From contig NC_057745.1 in NCBI RefSeq assembly GCF_004010195.1, forward strand, positions 20,270,943 to 20,334,942: a stretch of 64,000 nt of DNA, read 5' to 3'. This DNA is from Chiloscyllium plagiosum (taxonomy: Eukaryota). Positions within the stretch are counted from its first letter, which is position 1. Every line of letters begins with the position of its first letter. Below the pieces are notes generated by a model. The model was not told the DNA's origin. It was given only the letters and a program-made list of their open reading frames with translations, and did no database searches. A program made the position numbers and the translations under genes. Below, one piece after another: positions 1 to 64,000 of this stretch.

Positions 1-555
1 AGCACAATGCACTCACAACCCAGTTGATTAGCTTAAGACGAGTTGGGGAGAGAATACACATGAGTAACGAACACTGCCCGCCAAAGTGTCTGGGTCTAAC
101 CAACATCTCTTATAGAAATGCTAACACCTTGATACAGACTCAATACAAAATGCTAATAGACATTGAAACTGACAATGTCTACACTGAAACTGACAATGAC
201 CATGCGGAAATTAACGAAGGCTGAGCTGGAACTGACAAAGTCTGTATCGAAACTATCAACAATTCTGCAATGATTGCCATAAACAAACCATGTTACAAAG
301 ACAATAATCTCATCACTGACCTATTGTATCACAAGATGTATAAAAATTTCTTGACATGTGCTCTGGGTCAAGAGAATACTCGTAGCTGACCACTGTGCTG
401 TTGGTGTCTTTCTCTCCATGGAGCTCCGGTATTTCCTTATGCAGTAAGGAACCCTGAGTCTGACTCTGAGACCGGTGTTTTTCCCCACAACACCAGAATT
501 GGCATTTGGCCAGTTGAACATTTATATACAGTTCAGTCAGAAGGCTAGGAAAAGT

Positions 556-836
556 GGGTGGCATGGTGGCACAGTGGTTAGCACTGCTGCCTCACAGTGC
601 CAGAGACCTGGGTTCAATTCCCGCCTCAGGCAACTGACAGTGTGGAGTTTGCACGTTCTCCCTGTGTCTGTGTGGGTTTCCTCTGGGTGCTCTGGTTTCC
701 TCCCACAGGTTAGGTGAATTGGCTATGCTAAATTGCCCATAGTGTTAGGTGTAGGGGAATGGGTCTGGGTGGGTGCGCGTTGGTGTGGAGTTGTTGGGCT
801 GAAGGGCCTGTTTCCACACTGTAAGTAATCGAATCT
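556..836 (+). mobile_element. HE1-type tRNA-derived SINE
   Basis: A/B boxes TGGCACAGTGG...GGTTCAATTCC; tail GAAGGGCCTGTTTCCACACTGTAAGTAATC. Confidence 0.9.
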
Positions 837-1110
837 TAAAAAAAGGCAAACAACTGTCTTATAAAGCTAAGCAACAAGGACATAGTAGGAATGGATAATT
901 ATGGACAAATAGTATTTAGCAGCTTTAGATGAATCAGTTAGGGGCTCGAATGTGGTTCATTTAATGTTGATGACACCATTGTTTCATATCTTGATCCAAA
1001 GACTCAGGAGTGGTCCGAAAATGATGTTAACATCCAAACACTGCTCCAGAAAGCAGATTTGTAAACGGATGGATAGATATACCAAACTAGTAGCATAATA
1101 CACACATTGT

Positions 1111-1222
1111 TGAGTCACTGGACTCAAAACGTTAACTTTGTTTCTTTCTCCATTGATGCTGCCAGACATGCTGAGTTTCTCCAGCACTTTGTGTTTTTCT
1201 GTTTCAAATCTCCAAGCATACA
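1111..1222 (+). repeat. Degenerate Penelope pLTR fragment (a similar copy lies at ~28999-29115)
   Basis: GAGTC-ACTG-GACTC-AAAACGTT followed by GATGCTGCCAGACATGCTGAGTTTCTCCAGCA; CUGANGA box lost. Confidence 0.6.
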
Positions 1223-1379
1223 CAAATGTTTGTTTTAGCTACATCGCTGAATATTAGTTTGAATTAATTTTCATCAGAAACCATATTGAATCCATAAAAG
1301 TGGCAGTGACTCCCTAAAAACTCTTCATAAAAGTCTTGAACTGAGTGAAGAATCTGGAATCTCAGGTTCAATGTGTGGA

Positions 1380-1489
1380 GGGTATCCATGGAAACTGTCA
1401 CTCATTGATCCGGAAGTAAAGCCAATGTCACCCGGAAGGACCAGTGAGCGGGACGCGCGTCGCTTAGCAACGGGCTGCTGTCCGTAAAG
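1380..1489 (+). promoter_or_regulatory. DNAAF4 proximal promoter with two RFX X-boxes, ETS sites and a CCAAT box
   Basis: GTATCCATGGAAAC at 1382-1395 and GTCGCTTAGCAAC at 1459-1471 are X-box-like. CCGGAAGT at 1410-1417, CCAAT at 1422-1426 and CCGGAAG at 1432-1438. Local CpG enrichment. Confidence 0.75.
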
Positions 1490-1612
1490 ATGCCGCTGCA
1501 GGTTAAGGGTTACACTTGGGACCAGGTGGACAGCCAAGTGTTTATAACGGTGCCGCTGAAGGGAGTGAGGGCTGGGAAAGCGGACATTTTCTGTACCGAG
1601 GATTATTTAAAG
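1490..1612 (+). CDS. DNAAF4: DNAAF4 coding exon 1 (123 nt)
   Basis: ATG at 1490; [41 protein letters not shown]; donor AAG|gtgagg. Confidence 0.95.
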
Positions 1613-4600
1613 GTGAGGGATCCCCGTGGGCGGCTGTGCTCGGAAATGGAGAGGGGAGCTGCCTGTACCCCTGGGCTATACATTTGTTTCACAAGCAAAG
1701 CACAGGCTGTCAGCTTCTGCTGTTACCATCTTAATTCTACCTTGTGAGGCCAGTCACTTTATCAAAGTGCTTTAAAGCCACAAAACTATTTTCGTTACAT
1801 AAATTGTTGGAAAAACTCACCAGGTTTGGCGGAGAGAAATCACAGTTGACGTTTCGGATCCATTGACCCTTCTTCAGAACTGATGGTAACTAGGAAAAGA
1901 TTGAAAATCACACAACACCAGGTTATAGTCCAACAGGTTTAATTGGAAGCACACTACAGTTAAACTATCACTGTATTCTAACAGATGAAAGGCTTAACAG
2001 ACAATCAATTAAACCTGTTGGACTATAACCTGGTGTTGTGTGATTTTTAACTTTATACACCCAGTCCAACACCGGCATCTCCGAATTAGGAAAAGATTGG
2101 TATTTATATAGAAGATGGAGAGGGGAAGAGTAAACAGCAGGTGGAGATAGAGCCCAAAAATGGGCTGCTACCACACACAACCCATTGTCAACTCCTAAAA
2201 GCTCCAGTAGCTGCTATTCATTTCCACAGACAACCACCTGATGAAGAAGCAGTGCTCCGAAAGGTAGTGCTTCCAATTAAAACTGTCAGACTATAACTTG
2301 GTGTTCTGTGATTTTTAACTTCCCACAGACTGACCTTTAATCACGTGAATGTGGCATTGGTGCAACCCTTAGAATAGTCCTCATCCACAAATCATTTAAA
2401 AAGATTGTTAATGTATTGAGCTACATTAAATTTCTGTTTTTAGTTTATAAAAGAAGTAGAGAATGAATACACTTAATTTACTTTGGAATTGCGAACCTGC
2501 ATTTAGATTCATAGAGTTATGTAGATATACTGCACAGAAACAGACCCTTCAGTCCACCATGTCCATGTTGACCATTTGGCCCAAATCCCTCTAAAGTCTT
2601 CCTATTCCTATACCTATGCCTTTTAAACGTTGTATTGTACCAATCTCCATCACTTCCTCTGGCAATCCATTCAATACACTCACCACCCTTTGTTTGAAAA
2701 GTTAGCCCTTTTGGTCTCTGTTAAATCTTTCCCCTCTCAATTTAAACCTATGCTCTCTAGTTTTGGACTCCCTCACAATGTTTACCCTCTCCATGCCTCT
2801 CATGATTTTATAAACCTCCTATAAGATCATCCCTCAGCCTCTGACACTCGATGAAGAATAGCTGCAGCCTATTCAGCCTCTCCCTATAGCTGAAACCCTC
2901 CACCCCTGCCAACATCCTTGTAAATCTTTTCTGAACACTTTCAAGGTTCACAACATTCTTCCTTAGCAGGGAGACCAGAATTGCACACAGTATTCCAATA
3001 GTGGCCGAACCAATGTCCAGTATAGCTGCAACATGACCTCCCAACTCCTATACTCAATGCACTGACCAATAAAGGCAAGCATACCAAATGCCACCTTCAC
3101 TATCCTATCTACTTGTAACTCCTCTTTCAAGGAACTATGAACCTGCAGTCCAAGGACTCTTTGTTCAGCAACACTCCCGAGGACCTTACTATTAAGTATA
3201 TAAGTCCTGTCCTGATTTGCCTTTCCAAAATGCAACACCTCACATTTATCTAAATTAAACTTCATATGCCAGCCTTTGCCCCAATGGCCCATCTGATCAA
3301 GATTCTGTTGTACTCTGAGGTAACCTTCTTCGTTGTCGACCACACCTCCAATTTTGGTGTCATGTGCAAACTTACTAACCATACCTACTATATTTACATC
3401 CAAATCAATGAAAAACAGTGGACCCAGCACCGATCCTTGTGGCACATTGCTGGTCACAGGCCTCCAGTGTGAAAACCAACCCTCCATCACCACCTTTTGA
3501 CTTCTACCTTCGAGCCTTTGCCTCCAGATTTTGATTCTAAATTTTTTACTTTAACAGGTGAACTTTCCTCCATTTCTGTTTGAGGTAATATTATTTGCTT
3601 CTATTGATGAATCGAAAAGCTCTGCTAAAGTTGGCAATGATGTTGTTATCTTCACCTTGTGTAAGAAAGAATCGCGAATGTGGGAGCAACTTACAACGGT
3701 TGAAGGTAAGCAATGATTTAGATATTTTGCTATATATTGAATCCTATAAAATTAAAATGGATATGAATTGCATTAGCAGTACTGCTCATGACAGTTACTT
3801 TAAATTTTGTAGTTAGACATAACTAGTTTTTCTTTGCATCATATAATTACATTGACTGTTCTTTGATAGTTAGTAAGGAAAAGTTGCAGAAAAGGAGGGA
3901 GAATGCAATACTTGCTGCTCAAGAAAAGGCACAAGAGGCAGCAAAAGAAAAGGCAATTAAAAAACGAGAAAATGAGAAGTACTCATTGGAAAAGACAATG
4001 AAGGTAACTATTGTAGAACCTGTTAAAATATTTAATCTTCTTGTTGTGCACAATATTGTCTACTTAAAATAGACTTACTGACAGAGTAATTTAATATAAA
4101 ACTATGAATTCAAGCCATTTGTACAATAAAGCTAGAAAAGGAATTAAAGTCTCGAGTACAGTTCAAGATGGCCAGCAGTCATGGTAGTGTAGTAACATAG
4201 TAATTTAATCAAAACAAGACTTATCTCCCCTATGCAGATCTCGCACATTTTCTGTAATACTCTTTTCCTTTTTGACAATGCTACAAGATATAAACTTAAA
4301 ACTTGAGGATTGATAGTCAAAGGCTTGACTAATATAATCAAATGGAGTGGTGGTAATGTGAGACAATCATTCAAATGTTACAATCTCATTAATTCAAAGA
4401 ATATAAGATTGTATACATATACACTTTTATCCTTGTTAGGCTTCTCTCATAGTTGTATGAAAAGCTTGTTGTATTAACCTTTTGTTTGACTTTGTTCCAA
4501 AGATCTAAAAGTTGAAGTTCTAAATTGGAGGAAGGTTAATATTGACGATGTTAGGCAAAACTTTCAAAAGCTAATTGAGGGAAGATGTTTTCAGGTAAAG

Positions 4601-7600
4601 GGATTGCTGGAAAATGGGAAGCCTTCAGAAATGAGATAACAAGAGTCCAGAGACAGTATATTTCTGTTCGGGTGAAAGGAAAGGCTGGTAAGTGTAGGGA
4701 ATGCTGGATGACTAGAGAAATTCAGGGTTTGGTGAAGAAAAAGAAGGAAGCATATATCAGGAGAGATCGAGTGAATTCTTAGAGTATAAAGGCAGTAAGT
4801 ATACTTAAAAGGGAAATCAGGAGGACAAGAAGGGGACATGAGATAGCTTTGGCAAATAGGGTTAAGGAGAATCCAAAGGGTTTTTACAAATACATAAGGA
4901 CAAAAGGGTAAAAGGGAGACAATAGGGCCCCTTAATGATCAGCAAGGTGGCCTTTGTGTGGAGCTGCAGGAGTTGGGGGAGATACTAAACGAGTATTTTG
5001 CATCAGTGTTTACTGTGAGATGAACATGAAAGATATAGAATGTAGGGAAATAGATGGTGTCATCTTGAAAAATGTCCATATTACAGAGGAGAAAGTGCTG
5101 GATGTCTTGAAACACATAATGGTGGATAAATCCCAGGACCTGATCAGGTGTACCCTAGAACCCTGTGGGAAACTAGGGAAGTGATTGCTGGGCCTCTTAC
5201 TGAGATATTTGTATCATTGATAGTCACAGGTGAGGTGCCAGAAGACTGGAGGTTGGCTAACGTGGTGCCACTATTTAAGAAAGGCGGTAAGGACAAGCCA
5301 GGGAACTAAAAATCAGTGAGCCTGACGTTGGTGGTGGGCAAGTTGTTGGAGGAAATCCTGAGTGACAGGATTTATGTGTATTTAGAAAAGCAAGGACTGA
5401 TTAGGGATAGTCAACATGGCTTTGTGCGTGGGAAATCATGTCTCATGAATTTGATTGAGTTTTTTTGAAGTAACAAAGAGGATTGATGAGGGCAGAGGGG
5501 TGGATGTGATCTACATGGACTTAAATAAGGCATTCAACAAGGTTCCCCATGGGAGACTGCTTAGCAAGGTTAGATCTCATGGAATACAGGGAGAACTAGC
5601 CATTTAGATACAGAACTGGCTCAAAGGTAGAAGACAGAGGGTGGTGGTGGAGGGTTGTTTTTCAGACTGGAGACCTGTGACCGGTGGAGTGCGACAAGGA
5701 TCGGTGCTGGGTCCACTACTTTTCGTCATTTATGTAAATGATTTGGATGTGAACGTAGGAAGTATAGCTAGTAAGTTTGCAGATGACACCAAAATTGGAG
5801 GTGTAATGGACAGTGAAGAAGATTACCTCAGAGTACAACGGAATCTTGATTAGATGGGCCAATGGGCTGAGGAGTGGCAGATGGAATTTAATTTAAGTAA
5901 ATGTGAGGTGCTGCATTTTGAGAAAGCGAATCTTAGCAGGAAGTAAGGTCCTAGGGAGTGTTGCTGAACAAAGAAACCTTGGAGTGCAAGTTCATAGCTC
6001 CTTGAAAGTAGAGTTGCAGGTAGATGGGATAGTGAAGAAGGCATTTGGTATGCTTTCCTTTGTTGGTCATAGTATTGAGTATAGGAATTGGGAGGTCATG
6101 TTGCGGTTGTACAGGATGTTGGTTAGGCCACTTTTGGAATATTGCATGCAATTCTGGTCTCCTTCCTATTGAAAGAATGTTGTGAAACTTGAAAGGGTTC
6201 AGAAAAGATTTATAAGGATGTTGCCAGAGTTTGAGGATTTGAGTGTAGGGAGAGGCTGAATAGGCTGGGGCTGTTTTCCCTGGAGCATCGGAGGCTGAGG
6301 GGTGACCTTATAGAGGTTTACAAAATCATGAGTGGCATGGATAGGATAAATAGACAAAGTCTTTTCCCTGGGGTGGGGGAATTCCAGAACTAGAGGGCAT
6401 AGGTTTAAGGTGAGAGGGGAAAGATATAAAAGAGTCCTAAAGGGCAACTTTTTCATGCAGAGAGTGGTACGTGTATGGAATGAGTTGTCAGAGGAAGTGG
6501 TGGAAAACAATTGCAATATTTAAAAGGCATCTGGATGTGTATATGAATAGGAAGGGTTTAGAGGGATATGGGCCAAGTGCTGGCAAATGGGAGCAGATTA
6601 GGTTGGGATAACTGGTTTGCATGGACAAGTTGGAATGAAGGATCTGTTTCTGTGCTGTACATCTCTATAACTAATTCTTCATTCAACATACATTACCCAT
6701 GAATACAAACTTGGAACAAATTACATGCTGGTGGATGGTTTGGATTATGTCAATAATTTGCCTCCATTTTTCATACTTTAATTCTTTTATCTTACATTTA
6801 TAATTCTAGCAAAGGTGTAAACTACATCAATTGTAAGAGGATTTATTTATGGTTGTGTCGGTAGCCTAATTGCATTGTGAGGAGAGAGAATTCTCCAAAA
6901 TTTACTCTGTAATCAGTACCTTCTGTCATCTACTGAATCTGATTGTACAGATTAACATTTCTTCTTTCTTTCACACAACATATACCATGCCTCAGTTTTT
7001 TGTGTTTCCACTGACTCCATCCGCTGTCTAAAATTATAGTCATTCCTTTTCTATCTGAAGTATGCTTATTAGATTTACATTTTCTATGCTAGCAATCCAT
7101 AAAGTATTAATGTAATTTTCATTTCTACTTTTCCCACCAACATTGCAATATGCATTACTAAAAATGTAGAAATACTTAAAACACTCTTTAAGCTTCATTG
7201 TAAAGCTAAAGTACATTCTGATACGAAGTTCGTAGATTTAATTAGAATGAAATTTTTATATACTTGTGTAATGAACCAGACCAAACCCCCTGAAAATATA
7301 TCAAGAAGATAGTCTAGACCCTAACATCTTCTTACTTTAAAGGTAAGTGTAAGGGGTTGCATTCCAGCTGCAATTCAATGGGTGAAACTACTTGACTTCA
7401 AGCCAAATACACTTTATATTTACACTATAGTTAAAATACAGATAGAATGAAAATAAAAGAAAAGAATTGACTTAACTGTAACTCTACTGAAATGGTTAAC
7501 AAAAGAACATATATATTAACAACCACTAATTAACTATTTCAGTATAGTAACATGCCAAAAGCACATCCTTGGCAAAGGCAAATTCGGTAAAATAGATTGT

Positions 7601-10600
7601 CTCACATGCAATTCTAGCAGCAGGAAGAGAACCCCAGCTTTTAACTAAAACAGAGAGGAAAAAAATTCAGAGCTTCCACATCCAGCACCTGCAGAAAACC
7701 AGAACTAAAGATCCTGGTTCTGTGGGAGCTTGACCCCACCCATTCAAGCTGCTTCTATTGTTCCAACTTGAGAAAACACCCAAGGCCTCACAACCTGTTT
7801 GCTTTATTGGCTTTCAGCAGACTGATTTGTGCCTCTATCTCAACCTTTTTTCATTTATTAAAAAAAAGGACAAAAATACCTCTTAAAGCTGTAGTATTGT
7901 TAAATGTGAGAGTCAGAAACTTGAAAATTTGACCTAAACATGATGTTTCAGAATAATAAACTTGCACGACAATTGTACAGATAGAGGAACATGCCAGAAA
8001 ACAGATTGAAGAGATGAAAGAACAAGAGCGAAGAAAAGCTACTGAAGAGTTGGAACAGTGGAAGCTGCAGAAGCATGAAGAAGAGAAATTAAAGAGAAAG
8101 GAGGAACTAAAGCATGCAAAGCAGAAAATTGAGGCAGAGAAAAGGAGGATGAAGAAGAAGGAAGAAGCCAAAATACAGAATTCTGACTCACGAACTTCAA
8201 ACAAACATTCAGTTAAAGGAGGTAAACCTATTTCAAATCAGCGATTTAATTCGGATTTCCTTTTACATAAAGACAAAATCAGCAAGAGAGAATTTAAAAT
8301 AACATTAAAATAACAAGTCTTAAGAATACCCATAAAAGATGCAGCATGTGACATTAAGCTAAGTGGATTTCAGATTCATTGTACCTCTCACTCATTTTAA
8401 GTTTTCTCCCTGCCTTTGGTTTCCTCCTTCCCTTATGCTCAACTACACTCTTAGCCAAGAGAGACCTTAGGTTAGCCCATGTTAGTTGGAACAAAGTAAC
8501 TTGTTTGTTGGAATATTCAAATGTACTGCCAGCATGACTGACCTGAGTCATACGGTAGGCGATTGGGTCTGGGTGGGTTACTCTTTGGAAGGTAGGTGTG
8601 GACTTGTTGTGCCAAAGAGTCTGTTTCCGCACTGTAGGGATTCTATGATTCTATGCTGATTTGCTGATTTTGGGGATAAGTTGGGGGGAATGGGTTGATC
8701 TCTCTTTTGCAGTTTCTTTGCACGACTGAGTGTGGAATTTGATGTTTGGGGCTTTAAATTGGAATTTAGAGAATAATAAACCAGTACTCGATCCAAAAAT
8801 CATGTTTATATTATGTCATTTTTTTGCTGTATGTATAAACAGGTATTATAGAAGTGTACTTCTTTCTTTTGGATATTTGTTAAAGATACTTTATTATTTA
8901 GCTAAACAACTTACTTCACCAAAAAGCACTTTTTATTCATTCACGGGATGAGAGTGTCACTGGCTAGGCCAGCATTTATTGCTCATCCCAGAGGACACTT
9001 AAAAGTCAACCACACTGCTGTGGTCTGGAGTCACATGTAGTCCAGGCGAAGTAAGGATAACAGTTTCATTCCCTAAAGGACATTAGTGAACTAATGGGTT
9101 TTTCCGACAAGGGACTCTTAATTCCACATTTTTATTGAATTTAAGTTCCATAATCTGCTGTGGCAGGATTCAAACCCAGATCCCTAGAACATTACTGGAT
9201 CTCTGAATTAACAGTCCAGTGATAATACCACTATACTAATGCCTCCCCTTTATTTGAGAGAAGACATTTCATCAATATACTGAGGACTGAGAAGTGAACA
9301 TGCAACTGTACAGAATCTTCTGGTGCGATGTTTGACACTGAATGTGTTTAATACCTAATATGTGTAGCACTGTGACAACATCAGGATACAGCAGCTCAAA
9401 TGTATTCAATTAAGATAAGCATTCCTTTTTATACTGACACTGTTGATTTTGTTTAACCAAAAATGTTTTTTCTTACCTGCTCAAACATCATATTTTCCAT
9501 CCATGCTACTCTGCTTATGGTTTGACCTCAAGATGGTGCTCTCCTCCAAAAAGGGACATCGTTCATTGCAGGACCTACAAAGCCTGCCCACTAAAAAGGG
9601 TCATTCTGTCCAGAACATTTTCTGGATGAAAAATAATTAGACTATTCACGAGCAGCCAAAAACTCATCAAAAGCAGAAGAATAATGGTGTGAAGTTGTTA
9701 CATCTAATCAAGCAGGTGTAATATGCCATATGTAGCGTTCAAATATGCAAGTTGGCTGACCTCGCATTTATTTTATAAGTTGACATTGTGACTTAGTGTT
9801 TAGTACTTTGCAGTTCTAGTGCCACCTTGACATGACCACATTATCAGCTCCAATATCTTTTGTTTAAATAAGGTTAAATAAATTGGATTGGCGCTAACTT
9901 TTGGTTTTATTCATTCTACTTGACAATGCATAGTTCAATGCCTTGAAATTCCTTTTTCCGTATCGTAAAGATTTGTTTATCAAAGAAGTCAGTTGTTTCC
10001 TGATATATCTGTGGCAAATCTGTAGATCATATTAATAAAGGTACCTTTTCCTCCTACTTTAGTTCCTAACTGCAAACAAAAAGTATAATAATTTTTGCAG
10101 GATGGTATTTAATGGTTAACTTTTAACCATTGATTAATTGCAGGTACAGCTGCCAACATGTTTGCTGAAAACTACAATGACAAAATCATCCCAGATCCCC
10201 GTTCAGCTGGCAATATTGAAGTACAATTCACACCACGAGTTTTTCCTACAGCACTGAGAGAATCTCTTATTGCAGAGGAGGAAGAGGTTTGGGTTTTGTA
10301 AAAGTGAATACATTTCTTCAAACACATGCCATAATCAATGGAGAAATTGTTTCTGGACCTGTGAATCTCAGAAAACAAAGAAGTATTTATACATTGTTAA
10401 CTCTGATGGTTTGGCAGCTCACGTAATTAGTTTAAATATCCGGTTAGAGATGAGTTTCAAATTGAAAGGATAAGGAAATTATGGTGGTTTTGTATTGATT
10501 TTAGTAAAACCTGTTGTTTGCAGAATAAAATAATAGGTAGAAAAAAATATTGCATCTCTAAGTAGGTGCTGGGAATTAATATTTTTTCTAATTTATTTTA

Positions 10601-13600
10601 CATTTTAATTATCTTTTTCTGTTCTTTGTACTCACTTATACAGAGTTCCTCTTCAATAGCATGAATAGGCAAATTTATTTGGGTTTCTGCCAGATTTTAG
10701 TTTGTTATTGCTTGGGGTACAGGAATGCCATGATTATACTTGGATTACAATCTTACTTTGATGAATGTCATGTCTTAATCTTGATCAATTTTTAATGTAG
10801 TTCAAGTAAATTCTGAAACTCACTGTGAGGAATCCTAGATATGATTCTGTGTGGTGCTGTTGATTAGTTGCTGTTGGTTTACATTTGAGCTTTGGTTTAA
10901 TTTATTCTTGTTTCTTTGTTGTCCATATATTATAACCGAAAATCTAGGATGTGATCAAACGTTTACACTTAAAATGGTCTTTATAGATTTGATTTAGAAT
11001 TTCGAGAATGAAGTTGCTAAGTTTATAAAGCAGCTTTGTATAAGTTATGATGTGGAGGTGCCAGTTTCGGACTAGGGTGGACAAAGTTAAAAATCACACA
11101 ACACCAGGTTATGGTCCAACAGGTTTATTTGGAAACACTAGCTTTCGGAGCGCTGCTTCTTCAGGTAGCTGTGGAACAGGATCATAAGACACAGAATTTA
11201 TAGCAAAAGATTACAGAATCATGCAGCTGAAATGAAATATTGAACAAACCTAGATTGCTGTTAAGTCTTTCATCTTTTAGAAAGCTTTGCAGGTTTCGGT
11301 TCATTAATATGTTAATCCCAGAACTTCTTTTAAGTCACATTCTTGAGATATCGTAAGGTTTTATTAAAAAAAAGTGACATCTCAGCTCATACAATGTATG
11401 AAAGGTTTCTGAGCTGAGACATCATAAAACTTTAAGTTATCTCGAGAATGTAACTTAAAAGAAATTCTGGAATATACATATTAATGAAACGAAACCTGCA
11501 ACCCATTCTAAAAGATGAAAGACTTAACAACAATCTAGGTCTGTTCAATATATCATTTCAGCTGCATGACACTGTAATCTTTTGCTATAAATTCTTTGTC
11601 TTATGATCCTGTTCTACAGCTACCTGATGAAGGAGTAGCACTCTGAAAGCTAGTGTTTCCATATAACCTGGTGTTGTGTGATTTTTAACTTTGTGTAAGT
11701 TAAGATGCCTTAAGAAATATAATATACAATGAAAATTTATGAACTAAGGTTCTTCATTTGTTTACAGTGGTTAAGAAAACAGGCAGAAGCTAGACGAGCT
11801 AAAAATGCAAATATCCCTGAGCTTAAAGACCTGAAAGAAGAGGAGAAAAATCCAGACTGGCTGAAGGATAAGGGGAAGTAAGTTATGACAACATTTTTAA
11901 CAATTGATTGTAATATTAAAAAACTTCACACTTCCCTAACTCATCGGTAAAATACAAGGAACAGGACCAACTGCTGTACTTGGCCATTTTCAAACACTCA
12001 AAAAGTCTTTGTCTCCACCACCTGTGAAGACTTATGGAGTATCCTCCTCCAGTTTTCCTGCCATCAGAAGTTTTTGCCATCCTCCACCTACTCCATGATG
12101 ACATGTAAGCCTTAATCCTCATCAATGGAACATCAGAGTCTCTGTCAAGCAAGGTCAGGTAAGGCTGTTTCATTACACCAAACTTATTCTCCAACTTCTT
12201 GTCTGCAATACTGCACCTCACCACCAAATTACCCACTGACGGAAGTAATTTTCCTAACAGATGGGAAACTGTTTAATTCATATCACCTTCCATCCAATAC
12301 TAAAACCACTCAGCTCCGGTGAGTGGGTGCAGTAAACAGATGATGCTTGTGTGTGTATTCACTTAAAAACTGTGTCCAAAGTGATTGTTGATTCCTTCAT
12401 TGAAGCATTTGAAACAATAGGCTTTTCACTAAACTCAAGAAAATGTAAGGTCCCCTCTTCCAGTCAGCTCTCATGCCACAATAATTTGTTAATTAAGATC
12501 AACGGTGAGATCCTGAACAATATGTCCATTTTTATATCTGGGGAACCTCCTCAGGCCATTTGAGGCATTGGACAAATGCTACCAGTGATACCTTTGCAAA
12601 TTCTCCAAATTCAATAGCAAGAAAGGTGATCAAACAGCAGTATTCTCTCCCAAGCCAACATATCCACAATGGAAGACTTAACCACAAAACCATTTCCGCT
12701 AGGCAGAGCATATCATTTATATGCCTGACAGGAGACTTCTGAAACAAGTATTCCACATGGTCATGGCATGAATCCATTGTCGATTGTTGGAAACAATTGT
12801 TAGGGACATCTTCAAAGCACTCAAAAGCTCTACTGAACAGCTCTACTAATTCACGGGAGTCTCTGCTTGTGACTAACGAAAATTAAGAAAGTTAATTCGA
12901 AAAGGCACCAAATAAATGGAGACACTTCATTGGGAAAATGTAGAGGTAAAGTTGAGACATTGAAGGGAATTAGCTGTATGATCTTCACACAGTGACTGAA
13001 AGGAGTCTTAACTGCCTTTGGTTAAAAAGGAGAGAATTACCCCGTGTTTTTGCTTTGGTCACTATACAGTAATTCTTGCCAGACATGTATATGCATAAAA
13101 ATTGGGTGAAGACACAAAAAGAGTTGGTTAGAGTGTGGAATTCTCTGTCTCAACCTGCTGTCAAAACAACTGCTGCTGAGCGTATAAGAGCTTTTAAACA
13201 AGAATTAAGGTAGATGCTGAAAAAAAGAGACATGGGCAGAAAATGAGAGATGATATGATTCTGCCAAAATATCTTGACAAATGATATTGTGACATTTGCT
13301 TGAATAAATGCCACTCACAAGATGTACTTGACTGGTGGAAATTTATTTGCTTTAGCAGCAGTTTGTGACACAGAATATTACAATCTCACCATCTCTGAGG
13401 AAATACTTTATTTGAAGTACTTCTGCAATTCTCCAGGAAAGTGTTAGTCAATGAGATAGGAAGATGATTTGAGGATTAAAAAAACTACTCATCATTGCAT
13501 TTGTTTAAACATTATTTTAATATCCAGAGAAAACAGCCAGTACATTAATGACGGACTACTGATTGAAACAACTTGCTCACCCATTCAATAACTGACCCAT

Positions 13601-16600
13601 CAGTCTAGAAGCCATTCTGGTCTGTTGCTGAAGCCTTTCAATGATTTCTGCTGATCCTGATGCTAATAACATAATAGTTGGAAAAACGGTGATATAAAGT
13701 GCTGAATCTCACCAGAATTGGCTAAATACCAATTTTGGTGAGTGTCATGGTGATGTCCACAAGATCTGGCAATTTTTCTCATGCTCTCTTCCCAACCTGC
13801 CTCATTATTTTGCATCACACCTCTATGGTTTTCTGCTTGTTGTATTCTTCCACTTGTCATAGGTAGCAATACTTACCTGTGCTGGACATCCCAAGATTCC
13901 TATTGCTAATGCTGTATTTAAAGCCCAGCCATGCACTCAGCCAAGTGGTGGCAATTTTGAGCTACCATTCACCATGCACGTAGTGGAAGGGCAAGCAAAA
14001 GTAATGCTTTTCTTAACACATAGATGGTACAGCTGATGCTTCATTGCATTTACAAGTGCATATTCAAACATCTATTGCTATTTAAGAAAAAGCTGCACAG
14101 CTTATCTGTCCTTAGCTTCATTCCAACTTACAGTCCTATCTTAGGCAGTGCTACTCTTTCCCCAATGTCCTTTGTAGCCCAACAGCTTATCATTGTTCAG
14201 TGTGGTTCCTTCACATACAGGAAAGCCTTCAAAAGTTTCACATCATTCACTTTTAATCAGCAATGGTAAAAGCAAACAATAAAACAAGCAGAAGATACAT
14301 TTGCGAATGGCAGCAGTCAGGGATAGCTTGCCCTTCAAGAACCAGCACACCTACAGTCAATGAGTAATCACTGTAACCAGCTCTCAGTTATTGGAACTGG
14401 TGTCAGTTAACCAGTGTGTCTTATTGCACTCGATGCTTCAGTGCTCAATCATGCAGAACGTGATGTTCCTCCTGTGCTATGTCACCATCTTCCTCCTCAT
14501 ATGACTGCTGATAGTCTCCCAGCTCTTCAGAATCCATCATTTTTTGTTTATTCATTCATGGGATTGCCTAGAGGGCATTTAAGAGTCAACCGCGTTGCTG
14601 TGGGTCGAGTCACATGTAGGCCAGACCAGGTAAGGATGGCAGTTTCCTTCCCTTAAGGGTATCAGTGAACCTGATGGGTTTTTCCAACAATCGTCAATGG
14701 ATTCATGGTCTTCATTAGATTCTTAATTCCAGATATTTATTGAATTCAAATTCCACCATCTGCCATGGTTGAACTGGAACCCGGGCCTCAGAACCCTATC
14801 TGGGTCTCTGAATTAACGGTCTGGCAATAATATCACTAGGCCATCACCTCCCCTTGTTGCCTACTCCAGTTGTACAGAATACAGCATCTTGGGATAATGT
14901 GATGTACTCTGTCTGGAGTGAACTGCAATGCCCTTCAACGCTGATCCAAACATTGAATATCTTCCTCTGGAAGTTTTTATCTGCTTCACCATAGTCTTTG
15001 TGGAAGAACAGGCTGCATTGTATTGATGCCCAATTTCAGTCAAGGGGTTGCTTAATGGAGTCATCAGCCAAGGTCACAAAAGTTAGATCTGGTCTCCCAG
15101 TAACCATATTTATAAGGCATCTGGCCCTTGAAACAAAGCAGGAACTACCTAATTCCAAATTTTTATTGAATTAAAATTCCACCAACTGCCATGGGGGGTT
15201 CTGAACCTGAGTCTCCAGAATATTTCCTTGGTTTCTGGATTAATAGCCTAGTGATAATACCACTGTGCCATTGCCTTTCCTCCATTTGCCTTTCTATCTG
15301 CTACCTAATTGGTTGAAACTTACTTTCCACTCAGAATGTAAATGTTACAATTAACCATATTGTCCTTTGAAAACAATGCATGCATCTATGTTAGGTGAAG
15401 TCAGTGATGCCGCAACTCTGTAGCCCTCCATATTCAAATTGTTTATGAACAGGAACTGTTTGGTCTTTCACATAATTATGTGGCACTTGGAAAATTAATT
15501 CAATGATTTGCCTTTTCTATGTATCCTCTGAAAGAAATTCTGGAATATATTACATTGTTGTCGATAATAAAGTAATGACTAACTGCAGTAAGTGATCTTC
15601 ATTTGTGGCAGTCTGTACATTGTTAGCCATGAAGACCTGTTTAATTTCCCTGTAATACACTTCAAATCAGGTTATCATATTGTTCAAATATTATTTTTCT
15701 CTTCCAGCAAGCTCTTTGCATCCGGAGATTATCTTGCAGCAATTAATGCCTATAATTTGGGAATACAATTGAATAATAAACTTCCAGCCCTATATCTGAA
15801 CCGGGCTGCAAGCCACCTTAAACTAAGAAATTTACACAAAGCCATTGAAGACTCCTCCAAGGTTAGTTCATGTTCAGTTTCTGGGAAATTAGTTAATGCT
15901 GATCAATTGAATAAGGCAAAATTAACCATAATTCAGTTTGTGTGCACATTTAAGAACCTTCCTGTGTCCAAGTCACTTTTTGCATCAGGGTCAGTTACAA
16001 AATTAAGGTAAATCATAAAATTCCATCTGTTACAGAACAATATGAAATTATATATTTGTTATGAAGGGATTGGCGTTTGGTTATTTGTCCCACATTTTTA
16101 TTTCTCTGATGTGGAATGCATTGCTTCCTGTGTCAGGGGATAAACAGGGGCCACAATCATTCCCTCTCTTATGCTAGAGCAACTCATTAAATTGAAGGTT
16201 GCAAAATCATCCAGCCAAAATGACAGTATTCTTTTTAAATAGATACGGATTAAATTCTGTGGCAGTCACCGGGACTTGATTTGCTATTTTAATCTGTGGC
16301 CTGAGTGGAAACACTGTGATTGCTAGGTTGGTGCATGATGCTTTAAGTTACTTACTACTCTTGGAATATTTTACACACACTTTTTAAACATAACCTACAG
16401 CTCTTTTTATATTATATCTTTTTACTTGCTTAACTATATATTTTTCCTTTAGGCACTTGATTTGTTAACTCCTGCTGTTCCAGATAATGCAAATGGCAGA
16501 CTGAAAGCCCATGTTCGAAGAGGAACAGCATTTTGTGAGCTGGAACTCTACGTAGAAGGTAAGAGAACTTTTTGATACTTTGTGCACTGAAATTAGGGGA

Positions 16601-18098
16601 TAGTGGTAATTTCACTCGACTAGTAATCCAGAACTCTCGCCTGTTGTTCTGGGGATATGGATTCAAAGTCTATTATGGTAGTTGGTGAAATTTGAATTTG
16701 TTAAAAATATGGAATTAAGAGAAAGCCTTTTTATTGTTCATAAATTATGGTAAATTATAAAACAGACTTTTGGGACTTTCTGGAAGAAAATCTGCCTCTT
16801 TACCTCGTCTGGCTCATGTGTCTCCAGACTCTTGGCAATGTAGTTGGCTCTTAACCGTCCTCTGGATGAGCAATAATTGCTGGTGAAGCCAGCAACATCC
16901 CTATCCCACAAACATATGAAAAAAAATGTAGTAATATATAATTAGCAAATATTAGATATTGGAATTAAAACAGGGCTACACCAGTTTTTCCCTTCCCAAC
17001 TTTTTTCCTCTTTCTCATTCTTTCCTTAATACTGTAATATGTGAAGATTCAAATACCGCACCAGTTAATGAACTCTGAAGTTATTTAGAATTAACTTCAG
17101 GTATGGCAATGTACAGATTAGTGTGTGTTTAAGAATAAATTTTAACCACAGTCAGCAAAACAATAGCATATAGCTATTTCTTTGTGCTTCGCTCTTTCCC
17201 TTATTTTCTCACTTTTCAGGTCATTTATAGAATTATAGAATCCCTAAGCTGTACGGAGAGGCTATTCGGCCCATTGAATTTTCCAGAGTCCTCCAAAGAG
17301 CATCCCAGCCTATTTCCGTAACCTCACGGTGACCACAGCTAACCCAGGACACTATGGGCAATTCATTTTGGCCAATCCACCTAACCTACATATCTTTGGA
17401 CTTTTGGAGGAACCCAGAGCACCTGGAAGAAATCCACATAGACATGGGAGAGCATGCAAATGCCACACAGACAGTCACCCAAGGCTGAAATTGAACCATG
17501 GCCCCTGGCGCTGTGAGGCAGCAGTGCTAACCACTGTACCACCATACCTTTATATGCCCAACATCACAAGGAGTGAGGAGATAAAACTTCATTTTTTCCC
17601 AACTCAACCTGTCCATCTAAACCTTAACAAAGTTATGTTGGAACATGGAGCTATGGGATTTAGCTGTGTGGTTGTCAGTGTTGGTGAACTATGCAATTTG
17701 GCATGTGTTCTAACCAAACTTCATCTCGCCATCATTGAGGGTGAAGAGAAACACACTCAGCAAATGTGCAAAATCTGCAATTGCTTGCTAATCATAATTT
17801 AGAATTCTGATATTTTTTCCTGTTAATAGTCTAGGCACACTGAAGCCAATTATATTTTCCCACTGCTTCTTCAACTGAGATCTTGCAGACCAGTACATTC
17901 TAGTAATTCAATATGAATTTTGTGGTTTACAATCACATCACAGCAGATTTGATTTATTCAAGGGATTATTTAATTTATGGTCTGGCAGGCCTTCAGGATT
18001 TTGAAGCGGCTCTCAAGATTGACCCAAATAACAAGACAATACAAGACGATGCAGAAAAGATACGACGAGTGATTCAAGGAACACCTCCAGACCCCTAA
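1490..18098 (+). CDS. DNAAF4: Dynein axonemal assembly factor 4 (DYX1C1), complete 9-exon CDS: join(1490-1612,3558-3705,3870-4003,7981-8221,10144-10286,11768-11877,15708-15861,16453-16558,17989-18098), 1269 nt, 422 aa
   Basis: All exons are GT-AG bounded with consistent phases. Translation gives an N-terminal CS/p23 domain ([12 protein letters not shown]...[12 protein letters not shown]), a coiled coil, [13 protein letters not shown] and C-terminal TPRs ([15 protein letters not shown]...[30 protein letters not shown]), as in vertebrate DNAAF4. Confidence 0.97.
1843..1882 (-). ncRNA. Minimal type-I hammerhead ribozyme (Penelope-type), core intact
   Basis: Minus strand reads CAGUU-CUGAAGA-A-GGGUC-AAUG-GAUCC-GAAA-CG-UC^-AACUG: 5-bp helix I, 5-bp helix II, palindromic ACGU. 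Confidence 0.8.
1904..2086. mobile_element. Penelope family B fold-back element with a 13-bp TSD, nested in another Penelope pLTR fragment (~1805-2160, -)
   Basis: Inverted arms AAAATCACACAACACCAGGTTATAGTCCAACAGGTTTAATTG; TSD TAGGAAAAGATTG at 1891-1903 and 2087-2099. Confidence 0.85.
2235..2269 (+). ncRNA. Minimal hammerhead, family B, mildly degenerate
   Basis: CAC-CUGAUGA-A-GAAGC-AGU-GCUCC-GAAA-GG-UA^-GUG; one helix II mismatch and palindrome AGCU changed to AGGU. Confidence 0.6.
2505..3515 (-). mobile_element. CR1/HER1 LINE 3' fragment
   Basis: [12 protein letters not shown]...[11 protein letters not shown]...[15 protein letters not shown]. Confidence 0.92.
3558..3705 (+). CDS. DNAAF4: DNAAF4 coding exon 2 (148 nt)
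   Basis: tttaacag|GTG; [45 protein letters not shown]; donor G|gtaagc. Confidence 0.95.
3870..4003 (+). CDS. DNAAF4: DNAAF4 coding exon 3 (134 nt)
   Basis: ctttgatag|; [20 protein letters not shown]...EKTMK; donor AAG|gtaact. Confidence 0.93.
4500..6672 (+). mobile_element. CR1/HER1 LINE, 5'-truncated and decayed
   Basis: RT motifs [16 protein letters not shown] and [11 protein letters not shown]; typical 3' tail. Confidence 0.92.
7267..7904 (-). mobile_element. Probable solo LTR
   Basis: Starts TGTAATGAACC and ends TTGTTAAA (decayed TG..CA inverted ends); ~640 bp; no clear TSD. Confidence 0.5.
7981..8221 (+). CDS. DNAAF4: DNAAF4 coding exon 4 (241 nt)
   Basis: ttgtacag|ATA; [28 protein letters not shown]...; donor G|gtaaac; phase 1 matches the next exon. 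Confidence 0.9.
8930..9248 (-). mobile_element. Second tRNA-derived SINE family (SacSINE1/DeuSINE-like); other copies at ~14545-14852 (-), ~15155-15280 (-), ~16595-16915 (+) and ~57020-57335 (+)
   Basis: Shared core GGTCTGGAGTCACATGTAG..CCAG..AGGTAAGGA and a tRNA-like head. The family name is from recall only. Confidence 0.7.
10144..10286 (+). CDS. DNAAF4: DNAAF4 coding exon 5 (143 nt)
   Basis: ttgcag|; [33 protein letters not shown]; donor GAG|gtttgg. Confidence 0.93.
11053..11694. mobile_element. Penelope family B long fold-back element (~300-bp inverted arms)
   Basis: 11081-~11390 is the reverse complement of ~11410-11694; flanks CTTTGTATAAGTTATGATG and CTTTGTGTAAGTTAAGATG form an imperfect TSD. 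Confidence 0.85.
11621..11655 (+). ncRNA. Minimal hammerhead, family B, core intact, sense to DNAAF4 pre-mRNA
   Basis: UAC-CUGAUGA-A-GGAGU-AGC-ACUCU-GAAA-GC-UA^-GUG; all helix positions pair (including G-U). Confidence 0.75.
11768..11877 (+). CDS. DNAAF4: DNAAF4 coding exon 6 (110 nt)
   Basis: tttacag|TGG; [36 protein letters not shown]; donor AA|gtaagt. Confidence 0.95.
11940..12965 (+). mobile_element. Highly decayed RTE-like LINE RT fragment
   Basis: Remnants resembling GVKQGCxxAPTLF and YADD regions and [12 protein letters not shown]. Confidence 0.5.
15708..15861 (+). CDS. DNAAF4: DNAAF4 coding exon 7 (154 nt)
   Basis: cttccag|C; [51 protein letters not shown] (TPR); donor AAG|gttagt. 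Confidence 0.95.
16453..16558 (+). CDS. DNAAF4: DNAAF4 coding exon 8 (106 nt)
   Basis: cctttag|GCA; [35 protein letters not shown]; donor G|gtaaga. Confidence 0.95.
17228..17545 (-). mobile_element. HE1-type SINE (older copy)
   Basis: GCGCTGTGAGGCAGCAGTGCTAACCACTG is the reverse complement of the SINE head. Confidence 0.8.
17989..18098 (+). CDS. DNAAF4: DNAAF4 coding exon 9 (110 nt, to TAA)
   Basis: tctggcag|GC; [35 protein letters not shown]. Confidence 0.94.
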
Positions 18099-18911
18099 AT
18101 GCAAGGTAAGAAATGTCAAGAATTTAGAGATCTATTCACAGAAAAAAAAGCCCTTCAGCCCATTGTGTGTGCACTGGTCAAAAACAACCACCTAACAATT
18201 CTGTTCCCGTTTACAAGCACTTGGCCCATAGCCTTGTATGCCTTTGCATTGCAAGTGCACATCTAAATATTTACTGACAGTTAGTGTATTTCTGTCTTAC
18301 ACCTTCTGTTGGGACATAAACATTGTTTTCGGAGGGGCAAATAAATCCAAAGCAATAATCCAAATCAGCCTTTGTTCGATTTTCTGAGGAAAATTTGAAG
18401 TTAAATCAGTTTGAACTAAAAGATTTCTAGAGTCCTTGACTAATACTGCAATGAATTAATTAATGGTGCAATTGCATTTCTTTCTTTATGAGAAGCTGAA
18501 GTCTTTTATTCATTTGTGGTACTCCTTTTAGAATTGAGTATATGCCTTCACAGTTATGAGGTTGGAATAGTTAATCGTATGCCTGTTACACAACCATTTT
18601 AGATCTGTTAGAACAGTTGCATTATAAAGTCTTCACCTGCTGAACAGCTCCAGTTAAAACTGCAGCTGGCAGATGTACTCATTCACATGACTTTGGAATG
18701 ACTATATCTCTGCCAAGAAATGTTGTTATTTGAAATTACTCGCTTGAGTCTCCAGTCAACCTTGCATCAACCTTGACTCCATTGTAGTGAAGCTTTATGG
18801 AATAACTCCACATAGGCTGTTATCCACCAAGTCGCCCTTTGTTTACCATGAAGAGTCCTTGGCACTGATTCAGCTCTGTAAAAGCCAGCTGTCAGAGTAA
18901 CAGAATCTCTG

Positions 18912-19304
18912 ACACTCCTGTTTATTTTTTTAAATTTTTTTTTCTTTAGAGTGAACAGAATGTCTGACACACTTTTTTCTTACCCCCACACTACCGCCTA
19001 ACTGCGGTAGTGCTTATTTTTTCCCCAGCACCATGTTGTGTGTGTGCAGGTGTGAGACACAGCGAAAGACACAAAGTGCATGAATCTTTATTCAAATTTC
19101 CACCACCAAGAAGAAAAGAAACACCCGAGTGGCCTGTGATAAGCCGTGTCATTACACTCCTGTTTATTTTTTTTCTCCTAACTGCGGTAGTGCTTATTTT
19201 TTCCCCCAGCACCCATGTTGTATGTGTGCAGGTGTGAACACTCCAGTTTATTTTTTTTTCCTGTTAATTTTTAAAAAAATTAACCCCCACACTACCGCCT
19301 AACT
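18912..19304 (-). mobile_element. Stack of 5'-truncated poly(A) retroposon 3' ends inserted in the Gypsy 3' LTR
   Basis: Recurrent target ACACTCCTGTTTA plus T-tract, then a shared end with hairpin CACTACCGC-ctaact-GCGGTAGTG. Confidence 0.7.
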
Positions 19305-19467
19305 GCCCCAATCAGGGAACTCATTCTATGAGGTTCACCTGGCTGACCTTGTTACTATCACTACATCCCTCCCCCTCTGATTCCAAGGGTATACGTTGGT
19401 TGTTTTTTTTGTCGCTCCTCCTGGATCATTTTCGCACCAGGTCAGGTTCCTCCAACTTTGCCTTGCA

Positions 19468-19787
19468 TTCCTTCTTCAGGAATGAAGAAGGGCCTGTGCC
19501 CGAAACGTCGAATCTCCTGTTCCCTGGTTGCTGCCTGACCTGCTGTGCTGTTCCAGCAATAAAGTTTCAACTGCGGTTTTCATATGGTCAACATTCTTTT
19601 TCAGGACCGTCACAACTGCATGAACTTTATATGTCACTGGACCTGATCTTACATTAGGCAAAAGTGAGAACTGCAGATGCTGAAAACCAGAGTTTAGATA
19701 GAGTGGTGCTGGAAAAGCACAGCAGGTCAGGCAGCATCTGAGGAGCAGGAAAATCGACATTTCGGGCAAAATCCCTTCATCAGGAAT
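19468..19787. mobile_element. Two Penelope family A pLTR fragments in opposite orientation (~19468-19571 +, ~19656-19787 -)
   Basis: Both match the GCCCGAAACGTCGA..CTCCTG..GCTGCCTGACCTGCTG..TTCCAGCA repeat. Confidence 0.75.
19753..19787 (-). ncRNA. Minimal hammerhead, family A, degenerate
   Basis: AUUC-CUGAUGA-A-GGGA-UUUU-GCCC-GAAA-UG-UC^-GAUU; ACGU decayed to AUGU. Confidence 0.55.
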
Positions 19788-20901
19788 ATTCAAGCCCAGT
19801 GCTGAATTTTGCCTGAACCTACGGGCGGCACTGCCTTGTCTTCTTTAAGTAGACGTAACAAGGTTTATTAATATGTTATTATTTCAAATTTACGTCTGTA
19901 AAGATATTGGTAGAACTTCCTGACTTCAAATATGATTGCCAAACCTTCCTTGTCTATCTGGGTATATTTATGTTCTGCATAAACTAAAGTCCTGGATGTA
20001 TATGCCATTGGGTGTTCCCCTCCATTGGGCCACCTATGAGCTAATACTACCCCGATGCTATGTGGGGAGGCATCACATGTTAATACCAGAGCTTGCTTGA
20101 GATGATAGTGTGCCAATACCTTAGAGTATGATAGCTGTTTCCCTTCTCTATGATTATATGACTTGGCTATGCAACCATTTCCAAGGCTGACCCTTTTTTT
20201 AAGAGTTGATGCAAAGGTGCCAGGATGGAGGCCTGGTTATGTATGAAATTTCAGTTAATAGCACATCATCTAGGTAAATGGTGACCTGTGGTAAACCTCA
20301 TAAAACATTCTCCACCATCTGCTGAAAAATTGCACAGGTTGATGATACCCTTAAACAGCAGACTTGTATATTGATACAAATCCTTATGGGTATTAAGTGT
20401 GGCATTTTTCTGGGAATCCTCTTCTGACTGCAATTGCAAGTACACATGGCTTATATCCAGCTTTGTAAAGGATAGCTCCCCTACCAGCTTTGTGTATAAA
20501 TCCTCTATATTTCTCCAGCTGTGAAAAGCAGTTTATCGTTTGTTTAAAATAGCCAGAAAGATGAATCAACCTTCACAATCAGTACAACTGGTGCTGCCCA
20601 TTCCACAAACAGGGCTGGTTTGATGATTCCTTCGCTGTCCAATGTGCTTGTTTATGTCTCTACTTTTGCCCGTAAGGGAAGTGGCACTGGGTGGACCTCT
20701 CAGAATTGTGGAATTGCTTCCTAGTCAATGTGCAAGGTGACTTTGGTGCTTTTGATTGTTCCTAGACTTCCTGAAAAAATCCAGGCATTTAATTAAGATT
20801 TCACTCAGGCTGCCATTTTCTATGCAAAAAATATTGAGCCAATCCAGGTGACTCTTCCTCAACCAATTTTGCCCCATCAAGCTTGGGCCCAAGCATTTTA
20901 C

Positions 20902-21206
20902 CTTTGAGGAGAAAGTGAGGACTGCAGATGCTGGAGATCAGAGCTGAAAATGTGTTGCTGGAAAAGCGCAGCAGGTCAGGCAGCATCCAAGGAGCAGGAG
21001 AAGAGCTTCTGTGCAGAGGAGATGACCTGGGGTGTGCAGTGAGAGAGGGACTCACTGAAATCCTTGTAGAGGGAGGAAGAGAGCTTCTTCAAGGAAGGCA
21101 TCCTTGCAAGGGGTTCCTGAAGAAGGGCTCATGCCCGAAACGTCGATTCTCCTGCTCCTTGGATGCTGCCTGACCTGCTGCGCTTTTCCAGCAACACATT
21201 TTCAGC
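20902..21206. mobile_element. Penelope family A fold-back element with a 14-bp TSD, inserted in Gypsy pol
   Basis: Inverted arms; TSD CCCAAGCATTTTAC at 20888-20901 and 21207-21220. Confidence 0.88.
21112..21149 (+). ncRNA. Minimal hammerhead, family A, core intact
   Basis: GGUUC-CUGAAGA-A-GGGC-UCAU-GCCC-GAAA-CG-UC^-GAUUC. Confidence 0.78.
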
Positions 21207-23019
21207 CCCAAGCATTTTACTACAATCAGTGGTAACTGAACCAGCTGTTTCTCATCAGAGACCAAAGCTGAAGTTGCACCCTTAATATGTAAAGATTCCC
21301 CAGTATAGGTTCTCAGTCAAGCTGAAGTCTTGTGTAAACTTAAGAGTTGGAGTCCAGAGTGAATTTTGTTAAAGACTGGTTCTGTGATCACTGAAACGGC
21401 CACACCAGTATTGACCTCCATTAGAATTGGACGACCATTTAACTAGACATTTTATTTGATTGGTGCTGATTTGGATGTTGCTAAGCAATTTAACTGTTCC
21501 AAACCAGATATAGGTGGTCTTTCCATGGTGTATACTCTCCTGGATACCAGCCTATGAGTTCACTTACTCAATTTAAAGTCTAGTAAGACTCTTTTGCTGT
21601 GTACCAGCAGCAACTACAATGGTTTTCTGGCCTGGATTCTGAAGAAAATTTCAACCATTTGGTCGAGATTTGGCTTTGTTTTGGGGTTTTGCTGTGGGCT
21701 AACCAGAGTCTTTCTGTTCAGGATATGTCCTGAGTGAGGCTGTGCAATTGCCTTTACTCAAGCGATGTTTCCCCCAAACACAGTTGGATGGCAAGAGTGT
21801 CCAATTCCTTCGGAATACTCTGCAACTCACATGCTCCACTTTCTGCATTTTCTAATGACACAGCTAGTTGGAATACCATTTGAAGTCCTCTTGGGCTTCA
21901 GCTAGTGATGCTTTTGCGTGGTTACATCATTCATTCCGCATACCAAACAGTTCCTCAGCATTTCATTAAAGGTTTAAACCAAAGTCATGTGCCTCTGCCA
22001 TCATCTTAACCCAGTCAGAAATCCCAATACAGATTACCCTGGTTCTCAAATCACCCAGTAAAACTGATAGCATCTTAGAGTTAGGGGATGCTGGGGTCAT
22101 AATATTCCTTATCTAAATACGTCAACTCTTGAAAGGTGCCTCAGGAAAGGTTAGGCACCTAATAACTGAAAAAGCTATGGGTCCACAAGCTGTCAGGGAA
22201 ATTACTTGTTGCTTGTCATCTGCCCTAGTGCCATTTGCCTGAAAAGAAACAAGTCTCCGACGGCAGGATTGAATGAGTCAAGTTTTCCAAATAGCAACAT
22301 GATGCCAGAAATGCTTACTCCAGCTCAAAGATGACTGTTGTGAGCCAATTTCTTTAGGAGCATGTTTTTCTCTCATCACTGCTGAAATAACGCCACTTGT
22401 CACCAACTCGCCCATTATTTACATGTGAAGAGTCTTGCCACTAAGCTAGCTCCTTCAGAGCCAGCTGAACAGAATCTCTGACACTTTTTTAAAAAAAATC
22501 TATCTGCCAGGGCTTCCTAATTGGATCTGATTACAGCTCCAATCAGGGAGCTCATATTCTATGAGGTCCACCTGGCTGACCTCATTTCTATCATTACACT
22601 TTACACTTGATTTCCAACTGGACTACCGTGACTGTTCAGTTAGTTTTTCCTAAAAGTGTCTGTGGAGAAGTTAAAGACAAAACCAAGCTTAATTGAAATA
22701 CTCATGATAAAGTAATTGGTGCCAATTAAAGATATAAATCACATTTTATATAGTGGCATATCATGTTCAATACCCAGCAAATGGACAAATGCAACTCATC
22801 TCCAACACATTGAATTCCACATTTCACTGCAACATGATAGACTGCATGTGAACAACCCCTTGGGAAGGTGGAGTTGACAATTTCAATCATTAATCAGTCA
22901 ATTTCAGTGTAATTAACACTGCTTTTTCAATTTTACTGTGGATCTCAAGTGTTTGCGAAACTTCTTCGTGAAAATAGGGTTAATACACAGCAATCAAGGG
23001 ACTGAACACATGACAGGAA

Positions 23020-23860
23020 AACCTGTCCTGAAATCTTACAGCTGATTTCCTGCCTGTTTTGTTACATAGTATTTGTGTTGAGATGCAACTTTGACAACTT
23101 TGGAGGTTTGTTTATCTGATCCTCATTTTTTGAAGCTCCGTACTATCAGATCAACATGTGTGTCCTTTCTACTGCATTATGTTGGACCTCAGATGAGGAC
23201 CAAAATGATTAGCAGCATCAGAAACAGCATTAGCCTGTTTCTCACAGATCTGCAGCTCCACAGGAGCGAGGTTATGAGCAGAAAGATGCAACTCACAGGA
23301 GTACATACTTATTACCACATGGTCCACAGGTAGTGTTTAAACTTCCAGCACATCACAACAGCAGTGTCTCAGCTGGCTGAATATGTTGCATCAGGTAGTG
23401 GCTGACCTTTCAGCTGGCTGGAACTTTATTAGTTGCCAAGTGGACCTGATAATCACTTTTTACCCGAGACGGTCAAAAATCATTATCACCCTCATTGTTT
23501 GCTTCTTGATCCTTCCAAGGCTGTGATGGAGAGATTCATGGTCAGCAACCCATAAATGCATAATGCTGGTGACTGATGATTTGTTTGGCAGGGCAGGCAA
23601 TTATGTCAACTTTGCCCATGATATTGCCGGATAGAATGGGCAAGTACTTTGAGATCCTGACTGAATTTTCACAGGTGCAGTAGATTATTTACTGCATGGG
23701 TGTATTAGTTAATCTACTCAGTATATCCTGGAACATTCATCAATCGCAAGGGCATTTATTCTATCATCTTTTTCTTGGCTCACCCACAATTCCCTACTGG
23801 CAATAAATTAGAGAGCACTTTGCTGCAGATCATAAGAGTGATGTTTATCCAAGGCTAGAA
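23020..23860 (+). mobile_element. Decayed PIF/Harbinger transposase relic
   Basis: TTCATCAATCGCAAGGGCATTTATTCTATC at 23736 translates to FINRKGIYSI, matching the HARBI1-like NRKGxxS motif. Confidence 0.5.
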
Positions 23861-26041
23861 TATCATGCAACCTTTTTAAACTAGCATTCAAAATTAGCAA
23901 GCCATTAATGTCAGGTTTGTACACACTTGCAGTTGGCCTATTGAAGTGTCCATAATAAAAGCCAATCTATAATTTTGGCCTATGGAACTCTCTCCACATG
24001 ATATCAAGAATAGCTGAAGGCACTTGATTTTGGAAACAGTGTGGGCTCTGACAACATTTCAGAAACAGTACTGAAGACTTGTGCTCCAGGAAAACTGTAT
24101 CTTTAGCCAAATTATTCAAGTGCAGATATAACTCAGAACTGACAATATAGAAAACTGCCTCCTATGCCCTGTCAACAGGGACAGACCCAATCTGGCCAAT
24201 TGCTGCCCCATAATCATCAGCAAAATGATGGAAGTTGTTGTTAGCAGTGCTACCAGGTGACATTAACCTGCTCAGTTATGCTCAGTTTGAGTTTCACAAG
24301 TTGGGCTGAATGGCCTGTTTCAATGTTGTATGACTCTATATTGGAGGCCTGCCACCCCTCACTTTGCCCCATCCTTACGGAATATTGTCCCTCAAGCTAT
24401 ATGTAGCCAATAATCTTTCTGTAATGGAGATACTTTTGGTCCTTTGTGGACAATGGCTAATTATCAAGTCAACATGTCTGAGTTGGTTTGCCACATGGTT
24501 GTAAAATATTTAATTCTGTAACCAGGTGTCTAGGTGGGTCCCCAACTTGAATAGCTAGACACATTAAGATTCTATTGATATCCAGGGATGCCTTCTCTGG
24601 AGTTGTCAACGGAGAGATGGCTGGGAACCTGCCATTGGTCTGCATCTCCTCCGTGTGTTCTGTGCTTCCTTTGCAAAACGGGAAAGTAACTAAAGTGACA
24701 TTGCATTTAAAGATGTGTCAGTGGTGAATGTGAGGAAGTGTACAGGCAGAAAGGGATAGGTAGAACTTCAAAGTAGTGTGAGGAATGAATTATTGAAGTA
24801 TGCTTGAGAAAGCAGAGCAAAGTGTTGATATAATATACCTCACAGGATGTCAGTGAAGTGCCATTCTCACCTTTTCTACTCTGCTTATGTCATTCCTGCT
24901 CTTCTTTCTGAACACGTGGGCTTCTTCCAGCCTGCACTTCTGTTTCATGGGCAGACCTTTTCTTCTCACAATAGGGAAGAAAATGTTTATGTGGACTCTT
25001 ACATTGCTAGCATCTCATCCAAAGCAGCATCACAAGATGAAACAAGAGATGAAACAAGGCACAATCTTTGAATATCTGATTTAAATTCAGTCAGTTCCTT
25101 TTGTTGTGCTGTTGACTCCAAAATCCATGGTTGGCATGTTGCTTTAAATTTTGAAGTTGAAATTAACACATAGAGTCATAGAGGCATAGAGATGTACAGC
25201 ATGGAAACAAATCCTTCGGTCCAACCCGACCAGATATCCCCTGTCATTAAGCTGGCTCATATAAATTGGTTGGAAAACCAAGAGTGACACATTGGCTGGG
25301 TTAAAAAGCCAATGGACACACCTGTTGTCAACATGACAGGAATTTAAATTCTAATCAGACGTTTCAGAGACCAGCAGAAACGTACGTCAAATAAAATTAG
25401 CACTTTCTAGATAGGTTATGGGGAAAAGTAGGAATAATTCTAATTTACTTTCTAAACTGCACAGTTTCTTACTTTGTAATCATCAAAAAAATACATTTTT
25501 TACTGAAATCAAGCAAATTGAAAATATTGAATTCACCATCTTTCATGTACTCTACAAATGTGACTCCTCTCCATTCAACAAAGTGAATGAGTTATTCAAA
25601 TTTCATTTTATACAGTCTTGCTATTTTGTGATGAATACATGTTAAACTCACTTTGTCAAGCACACAGACCAAATAAAAGGTAAATCTTTCCATATTTTCC
25701 TTCTTGTTGTTGTTGGCTGCCCTTCGATTCAAGGATGACATCTACTCAAAATTGCAAATTTTTGTCACAAATCTTTATGTGACTGAACAGGCTGACCCTT
25801 GACCTGTAGGTCTTTGGGCCTATGGAGTAGGATCTCCCATAAGATGGCAGGATCTGGAGCACAAGAATTGCTTCCTTTTCTTTCCCTTAAATTCTGCTAC
25901 TCTGTCTAATCATTAAGAAGTTGAAGCTCAAATCATGATTTTGCTTGATGATCAAGTTGTCACCATTTTGAACACTTTATAGCAAACCCCTGCAAATCAT
26001 AAATGCCATTGCTGCCAGTCTTCAGGGAGAGCTTAGGATGT

Positions 26042-26776
26042 TGTTACAACACAGGGTAAACCTCTCAGCTAATTTAAACCAGCCACACAGAAAAAGTTCA
26101 CCTTACGCTGTAACCTGTTAAAATTTGAGAGGCAAACATCTATCCCAGAGGTCACTGTTTAAAGTAAAAATTACCAATTTTATTCTTGAAGTCCAACAAA
26201 GAAATATTAAAACCAACAACTATTTACAACTCCTTTATTTTAAACCTATCTTTTACCTCCCACTCTACAATACTGGTCCGATAAAACAAAATCCTGATTA
26301 AGATTTACAAAAAAAAACATGGTTCAAAAACCATGCTTTGTCGATTCTCCTTTGTACATTTTCCTCTGTAGATTTTCTCTAGGTCAGTTTCAGTGTTCTG
26401 CTGTGCAAACTTCTTATAGACAGGTATCTTTCAGAGAGCTCTTCAACCAGCAGTCTATATTTGTAGATGGCCTTGCAGTTCTTCTTCTAATTGTTCAAAA
26501 TGTCCGGTTTTATATCCCAAAACATCAGATCGTTTCACTGGTTTTAATATTATCAAAATACTAAATTCAAATTTGATTGGATTTCGTTTTCTTGGGGCAT
26601 AATTTAAACTGATTGGCTGAATTTGAATTTGTTTTTGTTTCATGACAACTCAGTTGTAGCTATCAGTTTCCCAAGTGTTACATTCTTACTTTGTTCAGGA
26701 CTCTCTGTGCTTTGTCAGTCCTTGCTAGCTTTTCAACTCTCTTAAAGGTACAGTACACCTCTATACCTTCATAACA
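26042..26776 (-). mobile_element. Solo LTR inserted in an RTE-like fragment
   Basis: TGTTA...TAACA termini; flanks ATGT and GTGT; AATAAA on the minus strand. Confidence 0.65.
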
Positions 26777-28427
26777 GTGTTGTTATAGCATTTTCTTTGT
26801 CCTCCTCTGTAACAGTGGCCATCTGAAATTTATGAAAACAGGACCTGATGGGGTAGATACTTTTCAGCGATCCAGTTTATTTTAGTTGATTTTGCAGATG
26901 TTTTTCATTAGTAATTGCAGAGCTGGCTTAAAATATTATTCATGCACTAACATTTATTCAATCGTCCTCCTATTGATTCCAGCAAATGGGGAAGATACAT
27001 TGCTGGTGGAATTTCTCTAGTGCTCTTATGTGTCACTAATATACAGTCCCATTCTCATTATAGTACAGCAGTTTTATGAACTATAGCAGTGAGTGTTTGA
27101 CAACCAAGCGCTCCACTAGTCAACGTAACGCCTAGTGAGAAAGCTGGTTGCCATCACCGCATTCCTGTACTGCGGTGAGAACTAGACTAAGTAATGCCAG
27201 TTGGGATGCTCCGATATCATGATGCTATGTGTTCAGTTTCAAACAAACAGTATTGCTTTTTCCATTCGTAACTTAACAATGAAAATTCCACGTTTTGGAA
27301 ATAACTACTTGAAAAATGCAATGGAGGCTTTTAAGTCAGATTAAACAATAATACAGTCCTGGTAGCCTGTTGTTTCATTTGAACATCATTTCTCTAAAGC
27401 ATTAATGATTTTATGTGAATTTTAGAATGATAATGTTATGATAAAGCTAGAATGATAAATTGGAATAGCGTTTTATTATACTGCCATAATTGTGTTTTCA
27501 AAGACATTTTTAAACCTGAAATTTTAATTTAATGGTGAAATTAGGTAACTCATCTGGAGCAGAAAATGGGTGTAAAGAGAGTGTGAGAATATGGAAAATA
27601 GAAAACGAAAATGATTATTTAAAGAGGAAAAGGGAATGGATCCAACAATAGCCCAATGCTTTCAATATCACTGAGGTACAACAAAAGAAGAAACCGGTGA
27701 ACAATAAGGAGAAGAGAATGAGATTCAAAGCAATCTGCTGAAGAACAGTATCTTAAAAGAAGACATGATATCCACATTAAAGTGTCACTGGACAATGGTT
27801 ATCTGTTGTTATTCTGAAATAATATAACAAACTTTCACCGGAGTTGTTTTATTGTTGATGATTACCATCTTATTTGCTTTTCTAAAAAAAATTCCAAAAT
27901 ATTTACCATGATAAATGTGGTGTACTAAGGAGAACGAGGATTGAGCAAATTTTACACTTTTTAACTTGTACTAAGTTACTTTGCTTTAATTATTAAACTG
28001 TCTGATGTTATCTCATTTAACATAGTTAGATGCATAATTGTGTTTGTGAAGTACCTGACACCTCAGAATCGGCAAACATTTTCAATACCTCACGTAATAA
28101 TGATTCATACTTAACAGTGCCCGATCTTTTAATTTGATTGAGTTTATATTATTGAATCAATTTTAATACAATATCTTAAATTAATGTACATTTTGATACT
28201 TCTGTTTTAATAACATTCAGGCATCTTTGAGACAGTTGCTGTATGCCCACAATATGCATTCTGACTCCATAAATGTTCTGGTGATTGCTGGTGAAAGACT
28301 AATGTGTGAATTAATTCTGGAATTTGCATTTCATGACTAGGTTGTTACACTTCCATTGTGTCAGACAGGTATGCATAGTAATTGGAAAACTTTTTTCAGT
28401 CACCCTATTCATTTTGAATAATAGAAT

Positions 28428-28945
28428 TTCCTATCAGAACGATGGTGTGAAACTTGAAAGAGTTCAGAAAAGATTTACAAGGATGTTGCCAAAGTTGGAG
28501 GATTTCAGACATCGGGAGAGGCTGAATAGGCTGGGGCTGTTTTCCCTGGAGCATGAGAGACAAATGGGTGATTTTATAGAGGTTTATAAAATCATAAGGG
28601 GCATGGATATGGTATACAGATAATGTCTTTTCCCCAGGTTGGGGGAGTCCAGAAGTAGAGAAAATAGGTTTCAGGTGAGAGGGGAAGAATTTAAAAAGGA
28701 CCTAAAGGGCAACTATTTCACACAGAGGGTGGTTCATGTGTGGAATGATCTGCTGAGGAAGTGGTGGAGGCTGGTACAATTACAACATTTAAAAAGCATC
28801 TGGATAGGTATATGAATAGAAAGGGTTTAGAGGGATATGGGCCATGTACTGGCAAATGGGACTAGATTAGGTTAGGGTATCTGGTCAGCATGGACGAGTT
28901 GGAGCGAAGAGTCTGTTTCCATGCTGTGCATCTCTCTGACTCTAA
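28428..28945 (+). mobile_element. CR1/HER1 LINE 3' fragment
   Basis: [14 protein letters not shown]; same 3' end as the 6160-6670 segment. Confidence 0.9.
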
Positions 28946-29285
28946 GAGCTCAGACATTCTTTGCTCCGAGGCATTCAGGCATATTACACTCTGTATATCC
29001 TAAGAACAGTCATATTCAACTCAAAACATTGACCCTGTTTCTCTCTCTGCAGATGCTGCCCGAGCTATGAAATTTTTCCAGCACTTATATTAAATCTCAG
29101 TTTTCCAGCTTCTGTTGCTTTTTGTTTTCATGAATAAAATTAAAACAACCAGGTTTGGTAGATATGAAGTATATGGGGCAGGATTTTTTGGGTAGCAGGG
29201 TTGGCCACTGCAAGATCTAGAAAGTTAGTGGTGAATGGACCCCTGCCAATTGCTACATCCCTCAGCCATTTACTGTTTTAAGAGC

Positions 29286-29785
29286 NNNNNNNNNNNNNNN
29301 NNNNNNNNNNNNNNNNNNNNNNNNNNNNNNNNNNNNNNNNNNNNNNNNNNNNNNNNNNNNNNNNNNNNNNNNNNNNNNNNNNNNNNNNNNNNNNNNNNNN
29401 NNNNNNNNNNNNNNNNNNNNNNNNNNNNNNNNNNNNNNNNNNNNNNNNNNNNNNNNNNNNNNNNNNNNNNNNNNNNNNNNNNNNNNNNNNNNNNNNNNNN
29501 NNNNNNNNNNNNNNNNNNNNNNNNNNNNNNNNNNNNNNNNNNNNNNNNNNNNNNNNNNNNNNNNNNNNNNNNNNNNNNNNNNNNNNNNNNNNNNNNNNNN
29601 NNNNNNNNNNNNNNNNNNNNNNNNNNNNNNNNNNNNNNNNNNNNNNNNNNNNNNNNNNNNNNNNNNNNNNNNNNNNNNNNNNNNNNNNNNNNNNNNNNNN
29701 NNNNNNNNNNNNNNNNNNNNNNNNNNNNNNNNNNNNNNNNNNNNNNNNNNNNNNNNNNNNNNNNNNNNNNNNNNNNNNNNNNNNN
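29286..29785. other. Assembly gap (500 N)
   Basis: Run of N. Confidence 1.
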
Positions 29786-31388
29786 AAAAATATAAAATGT
29801 ATCTAAGTGGAGATTTTCTCCCTTGTTCCCAGGGGGTGTCACTTCCTCTCCAATAGTCCATCATATCCTCTCCCAACCAATGCCCCACCCTTGACCCAGG
29901 CACTCCTCAATAAAATGAGGAGAATTCAGATATAATACAAAGCTAGAGTTAACAGTGAGCACCCTACCCCAACCCATACCAACACCTGGATATATTTGGT
30001 AATGTTAATACCATATATAAACATTTAACTATAAAATTATAACCTCAACAAATAATAAATAAATATACTAATACAAAATAACAAGGGAGAAACAACCCTG
30101 CTCCTAAAGACAAAGGTAAAATTGAATAAGGTAACCACCTCCCCCACCAACATTAACCAAACCCCCCAGCTTATATATATACACATACATACACATACAT
30201 CCCACATATATGCACAAAAAAAAAAGAAAACAACCCCAAGGGGGGGGAGAAAATCAAATCCCTCTCCCCACGATAATATTAATCAGTAAAGTAAGAAAAA
30301 AAAGGGGGATATAAACCAAAGCGGGAGGAAAGGCAAACCAACATCCATTATGTCTTACAATTTATCTAAGAGAGTCCAAGAATTCCTTAGCCTTTCTGGC
30401 GATCCGAAGTTATATACGGATCCTTCATGGTTAAAGCGTAGCATCGCTGGGTAGCGTACGGAGAACTGAATATTTAAGTCCCTTAAACGCTTCTTCGCCT
30501 CGTCGAATGCCTTCCTCTTTCGGACCAGAGCTGGGGAAAAGTCCTGGAATAACATGATCTTGGATCCTTTATAGATCATAGCTTGGGGGTCTTTTCCAAG
30601 ATTTCTAGAGGCTTCTAGGAGTATCTGCCTCTCCTTGTAGCTCTGCAGCCGGAACAGTATCGGGCGTGGGCGCTGGTTCGAGCCAGGTCCGCGTATTGTG
30701 ACCCGGTAGGCCCATTCCACCCTTACCTGGCCTGATCCAGCTTCCAGATTTAAAAGCTGTGGCAGCCACTTCTCGAGGAACGCTGTAAGCTGGCCTTCCT
30801 CTTCCCATTCGGGAAGGCCCAGCAAACGAATATTTTTTCGACGACCTCGATTATCGATGTCGTCAATGTAATTCTCTAAGGTCCGGACTTGCTGTTCGAG
30901 AGTCCGGACTCGATCCATGGCCGATTGCGCTGTGGTTTCGGAGGTCGCAGCCTTTAACTTCGCCCCTCCGACTCGGCGCTCGATCTCCTTAATGTCTCGG
31001 TCGTGCTTCTGCAGTGCGGCCGAGAGTGAGTCCCATCGACTTCAGGACTCCTCGATAAAAGCATCAATCTTCGCGTCCAGCTTGGAGATCATCTCCACAA
31101 GGCTTGTCACTGTAGGTAAGTCCCCCGGGGCGGCTGTGGACACCTCAGCTGCAGCTGGAGAGGGTGGGGGAGGGGTTCCTGCTTGCTGAGAGCTGCGGGC
31201 TCCCTTCCCTTTGGTCATTTTTACTAAATATCAGACTATTTAAATGTAATACTAAGCAACTAATTAAATTAAACAGCTATTATGAATGATTTGGTGAGTG
31301 TGATGGGGGTGGGTGACCCACTTTACCCGAGTCTTGGGAAGAGCACTATAGACTCACACTTGCTGGGTCGCCACCATCTTGGATCCCC
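29786..31388 (-). mobile_element. L1-clade LINE 5' part: 5' UTR, ORF1 (31218-30355, one in-frame TGA at 31044-31042) and inter-ORF, running into an assembly gap
   Basis: The 5' end GGGGATCCAAGATGGTGGCG is YY1-like; ORF1 LENYIDDIDNRGRRKNIRLLGLPE...FQDFSPALVRKRKAF resembles L1 ORF1p. Confidence 0.9.
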
Positions 31389-33134
31389 AACAATCTCCTA
31401 GTTTTATGTTTACTATTAGTTAAACTAGTTTTTATTCCAGAATTACTCAATTAGTTAATTAACTGTATTTGAATGCCCAACAACTGCTGTGGGATTTGGA
31501 TTCACAGATTACTGATTCAGTGAGATATCCAGAATACCTTGGGTATCACCAATTATCTATCAATATTTGAATAAAACATCTTCCATAATAAAGTAAAAGT
31601 TTATCATTTAACAAAGAGATTCCATCCCTTTTTGGTATATATTGATGAAGTTTCTCTGATCTACCATTTTGGAATTAAGAGCTATTTTAAATTATACAGT
31701 ACCAAGGACTTAAAGTTTTAATTTTGTAGTGAGATTAGAAACTGATATTTAAAATCATTGAGGACTATAATTTATCACATTTAGCACAGTGCTTTGGATA
31801 ACAAATTATACCATTCAGGAAAATAAAATTGTACTGTATCGATGATTTGTAGTTGCAGGATCATTTGATACCTCAGTGTGGTCATCCCTGTCCTTTTGCA
31901 AGTTGCCCAGGCCTAGGTCAGAGTTCCCTGCTCAAGGTTACAAACTAGGCTCAGTGATGGAACCAGCAAATTTTTGGTGGTGATGACGGAAGAGCAAGAA
32001 CCTCAAGGTTACAGCTGTTTACAGGCAGAGGACACCTCAACAAAAGTGGTTTTGTTTCCTTTAAATGCACATGGGAAAGATAACAGGAAGCCACCTTGTA
32101 TTCTTTTCCGTTGTTATATTGCTCATTGCTATTGGTAGTTGTCAGTGTCAGGTTCTTATAAACAACTGAAGAGCAATGCAAGGCAAAGGGAAATGGGCAC
32201 AGGATCTATCCTTGGGATGATTCACACTACACAAGAATGAATACTAATTTTCTAAATTGTTTAAGAGGACACTAAGTAGTATCAAAAGAAGTGAAGGAAT
32301 ATTCAGAAAAATGTGATTGTTAACGAGGTTTTAATATCCTTGGCATATGCTTCATTTCTTTGGAACTGCTTCAAGTTTCACTTTATCAGCTTGTTTTTTT
32401 AAAGAAGTAGCTATATTATTATGGGCTAGCTATTTGATAAAGAGATACATTTTGTGATATATAAAACCAAAAGAAAGACAATGTGTAACTGAACTGTGAC
32501 TCTCTCTGCTGACCTGTCGGGTATTTTCTTTTGCCTATTCTGTTTCTTTAATATATTGTAGGCATTATTTGGAGAAATTACAATTAAAGTGCCTTTGTTC
32601 TGTTTAATGATTACTTTGAAAGTAGATATAAGCAAGCTGGCGTTCATTTACACATTTCAACTGCTAACATTGAAATTTCAAGGGAATATTGTGAGTGAGT
32701 CAGGATTTATGCCTTTTTTCAAGCAATTAAATCTCCTGTTAAAGAAAATCATAGGGACTTCTGTAACATCAATAGCACATAACAGCATAGTTTCAAGAAA
32801 GTGAAGTAGTGTGATCCATAACTGTAAAGTTGCACATACAGTATTGGTATTTGTGTTCAGACAGTATGTTGTCTGTGGATAAATCTTGTTCAGATAGAGG
32901 ACAGGTTAGAGATCACATGTAGAGATGGGCAGTGTGAGACACCAATAGACACATTTTTGAGGAACTAGAACATACTGTAAAGTAGAACACTGTGTACTGT
33001 AGAACACACTGTAAAGTAATCTAATCTAATAAATGACAGGCTGAAGGGACCCCATTTTGTACTGTAAAATTTGATGATTCTTATAGTATTGAATAGGGTG
33101 ATGTTGAGCAATGTACTGGTATTTTAAAGAAAAT

Positions 33135-33620
33135 ATTTAGGGATGTGGGTCTCACAGGGTGGGCCAGCATTTATTGCCTGCTCCTAATTACCTGTGAGAA
33201 AGCGGTGGTGAGCAATCATCTTGAACCACTGTAGGAACATGTCCAACACATTTGCTCGGGACTTCCAAGAGCTTGACCCAACAAAGAGAATGTATGATGA
33301 TATATTTCCAAATCTGGATTGTGAGTGGATTGGAGAGGAACTTGCAGGTGGTGGTGTTGCTGTGTTTCTATTGTGTCATCCTCTTTGATGGTAGATGTCA
33401 TGGGTTTGGAAGGTCCTAAGGAGCCTTTATGAATTTTGGGAGTGCATCTTGTAGATGGAGCACAATGTTGCTAATGAGCATTGGTAATAGAGAGAATGAA
33501 TGGTTATGGATGTGGTGCCTGTCAAGTGTGCTGCTTTGTCCTGGATGATGTTAAGCCTCTTGAAAGTTGTAGGAACTATAGTCACCAAGACAATTAGGGA
33601 GTATTCCATCACTTTCTTGA
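33135..33620 (-). mobile_element. LINE 3' fragment (CR1/L2 group); related copies at ~43610-44165 (+) and ~63075-63240 (-)
   Basis: KVKKVMEYS...RLNIIQDKAAHL; 3' end GCAATAAATGCTGGCC shared with the second SINE family. Confidence 0.7.
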
Positions 33621-33621
33621 C

Positions 33622-34010
33622 TTTGATTTGATTTGATTTATTATCACATGTACCGAAGTACAATGAAAAGCTTTGAGTACAAGCAGAACATAGGAAGCAC
33701 AGATGTACAGACAGGATGTACAGATCAAAAAGACTTAGACAGAGGCATACAGGTTACATTGCACAGGGTGTGCTCTAGGTGAGATCAACATTAGCTAGAT
33801 CAGCATTATTTGAAGCAAGAGAGTCCATTCATCAGTCTAATAATGGCTAGGAAGAAGCTGTTCCTGAACCTGCTGGTGCATGTGTTCAGGCTTCTGTATC
33901 TTCTGCCTGACGGAAGAGGTTGTAGAAGATCTTTACTGGGATGCAATGGGTCTTTGATGCTGGCAGCCTTTCCGCGGTTGCGAGCAGTGTAAATGGAGTC
34001 CATGGATGGA
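33622..34010 (-). mobile_element. Rex1/Babar-like LINE 3' fragment with a (CAAAT)n tail
   Basis: DPLHPSKDLLQPLPSGRRYRSLNTCTSRFRNSFF. Confidence 0.7.
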
Positions 34011-34720
34011 AGTCAAAAAGTGTGGTGCTGGAAAAGCACAGCCAGTCAGGCAGCATCCAAGGAGCAGGAGAGTTGACGTTTTGAGCATGAGCTCTTCATC
34101 AGGAATGAGGTGATGGCCCAAGGGAGCTGGGAGATAAATGGAGGAGGGGGAGGAGGGCTGCTGGGGGAAGGTGGCTGGAAATGCCATTAGTAAATGAAGC
34201 TGGGGGGTGATGGTGATAGGTCGAGGAGGAGGGTGAAGCAGATAGGTAGGAAGGAAGACAGACAGGTAGGCCAGTTCAAGAGGGTGTTGCTGAGTTGGAA
34301 GGTTGGCTCTGGGATAAGGTGGGAGGAAGGGAAAATGAGAAAACTATTGAAATCTACATTGATCCTGTTTGGTTGGAGGGTTCCAAGGCAGAAGATGAAG
34401 CATTCTTCCTCCAGGCGATGGGTGGCTAGCGTTTGGCAGTGGAGGAGGCCCAGGACTTGCATATCCTTGGTGGAGTGGGAGGGGGAGTTAAAGTGTTCGG
34501 CCACAGGGTGGTGGAGTTGTTTAGTGCGTGTGTCCCAGAGATGTTATGTGAAATGTTTCACAAGTTGGTGTCCTGTCTCTCCAATATAGAGGAGACCACA
34601 TCGGGAGCAACGGACACAGTAGATGACATGTGCAGAAGTACAGATAAATCTCTGTCGGATGTGGAAGGATCATTTGGGGCGTTGAACGGAGATGAATGGG
34701 GAGGTGTGGGTGCAAAGCAA
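34010..34720 (-). mobile_element. Penelope-like retroelement 3' fragment: GIY-YIG endonuclease followed by a pLTR with a degenerate hammerhead (34072-34105)
   Basis: Minus frame reads FICTSAHVIYCVRCSRCGLLYIGETGHQL...VAEHFNSPSHS...LGTLQPNRINVDF. Downstream is CUGAUGA-A-GAGC-UCAU-GCUC-AAAA-CGUC (G12 mutated). Confidence 0.9.
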
Positions 34721-35703
34721 AATAGTTGGTCAATCTGAGCCTGGATTTAGACTGTACTTTTAGCATTGTGGGATAAACAAACACTTAATTGTAATTTAAT
34801 TTAAACTGGATTTTATTGACACACCAAATCCCAATAGCTTCACTCACAGTAATTGAATTACATGCTGTTTAAATTAGGGAAGTTATGAACAATTTGGGAC
34901 CAGAAGCAAGTGTGTCATATTCAGGAGCTACATAATATATGCAATAATCTTAATACATTACTTAGTCAGCGAGAGCAGGGCTGCCAAAATGGGTGGTCTT
35001 TAAAATTATAGGATGGTTCTGGACAGTATTAATTGTTGAAGTAGCACTAGTCTTTAAATTGTTGAAATTTGGAGGTATTTTAAAGTTAAACAAGATAAAT
35101 CAGATTGGTATTTCAGGTCACAGATTAGAAATTGAGCCTAAACAAATTACTGACAAAGAGTAAGAGAATGAGACATGGAACTATTTTATCTAAATTACAA
35201 ACATAGGGACAGAAATGTAAGAGTGGGTTTGGGGGTGGGGACGGAACCATTGTTTTTACAAGTTGCTGCTGAGAAAGGAAATGGTGAGATGGGGAAGTGG
35301 TATTGTGCTGGGAGGCTTTTGAAATGCATCTGTAAGAGCCAGCAGACTTTGCATGCTAAACAAATACAAGGTGCAACAGCACTATCCGGTGTAGGAGTTT
35401 GTAAGATTTTACGTGAAAGAAAACATTTGATTGCTCGTTCTTGACATTTGTTGGGTCTGTCTATGTTCTTCCGAATGCTGCTTTATCAAGCATGCCTGAA
35501 AGAAATTATGACAAGAATACAGTTGTATACGTGATACATTTACATAAATTCTAATTTTGCACAATCTGTCCCCAGTCTCACAGACAAAACTGAGATGTTC
35601 TATTCATGGTGCCAACAAATATTAGCAGAAAATGTCATCAGTTGACTATTACAATACCACATGCACTCTCGAACCACGACGGCTTGCTCCCAGTCTCTTG
35701 AAG

Positions 35704-36561
35704 TCAAAGGGGGAGTAAATCGTGCACTCTCCTTTTGTCCGACCCAGTATTTAGGGAACGGTTACGGTACATCCCGCCAGTTTGAAGCACTGCAGAGAAG
35801 GACTGCGTTAGTGGTTTGTAGACTGAAGGTGCAATTTCACATGTCGGTTGGTTGGACCCATATGATGCACTGGTGGTTCTGAAGAGTGGATTTTGAGGTT
35901 TAACGAACGGAACGGGGGAATATGCCGCCGTCGGGAATTTCGCCATGCAAGAAAAGACAGGGTTACCAGGATTCGCGCAGGGAGACCACGGCTTCTCCAT
36001 ATCCTCTGCTTTTGCAGCAGTGGCTGGAATAGGACTACTTTCACTCGTTTCCTTTTTATGTTCAATTTCTGGAGCTAGAGATTGACTGCGATCATCACGG
36101 ACTGAGTTCTTACACTCACCCTTTGGAGCAAAGGATAAACGGACATCATCACACACACTGTCATCACATGGTTTTGCAACAAAAGCTGGATTGAAATCAT
36201 CCCGCACTTCATCACACTGAACCTTCTGAGCATGGGCTAAATCAACATCGTCACACATTATGTCCTTAGATTCAACCTTGGGCGCAAAAGATTGGTTAAA
36301 ATCCTTACATATTGAGTCTTCAATCTGATCCTTCTGAACAAGGGATGAATTAGGATCAATTTCACAATTTGTAGGCTCAACTTTTGAAAAGGGCAGTTTG
36401 GGATTGTCACACACCGAGTCTTCAAAGTGAATCTTTCCAGCGAGGGATGAGTTGGTATTGTCATCTCTGGGCTCAGCCTGGGGAGCAGTGGGATCATCAT
36501 CACAGTTCGGGTCTTTGAACTGAACTTTTCGAGCAGTCGCTCGAGTGGGATGACAGCTCAT
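35704..36561 (-). CDS. PIERCE2: Piercer of microtubule wall 2 (C15orf65 orthologue), 285 aa, with an N-terminal repeat extension
   Basis: The C-terminal ~98 aa (PCANPGNPVFSCM...KPQNPLFRTTSASYG...FSAVLQTGGMYRNRSLNT) match the PIERCE1/2 family. First ATG (ACCATGA) is at 36561; the ORF-track start at 36573 is TTG. Position head-to-head with CCPG1 is syntenic with mammals. Confidence 0.9.
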   Translation of the reverse strand: MSCHPTRATARKVQFKDPNCDDDPTAPQAEPRDDNTNSSLAGKIHFEDSVCDNPKLPFSKVEPTNCEIDPNSSLVQKDQIEDSICKDFNQSFAPKVESKDIMCDDVDLAHAQKVQCDEVRDDFNPAFVAKPCDDSVCDDVRLSFAPKGECKNSVRDDRSQSLAPEIEHKKETSESSPIPATAAKAEDMEKPWSPCANPGNPVFSCMAKFPTAAYSPVPFVKPQNPLFRTTSASYGSNQPTCEIAPSVYKPLTQSFSAVLQTGGMYRNRSLNTGSDKRRVHDLLPL

Positions 36562-36779
36562 GGTCCCTTTCAATAGGAAAATTCAGGTCTTCCCAGGTAG
36601 AACACAGTTTTTACACGGTCCTTTCTGCTCCTGATTTCCAGCACCCGCAATTCTTTGTTTTGTTTTCCCCCTTTCTGGGGCGTTCACAGATCCCTGCAGC
36701 TCCCCTTTGGCCAAGTACCAGTTTGACTGTGAAGTGAAGCAGTATCCAGAGGGAAATATTGTAACCAATGCAGTCAGCT

Positions 36780-37460
36780 GAAACCCTTAGCCCATGGTTA
36801 CCATGGAAGCATTATTCGGCTCGAGCTGTTTGTTGTGGCAGCGGAGCCTTGGTAACGGCGTCTGATTGGTTGTTCGTCATGACGGAGGCGTGTTCGACGG
36901 GTGTTTGTGCGGTGCATTCTGGTTGTAGTCCGGGGGCGGGGGAAGAGGCTGGTTTGGTGAGCGGGGAAGCGGTTGGGCTTGGGACTGCAAATCCCAGAAT
37001 GCCGCGCGGTGAGGCGGGGTTGCGCGCAACCGCCCTGCCGGGAGGGGGCGGGGCTTCGTTCGGCAGCGTCAGTCAAAACATCACAAGAGGAGGGGGTGGG
37101 GTCGGGGCTGGCCGCAGCCCCTGGAGGCTGTTGTTTTTTAACGGGTCAACAACAGCGTTTTACTTATCGCCGGCTGAAGGGAGAGGCGGCAGGTAAGGCT
37201 TGCTGGGGCCTGGTTCGAGGCCTGGCGCGGGAGGGAGTCGCGATCGTCGCTGTCTCCCGGGGTGACGGATCGCGGGCCCCAAGGGGGGGGGAGGAATTGG
37301 TCTGAGCTGGGAAAGGCCGCGGGCGTAGGCTGAGGGGCCTCGGGCTCAGGTTAACCTTATCCTGCCTCGAATGACCCATTTCCCCGACTCCTCCCCCGGT
37401 TTAAACCGCTCCGGCGCCGTCCCTGTTATTATTGCTGCGCGCTGGGGAGGAAGCTTCGCA
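36780..37460. promoter_or_regulatory. CpG-island bidirectional promoter shared by PIERCE2 and CCPG1
   Basis: GC/CpG-rich island in an AT-rich background. X-box-like GTTACCATGGAAGC at 36797-36810 and GGAGCCTTGGTAAC at 36843-36856; inverted CCAAT at 36865-36869; GC boxes near 36933, 37013 and 37045; ZNF143-like sites at 36914-36929 (-) and 36984-37002 (+). Confidence 0.85.
37075..37192 (+). other. CCPG1: CCPG1 non-coding exon 1 (start approximate)
   Basis: Strong donor CAG|gtaagg at 37192/37193 inside the CpG island. The exon holding the CCPG1 ATG has an acceptor at 42757 and so needs an upstream exon. Confidence 0.65.
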
Positions 37461-38939
37461 AAGTCACTTGTTTGTTTTTGGTCCAACCTCTACAGGCTTC
37501 AGACCCCACTGGCTCTGGTTTTCCTTCACACAGATTGCAAACGATTGCATGATCTGACTGCACTCTCACTGACGTAATTCCCTCCTCCCCACCCCCCACC
37601 TTTCCCCCGTTTCTTGTGGAAATGGGAGTAACGCGCACCTCTCAGACTGCACGGTTTACTGAGGAAGGCTGGAATTAAACCGGACCTCCGCCAGCGCCTT
37701 CTTCACAGCCAAATCTTTGATCGCAGTTGTTGATGAAACCGTCCTCTCACAGCAACAGCCGACGAGGAACAGTTGCTGCTGTTGTTGACATTCTCTTTTT
37801 TTTGTTTTGCAAACCATGATCTGCATTTTGGGCAGCGCTTTCTGCACTTCCCTAATTTCCCTGGGAAGGCAGGTCACAACTAAGTCATTGCTCCCTAACT
37901 TTTCAACACTATCCCACTAGCCGTTCCATGAGCCATTCCTTACAGTAGTGCTGACAGTAATTACAACATGGGCCTGGAAGGATCATTAATGAAGATTTAC
38001 TATCTCAAACTCTCATGAAACACCTAATTCTTAAAACATGATTGCTATGAGATGCCAGGGAACAAACCATAGAATGGGGCTAATATGATTTAAGGATGCA
38101 ACATGTGCATCTAAGTCAAAAGTCAAGAATTTCTTAATTCTGCTGTTAGCCTACCAAGGATTCAGATAGAAATCTCAATCTTTTATGGAATATGCTATGA
38201 CTGTCTTGGGGAACAAGGATATCATATCCTTCTTATGTTTGAGGTTGCAAAGCCTTTTATTTTGTTAGCTCTGAAGTGGTCCTGCTTCTTTTCCCTCCCC
38301 CATATGACTCCTGGTTTTTGTCTGGCATTTTTCTCCAGCAGCACAACTGTCATTGACAGTTCAACAAAGTGGAAAATTATATCATTCCATGGTTACAACA
38401 CAGGAGGAGGTAATTCAGCCTGCTGGAATGACTGTGGGATACAGGCGGGCAAACAATGCATTATCTCAATGACTATAATTTCAGTAACTATTTTTGGTTT
38501 TATTCAAACAAAAAATTTGCTTAGAACTGGAAGAGAATTTGGGCTAAGGAGGTCTATTTTATTCTGAGTAATTTCAATCGTGCCTCTAGTATTATTCCTT
38601 CATCTCTACTAACCTATTTGGTTTTATTTTCAACTCGTTTATAATATTGACTTTTGTCACTTGTTTGAGAACTTATTTTGCTGTTATTTTTAATGTAAAA
38701 CCAAGTTGCCTAACTGCTGTTTTTGCCCCAAACTCGTCTCCTTTGCGTCAGAGAATGATTTGCCTAAAACATTTTAGTTAATCCCTTCTGTCATTTATGA
38801 TTGTGAATTTAATCTTTAGATTCTCGTTTGGTTTGTGATTAATGGATGTTATAAGTATTCTTGTGGTAATAAAACTATTAAAACAGTGCAGAATATTTAG
38901 CATCTTGAAACCAATTTTAAACTGTAAGTATTTCACGGA

Positions 38940-39222
38940 ATCCTGACAGTGTAGAAAGAGGCCATTTGGCACCTCCAGTCAGCACTGATCCTCCAAAGAT
39001 CATCTCTCCCAGATATAACCCCTACACATCCCTGTGACCCCATTTATCATGGCTAATGCACCTAACCGGCATGTCTTTAGACTGTTGGAGGAAATCAGAG
39101 CACCAGGAGAAAACCTAAGTAGACACTGGGAGAATGTGCAAACTCCACACAGACAGCCACTCAAATCTGGGTCCCTGGCACTGTGAGGTAGCAGTGCTAA
39201 CCACAGTGCCATCGTCCTGCCC
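38940..39222 (-). mobile_element. HE1-type SINE (older copy)
   Basis: GGCACTGTGAGGTAGCAGTGCTAACCACAG, reverse complement of the head. Confidence 0.8.
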
Positions 39223-41168
39223 TAAATAGAGTGCTGAGATTAGAGTAACATTTCTAAGAGGCACAAGTGCATGCTCGCAGTAATAACTGGAACACGGAAA
39301 TAGAGGAGGATGGTTGAAACAGCCCTTAAAACAATGACCAATGTGTCTTATCCAGTTTTGTTCCTACTTTGTATTTCATTTGTAACTTTCTGCCCTATAT
39401 CATTGGTATTTTTCTATGGGTTTATTTTTTGTCTATTTATGTGTTTAATATACTTGGTTAATCCTTGTTTTTACTGTTTTGGATTGTTGCCTTTTGGAAA
39501 TGGAAGCTGTATATTGTTATTTTAAAAAGCAGGGATATTCTTTGGCTGGGAACTACTGATCCTCCAATAAAAAAAGCCTAAATTTGTCGTCCTTTTTATC
39601 ATAAATGTGTAAAATGGAACCACTGCAAACCAAAGATGAATTCAGAATTCAAAATATACTATTAACTAAAATTAAACTTCCATTTGCAATGTAGTCTTTT
39701 CAGTTCTGTACAACACCTTTCCAGTTTTTAAGTTCTAATTTTTTTTTTAAAAGTGCAATTTTAGACTTTGTAACCTAATCTTATCCATATGTTTGTTTTC
39801 CTTTAAAAATAGTTTATTTTTCTTTTTGATGTCAGTATTTGGAAGAAACTTTCAAAATACATTGTATCCCAGTCAAAAATCAGGATCATCCATGCATGGA
39901 ATAAACGCTGAAGATTCACTTTTTAATGTGTATATTATCAACCACTACTGAGTGCTGGATGAGTGAACATTGTATTTTGAACTTAAATTGGTAATTAAAC
40001 AGAAAGATAGATATTTGTGGGTATATGAAATTTAAGATTTTTTGACATGCCACATATAACATTGTGGCACAATCGGCTATTTACAGAACAATACATGTAA
40101 TTATTCCGGTCCTTTTGTTTGCGGTGTAATTTTTGCTATGAAGTTTCACTACTGATTTCGCAATTATTGAAAACACTTTTCCTCAAAATATTGCATAATG
40201 TTGCAAACTTTTTAACAAGTGTTAACCTTCTTCTTATCTGTACTAAATACAACCCCAGTTTTGATTATTTCAAAAATACATATTACAAACCATTATATGA
40301 AAACTGGATTGTTACGAGTTGGGGGTTTGTAGCATGTTAAATCTTTTAGCGTTTGAGCTGCAATTTCACTTGGGTCTTCTATAGACCTCTATAAAACTTC
40401 CATGCATACTCATGTGACACAGCTAATCACTTGCTGCCTGATACTAAATCTGTTTGGAATAAAGTTCACTGCATGATATCATACACCTCAGAATGGGTCC
40501 TGTCGTTTGCTGAGACCATTTTAAAATTTGAACTGTCACTTCTTCTGTTCAAGGACTATAGTGTGGAATAGTATCAGCATTGAACTCCAATTTAATTATG
40601 TACCAATTATGATTCAACTGCCCTTCATCATGCTGGACAATCAAGGTTCCATTGTAATTTGTAGAAGAACATATGGTGCTGATCTGTTTTGCTACTAGCA
40701 CATAATTATTATTTACAAGGCGTAATAAAGGGCATCTAATGGTAAAATTTCAATCCTTGTCAATCCTTCCTGTATTTTGATTTGATGCCTCCAGGATTGG
40801 ATTCCTGAAAATTGGATTTGATAGTTTGAATGGGTGTTGATCTAAGCAACCATGATTCAATATGTTCTCCATGTGTTTACAGAACACATGAACAAATAAT
40901 CTAAATGCTTAGCCTCTAATAGTTTTCTAGTGCAAAACACTGAAGTTAGGAGCATCAGTAATCCACTAAGCCTATCCAGGTTGCTACACCATTCAGTAAG
41001 ATCATTGCTGCTTTGAATATGTGCCAGAAAGTTTGATTTATTGCTCCCATAACTGATCAGTAACAACTAGGATGAGCCATATAGTATACATTTGAGATCC
41101 ATGTTTTTGCTTTCAATTTAATTCCATACAGTAGTTACAGTACAGTTAGGAATACCATATGCATTGAG

Positions 41169-41375
41169 GATTCGGAGATGCCGGTGTTGGACTGGGGTGT
41201 ACAAAGTTAAAAATCACACAACACCAGGTTATAGTCCAACAGGTTTAATTGGAAGCACACTAGCTTTCGGAGCGGCGCTCCTTCAATCACCTGATTAAGG
41301 AGCGTCGCTCCGAAAGCTAGTGTGCTTCCAATTAAACCTGTTGGACTATAACCTGGTGTTGTGTGATTTTTAACT
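41169..41375. mobile_element. Penelope family B palindromic element with a 12-bp TSD
   Basis: Near-perfect ~80-bp arms with two opposed, damaged hammerhead cores at the centre; TSD ATATGCATTGAG at 41157-41168 and 41376-41387. Confidence 0.9.
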
Positions 41376-41652
41376 ATATGCATTGAGAGCAGTGTGGCAT
41401 TTTTTTTTGTCACCAATGCGATTAAACATATAGAGAAGGTGGTAAAAGCTTTTGGCATCTTTCAGATCCCATGGTGTACCTGTTTTCCATTTCGGGTGAA
41501 TAATGCTGAAAGCTGTATTGCACTACAAAATTAATGCCTGTAATCTGCACAATCCTGAACAATTGCAGTAAACAGGCTTACGTAGTAGTGTACTCTTAAT
41601 AGCAGTTTCATGAGTTTCTATGTTACTTTCACTTTGAATGCAAAGTATTAAT

Positions 41653-41954
41653 GGGTGGCACAGTGGTTAGCACTGCTGCCTCACAGCGCCAGAGACCTGG
41701 GTTCAATTCAGGCGACTCTCTGTGTGGAGTTTGCACATTCTCCCCGTGTCTGCATGGGTTTCCTCCGGGTGCTCCGGTTTCCTCCCACGGTCCAAAAATG
41801 TGCAGGTTGGTGAATTGGCCATGCTAAATTGCCCATAGTGTTAGGTGAAGGGGTAAATGTAGGGGAATGGGTCTGGGTGGGTTACGCTACGGTGGGTCAG
41901 TGTGGACTTGTTGGGCCGAAGGGCCTGTTTCCACACTGTAAGTAATCTAATCTA
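41653..41954 (+). mobile_element. HE1-type SINE
   Basis: Same sequence family as 556-836. Confidence 0.9.
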
Positions 41955-42772
41955 TTACACAATTGAAAAACTTTCTGAAATATTAGGCAAATCTGGGTTT
42001 TATGAATGGGGTAGGATGCAAGGAGGGTGGGTAAATAAGTTGGGTAAACATTGTCTGAGTCTGCATCTTGGGTATGACATTTAGTCTATGAAAGAAAATC
42101 AAATTAAAAAGAGTTTGCCCTTGATTGGCTTGAGGAGCAAAATAACCCATTCCTGTTCCTTTTTTGTATGTTTGTGATTAAAATAACTCCACGCCTAGTT
42201 GTCTTTCAGGTTTAAGTTCAAGTTCACATTGGTAGCTGCTAGAACACTCCGAGTTTTAGATTGGCTTGTACATGCAGTCTAAAGGTGTCGTCACAGGGAT
42301 AAATTTAACATCTATATATAAATATAATATTGTTGAAAGCCCCAATTTTATTTTAAGTTTGAACTGTGCTGTGCAGCTGTTCTTGTGAACAGTGACCTTG
42401 CCATCTAGATAAGGTGCAGGGAGGAAAGATGGGTCACATGATTACTCAAACAAAAACAAGCTGTTCTTACTATATACTGTGTGGTGTACTATTAATCCAA
42501 AGTTTTGTTTTTAAAATTGGCATAAATTTTAATTATTTCCTAGTTTTAATTAAACAGAATAGAAAGCTTTTCCTTTGGCATATACGTGTTGGCTTTTTGA
42601 GTGCCATTTAAGTTTAAAGAGTGTTGTTTGGGTTCCAGAAACATTTGTTTACATGTGTTATTAATAACAGACCAAACAAAATGATTGTGGTGTGGAAAAG
42701 TATTGGACTTAAACTTTGATTTTCTTTTGCTAATTTTGGTATTGTTTGTTTTGCAGTTACCTTGGCATAAAG

Positions 42773-42832
42773 ATGTCAGAGAGTTCCAGCGATAGTGAAT
42801 CATCCTGTGGTTGGACCATAATTAACCATGAA
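42773..42832 (+). CDS. CCPG1: CCPG1 first coding exon (exon starts 42757)
   Basis: ttttgcag|TTAC; [20 protein letters not shown] containing the LIR W-T-I-I; donor GAA|gtatat. Confidence 0.92.
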
Positions 42833-45800
42833 GTATATTATACTTTTCTTATTCCATTTCTTAAGCCCTGTGATATATTATAATTGTAGTTTATCTGTGC
42901 ACTGAAGAATTGAGTTATTAAAAATTGAGATGTAAGAACTAGTTATGCAATAACTTGTGAATTTTTTTTTAAAAAGAAGGCAAGATTTTGCTTTGCATAC
43001 TCTGTTACAGAATCATGTTCCAGGTATTTTATAAGTGTTTATGACTTTGGTGCACATAAGGGAAATTCCCCATCCCTCACTATTCTTTCGCATTGGATTA
43101 TATAGACTATTGCACAATGTCTATATTTGCATAGTTTTCTTTGGAATTGGTCACTTAATTAACAATCTTGCCACTATTTTATTTTCTTCCCAAGTGACTA
43201 GAAAAATATATTTGTGCATACCTATGATGTAGTATTTCATATATATTGTGAAAGTCCTAACTATGTTCTACTTGGAGTACAGAATTTGTCTAGATTGATG
43301 TCACAAATGCAAGATCTTCACAATTATTTAAAAATAAATCCCTCATTGAAAAGATCTATAAAGAGCTTCTGATTAAAATATATCATTAACATATGAGAGA
43401 AAGTCCGTCGTATTTTTAAGAGATAAAGTAGTTGTAATGAGAAAAATTGGATATTGTGTATTAAATCTTTATTGAACAAGCTATTTAAAGTAACACTGCA
43501 AACTTGTTATTTTTAAATGTCGTTCATCTATCCTGGATGTTTACTGTTGCTGGGTGATTGTCATTGACAGAAACTGATCTTGACTAGCTGGTCACATATT
43601 GTTGTGACAACAGCAGGTCAGAGGCTAGGAAGTTTAATGAGAGTAAACCCCAAAGTCTCTCCATCATCTACAAGGCAGAAGTCAAAAGGATGATGGAATG
43701 CTCTCCACTACCTAGATGAGTACATTTCCAACAACACTCAAGCTAGAAATCATCCAGGAAGTCCACTACTTTGATTATTCACTCCCTTTACCACTGATGC
43801 AAAGTTGCAGCAGTGGGTAATTTCTAAAAAGGTGCACTGCAGTAACTCCTCAAGGATCCTTTGACAGCACTGTCCAAACCTTTGACTTCTGCAATTAGAA
43901 GGACAAGGGCAGTACATACATGGGGCCCAAACCAACTTCGACTTCCGTTGTAAACCATACACCTGACTTGGAAGTATATTGCCATTCCTTCACAGTTGCT
44001 AGGTCATAATCTCAGAACTTACTTTAGTGCTATTTTGGGTGTTCCTACACCTCAAGGACAACAGCAGTTCGAGAAGATAGCTTAAATTTACCTTCTCTGA
44101 GGCAATTACAGATAAGCAATAAGTACTGGCCTAGCCAGTGATGTCCACATTGTGTGAAAGAATGTTATTTTTCAAAATGAAATAGACCCATCATATACAG
44201 AATTAGGGCATAATGGTTTCTGTTCACTATTAGGAGAAAGTGAGGACTGCAGATGCTGGAGATCAGAGCTGAAAATGTGTTGCTGGAACGTTTCGGGCAT
44301 GAGCCCCTTCTTCAGGAAGAAGGGCTCATGCCCGAAACGTCGATTCTCCTGCTCCTTGGATGCTGCCTGACCTGCTGCGCTTTTCCAGCAACACATTTTC
44401 AGCTCTGTTCACTATTATGTTTGTTGTAACTGTCTGGTATAGTAGAAACATCACAAGATGAAATGATATGTGATTACATGCTGTATGTTTCAATGTGCAA
44501 GTATACATAAATGTCTTTTTTTTTTAAAGATTCTGAAACAGCAGTGAAAATAAATCAGAATAATACTGAGTATATTTTGGGAGATGTTATTTCTAGCTAA
44601 AGTTATTGTTCTTTGATTGTCTGCCTTGATGATGGAGAAATTTGCCATAGAAAGTGTGTCTTTCTGTCCTTCCTAACCTGAGTGAAAATTATTTGGTATT
44701 TTAACTGGAAAATATAGATAAGCATATGGAGTGGTATTAAATTAATCTGGCAATACTACCTTTGAGTTGATTTCTTATTTTGGTATCAGATTAATAAATT
44801 ATGCTGATTTGCATTATTTATTGATGCTCTTATCTTAAAGTCCCTCTTGGGACAGAACTAAAGTTTGGTTTTCTGGAAGAAACGGTATCTGAGGTCAATC
44901 TCAACCACAAAGCTGGTGGTAATGACTTGTTTTCGAAACTTTCCAGACAAGTGATCATCTTTTTATATTCAAAATACTTGCTCCTTTTTTTTTGCTGTTA
45001 ACTTCCATTCCTAAGTGGAACCCTGGAATTAAAGCTGAAATAACTGCTCTTTACATTATTTTGCACTTTACATGAAAAAATACTGTTCTACGAACCGTGG
45101 AGCTTTAATCCAGTATATCACTGCAATTTTCATATACAGTATTATCTAAAAGTTTTGATCAATCCAAATGTGAAATTTCTCTAACAATATACTAATTGCA
45201 TTGTGGCCAGAAATATTGTAGTAATATGATACTATTCTTTTTAAGACCCTCTTTTTCTAATTGATGTTATGCAATATACATATTGAAATCATCCAACCTT
45301 TAATGTACATTCGGTCCTGTTAAAAATTGTGGAAACCTTTCTCATTTCATTGTAACAGGATATTTTGCATCACAAAAGATGTAGTTTATAATGTGGATAA
45401 AATGTTATTAATTTTCATAATAAATATCAAGAAGAGGCACTCAATCCACTAGAGTGCCTTTAAAGATGGATCTGTTAGTAATTATTAATATCTTTATAGT
45501 TGTTTTCACCTTAGTGTCCATATATTGTTAGTGTACTGGTAAATAGTCTCTCCACCCCTTTTGTTTGAGCACATATTCCCTATTTTTCTTAATGAATTGT
45601 TGAAAGTGACCTCATATAAACGCATTAGTTAAATGTGTTTTCACTGTCTTACTTCGTGCCAGGTTAACTTTCTGTGAAACAAATCCATACATACTTAATT
45701 GAAGGTTAGTTGCTTTCTGAAGGGAATTTCCATTGCAGCCCAGCTGTCAGTTGAAACATGAATTTATTTTGGGAAATGTTGGTATAAATGGTGCGTTTGA

Positions 45801-48800
45801 TGCAATTGTGTGTGGCATGGATTTGGGAATCTAGATGATTCCTGAGAAATATTGGAATATAGAAACAAGTAGAGACCATTTAACCCCTCAATCCTGTTTC
45901 ACTGTTCTGTGAATTCATGGCTGATCTTCAGTGTAACTCCATAGACCTTTCTTTGTCCAATATCCTTTAATATCTTTTGCTAACAGTTACCTTTGGATGA
46001 CAGAAGTAATGGGGGATTATTAACATAACAGTGTTCCTGCTAAAAGGCCCATGTTGTTTAAATGCAAAGTCTGTGGGTGCACTGTTTGGATTGGATTACT
46101 AGATTTGATGGTTCTCCCAACTATTACAAAAGTTTCAAATTGAGACTAATGTGTCTCTTTAACGCATTGGTTGAATTGCTATGAGAAATGCAGCATTTAA
46201 TGATTTTTGTTCTGATTTGTCTTCAAAACATCTTGCAAAAAGTGATTTGAGGTATCTGGCACAGACTAGAGAATTGAGCCTAGCTTCCCGTTAACAGAAA
46301 CCTTAAGGAGTGGTTTGACCTCATAGTTGCTTGGCATAGGAAACCAAGCTACCATTTTCAGGGATCTATACTTATGACGAAATATAGTTCAGAATATCAT
46401 TTTCTTCTATAAATATTTTTATTAAAGACCTTTTTTACAAAACATCTATGTACACAAGAAAAATCCACCAAAAGACTGAAAAGTAGAGAGACTACAACAA
46501 AGTCATAATAGAACATAGAACAATACAGCACAGAACAGGCCTTTCGGCCCACGATGTTGTGCCGAACGCTTGTCCTAGCTTAAGCACCTATCCATGTACC
46601 TATCCAATTGCTGCTTAAAGGTCACCAATGATTCTGACTCTGCCACTCCCACAGGCAGCGCATTCCATGCCCCCCACCATTCTCTGGGTAAAGGACCTAC
46701 CCCTGACATTCCCCTCCTATACCCACCCTTCACCTTAAATTTATGTCCCCTTGTAACACTCTGTTGTACCCGGGGAAAAAGTCTCTAACTGTCTACTCTA
46801 TCTATTCCCCTGATCATCTTATAAACCTCTATCAAGTCACCCCTCATCCTTCACCGTTCCAATGAGAAAAGGCCTAGCACTCTCTGCCTATCCTCGTACG
46901 ACCTATTCTCCATTCCAAGCAACATCCTGGTAAATCTCCTCTGCACCCTCTCCAAAGCTTCCACATCTTTCCTAAAGTGAGGCGACCAGAACTGCACAGA
47001 GCACTCCAAATGTGGCCTTACCAAGGTCCTGTACAGCTGCAACATCACCTCACAACTCTTGAATTCAATCCCTCTGCTAATGAATGCTAATACACCATAG
47101 GTCTTCTTACATGCTCTAACCACCTGAGTGGCAACTTTCAAAGAGCTATGAACATAGACCCCAAGATCAATCTGCTCCTCCACCTTACTAAGAACCCCAC
47201 CGTTAACCCTGTATTCTGCATTCTTGTTTGTCTTTCCAAAATGGACAACCTCACACTTGACAGGGTTGAACTCCATCTGTCACTCCTCAGCCAAGTTCTG
47301 CATCATGTCTAAGTCCCTTTGCAGCCGACAACAGCCCTCCTCACTATCCACAACTTCCCCCAATCTTTGTATCGTCTGCAAATTTACTGACCCACCCTTC
47401 GACTCCCTCTTCCAAGTCAATAATAAAAATTACAAACAGCAGAGGACCCAGAACTGATCCCTGCAGAACTCCACTTGTAACTGGGCTCCAGGCAGAACAC
47501 TTACCATCTACCACCACTCTCTGACTTCGACCGGTTAGCCAGTTCTCTATCCAACTGGCCAATATCCAACTGGCCAAATTTCCCACTATCCCATGCCTCC
47601 TGACTTTCCACATAAGCCTACCATGGGAAAGCTTATCAAATACCTTACTAAAATCCATGTACACTACATCCACTGCTCTACCCTCCTCCATATGCTTGGT
47701 CATCTCCTCAAAGAATTCAATAAGACATGTAAGGCAAGACCTATCCCTCACAAATCCGTGATGGCTGTCACTAATCAAGCAGTGTCTTTCCAGATACTCA
47801 TAAATCCTATCCCTCAGTACCCTTTCCATTACTTTGCCTACCACCGAAATAAGACTAACTGGNNNNNNNNNNNNNNNNNNNNNNNNNNNNNNNNNNNNNN
47901 NNNNNNNNNNNNNNNNNNNNNNNNNNNNNNNNNNNNNNNNNNNNNNNNNNNNNNNNNNNNNNNNNNNNNNNNNNNNNNNNNNNNNNNNNNNNNNNNNNNN
48001 NNNNNNNNNNNNNNNNNNNNNNNNNNNNNNNNNNNNNNNNNNNNNNNNNNNNNNNNNNNNNNNNNNNNNNNNNNNNNNNNNNNNNNNNNNNNNNNNNNNN
48101 NNNNNNNNNNNNNNNNNNNNNNNNNNNNNNNNNNNNNNNNNNNNNNNNNNNNNNNNNNNNNNNNNNNNNNNNNNNNNNNNNNNNNNNNNNNNNNNNNNNN
48201 NNNNNNNNNNNNNNNNNNNNNNNNNNNNNNNNNNNNNNNNNNNNNNNNNNNNNNNNNNNNNNNNNNNNNNNNNNNNNNNNNNNNNNNNNNNNNNNNNNNN
48301 NNNNNNNNNNNNNNNGTCGTATCTGTTCCTTGAAAAAGTTCCACATTTCAATGACATCCTTCCCTGACAGCTTATGCTCCTCAGATCCTGTCTTGCAGCA
48401 TCGTATTTACCCTTCCCCCAATTATAAAGCCTACCCTGTTGCATGCACCTATCTCTCTCCATAACTAAGGTGAAAGTCACAGAATTGTGGTCACCATCAC
48501 CAAAATGCTCAGGACACAATGCACAAACACTGCCCCGTCCAATCTACTTGATCTAAAGAGCTTCCAATCAATATTTGGGAAGTTGAAATCGCCCATGACT
48601 ACTAACCTGTGGCTTCTGCACCTTTCCAAAATCTGTTTCCCAATCTGTTTCTCCACATCTCTGCAGCTATTGGGGGGCCTAATAGTAAACACCCAACAAG
48701 GTGACTGCTCCTTTCCTATTTCTGACTTCAGCCCATACTACCTCCAAAGGCAGATGCCCCTCGAACTGCCTTTTTGCAGCCATTATACCATTTCTAATTA

Positions 48801-51800
48801 GCAACGCCACAGCGTGCAACCCGTCCTGCTTGTACAGGTCCCACCTTCCCCAGAATGCAATCCAATTGTCCAAATACCTGAAGCCGTCCCTCCTACACCA
48901 TCCTTGCAGCCATGTATTCAACTGCACTCTCTCCCTATTCCTTGCCTCACTGTCACGTGGCACTGGCAACAACCCAGAGATGACGACTCTGTCCGTCCTA
49001 GCTTTTAGCTTCCAGCCTAACTCCCTGAGCTCCTGAATGACCTCCCCACCCTCTTCCTACCTATGTCGTTGGTGCCAATGTGCACCACAACTTCTGGCTG
49101 CACACCCTCCGCCTTAAGAATTCTGAAAACACGGTCTGACCCTGGCACCCAGGAGGCAACAAACCAACAGAGAGTCTCGCCCATGTCTACAGAACCGCCT
49201 GTCTGTCCCTCTAACTATAGAGTCTCCTATAATTAGTGCTCTCCTCTTCCCCCTTTCCCTTCTGAGCCTCAGAGCCGGACCTCGTGCCAGAGACCCGGTC
49301 ACTGCAGCTTACCCCTGCTAGGCCGTTTTTCCCCCCCCAACAGTATCCAAAGCAGTATACTTATTGTTGAGGGGAATGACCACAGGGGATCCCTGCACTG
49401 CCTGCTTCCTCCCCTTCCCACCTCTAACTGTTACCAGCTACCTCTGTTCTCTGGCGTAACTATGTCCCTGTAGCTTCTATCTGTCACCCTCTCAGCCTCT
49501 TGAATAATTCTCAGTTCATCCAACTCGAGCTCCAGTTCCCTATCGCAGTCTGTGAGGAGCTGGAGCTGGCTGCACTCCCTGCAGGTGAAGTCGGCAGGAG
49601 CGTCGGTGGTCACCCCTACCTCAAACATCCTGCAGGAGGAACATTCCACTGCCTGCGCTGCCATAACTCTACACTTTGTCTCCAAAACAAGAACACTAAG
49701 TAGCTTACCTTTTTTTTTTGTGATACTATTATTAGTGAACGACCTATTATTCTACCAGAACAAATGTATCTACTTAAACTAAACTACAAACAAATTAAAT
49801 AATATTAACTTAAACTAAAATCAAGTAACTTAGAATACAGTAGTGAGATATAATTTAATTTATTTCACTCCTTGAACCTCCACTGAGGCTCCCATCCCTG
49901 GAAGCACCAGCTATAGTACCTTTCCCCTTTTTTTTTTCCCCAGCCTCCTCCTCCCAGTGCCCCACCGGCACCCATACTGATTCCCACAGCTATACCATAG
50001 CCCTAATTAATATTGCTGATAAGTCTGCGTGAATATAATTTAAAAAGGACCACCAGATCTTAAAACTGTTCAGTTTTGAGGTGCACCATATTTGTGAGGT
50101 AGTCTAGGGGGAGATGCTCATCACCAGCCTACACCACCCCATAAGACCTGGTGGTTTTTCTGACATCCAATTCACTAGAATGTTCTTCCTCGCACAGTGG
50201 GTAAGAATGTTACACGATCTCTTCCCATATTCCCCTCGAGAGGGCAAATTTGGCAAACCCAGAAGATGAAATACTGGATCCATGTTAATTTCAATCCCCA
50301 GGATGTCCTTAAGCTCCCTTACTGCAGCATTCTAGTATCTCTGGATCTTACAACGTGACCAGGAGCAGTGTATAAGAGTGTCTACACTAATTTTACATTT
50401 GGGACATCCTGATGACACTCCTCTTTTGAACTTAGCTAGCCTCTTTGGCGCCATATGAGCCCTGTGTAAGATCTTCAATTGTATGCCCTGCGCCCTGTTA
50501 GATACTGAAATTCTCCTTACTTTTTCCCATATATCTTTCCATACCTCCGATGAAATATCCTTTCCTAGCTCTCAATTTCACTTCCAACAGTGTCCTTCCA
50601 TGTCCCCCAAGGCACAACCTTTCTGTAAATGATACAAAGTACTGGCTGAAAGAGCATCTGTACACCCGTACTCTTTTCTCCATGTCTGACTTGTAACACT
50701 GAGCCGAGAGCGTGGTCTTCCTCTGTATATAATCCCTTATCTGAAAGTACTGGAAAAGGTACCTATTAAATAATCCATATTTCTGGCTTAACTGACTAAA
50801 TGACATCAAGACCTCCCCCTCAAACAAATCTCCCAGACATGTGGTTCTCTTATTCTCACATAACTTAAAGCCGGAGTTCATTGCCTCAGGTTTAACTCCT
50901 TGGGCTCCCAGCAACGGGGTAAACGGCGAGGTCTTAGACCAATTGCCCTCGTCTTGTCTCATTATCCTTCAGGCTTTCACTGCATTTAAAATGATTGGAT
51001 TCTTACACTGCTCTGTCATGGATTTCATCTTACCCATAAATAATAAATTAACTAGAGGAGATCTTGACTGCGAGGCTTCAATGTCAAGCCAAATTGACTC
51101 CCAATTCTCCCCTACCCAGTCACCAACATATGCTCACAGGGCGCTTATTTGATATTTCTTCAAATCCGGAATATCCACCCCTCCCTCGCCCTGTGAAAAC
51201 TGCAATTTAGTAAATTAGAAGGCGCCTGTGGTATAAATAAAGGACCCTAGCCAGCCATTGAGCCTCCGTAACACTCGTCTGGGAGCATTCTCATGGAGTG
51301 TAACAGACGAGGAAGAACTTTCATTTTAATCAGGGCTATTTACCCTACCGTGATAATGGTAAACCCACCCATCGCTGCAAATCCTGTTTTATCCTCTCCA
51401 ATAGTTGTACATAGTTAGCTTTATACACCTGGTGGAAGGACAGGGTAATAAAAATTCCCAAATACAAAAAAACCTTTTGACAGCCATCTAAACGGGAACT
51501 GCATTCCATCCTTCAGATTAGGCACCTCCACTAATCCCCCCCTGCTGGCATGGCTTCTGATATTGTAGAGTTGATCCTGTAGTCCAAGAAATTAATTGTT
51601 TTGAACCAGTCAAGGAACAGACTTCTCCAGATTGGCCAAGAACAAAAGGATGTCGTCAGCATATAGGGTGATCTTATGGTTCCCCCATTCCCACCCTTGG
51701 CACTACTATTTCAGGATCAGTCCTGATTGCCTCAGCTAACTGCTCAATTTCCAAGGTGAATAACAGCAGTGAGAGAGGAAACCCCTGTCGATAACTTTAA

Positions 51801-54800
51801 CATTGGGAGAGGTTATCTGACTTAGCACTGTTTGTAATGACTGCTGCCTTAAGATCATTATACAATACCGCCAACAATCTGGCAAAGGATTCCCCCCAGA
51901 TCAAAGCGCTCTAGGACCTGTTGTGGAGAAAATGTAGAGAATCACCAGGAGACGCAGAGAGTTCTTCAAGAAGTAGGTCTTTTATTTGCAAACAAAAAAC
52001 CATGACACTGAGAAAGCAGATTCTCAAATGCCCATGAACCTCGGGGTCTGTGGTTTTAAAATTTTTTTTAATCATGTTTCTGTTTGTTTATCAGCATGTC
52101 CAACTATATTAATCAAAGTACCTCACTCTGGCTACACAATAAACCAGTGATGTTCGTTCCCATTATCTGTTTAGTTGTACGTTCTACTTAACATAATTCT
52201 AATGTCACTTAGATATTTAGTGTTAACTCTTGCAACAATGGTCTTTCATTCCAGACTCTACTTAATTTTCCTAATGGCATGATTAGATATTTATTATCAT
52301 CTCTGCTACAGTGATCTTCCATTCCAGACTAACCTGTCGTGATAGATATTTAGCTATTCCATCTATTACAATAGTCTCCTTTCTCAAGCTGGCTCTACTA
52401 AATATTAATTAGGTATTTCATGTCATGTCCCAAATATTTATGGTCCTAATCTTGTCATAATGACACTTAACAGGGAAACTATCTCTACTAACTGTTATCT
52501 CATCTCACCATAGTGACCTTTCAGCCTTAATCTTACTCTGCTAATTGGTGTAAGAGCATTCCACTATTCTTATCCCATCCTCCCTTCCACAGACCACAGA
52601 TTGCCTGTGGTCTTCGTGCTTTAACCCTTCCCATGCTTTCATGCTCTTTATTTTCCATAGACCCCAAATAGATACAGCCATTCTTTCCCATTAAATGCCT
52701 TTTCTGCATCTAGGGACATCACCAAACCAGGGATCAATCTTTGCTGGCATACTTGCACGATATTCAGTACCCTCCTGATATTGTTGGATGAGCTACAGTC
52801 CTTAAGAAAGCCAGTCTGATCTTTTATAATATGGGCAGGACCTTTTCCAACCTCACAGCCAGCATCTTGGATAGAATTTTAAAATCTACATTCAACAGTG
52901 AAATTGATCTTTGTGAAGCACATTCTTTGGGGTCTTTCCCCTTCTTTAAAATGGGGGAGATATTAGCCTCCCTAAGACAGGGCAGCAGACAGTCCTGTGC
53001 ATATGAAAAGCTATACATCCCCATAAGTGGCTCCACCAACACATTTGAGTTTCTTATAGAATTCACTTGGGAATCCATCTGACCCAGGTGCTTTGCCATC
53101 CTGGAAATGTCTTTTTACTTCCTGTACCATTATATTTGCATTCGATAGGAAAGCTTGTTCCGTGTTTATACTGGGGAGGTCCAGATTCTCAAAAAAGGAC
53201 TGCATTCTCACTGCACTGTGTTCGCCTCCTTCTGACCAGTATAGCTCTGTGAAGTATTCCCTAGATCTAACATTGATCTTCTTCAACTCACGTGTAATTG
53301 TGCCAGCCTTCTTCCTAACAGACCTAATAGATTGGGGAGCTTTTTTCCATCGAGCCAAATATGCCAGATTTCTACCTGGCTTACCTCCAAATTCAAATCA
53401 TCTTTGTTTAGCAAAGGAGACTTTTTTTTAGCCACTTGTGTGTGCAATGAGTGGAGAGCCGCCCGGAGGGCCATGACTCACTGCAACTTGACCAAAGAGG
53501 GCCTATTACAATATGTTTCCTCAACTATCTGCAACCGGGCCTCCAGCATCCATCGTTGCTCCTCCCTCTGCCTCCTTCCAGGCGCATAATATGAAATAAT
53601 CAGGCTTCGTAAATATATCTTAGTGGCCTCCCAAAGTATTGCTGGATTACTGGTAGTACCTGAGTTGATATGCCAGATGTACTTCTGATGTACTATCCCT
53701 TAAAGAAACGGGTCCACCGATTCCACTACCCTTGATTTTAACATCAAAATCCATTGGTGCATGATCCGAGACAGCTATATTCTCAATTTTGCACGTCGAT
53801 GTTCTGGCCAAACTGTCAGTTGGCATAAAAAAATGTCAATTCACGTATTGCACTTGTGTGGGTTGGAGTAGAAAGTAAAGTCTCTTCCATTAGGGTGGAG
53901 ATGCCTCTACACGTCCACTAGTCCAAGTTTTCACACATAACCACCAACTGCTTAAATTGTGCGGGCGTACCTGCCGGGCCCTTTGGCACCCTGTCAACTT
54001 TGGGATCTATTAGGCGATTAAAATCCCTCCTCTGATCATGCGGTGCACCCCAAGATTCATTAATTTAGCGATTGCATCAATTAGAAACTTAAGAGGGTGC
54101 GCCAGGGGACAATGTACATTGAAGACGCCATGTTCTTCTCTTAGAGCTTTAAGAATGTTAAACTGTCCATGTTTGCCCTTAATCTGCTCCCTTATCTGGA
54201 AAGGGAGGTTCATTCTTACCAGTATAGCCACTCCTCTACTCTTGGAGCTGAAGGAGGAGAAGAATACCCTGTCATAACCTCCCTGCTTCCAGTTTCAAAT
54301 GTTCCTTTTCAGTTAGATGCGTCTCTTGCAGTAGGATGATGTCCACCCTTTCCTTCCTAAGGCTAGACAACACTTTCTTTCTTTTAATAGGGGAATGGCT
54401 CCCTAGAATATCATTCTTATTGTTTTGACATGTGATGTGAAGATAGTAGACTTTGTAACTACACTGTGGAATGAATATATGATACATTAAAATATATTAC
54501 CTGTCAGTTTAAAGCTGGAGTCTTGGTTTGAGAGATATTTAAGTTGCATGTTGAACAGAGTTGAATTGATTTGTGGCATATTATACACTTTCATGGGAAA
54601 CTGTTTTGGAGTTTCCCCATCAATTACCTACCATTTGAGCAGATAAAGTCATGCACTGATTTTTAGGTATCATTGCATTCCATCTGAGGAGCGGTTGGTA
54701 CGACTGAACCCAAGTTGACAGTCTAATGTAAAATGCAGTGTCAAGATGTGCACACCCTCAGGTTGATCTCCAACAGAAAAGTTGCAAACTGTAGCTGATT

Positions 54801-57800
54801 GATTAAATGTACTTGCTTTTAAAAGTAAATGATTAAATGTGACTTGTTAATTGATGATCTCCTTTGCTTAGGGTTCTGATGTGGAGATACTCAGCTCAGA
54901 CAAAGGAGAAGCTGAAGGCATTTCACAGCCTTCACCAGATCAACAACTTGACAAACCTTTTGAATTGCAAGGTAAGCAATATAGCAGCTAATGGATGCAA
55001 TTCGAGAAGTTGTTGTTTTTACTCTTCTGGTATGAAGGAGCTGTAAATAAATATGCTGTCAAACGTTGCTAACAGGAAACAAGAAGTTGAAACTATTTAT
55101 CTTGCATTCATCAAAACAAGAATGCAAGAAACAGACTTGAACAAGGGGACTTTTTTTTAAACAACATGAGAAGAGGGCGCTGATTGGTTTAGCCATCATT
55201 GCCATGGAGATGCAATGGGAAAAGTTATCTATCAATTTTAACTCTCAGACCAGGAAGGTTGTATCTAATTCATCAAGGTGTTGTTATCTTGCCATGCAGC
55301 AGAGATTAGTTGTCAAGCTTGTTTGTTTTTTTTATTAAGAAGGTACAATGTATGTATAAATTCCATTTGCTTACATAACCAGGTCCTGTGTAATTGTTTA
55401 TGTAGCTTTTAGCATGTGCAAGTTTATCATACTGAGACCAATTAATGATGTCAAGTTCAGTATTACCAAGCAATTATTTACATAACTTCTCCTGCTGATG
55501 GAATACTGTTCCATGAAGATTGGATACCCACCAGCAGTTTTCCCAAGTGACTGCCATTCATATATGGGCAGAGATGAAATTTTTCACTTGGAAAAGGTCA
55601 GTTCTTTGCCTGTTTTGTTTTTCTCACCTGGTTTATGCTTTCCCTGCAAAATTCTGTATCAGGAGTGGTGACCCTGGCTAATTTTCCCTAATTTTGCCTT
55701 GTTGGCATTCCCCTGTTGAACTAATTGTAGAAATGGTTCTGGGATGTTTCTGGTGCTTGTGACCCAGCTGTTCACTAGATAAGCTTTCTGTCCCTTTTGG
55801 GGTAATGGAATTAATTTGAAACATATGCAAAAAACAGATTTACTGCGGTGTAATGAACTGTCATTTGTGAGACAAGTTTTGAAGGAGGTATTTCATTTCT
55901 CACTTTTGTATATTTCAGTATATAAACATTTTTATTAGCAAAAAATTAAATATTTAAAAATTATAAGTGGATGGATTAGTTGGTGACACAGTGTATATAT
56001 TTTTGACTTTTCGTGTACATTTATGCTGAGTGGAACAGCATGTTCCAGTGCAAACTTAATTTTTTTTCTCTCAAGCTGCACAGTCTTTAATCTTCTCGCT
56101 CACTCCCTCTAATTTCTAGGTTGAGAAAAATTGTGTATGTAACAACTATTTACTTTTATTTATGTTGATTGGTTCCTGTAAAATTTAGTCCAATAAATGT
56201 GACTGCTGTAGCCAGATGGATTTTAGATGAGGAGAGGGTTTTATGGTAGCATGACCCTCCTTGTCCTTTCCTTTTATTGAGTTTTGCATTTTTCTGACAT
56301 GTAATCCACCTAGCTTGGTATCTGCCAAGCGCTTCTAAATCTTGTGGACCACTGTCGGTTTATTGCACTAGCTGCAAGCTGGAGCAAAGCTTTCAGCTAC
56401 TTTTCCCTCAAGACTACAAGCAACACGGAGGTAAATTGGAGTGAATTCCAGAGGTCTGTGACATACCTTTGTTGACCTTTAATGAAGTGAATGAATTTTC
56501 AATATTTCAAAAGAGAGTGGAACTCCTGTTCGGGAGGGAAAGTAACGGGTAGAACTGAGTTGATGATGCAGTTCTTTTTAAGAAAACTATAGTTTTCAGT
56601 TAACAATGCGTGCTTCATGTGAGTCTTTTATGTATAAAAACGTAGAGTTATGTGGCTTAGTTCTGTCAATTAATTATGGAGTGTTTGGATTTCTCTTTAA
56701 ACATTAACATTCCCCAAAAGGATTGTAACAAGATCACCTCCCTCCTGCATCTAGCTTTAGTATCTTGCAAGGAACCTGTGGTTTCTTTTCTCTTTGACAC
56801 TAACCACTATTTTTTTGCTCCCTCTTTTACTTTCTGCCCAAAAGCTTGGAGCTGGCAAGTTTATTTATTAGCACAGCTATCCTTGCCCTTCATTCCCAGG
56901 TGTGAGAAATTTACACCTTGATCAATAAATCACATGAATTTAGCCATCCAGTTATGGGGGAGTTTTCCTGGTCTTTTGGTCAATATTTGTTCATCAACCG
57001 ACCTTGCTAACATGAGTGGAGATGGTGGCATTGTGATAATGTCACTTGACTAGTGGCACTCTAGAGATGTGGGTTTACAACTCAGCGTGAAATCTGGTGA
57101 AATTTAAATTTAATTCATAAATTTGGAATTGAACACTCGTAATTGTGACCTTGAAACTATCATCAAATCATTGTAAAAACCCATTTAGCCCACTGGAAAT
57201 TCACTGTCTTTGCCTGGACTGACTTACATGTGACTCCAGACCGACAGCAGTGTGTTTGACTGTTAACTGCCTTCTGAAATCTCCCATTTGAAGGCCAAAT
57301 AGGGATGGGCAACAAATTACTTTGCCCACTTCCCATGATATAATTCCTTTACTTTTTGAAAAAAAATCAAAATCTTCTCAACATGTGATGTATGGTGTGT
57401 GGTTTTTCTATGTTTTAACATTATGTATTTTAGAGTTTGGATTTTGTTCGGGACATGTAGATTTTGGTTAGTCTCTCTAAAAATGTTTATGCGTCAACTT
57501 GTGGGTGGTTTTGTAGGTGATTTTCTGATGTATAATGGGATTTTGTTTATATTATGAGATTTTCAGTGAATAGAGTAAATGTTCATTAGATGTTCAGTGT
57601 AAAAGGTCAAAGATTTTTTTTTGTTTTCTTTTTGATCAGGGAAATAACTCCGTGTTGGGGAAGAAAATTTTTTCAGTTTATTTTTAGCAGTTTTGCAGAA
57701 GTCTTGCTGAAGCTGGATGTGTAAAACAGTTGCTTCTAAAGAATGGAGATAGTTAAGAACTATTAAGATATAGATCACTGCAGTGTTAGGGTGTTTTGGT

Positions 57801-60800
57801 TTTAAAATTCCAGAAGTGTGTGGTTAAAACATAAGTGTTATTTGAAGCTGAGAAAGTCTAAACTTGGCCTCTTCCTGAGTCTTCATACAACTGTCAGATT
57901 CTCAATGAAGAGACAGTTAAATGAAAAACTATAGATCTAATAGAGGGAATTCACCCTGGTGTGAATACTGTAAAAGGAGTGCTTTTGGGATTAATGGGAC
58001 TGAGTTTTACTGTGTGTTTGGAAATCATTAAACATGGTTTGTTCTATTTCAATTTTCATTTCTTGTGAGTAATAAACTTCTGTTTTGTTGTTAAAACCAA
58101 ATCTGCATTGCATGCTTGTACTTCCGTTAAAGACCACTGAGAAAACATATGATGTATCAAGTCAAATTTCAGTCTAGCATCTGACTTGTCCAGTAAAAAC
58201 ATGAGCTGGGATTATAACACTATTTTCTGGCAGTAACTACAAGTTACAACTCAAAGTGTTTCATTGAACAGGAAGTAGGTTCCATGGTTCTCAATGAGGT
58301 CATTTAAGCAGTGGTTAGCACTGCTGCCTCACAGCGCCAGAGACCCCGGTTCAATTCCCGACTCAGGCGACTGACTATGTGGAGTTTGCACATTCTCTCC
58401 GTGTCTGCGTGGGTTTCCTCCGGGTGCTCCAGTTTCCTCCCACAGTCCAAAGATGTGCAGGTCAGGTGAATTGGCCATGCTAAATTGCCCATAGTGTTAG
58501 GTAAAAGAGGGTAAATGTAGGGGAATGGGTGGGTTGCGCTTCGGCGGGTCAGTGTGGACTTGTTGGGCCGAAGGGCCTGTTTCCACACTGTAAGTAATCT
58601 AATCTAATCTAATCTAATCTAAAGTGCAAGTTCATTTCTCCTCTTTCTTGCTTTCTCTTGTGACCTATCAAACAATATATTTCATTGGTTTCTGGTCTGC
58701 CATGTTTCCCAGACTGATATTTGTTTGTTGAATTAGGCAGTAAAAGACTTTTAGGGACTTCCCAGGGTTTTGCTGTAAATCTGTAGGTTAGCACAAATAC
58801 CAGCTTCCACAATTCCCTTTCGAATCCTTTTAATAACACCTCTGAACAGGTTGATTTAAATATCTGAATGTTGCATTTAAGGAGAGAAAGTGCTTTTGTT
58901 TCAAAGGATTTTTACTGTTTTGTTTGGTCAGAGCTTTACATTTCAACTACTTCCGTTGTTTTTCCTGGCAAATAGGTGTTGCACTATGCTAATTTCCAAA
59001 TATTGAACATGTGAAGCAGAAGCACATTATTGTTTCATAAGGTGAAATGTTTGTCGCTATGCTTTGAATGAGTCTCCTTCTGGTTAGGAGTAAGCCAGTT
59101 ATGTATCTTACAAACTGCTAGCTGAAAAAAAAGTGGATTCTTAGGAATTTGCTAAAATTGTTCCAAGCTATAATTTATGAGACATTTTAATTTTGGAATG
59201 TATATTTAGTTACATGAAAAAATTAAGCTTGTTTGGGCATAGAAAAATACTTTGTTATTAATATGAATTAGTCATAATTTCTGTAGAATAAAATTCTTGC
59301 AATAGATACTTGATGTGTTTTGATTATCACTTAATTCATTTCTTAATATTTTCTATGATACACTATCATGGAATATAATCAGCTTCTATATTTGCCTATT
59401 ATAATTAAATTTGAATTTGTAATCTGTTAGAATAATTTTAACTTTAAATTTATGAAATAAAAAACTTCTTTTGCACATTGTGTACTTTATTAAATGGAAA
59501 CTCTGCATTGTGTTCTTTGGTTGCTGCAAATCCGGCAATGTGATATTTTACTGAGAAATGTAAATAATCCCGGCAGCTAGTCCTGTGTAAACCAGGAAAT
59601 TTGTCCCTGGGGATTTCGCTGTGGCAACTTCTTAATTTTCATTTTTGAATAATTTGTTGTATGGTTTAAATTTAATGAAAGCTTGACGTGTTTTTGCACT
59701 GCATAATTTTTTTTTCAGCAGAAGAAACTGAGCACCCAGAACTACCAATGGAAACTCTTACCACCTCGGTTACGTTAGCAGAAAAAGAATTATTCTCTGA
59801 GGTGAGAGTACATTGGAATCTGTTCTCTGTTATGAACACAGAGGCACAATATTTAAATAGTCAGATGTTAACACACAGCTTCTGTGGAAAGTGTAGCAAA
59901 TTGCATAATATTGCCACTAAAGCTATTGAGGAAAGGTGATGGAATCATGAAAACCCTGATTAAAAACAGTTACTGTTTTAAATAATTAGTATGCAGGAAT
60001 TTATCATTTCTGTGTAGCACACAGCCTCTAACTGTACATAGCTGATTTTAACTGAAGTGATGATGTGTGCATTTTATGAGAATAGTCTAAACAACAAACA
60101 CTTAGAAAATATTTGGCATATGAAACAGTAAAAATACCTTAAACATAATCTCTCACGGTCATGAAAGTCAACTTTGTGGCTGAGGATCAGAAGACCAATA
60201 ATCCTGGGAGCTGCTTTGTCAGAACTGCATTATACATCTCAAGTTTCGACCAATGTTAATTGAAGTAAAGTTTTAAAATCATGCTTTTTTTTCTAATTTA
60301 ACATATTCTTTTTTGAGATATGTCCTCGCACTCCTTATATTAATTGGCTTCACTTTCTATCATAGAAAGTTTGAGTGGTATATAGGGTGGTTGCATTTGT
60401 TTCACTCTCTTGCTCTTTCATCCATTTCAACTCTAAATGTACTGTTCTGCATAAACCTTCCTGGATCCTGTGTTGAACACAAGACATTGTACAATCTCCT
60501 CTTGAGTTCAGTGGTGTTGGGGAAGACAGAATTTATTACATTTAGTCAACATTTTATAAGCTTGATATCACCTAATCACTAGTTTTTGATTTACTATTTC
60601 TTTTCTCTTTTTTTTAATTGATCTCTCTTGGAAGTCAAAATGTTTGTAATTCCAACTATTAAAAGTAAATTAAAATTATTCTACCAGAAGTGTACCAACA
60701 AAGTAACTTTTAAACACCTGGCAAGAGTGTAAGATGGTCAGATGCTGCTTAGTTGATTTGCTGGAATAGGTTATTGCTGATTCTGATTTTTTAAATGGAA

Positions 60801-61044
60801 ACTTAACAAAAGACTACTGTTTGCTTGTTCTAGCCAGCAAAAGGTAAAATGGCTGATGACAGTACTTTTGTTGGTGCAACTAGTGATGATTCAGATATTG
60901 TTACCCTTGAACCGCCACCTGTAGAAGATCTTCAGGCTGTCCAGGAGGAAACTGAAGTTGCAGCACAAGAGCAAACAAACTATGATGAATTGAACCTAGG
61001 CTCGTCTTCCAGCAGCCAGTATACCTTTGCTCCACCAGAAACTG
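42773..61044 (+). CDS. CCPG1: Cell cycle progression 1 (ER-phagy receptor), 5' partial CDS: join(42773-42832,54872-54971,59719-59801,60834-61044); continues beyond the window
   Basis: [20 protein letters not shown]|GSDVEIL...|...[12 protein letters not shown]...[11 protein letters not shown] matches the vertebrate CCPG1 N-terminus; splice phases are consistent (0,1,0,1). Confidence 0.93.
44233..44403. mobile_element. Penelope family A palindromic element with a 14-bp TSD
   Basis: Central palindrome ACGTTTCGGGCATGAGCCC...GGGCTCATGCCCGAAACGT; TSD TCTGTTCACTATTA at 44219-44232 and 44404-44417. Confidence 0.88.
46507..49710 (-). mobile_element. Near full-length decayed CR1-type LINE (ORF1 Zn-finger/SGNH esterase and ORF2 EN-RT), spanning an assembly gap
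   Basis: [64 protein letters not shown]. Confidence 0.92.
47863..48315. other. Assembly gap (453 N)
   Basis: Run of N inside the CR1 element. Confidence 1.
49750..54412 (-). mobile_element. Decayed L1-clade LINE ORF2 (endonuclease plus RT); its 3' tail probably resumes at ~46405-46505 beyond the nested CR1
   Basis: [27 protein letters not shown] (EN), [28 protein letters not shown] and LYADDILLF (RT). Confidence 0.88.
51919..52659 (-). mobile_element. Solo-LTR-like insertion interrupting L1 ORF2
   Basis: 4-bp TSD GACC at 51915-51918 and 52660-52663; removing it restores the L1 frame [12 protein letters not shown]; AATAAA on the minus strand. Confidence 0.75.
54872..54971 (+). CDS. CCPG1: CCPG1 coding exon 2 (100 nt)
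   Basis: cctttgcttag|GGT; [16 protein letters not shown]...FELQ; donor G|gtaagc. Confidence 0.88.
57384..58219 (+). mobile_element. Probable solo LTR
   Basis: TGTGAT...ATAACA termini; AATAAA at ~58071; no TSD seen. Confidence 0.5.
58308..58622 (+). mobile_element. HE1-type SINE with a (TAATC)n tail
   Basis: Same family; ends GTAATCTAATCTAATCTAATCTAATCTAA. Confidence 0.9.
59719..59801 (+). CDS. CCPG1: CCPG1 coding exon 3 (83 nt)
   Basis: T-tract cag|CAG; [28 protein letters not shown]; donor GAG|gtgaga; bridges phase 1 to phase 0. Confidence 0.8.
60834..61044 (+). CDS. CCPG1: CCPG1 coding exon 4 (211 nt)
   Basis: ttgttctag|CCA; [15 protein letters not shown] (FIP200-interacting motif) and [12 protein letters not shown]; donor G|gtaagc. 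Confidence 0.92.
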
Positions 61045-61237
61045 GTAAGCGTTGGTCGCTAGAGTTTAACTCTGTATGAGCTAACAGTCTCTGACCACAG
61101 TAATTTATTTCTCTGTTGTAGATATCTTGGAGTAAGTGTGAAATTCATAATTAGTAGCAACTGTTTGTTTTTGTTCAATTATTAGAATATTGCATAACTA
61201 TTGAGGCTAAAACATAATTACTTTATAATCCTGTAAA

Positions 61238-62405
61238 ATCATAAGAAATAGGATGAGGAGAAGGCAGTTCAGCTGTTCGAGCCCACTCTGCCATTCAGTA
61301 GGATCATGACTGAGTTGCCGTTTCTCCGTAAACTGTGATCCCATTATGGATCAAGAATCCACCTATCTCAATCTTAAATATGCACAAGGACTCTGCTCTC
61401 ATAGCTTTGTGGCAGGAGGTTTCAAAAATGCTCAACCTTCAGAAAAGAAATTCCTCCTTATTTCAGTTTTAAGTTGGCACCCTTTCATTCTTAGATTGTC
61501 TCTGGTCCTATATTGTCCTATGAGAGGAACGTCCCTTAAATATTTACCATGTCAAGCCCTTTAAGATATGATCCCTCATTTTTCTTTAACTCCAAAGAGT
61601 AGAGTTCCGGTCTTCTTTACCTTAGCTCATAGGACGATCCTTCTTTACTGCGGATTGTCCAACTTTGTACATTTGTGAAGTCCGAGTTGGAGAGCCATGC
61701 AGCACAGAAGAGGTCCTTAAGCCTATCGAGTCTGCATTGACCTATGTACGCGAATGCCGCTTTCCAGCAGTTGGCCCATAGCCTTAATGTTATAATATTT
61801 CAAGTGCTTATCTGTATATTTTTTAAAGGATGAAATTTACAATCTACAGCCCTCCCAGGCAGTGCATTCCAGATTCCCAACAGACCCTGGATGGAAAAAA
61901 AATTCCTCAAATCCCCTGTAAAGCTCTTGACCTTCACTTGAAAATCATGTCACCTTGTTATTGAATCTTCAACCAGGCGAAACCATTGCATTCTATCCAC
62001 TCTGTCAATGCCCCACATAATCTTAAAGACCTCAATCAGGTTCCCCTCAGCCTTCTCTGTTTTAAAGTAAATAATCTGAGCTTTTCTAGCTGATTTTCAT
62101 AGGTGAAATGCTCCATCCTAGGCAACATTCTGACATAGCTCCTGTGCAAAAGAAGCAAGGGTGATGTGAGAAAAATATATTTTTACATAGTGAATAGTTA
62201 GTGTATGGAATACACTACTTGGAAATATAATGGAGGAACATTCAATTGAGGCATTCAAGAGGACATTGGATGATTATTTGGATAGAAATAGTGTGCAAGG
62301 GTCTGGGGAAAAGGCAGGAGATTGGCACCATGTTATGATGGTCATTTGAAGAGCAAGTGCTGGCACGATGGACTGAATGATAATCTTCTGTGATTCTGTG
62401 AACAG
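61238..62405. repeat. Cluster of old CR1-like 3' fragments in both orientations
   Basis: CR1-type 3' UTR similarity at ~61240-61640 (-), ~61690-62145 (-) and ~62150-62400 (+). Confidence 0.6.
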
Positions 62406-64000
62406 CTTCTGAATCTACACACAAGTTATGATATATATCGCTGACAGGCACAACTCTTTCCTTAGTCATGCTCTTGCTCCTAAAATATTGATAATACATT
62501 TTTATTTTTTACATGAAATATATTTTCAAAAATGTTTCATTCTCTATCCTAATTTTATTTTTCACTTCACTTTCTAAATTCATTTCAAACATCCTAAAGT
62601 ATGACTTTTTTGTTATTTAATCTCTATTTTTCTGCTTTATCTTGTCCTTGAATGGTTCTGGATAGTTGCTTCTAGATTTGGCAGTGCCATCCTTTTATCT
62701 TTGGGCACACAGAATCTAGGTTTTGAATGTCTCCCAGTGATTTTTGACTGACTTTTTTTTTAAGTAGCTGCATCCAGTTCACTTTTGCCATATCATCTCT
62801 CAGCTTTGTAAGATTTGTCTTACCATTATTTACTCATGTTCTATCTTTGTCACTTTCCTTAATGATGCTAAATCAGATTGTATTTTGATCACTAACTCAC
62901 CCACTGCTATTTCATCCACCTGTCCAGCTTAATATCCAATGACTAAATCTAGAATTGTGCCCCCTTGTTACTGAGCTTATGTGCTCGTTTAAAAAGTTCT
63001 CTTCAATGTAATTCAAGAATTTCACACTGTCTGTATCCCAGTTGATATTTTGGATAGTTCACTTTTTTTTTTAATATTCACTTATAGGACACTGGTGTTG
63101 CTGACTGGGCCAGCATTTATTGTCAGTCCCTAGTTGCCCTTGAGAAGGTGGTGGTGAGCTGCCTTCATGAACCACTGCAGTCCACGTGCTGCAGGTTGGC
63201 TCTCAATGTCATTAGGGAGGGAATTCCAGGATTTTGATTAGTCCCCAACTATTATTGCCTTTTTTTGATTTTACACTCAGAAATTTGCTTCCTCTAACTC
63301 TCTGCTATTATGGAGTCTCCTGTATTTGTCTAGCAGTGTGGCTGCACTTTTTCTGAGCTTAACCCATCAGATCACATCTTATGCTTCATTTAGTATATCA
63401 CCCCTCCTCACTGCTGTAATTGTTTTTTTTAGCAAATAATGCTACACCCCACCCTTGTTATCTTCTTCAACATGCCTGAAAACTCTATATCCAAGTTTGA
63501 TGAGCCCCATATGCGTGACATTCTTGTTGTCCTTCACCCACACAGCTGAGCTCAATGCAGGTTTTTGTTTTTTTTCTTCTATTTTCCTAGGTCGCCACTC
63601 AAGTCACCTCTTGTCTTGAGTCCTCTAATTATGTTGGTAGACTTCTGTTTACATTCAGAAGTCTGAGGGTTACCGATTGACATGACTTTTGTCTAGCGTT
63701 GCACTATAGTTGTGACTCTAAGGGCTGAATTTTCCTAGGCTCTGACTGATGGGCAGTGGCAAGTCAGTTGTGAAACTATGGTGACAATCATCCAAGCTTT
63801 TAATGGCTAGATGAGAATTTCCCGAGTAATTGAGGAGGGGCCTTTTTTGTATGCATAGACATCTTATAATGACCTAACCTTTTATTATTTATATGCAAGT
63901 TGCTATTTCCCAGGCAGTGGAGAGAAAATAGTCAGTGACAATTCTTGATACAAGTCTGTGGGTACCTGGCCATAGCAGCTCACCAGCCTGTTGTATGTTG

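Follow-up and report, generated by a model that had tools for sequence, protein, structure and literature searches.

A long elasmobranch form of PIERCE2 with a conserved, repeat-built N-terminal arm and a candidate PP1-docking motif

PIERCE proteins are short structural proteins known to link the interior of the doublet microtubule to its outside. In mammals, PIERCE2 lies between DNAAF4 and CCPG1 and is arranged head to head with CCPG1. Solved mammalian chains (PF14892; PDB 7RRO, 7UNG and 8I7R) are 120-122 aa long, in agreement with the ~120 aa quoted in a preliminary description of the locus analyzed here, and named relatives in frogs (115-159 aa), two teleosts (106 and 122 aa), a hummingbird (117 aa) and a tunicate (130 aa) span 106-159 aa. 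According to the available text of PMC8595878, in which the mouse PIERCE2 is called Ccpg1os, Pierce proteins contact CFAP53 with their N-termini inside the lumen, and their C-terminal part extends to the dynein docking complex on the outer side. N-terminal additions are already known in the family; based on the same partial source, Chlamydomonas FAP182 carries a nucleotidyltransferase domain as a large addition in front of its Pierce-type C-terminus. A second relevant system is PPP1R32/IIIG9, a protein of another family that binds PP1 and carries the motif RKVHF (PMC9600092, as far as available) and that the accessible part of 10.1101/2022.09.29.510157 places in the lumen of bovine sperm doublets, at protofilament A01 and tektin 1.

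Here, we describe a PIERCE2 gene from the shark Chiloscyllium plagiosum, located in a 64,000-nucleotide stretch of DNA (the window), that encodes 285 aa. The size of ~120 aa typical of PIERCE2 is thus absent, and we regard the greater length as a variant feature. The coding sequence and its two parts are as follows.

35704..36561, minus strand: PIERCE2 (C15orf65) coding sequence, 285 aa, ATG at 36561 to stop at 35704, a single frame without interruption
35707..36000, minus strand: PIERCE2 core, residues 188-285, with the CxNPGNPxFSCM motif and PF14892 at residues 221-276
36001..36561, minus strand: N-terminal extension (the arm), residues 1-187, acidic and predicted to be disordered

The preliminary description had named the gene PIERCE2, and its Pfam and PDB matches together with the neighboring DNAAF4 and CCPG1 support that identity. 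PF14892 matches residues 221-276 with an E value of 2.7e-12 and 47.1 bits (curated Pfam cut-off, 27). Four Pierce2 chains in the PDB (120-122 aa) align to residues 180-281 with E values of 4e-17 to 1e-15, while Pierce1 chains are weaker (7e-10 or weaker; mammalian Pierce1, 9e-7 or weaker). Thus, the core, including its CxNPGNPxFSCM motif, is that of known PIERCE2. The neighbors are as follows.

7960..18100, plus strand: DNAAF4 (DYX1C1) exons, with a TPR match and the stop near 18100; syntenic neighbor
37083..37192, plus strand: CCPG1 exon 1, head to head with PIERCE2 and spliced to exon 2 at 42757

We take the plus-strand exons up to ~18100 to be DNAAF4 by their sequence and the head-to-head gene to be CCPG1 by its N-terminal sequence and synteny. 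As in mammals, PIERCE2 lies between the two. The frame is fully open from 36561 to 35704, bearing out the claim that neither a stop nor a frameshift interrupts the extension, whereas the other five frames contain 4-33 stops each in this region.

The arm is built from degenerate repeats.

36022..36534, minus strand: repeat array of ten units, each 12-19 aa long, over residues 10-180; shark consensus ARKVEFKDSVCDDLNLSF

The preliminary description proposed a ~190-aa extension with about eight acidic, Cys-containing repeats of 17-18 aa. The length holds as 187 aa up to Met188, but the real gain over mammalian PIERCE2 is ~165 aa. All eight quoted units are present; however, the true count is ten, with units 2 and 10 left out of the first list, and the units vary between 12 and 19 aa. 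Only six of the ten have Cys at the consensus place; two others have Arg there with a Cys further up, and two have no Cys. The acidic character stands, with a net charge of -15 and a pI of 4.6 in the arm compared with a pI of 9.4 in the core.

Five A-B pairs, each 31-36 aa long, are the best description of the array. The protein is most similar to itself at lags of 52, 34 and 18 aa (best z 6.9, p 0.003; 300 shuffles), at the DNA level a repeat family has five copies spaced by 93-108 nt, and in the horn shark units 1, 3, 5 and 7 cluster together and units 2, 4, 6 and 10 do likewise. With unit boundaries set by hand, units match the others above shuffles with z scores of 2.9-6.3 in the window protein, 4.9-11.8 in the horn shark and 3.8-8.4 at the DNA level. 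Tandem Repeats Finder did not detect the array. An origin of the repeats as copies of the core CxNPGNPxFS is unsupported (z 1.3 in the window protein, 2.8 in the horn shark and 2.4 at the DNA level versus 3-12 for true units). By eye, the shark unit consensus also lacks the Mn ([TS][TS]x4[YF]), PYG and GFG repeats of microtubule inner proteins, as these are given in the available text of PMC10973386. Periodicity is significant in all five sharks (p 0.003-0.02) and in none of the four ray/skate-type sequences (p 0.12-0.76), among which it has decayed. Unit-profile scores are circular for the five training sharks; only the four ray-type sequences are held-out matches.

A protein search limited to 156-499 aa gave nine matches among 514 candidates, including the window protein. 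The eight others (272-356 aa) come from whale shark, white shark, catshark, horn shark, Rhinoraja, Mobula, Hypanus and one further contig protein; these long elasmobranch proteins are already present in NCBI as uncharacterised predictions. In all eight, the arm is open, the start Met is aligned, and no frameshift of the extension, which would have spoken against it in related sharks, was found. In the arm, the shark proteins are 61-78% and the ray proteins 31-36% identical to the window protein; in the core, the values are 73-92%. Four giant proteins (P0039, P0084, P0098 and P0148; 2081-2618 aa) that matched the repeat profile with E values of 4e-14 to 3e-6 were rejected as look-alikes in period and in a K-I-x-F-x-D-S word; in the two inspected, the repeats are rich in Asn, Ser and Leu, lack Cys and acidic runs and belong to chains that resemble surface proteins. 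As a side observation, these giants belong to no known family; the two inspected have long repeats and a surface or structural look, and faint PKD matches occur in two of the four.

In an exhaustive profile search of 1.84 billion representatives, full-length matches were found for only three of the nine proteins, and the next Pierce matches began at position 150 or later, both among the best 150 of 216 matches. A search for shorter core-bearing homologues gave no candidate, although short relatives are known from other searches, and a metagenome scan for relatives gave 107 pattern matches, none of which was confirmed. In a tree of 84 cores (a quick method on 104 columns), the nine long proteins form one group (SH-aLRT 96) with P0010 as sister (support 95). 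P0010 has 115 aa and an altered CxNPGNP motif, its start coincides with and resembles the end of unit 10, and it may be a chimaera protein; the ESM Atlas returned only Pierce clusters for it. Judged from these sequences, the arm is elasmobranch-wide, and the suggestion of a lineage-restricted repeat module is supported for sharks and rays. Judging by how the repeats are patterned and by the shortness of the sister sequence, we infer that fivefold duplication of an A-B module of 31-36 codons ahead of the original N-terminus gave the shark-ray ancestor a disordered acidic arm. In the literature covered, chiefly outside the subscription journals, we found no description of a long cartilaginous-fish PIERCE2 or a PP1-binding Pierce protein; the supplementary alignments of PMC8595878 or PMC10973386 could include such long sequences.

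Transcript data bear on whether the arm is made. Four sequence runs (X5, X1, X13 and X15) were aligned to 35100-37500. In X5, from a relative that is ~97-98% identical, a 1881-nt contig reaches from beyond 35100 to 36770 and spans the whole ORF unspliced, with no indel listed in the coding sequence; X5 behaves as RNA, since the spliced CCPG1 junction is present and nothing lies in the CCPG1 intron. An identical contig in X1 covers 35115-37029, though X1 may contain DNA. X13 (genome-sized, type not given) confirms the sequence with three differing letters and no gap. In X15 (single-cell poly-A, ~2% of the run read), 20 reads were found, of which sense-type reads lie only at 35424-35828; over the arm, the depth is ~1 and the polarity opposite to PIERCE2. 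These plus-strand reads, at 35910-36071 and 36477-36800, are possibly antisense RNA or a library artefact. The following features flank the coding sequence.

36562..36770, minus strand: probable 5' leader, with no ATG from 36795 down to the start codon; the end of the X5 contig at 36770 is no proof of a start site
36797-36806 and 36847-36856, no strand assigned: two X-box-like sites, presumably for RFX, at the edge of a CpG-rich promoter common to CCPG1
34812..35703, minus strand: probable 3' UTR, with AATAAA at 34817 and sense-type reads at 35424-35828

The X5 contig ends just below the two sites that we take to be X-boxes, and the CpG o/e is 0.91 in 36800-37500 compared with 0.20 in 20000-28000. 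The long RNA contig as the tail of DNAAF4 was considered and rejected, as DNAAF4 stops near 18100, ~17 kb away.

It could be argued that the arm is untranslated, because a short exon further upstream is joined to the AG at 36024 or a later start codon is used, so that a short PIERCE2 is made and the long frame is an annotation artefact. There is no sense-strand raw read over the arm, a Pro-Ala/Val codon pair able to hold the AG is present in eight of the nine sequences, and P0010, the nearest short relative, starts about here. However, the unspliced X5 contig argues against this, and a joint to the ~36023 acceptor that the preliminary description had considered was listed in none of the four runs, two of which are RNA-type contigs, which carry no strand information and lose rare isoforms, while the raw run has 20 reads. 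The acceptor has 9 of 17 pyrimidines, a value matched by 45% of the AG sites in the window, the frame is open over at least 170 codons in all nine lineages, and the ATG at 36561 is the first after 36795 and has A at -3. Moreover, Met188, from which a 98-aa product had been envisaged, is private to the window species and absent in all eight homologues; therefore, the 98-aa product is no option, and the next Met common to the homologues falls inside the conserved FSCM motif. The listed differences of X5 in the arm comprise 11 non-synonymous and 8 synonymous changes (omega ~0.36, p 0.03), a value that covers these 19 and leaves 7 further X5 differences outside the count. Altogether, we consider an untranslated arm very improbable and translation of the arm highly likely; it is well supported that the gene is the elasmobranch orthologue of PIERCE2 and that its unspliced coding exon yields a single chain of 285 aa.

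Two short islands stand out in the arm. RDDFNP (residues 120-125) and ARKVQF (residues 10-15) are its best conserved six-residue windows, and the latter contains a match to the strict RVxF consensus [KR][KR][VI][not FIMYDP][FW], as given in the available part of PMC9600092. Neither these islands nor the luminal side of the Pierce N-termini figured in the preliminary description.

36517..36531, minus strand: strict RVxF, RKVQF, residues 11-15 at the head of unit 1; predicted PP1-docking site
36424..36438, minus strand: second RVxF position, residues 42-46 in unit 3; GKIHF here, a loose match only
36187..36204, minus strand: RDDFNP island at residues 120-125; the arm is most strongly conserved here

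All nine sequences have a strict RVxF (RKVQF, RRVQF or RKVHF), compared with 0.4-1% per shuffled arm; because the sequences are related, these are not nine independent tests, and the motif was noticed after the fact. The strict motif is in unit 1 in the window species, the horn shark and all four ray-type sequences and in unit 3, as RKVHF, in the four other sharks. Three sharks with a relaxed unit 1 keep the strict unit 3, and the window species and the rays, with a relaxed (window species) or lost (four ray/skate-type sequences) unit 3, keep the strict unit 1. In units 5, 7 and 9, the position has decayed. The RKVHF of unit 3 in four sharks is identical to that of PPP1R32, and both are microtubule inner proteins according to the partial sources cited above; PP1 binding is demonstrated for PPP1R32 and only predicted for shark PIERCE2. 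By eye, A-R-K-V-Q-F lacks the extended six-residue consensus in the available text of PMC4794898, which has two basic residues before the one preceding V; in these sequences, RK or RR follows an Ala. As in other RVxF PP1 interactors, the strict consensus lies in a disordered region, while no SILK or second motif was recognized in the shark arm. None of the named short PIERCE2 relatives has a repeat arm with RVxF.

The same data can be explained by a translated arm that is tolerated chiefly as an acidic spacer or as filling of the lumen, in which the RVxF words are repeat leftovers and only RDDFNP matters, by contacting CFAP53, tektin or another luminal protein. K-V-x-F-like words belong to the repeat consensus itself, and the shark-ray identity per column is 32% in the arm versus 74% in the core. 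Besides the decayed periodicity in rays, the arm varies from 173 to 257 aa across the nine sequences and its acidity is kept in eight of the nine, with Mobula near neutral and without the net negative charge. Long N-termini (at least 100 aa) are also found in 7 of 142 other Pierce proteins, some probably from faulty gene models. In permutation tests of shark-ray conservation, whose p ranges depend on window and score, RDDFNP reached p 0.001-0.07, and the RVxF island ranked second with p 0.01-0.6 over eight settings, mostly non-significant. Thus, RDDFNP is better supported than the RVxF island in conservation scans, and PP1 gives no explanation for RDDFNP, which loosely resembles the RF(D/E/N)(N/H)P word of Pierce1-type N-termini (likeness unscored). 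Arguing against a mere spacer, the strict RVxF is kept in every sequence while switching between two positions, at a place that decays in other units. In addition, an unrelated clade of long Pierce proteins also opens with the strict motif: among 142 anchorable of 161 other Pierce proteins, three have it (0.16 expected), and these (P0073, P0143 and P0157; two named Elysia) form one clade. Altogether, we view the spacer explanation as possible but rather doubtful, and an RVxF with a function in the arm is the reading that we develop below.

The arm is predicted to be disordered, in line with the earlier suggestion of a spacer-like character. AlphaFold2 gives a mean pLDDT of 39.5 (31-46 across the arm) without secondary structure in the arm, although the nine-row alignment limits this call and low pLDDT is expected from it anyway; FoldIndex is -0.11. 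Within these limits, the RVxF sits in a disordered region. Residues 1-186 have no Pfam match at E values up to 1, and the extension has no PDB match, which sets these disordered repeats apart from the folded addition of FAP182. The horn-shark arm had no feature match in the ESM Atlas (TM at most 0.35).

Cysteines could alternatively be the working part of the arm, as single thiols 13-19 residues apart that form disulfide cross-links in maturing sperm tails, hold lipid anchors or bind metal loosely together with Asp. Three of the ten arm Cys are invariant and three more are present in seven to eight of the nine aligned sequences, although the invariance may be inflated, as aligners favor Cys-Cys columns in decayed repeats. 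With six of ten Cys conserved in at least seven of nine sequences, thiols may have a redox or cross-linking role. Thiol oxidation occurs in mammalian sperm tails. Based on the available text of PMC11856307, additional longitudinal columns are present in elasmobranch sperm tails, and these tails operate in viscous media; however, the columns lie outside the axoneme and Pierce N-termini inside. The Ca or metal binding proposed in the preliminary description is unsupported: there is one Cys per unit with 0-3 loose Cys/His pairs per arm and no regular cluster, no Pfam family and no fold, and neither an EF-hand loop pattern nor zinc-finger or metallothionein ligand clusters were seen in the arm. 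We regard a cysteine-based function as unlikely.

To model the RVxF, a PP1 catalytic subunit encoded on a metagenome contig (E 1e-204 against solved PP1-alpha) served as a stand-in and was co-folded with residues 1-60. The predicted complex has an ipSAE of 0.70, compared with 0.00 for the best of three controls, and its confident interface joins arm residues 11-16 to PP1 residues 164-167, 240-241, 259 and 286-291, which we take to be the RVxF groove. The runs agree in at least 71% of contacts, with a partner pLDDT of 47. Among microbial pairs, 51 of 78 solved and 2 of 108 mismatched ones attained the score mark; among eukaryotic pairs, 39 of 65 solved and 2 of 126 unrelated ones did so. Because PP1-RVxF complexes have often been solved, PP1 was a stand-in and the tool is unvalidated on peptides or disordered chains, the pass may reflect memory; the model shows likeness to solved PP1 complexes, not binding.

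We suggest that the core still crosses the A-tubule wall and holds the dynein docking complex, as placed from mammalian structures, and that its N-terminal side lies in the lumen by CFAP53. Because Pierce N-termini are luminal in these structures, the arm would be luminal too and would work as a flexible tether (contour up to ~67 nm, coil span ~11 nm) strung with short motifs, not as a folded domain. The RVxF at its tip would dock PP1, such that PIERCE2 doubles as a PP1-targeting subunit; docked PP1 might then dephosphorylate PIERCE2 or axonemal proteins close by, either within the lumen or while the axoneme is being assembled, and RDDFNP would probably bind a second partner. According to the available part of 10.64898/2026.09.09.750541, a flexible spacer plus RVxF suffices to enhance dephosphorylation in vitro, best with 20-30 residues, so that the targets could be the arm's own serines or neighboring ones. 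Based on the sequences and the model, we consider a flexible luminal tether that recruits PP1 the best reading, with confidence and doubt in about equal measure. Against it counts that axonemal PP1 has been placed on the central apparatus, in what is available of that work, and the accessible text of the preprint that models PPP1R32 in sperm doublets (10.1101/2022.09.29.510157) does not mention PP1.

The partial text of that preprint also describes the A-tubule lumen of mammalian sperm as densely filled, so that a 165-aa arm plus PP1 may find little room there. This crowding favors an alternative in which the long protein is real and the arm acts outside the doublet lumen: while axonemes are assembled or in spermiogenesis, it could bind PP1 or a different partner in the cytoplasm and then be trimmed off, or the long form could have a non-axonemal job. 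Consistently, PPP1R32 works with PP1 at adherens junctions too, away from cilia (PMC9600092, available part), and the tissue source of the RNA runs is not given. However, the core is conserved across the group at the level described above and retains the PIERCE2 motifs, algal FAP182 has a large N-terminal domain (PMC8595878, available text), and a phosphatase, DUSP21, is among the luminal components of sperm doublets in mouse and cattle in the published structures as far as available. We find an arm acting outside the lumen distinctly unlikely and retain the luminal tether as the preferred reading.

The Elysia-clade proteins P0073, P0143 and P0157 offer a comparison. They have 253-260 aa with arms of 164-171 aa and carry KKVTF at residue 7; no repeat was noticed in their arms, and they do not match the shark profile (best stretch from position 171 or later). 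Given their sequences and their separate long branch in the tree, these arms are likely independent of the shark arm. Their arms also contain Cys and Pro, and the strict motif at their start is a possible convergence. We tentatively speculate, with more doubt than conviction, that sharks and rays made PIERCE2 a PP1-targeting subunit by multiplying a module that bears the motif, that sea slugs did so independently with their own Pierce protein, and that the Pierce N-terminus is a recurring enzyme socket, filled by a fused domain in algae and by a docked phosphatase in animals. A further family member, P0129 (384 aa), combines leucine-rich repeats with a C-terminal Pierce domain and is a fusion or a faulty gene model.

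The long protein is a real, conserved form of PIERCE2 with a specific but unproven mechanism. The ~165-residue longer form conserved in sharks and rays indicates that the luminal end can bear a large disordered appendage in a vertebrate, and the arm may give shark and ray cilia and sperm tails an extra control point. If the RVxF works, it would directly anchor PP1 on outer doublets close to where the dynein docking complex sits and would be a candidate for lineage-specific control of the unusual helical elasmobranch sperm; if PP1 targeting is true, a tethered phosphatase would be present every 48 nm where the lumen couples to the outer dynein arm. If the RVxF is idle, the arm would be an ordinary lineage-specific repeat expansion.

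Several minor observations concern the surroundings of the gene. A 36-nt stretch of the leader (36631-36666) matches many unrelated contigs in three runs and therefore looks like the tail of a dispersed repeat, presumably a shark SINE/LINE end; no second copy within 9 mismatches is present in the window. A 22-codon upstream frame (36812-36880, minus strand) runs across the X-box-like sites and would be in the leader only of longer minor transcripts that extend to 36901-37029. Just before 37083, three X15 reads have the template-switch adapter, pointing to a likely CCPG1 start ~310 nt from the PIERCE2 contig end. Between the DNAAF4 stop and the PIERCE2 3' end (18100-34800, ~17 kb), no long non-repeat frame was noticed. 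Decayed LINE-type frames, which we take to be reverse-transcriptase-like and ORF1-like pieces, lie at 2963-3550, 30355-31041, 46851-48543 and 50498-53397, and assembly gaps are located near 29280-29800 and 47860-48350.
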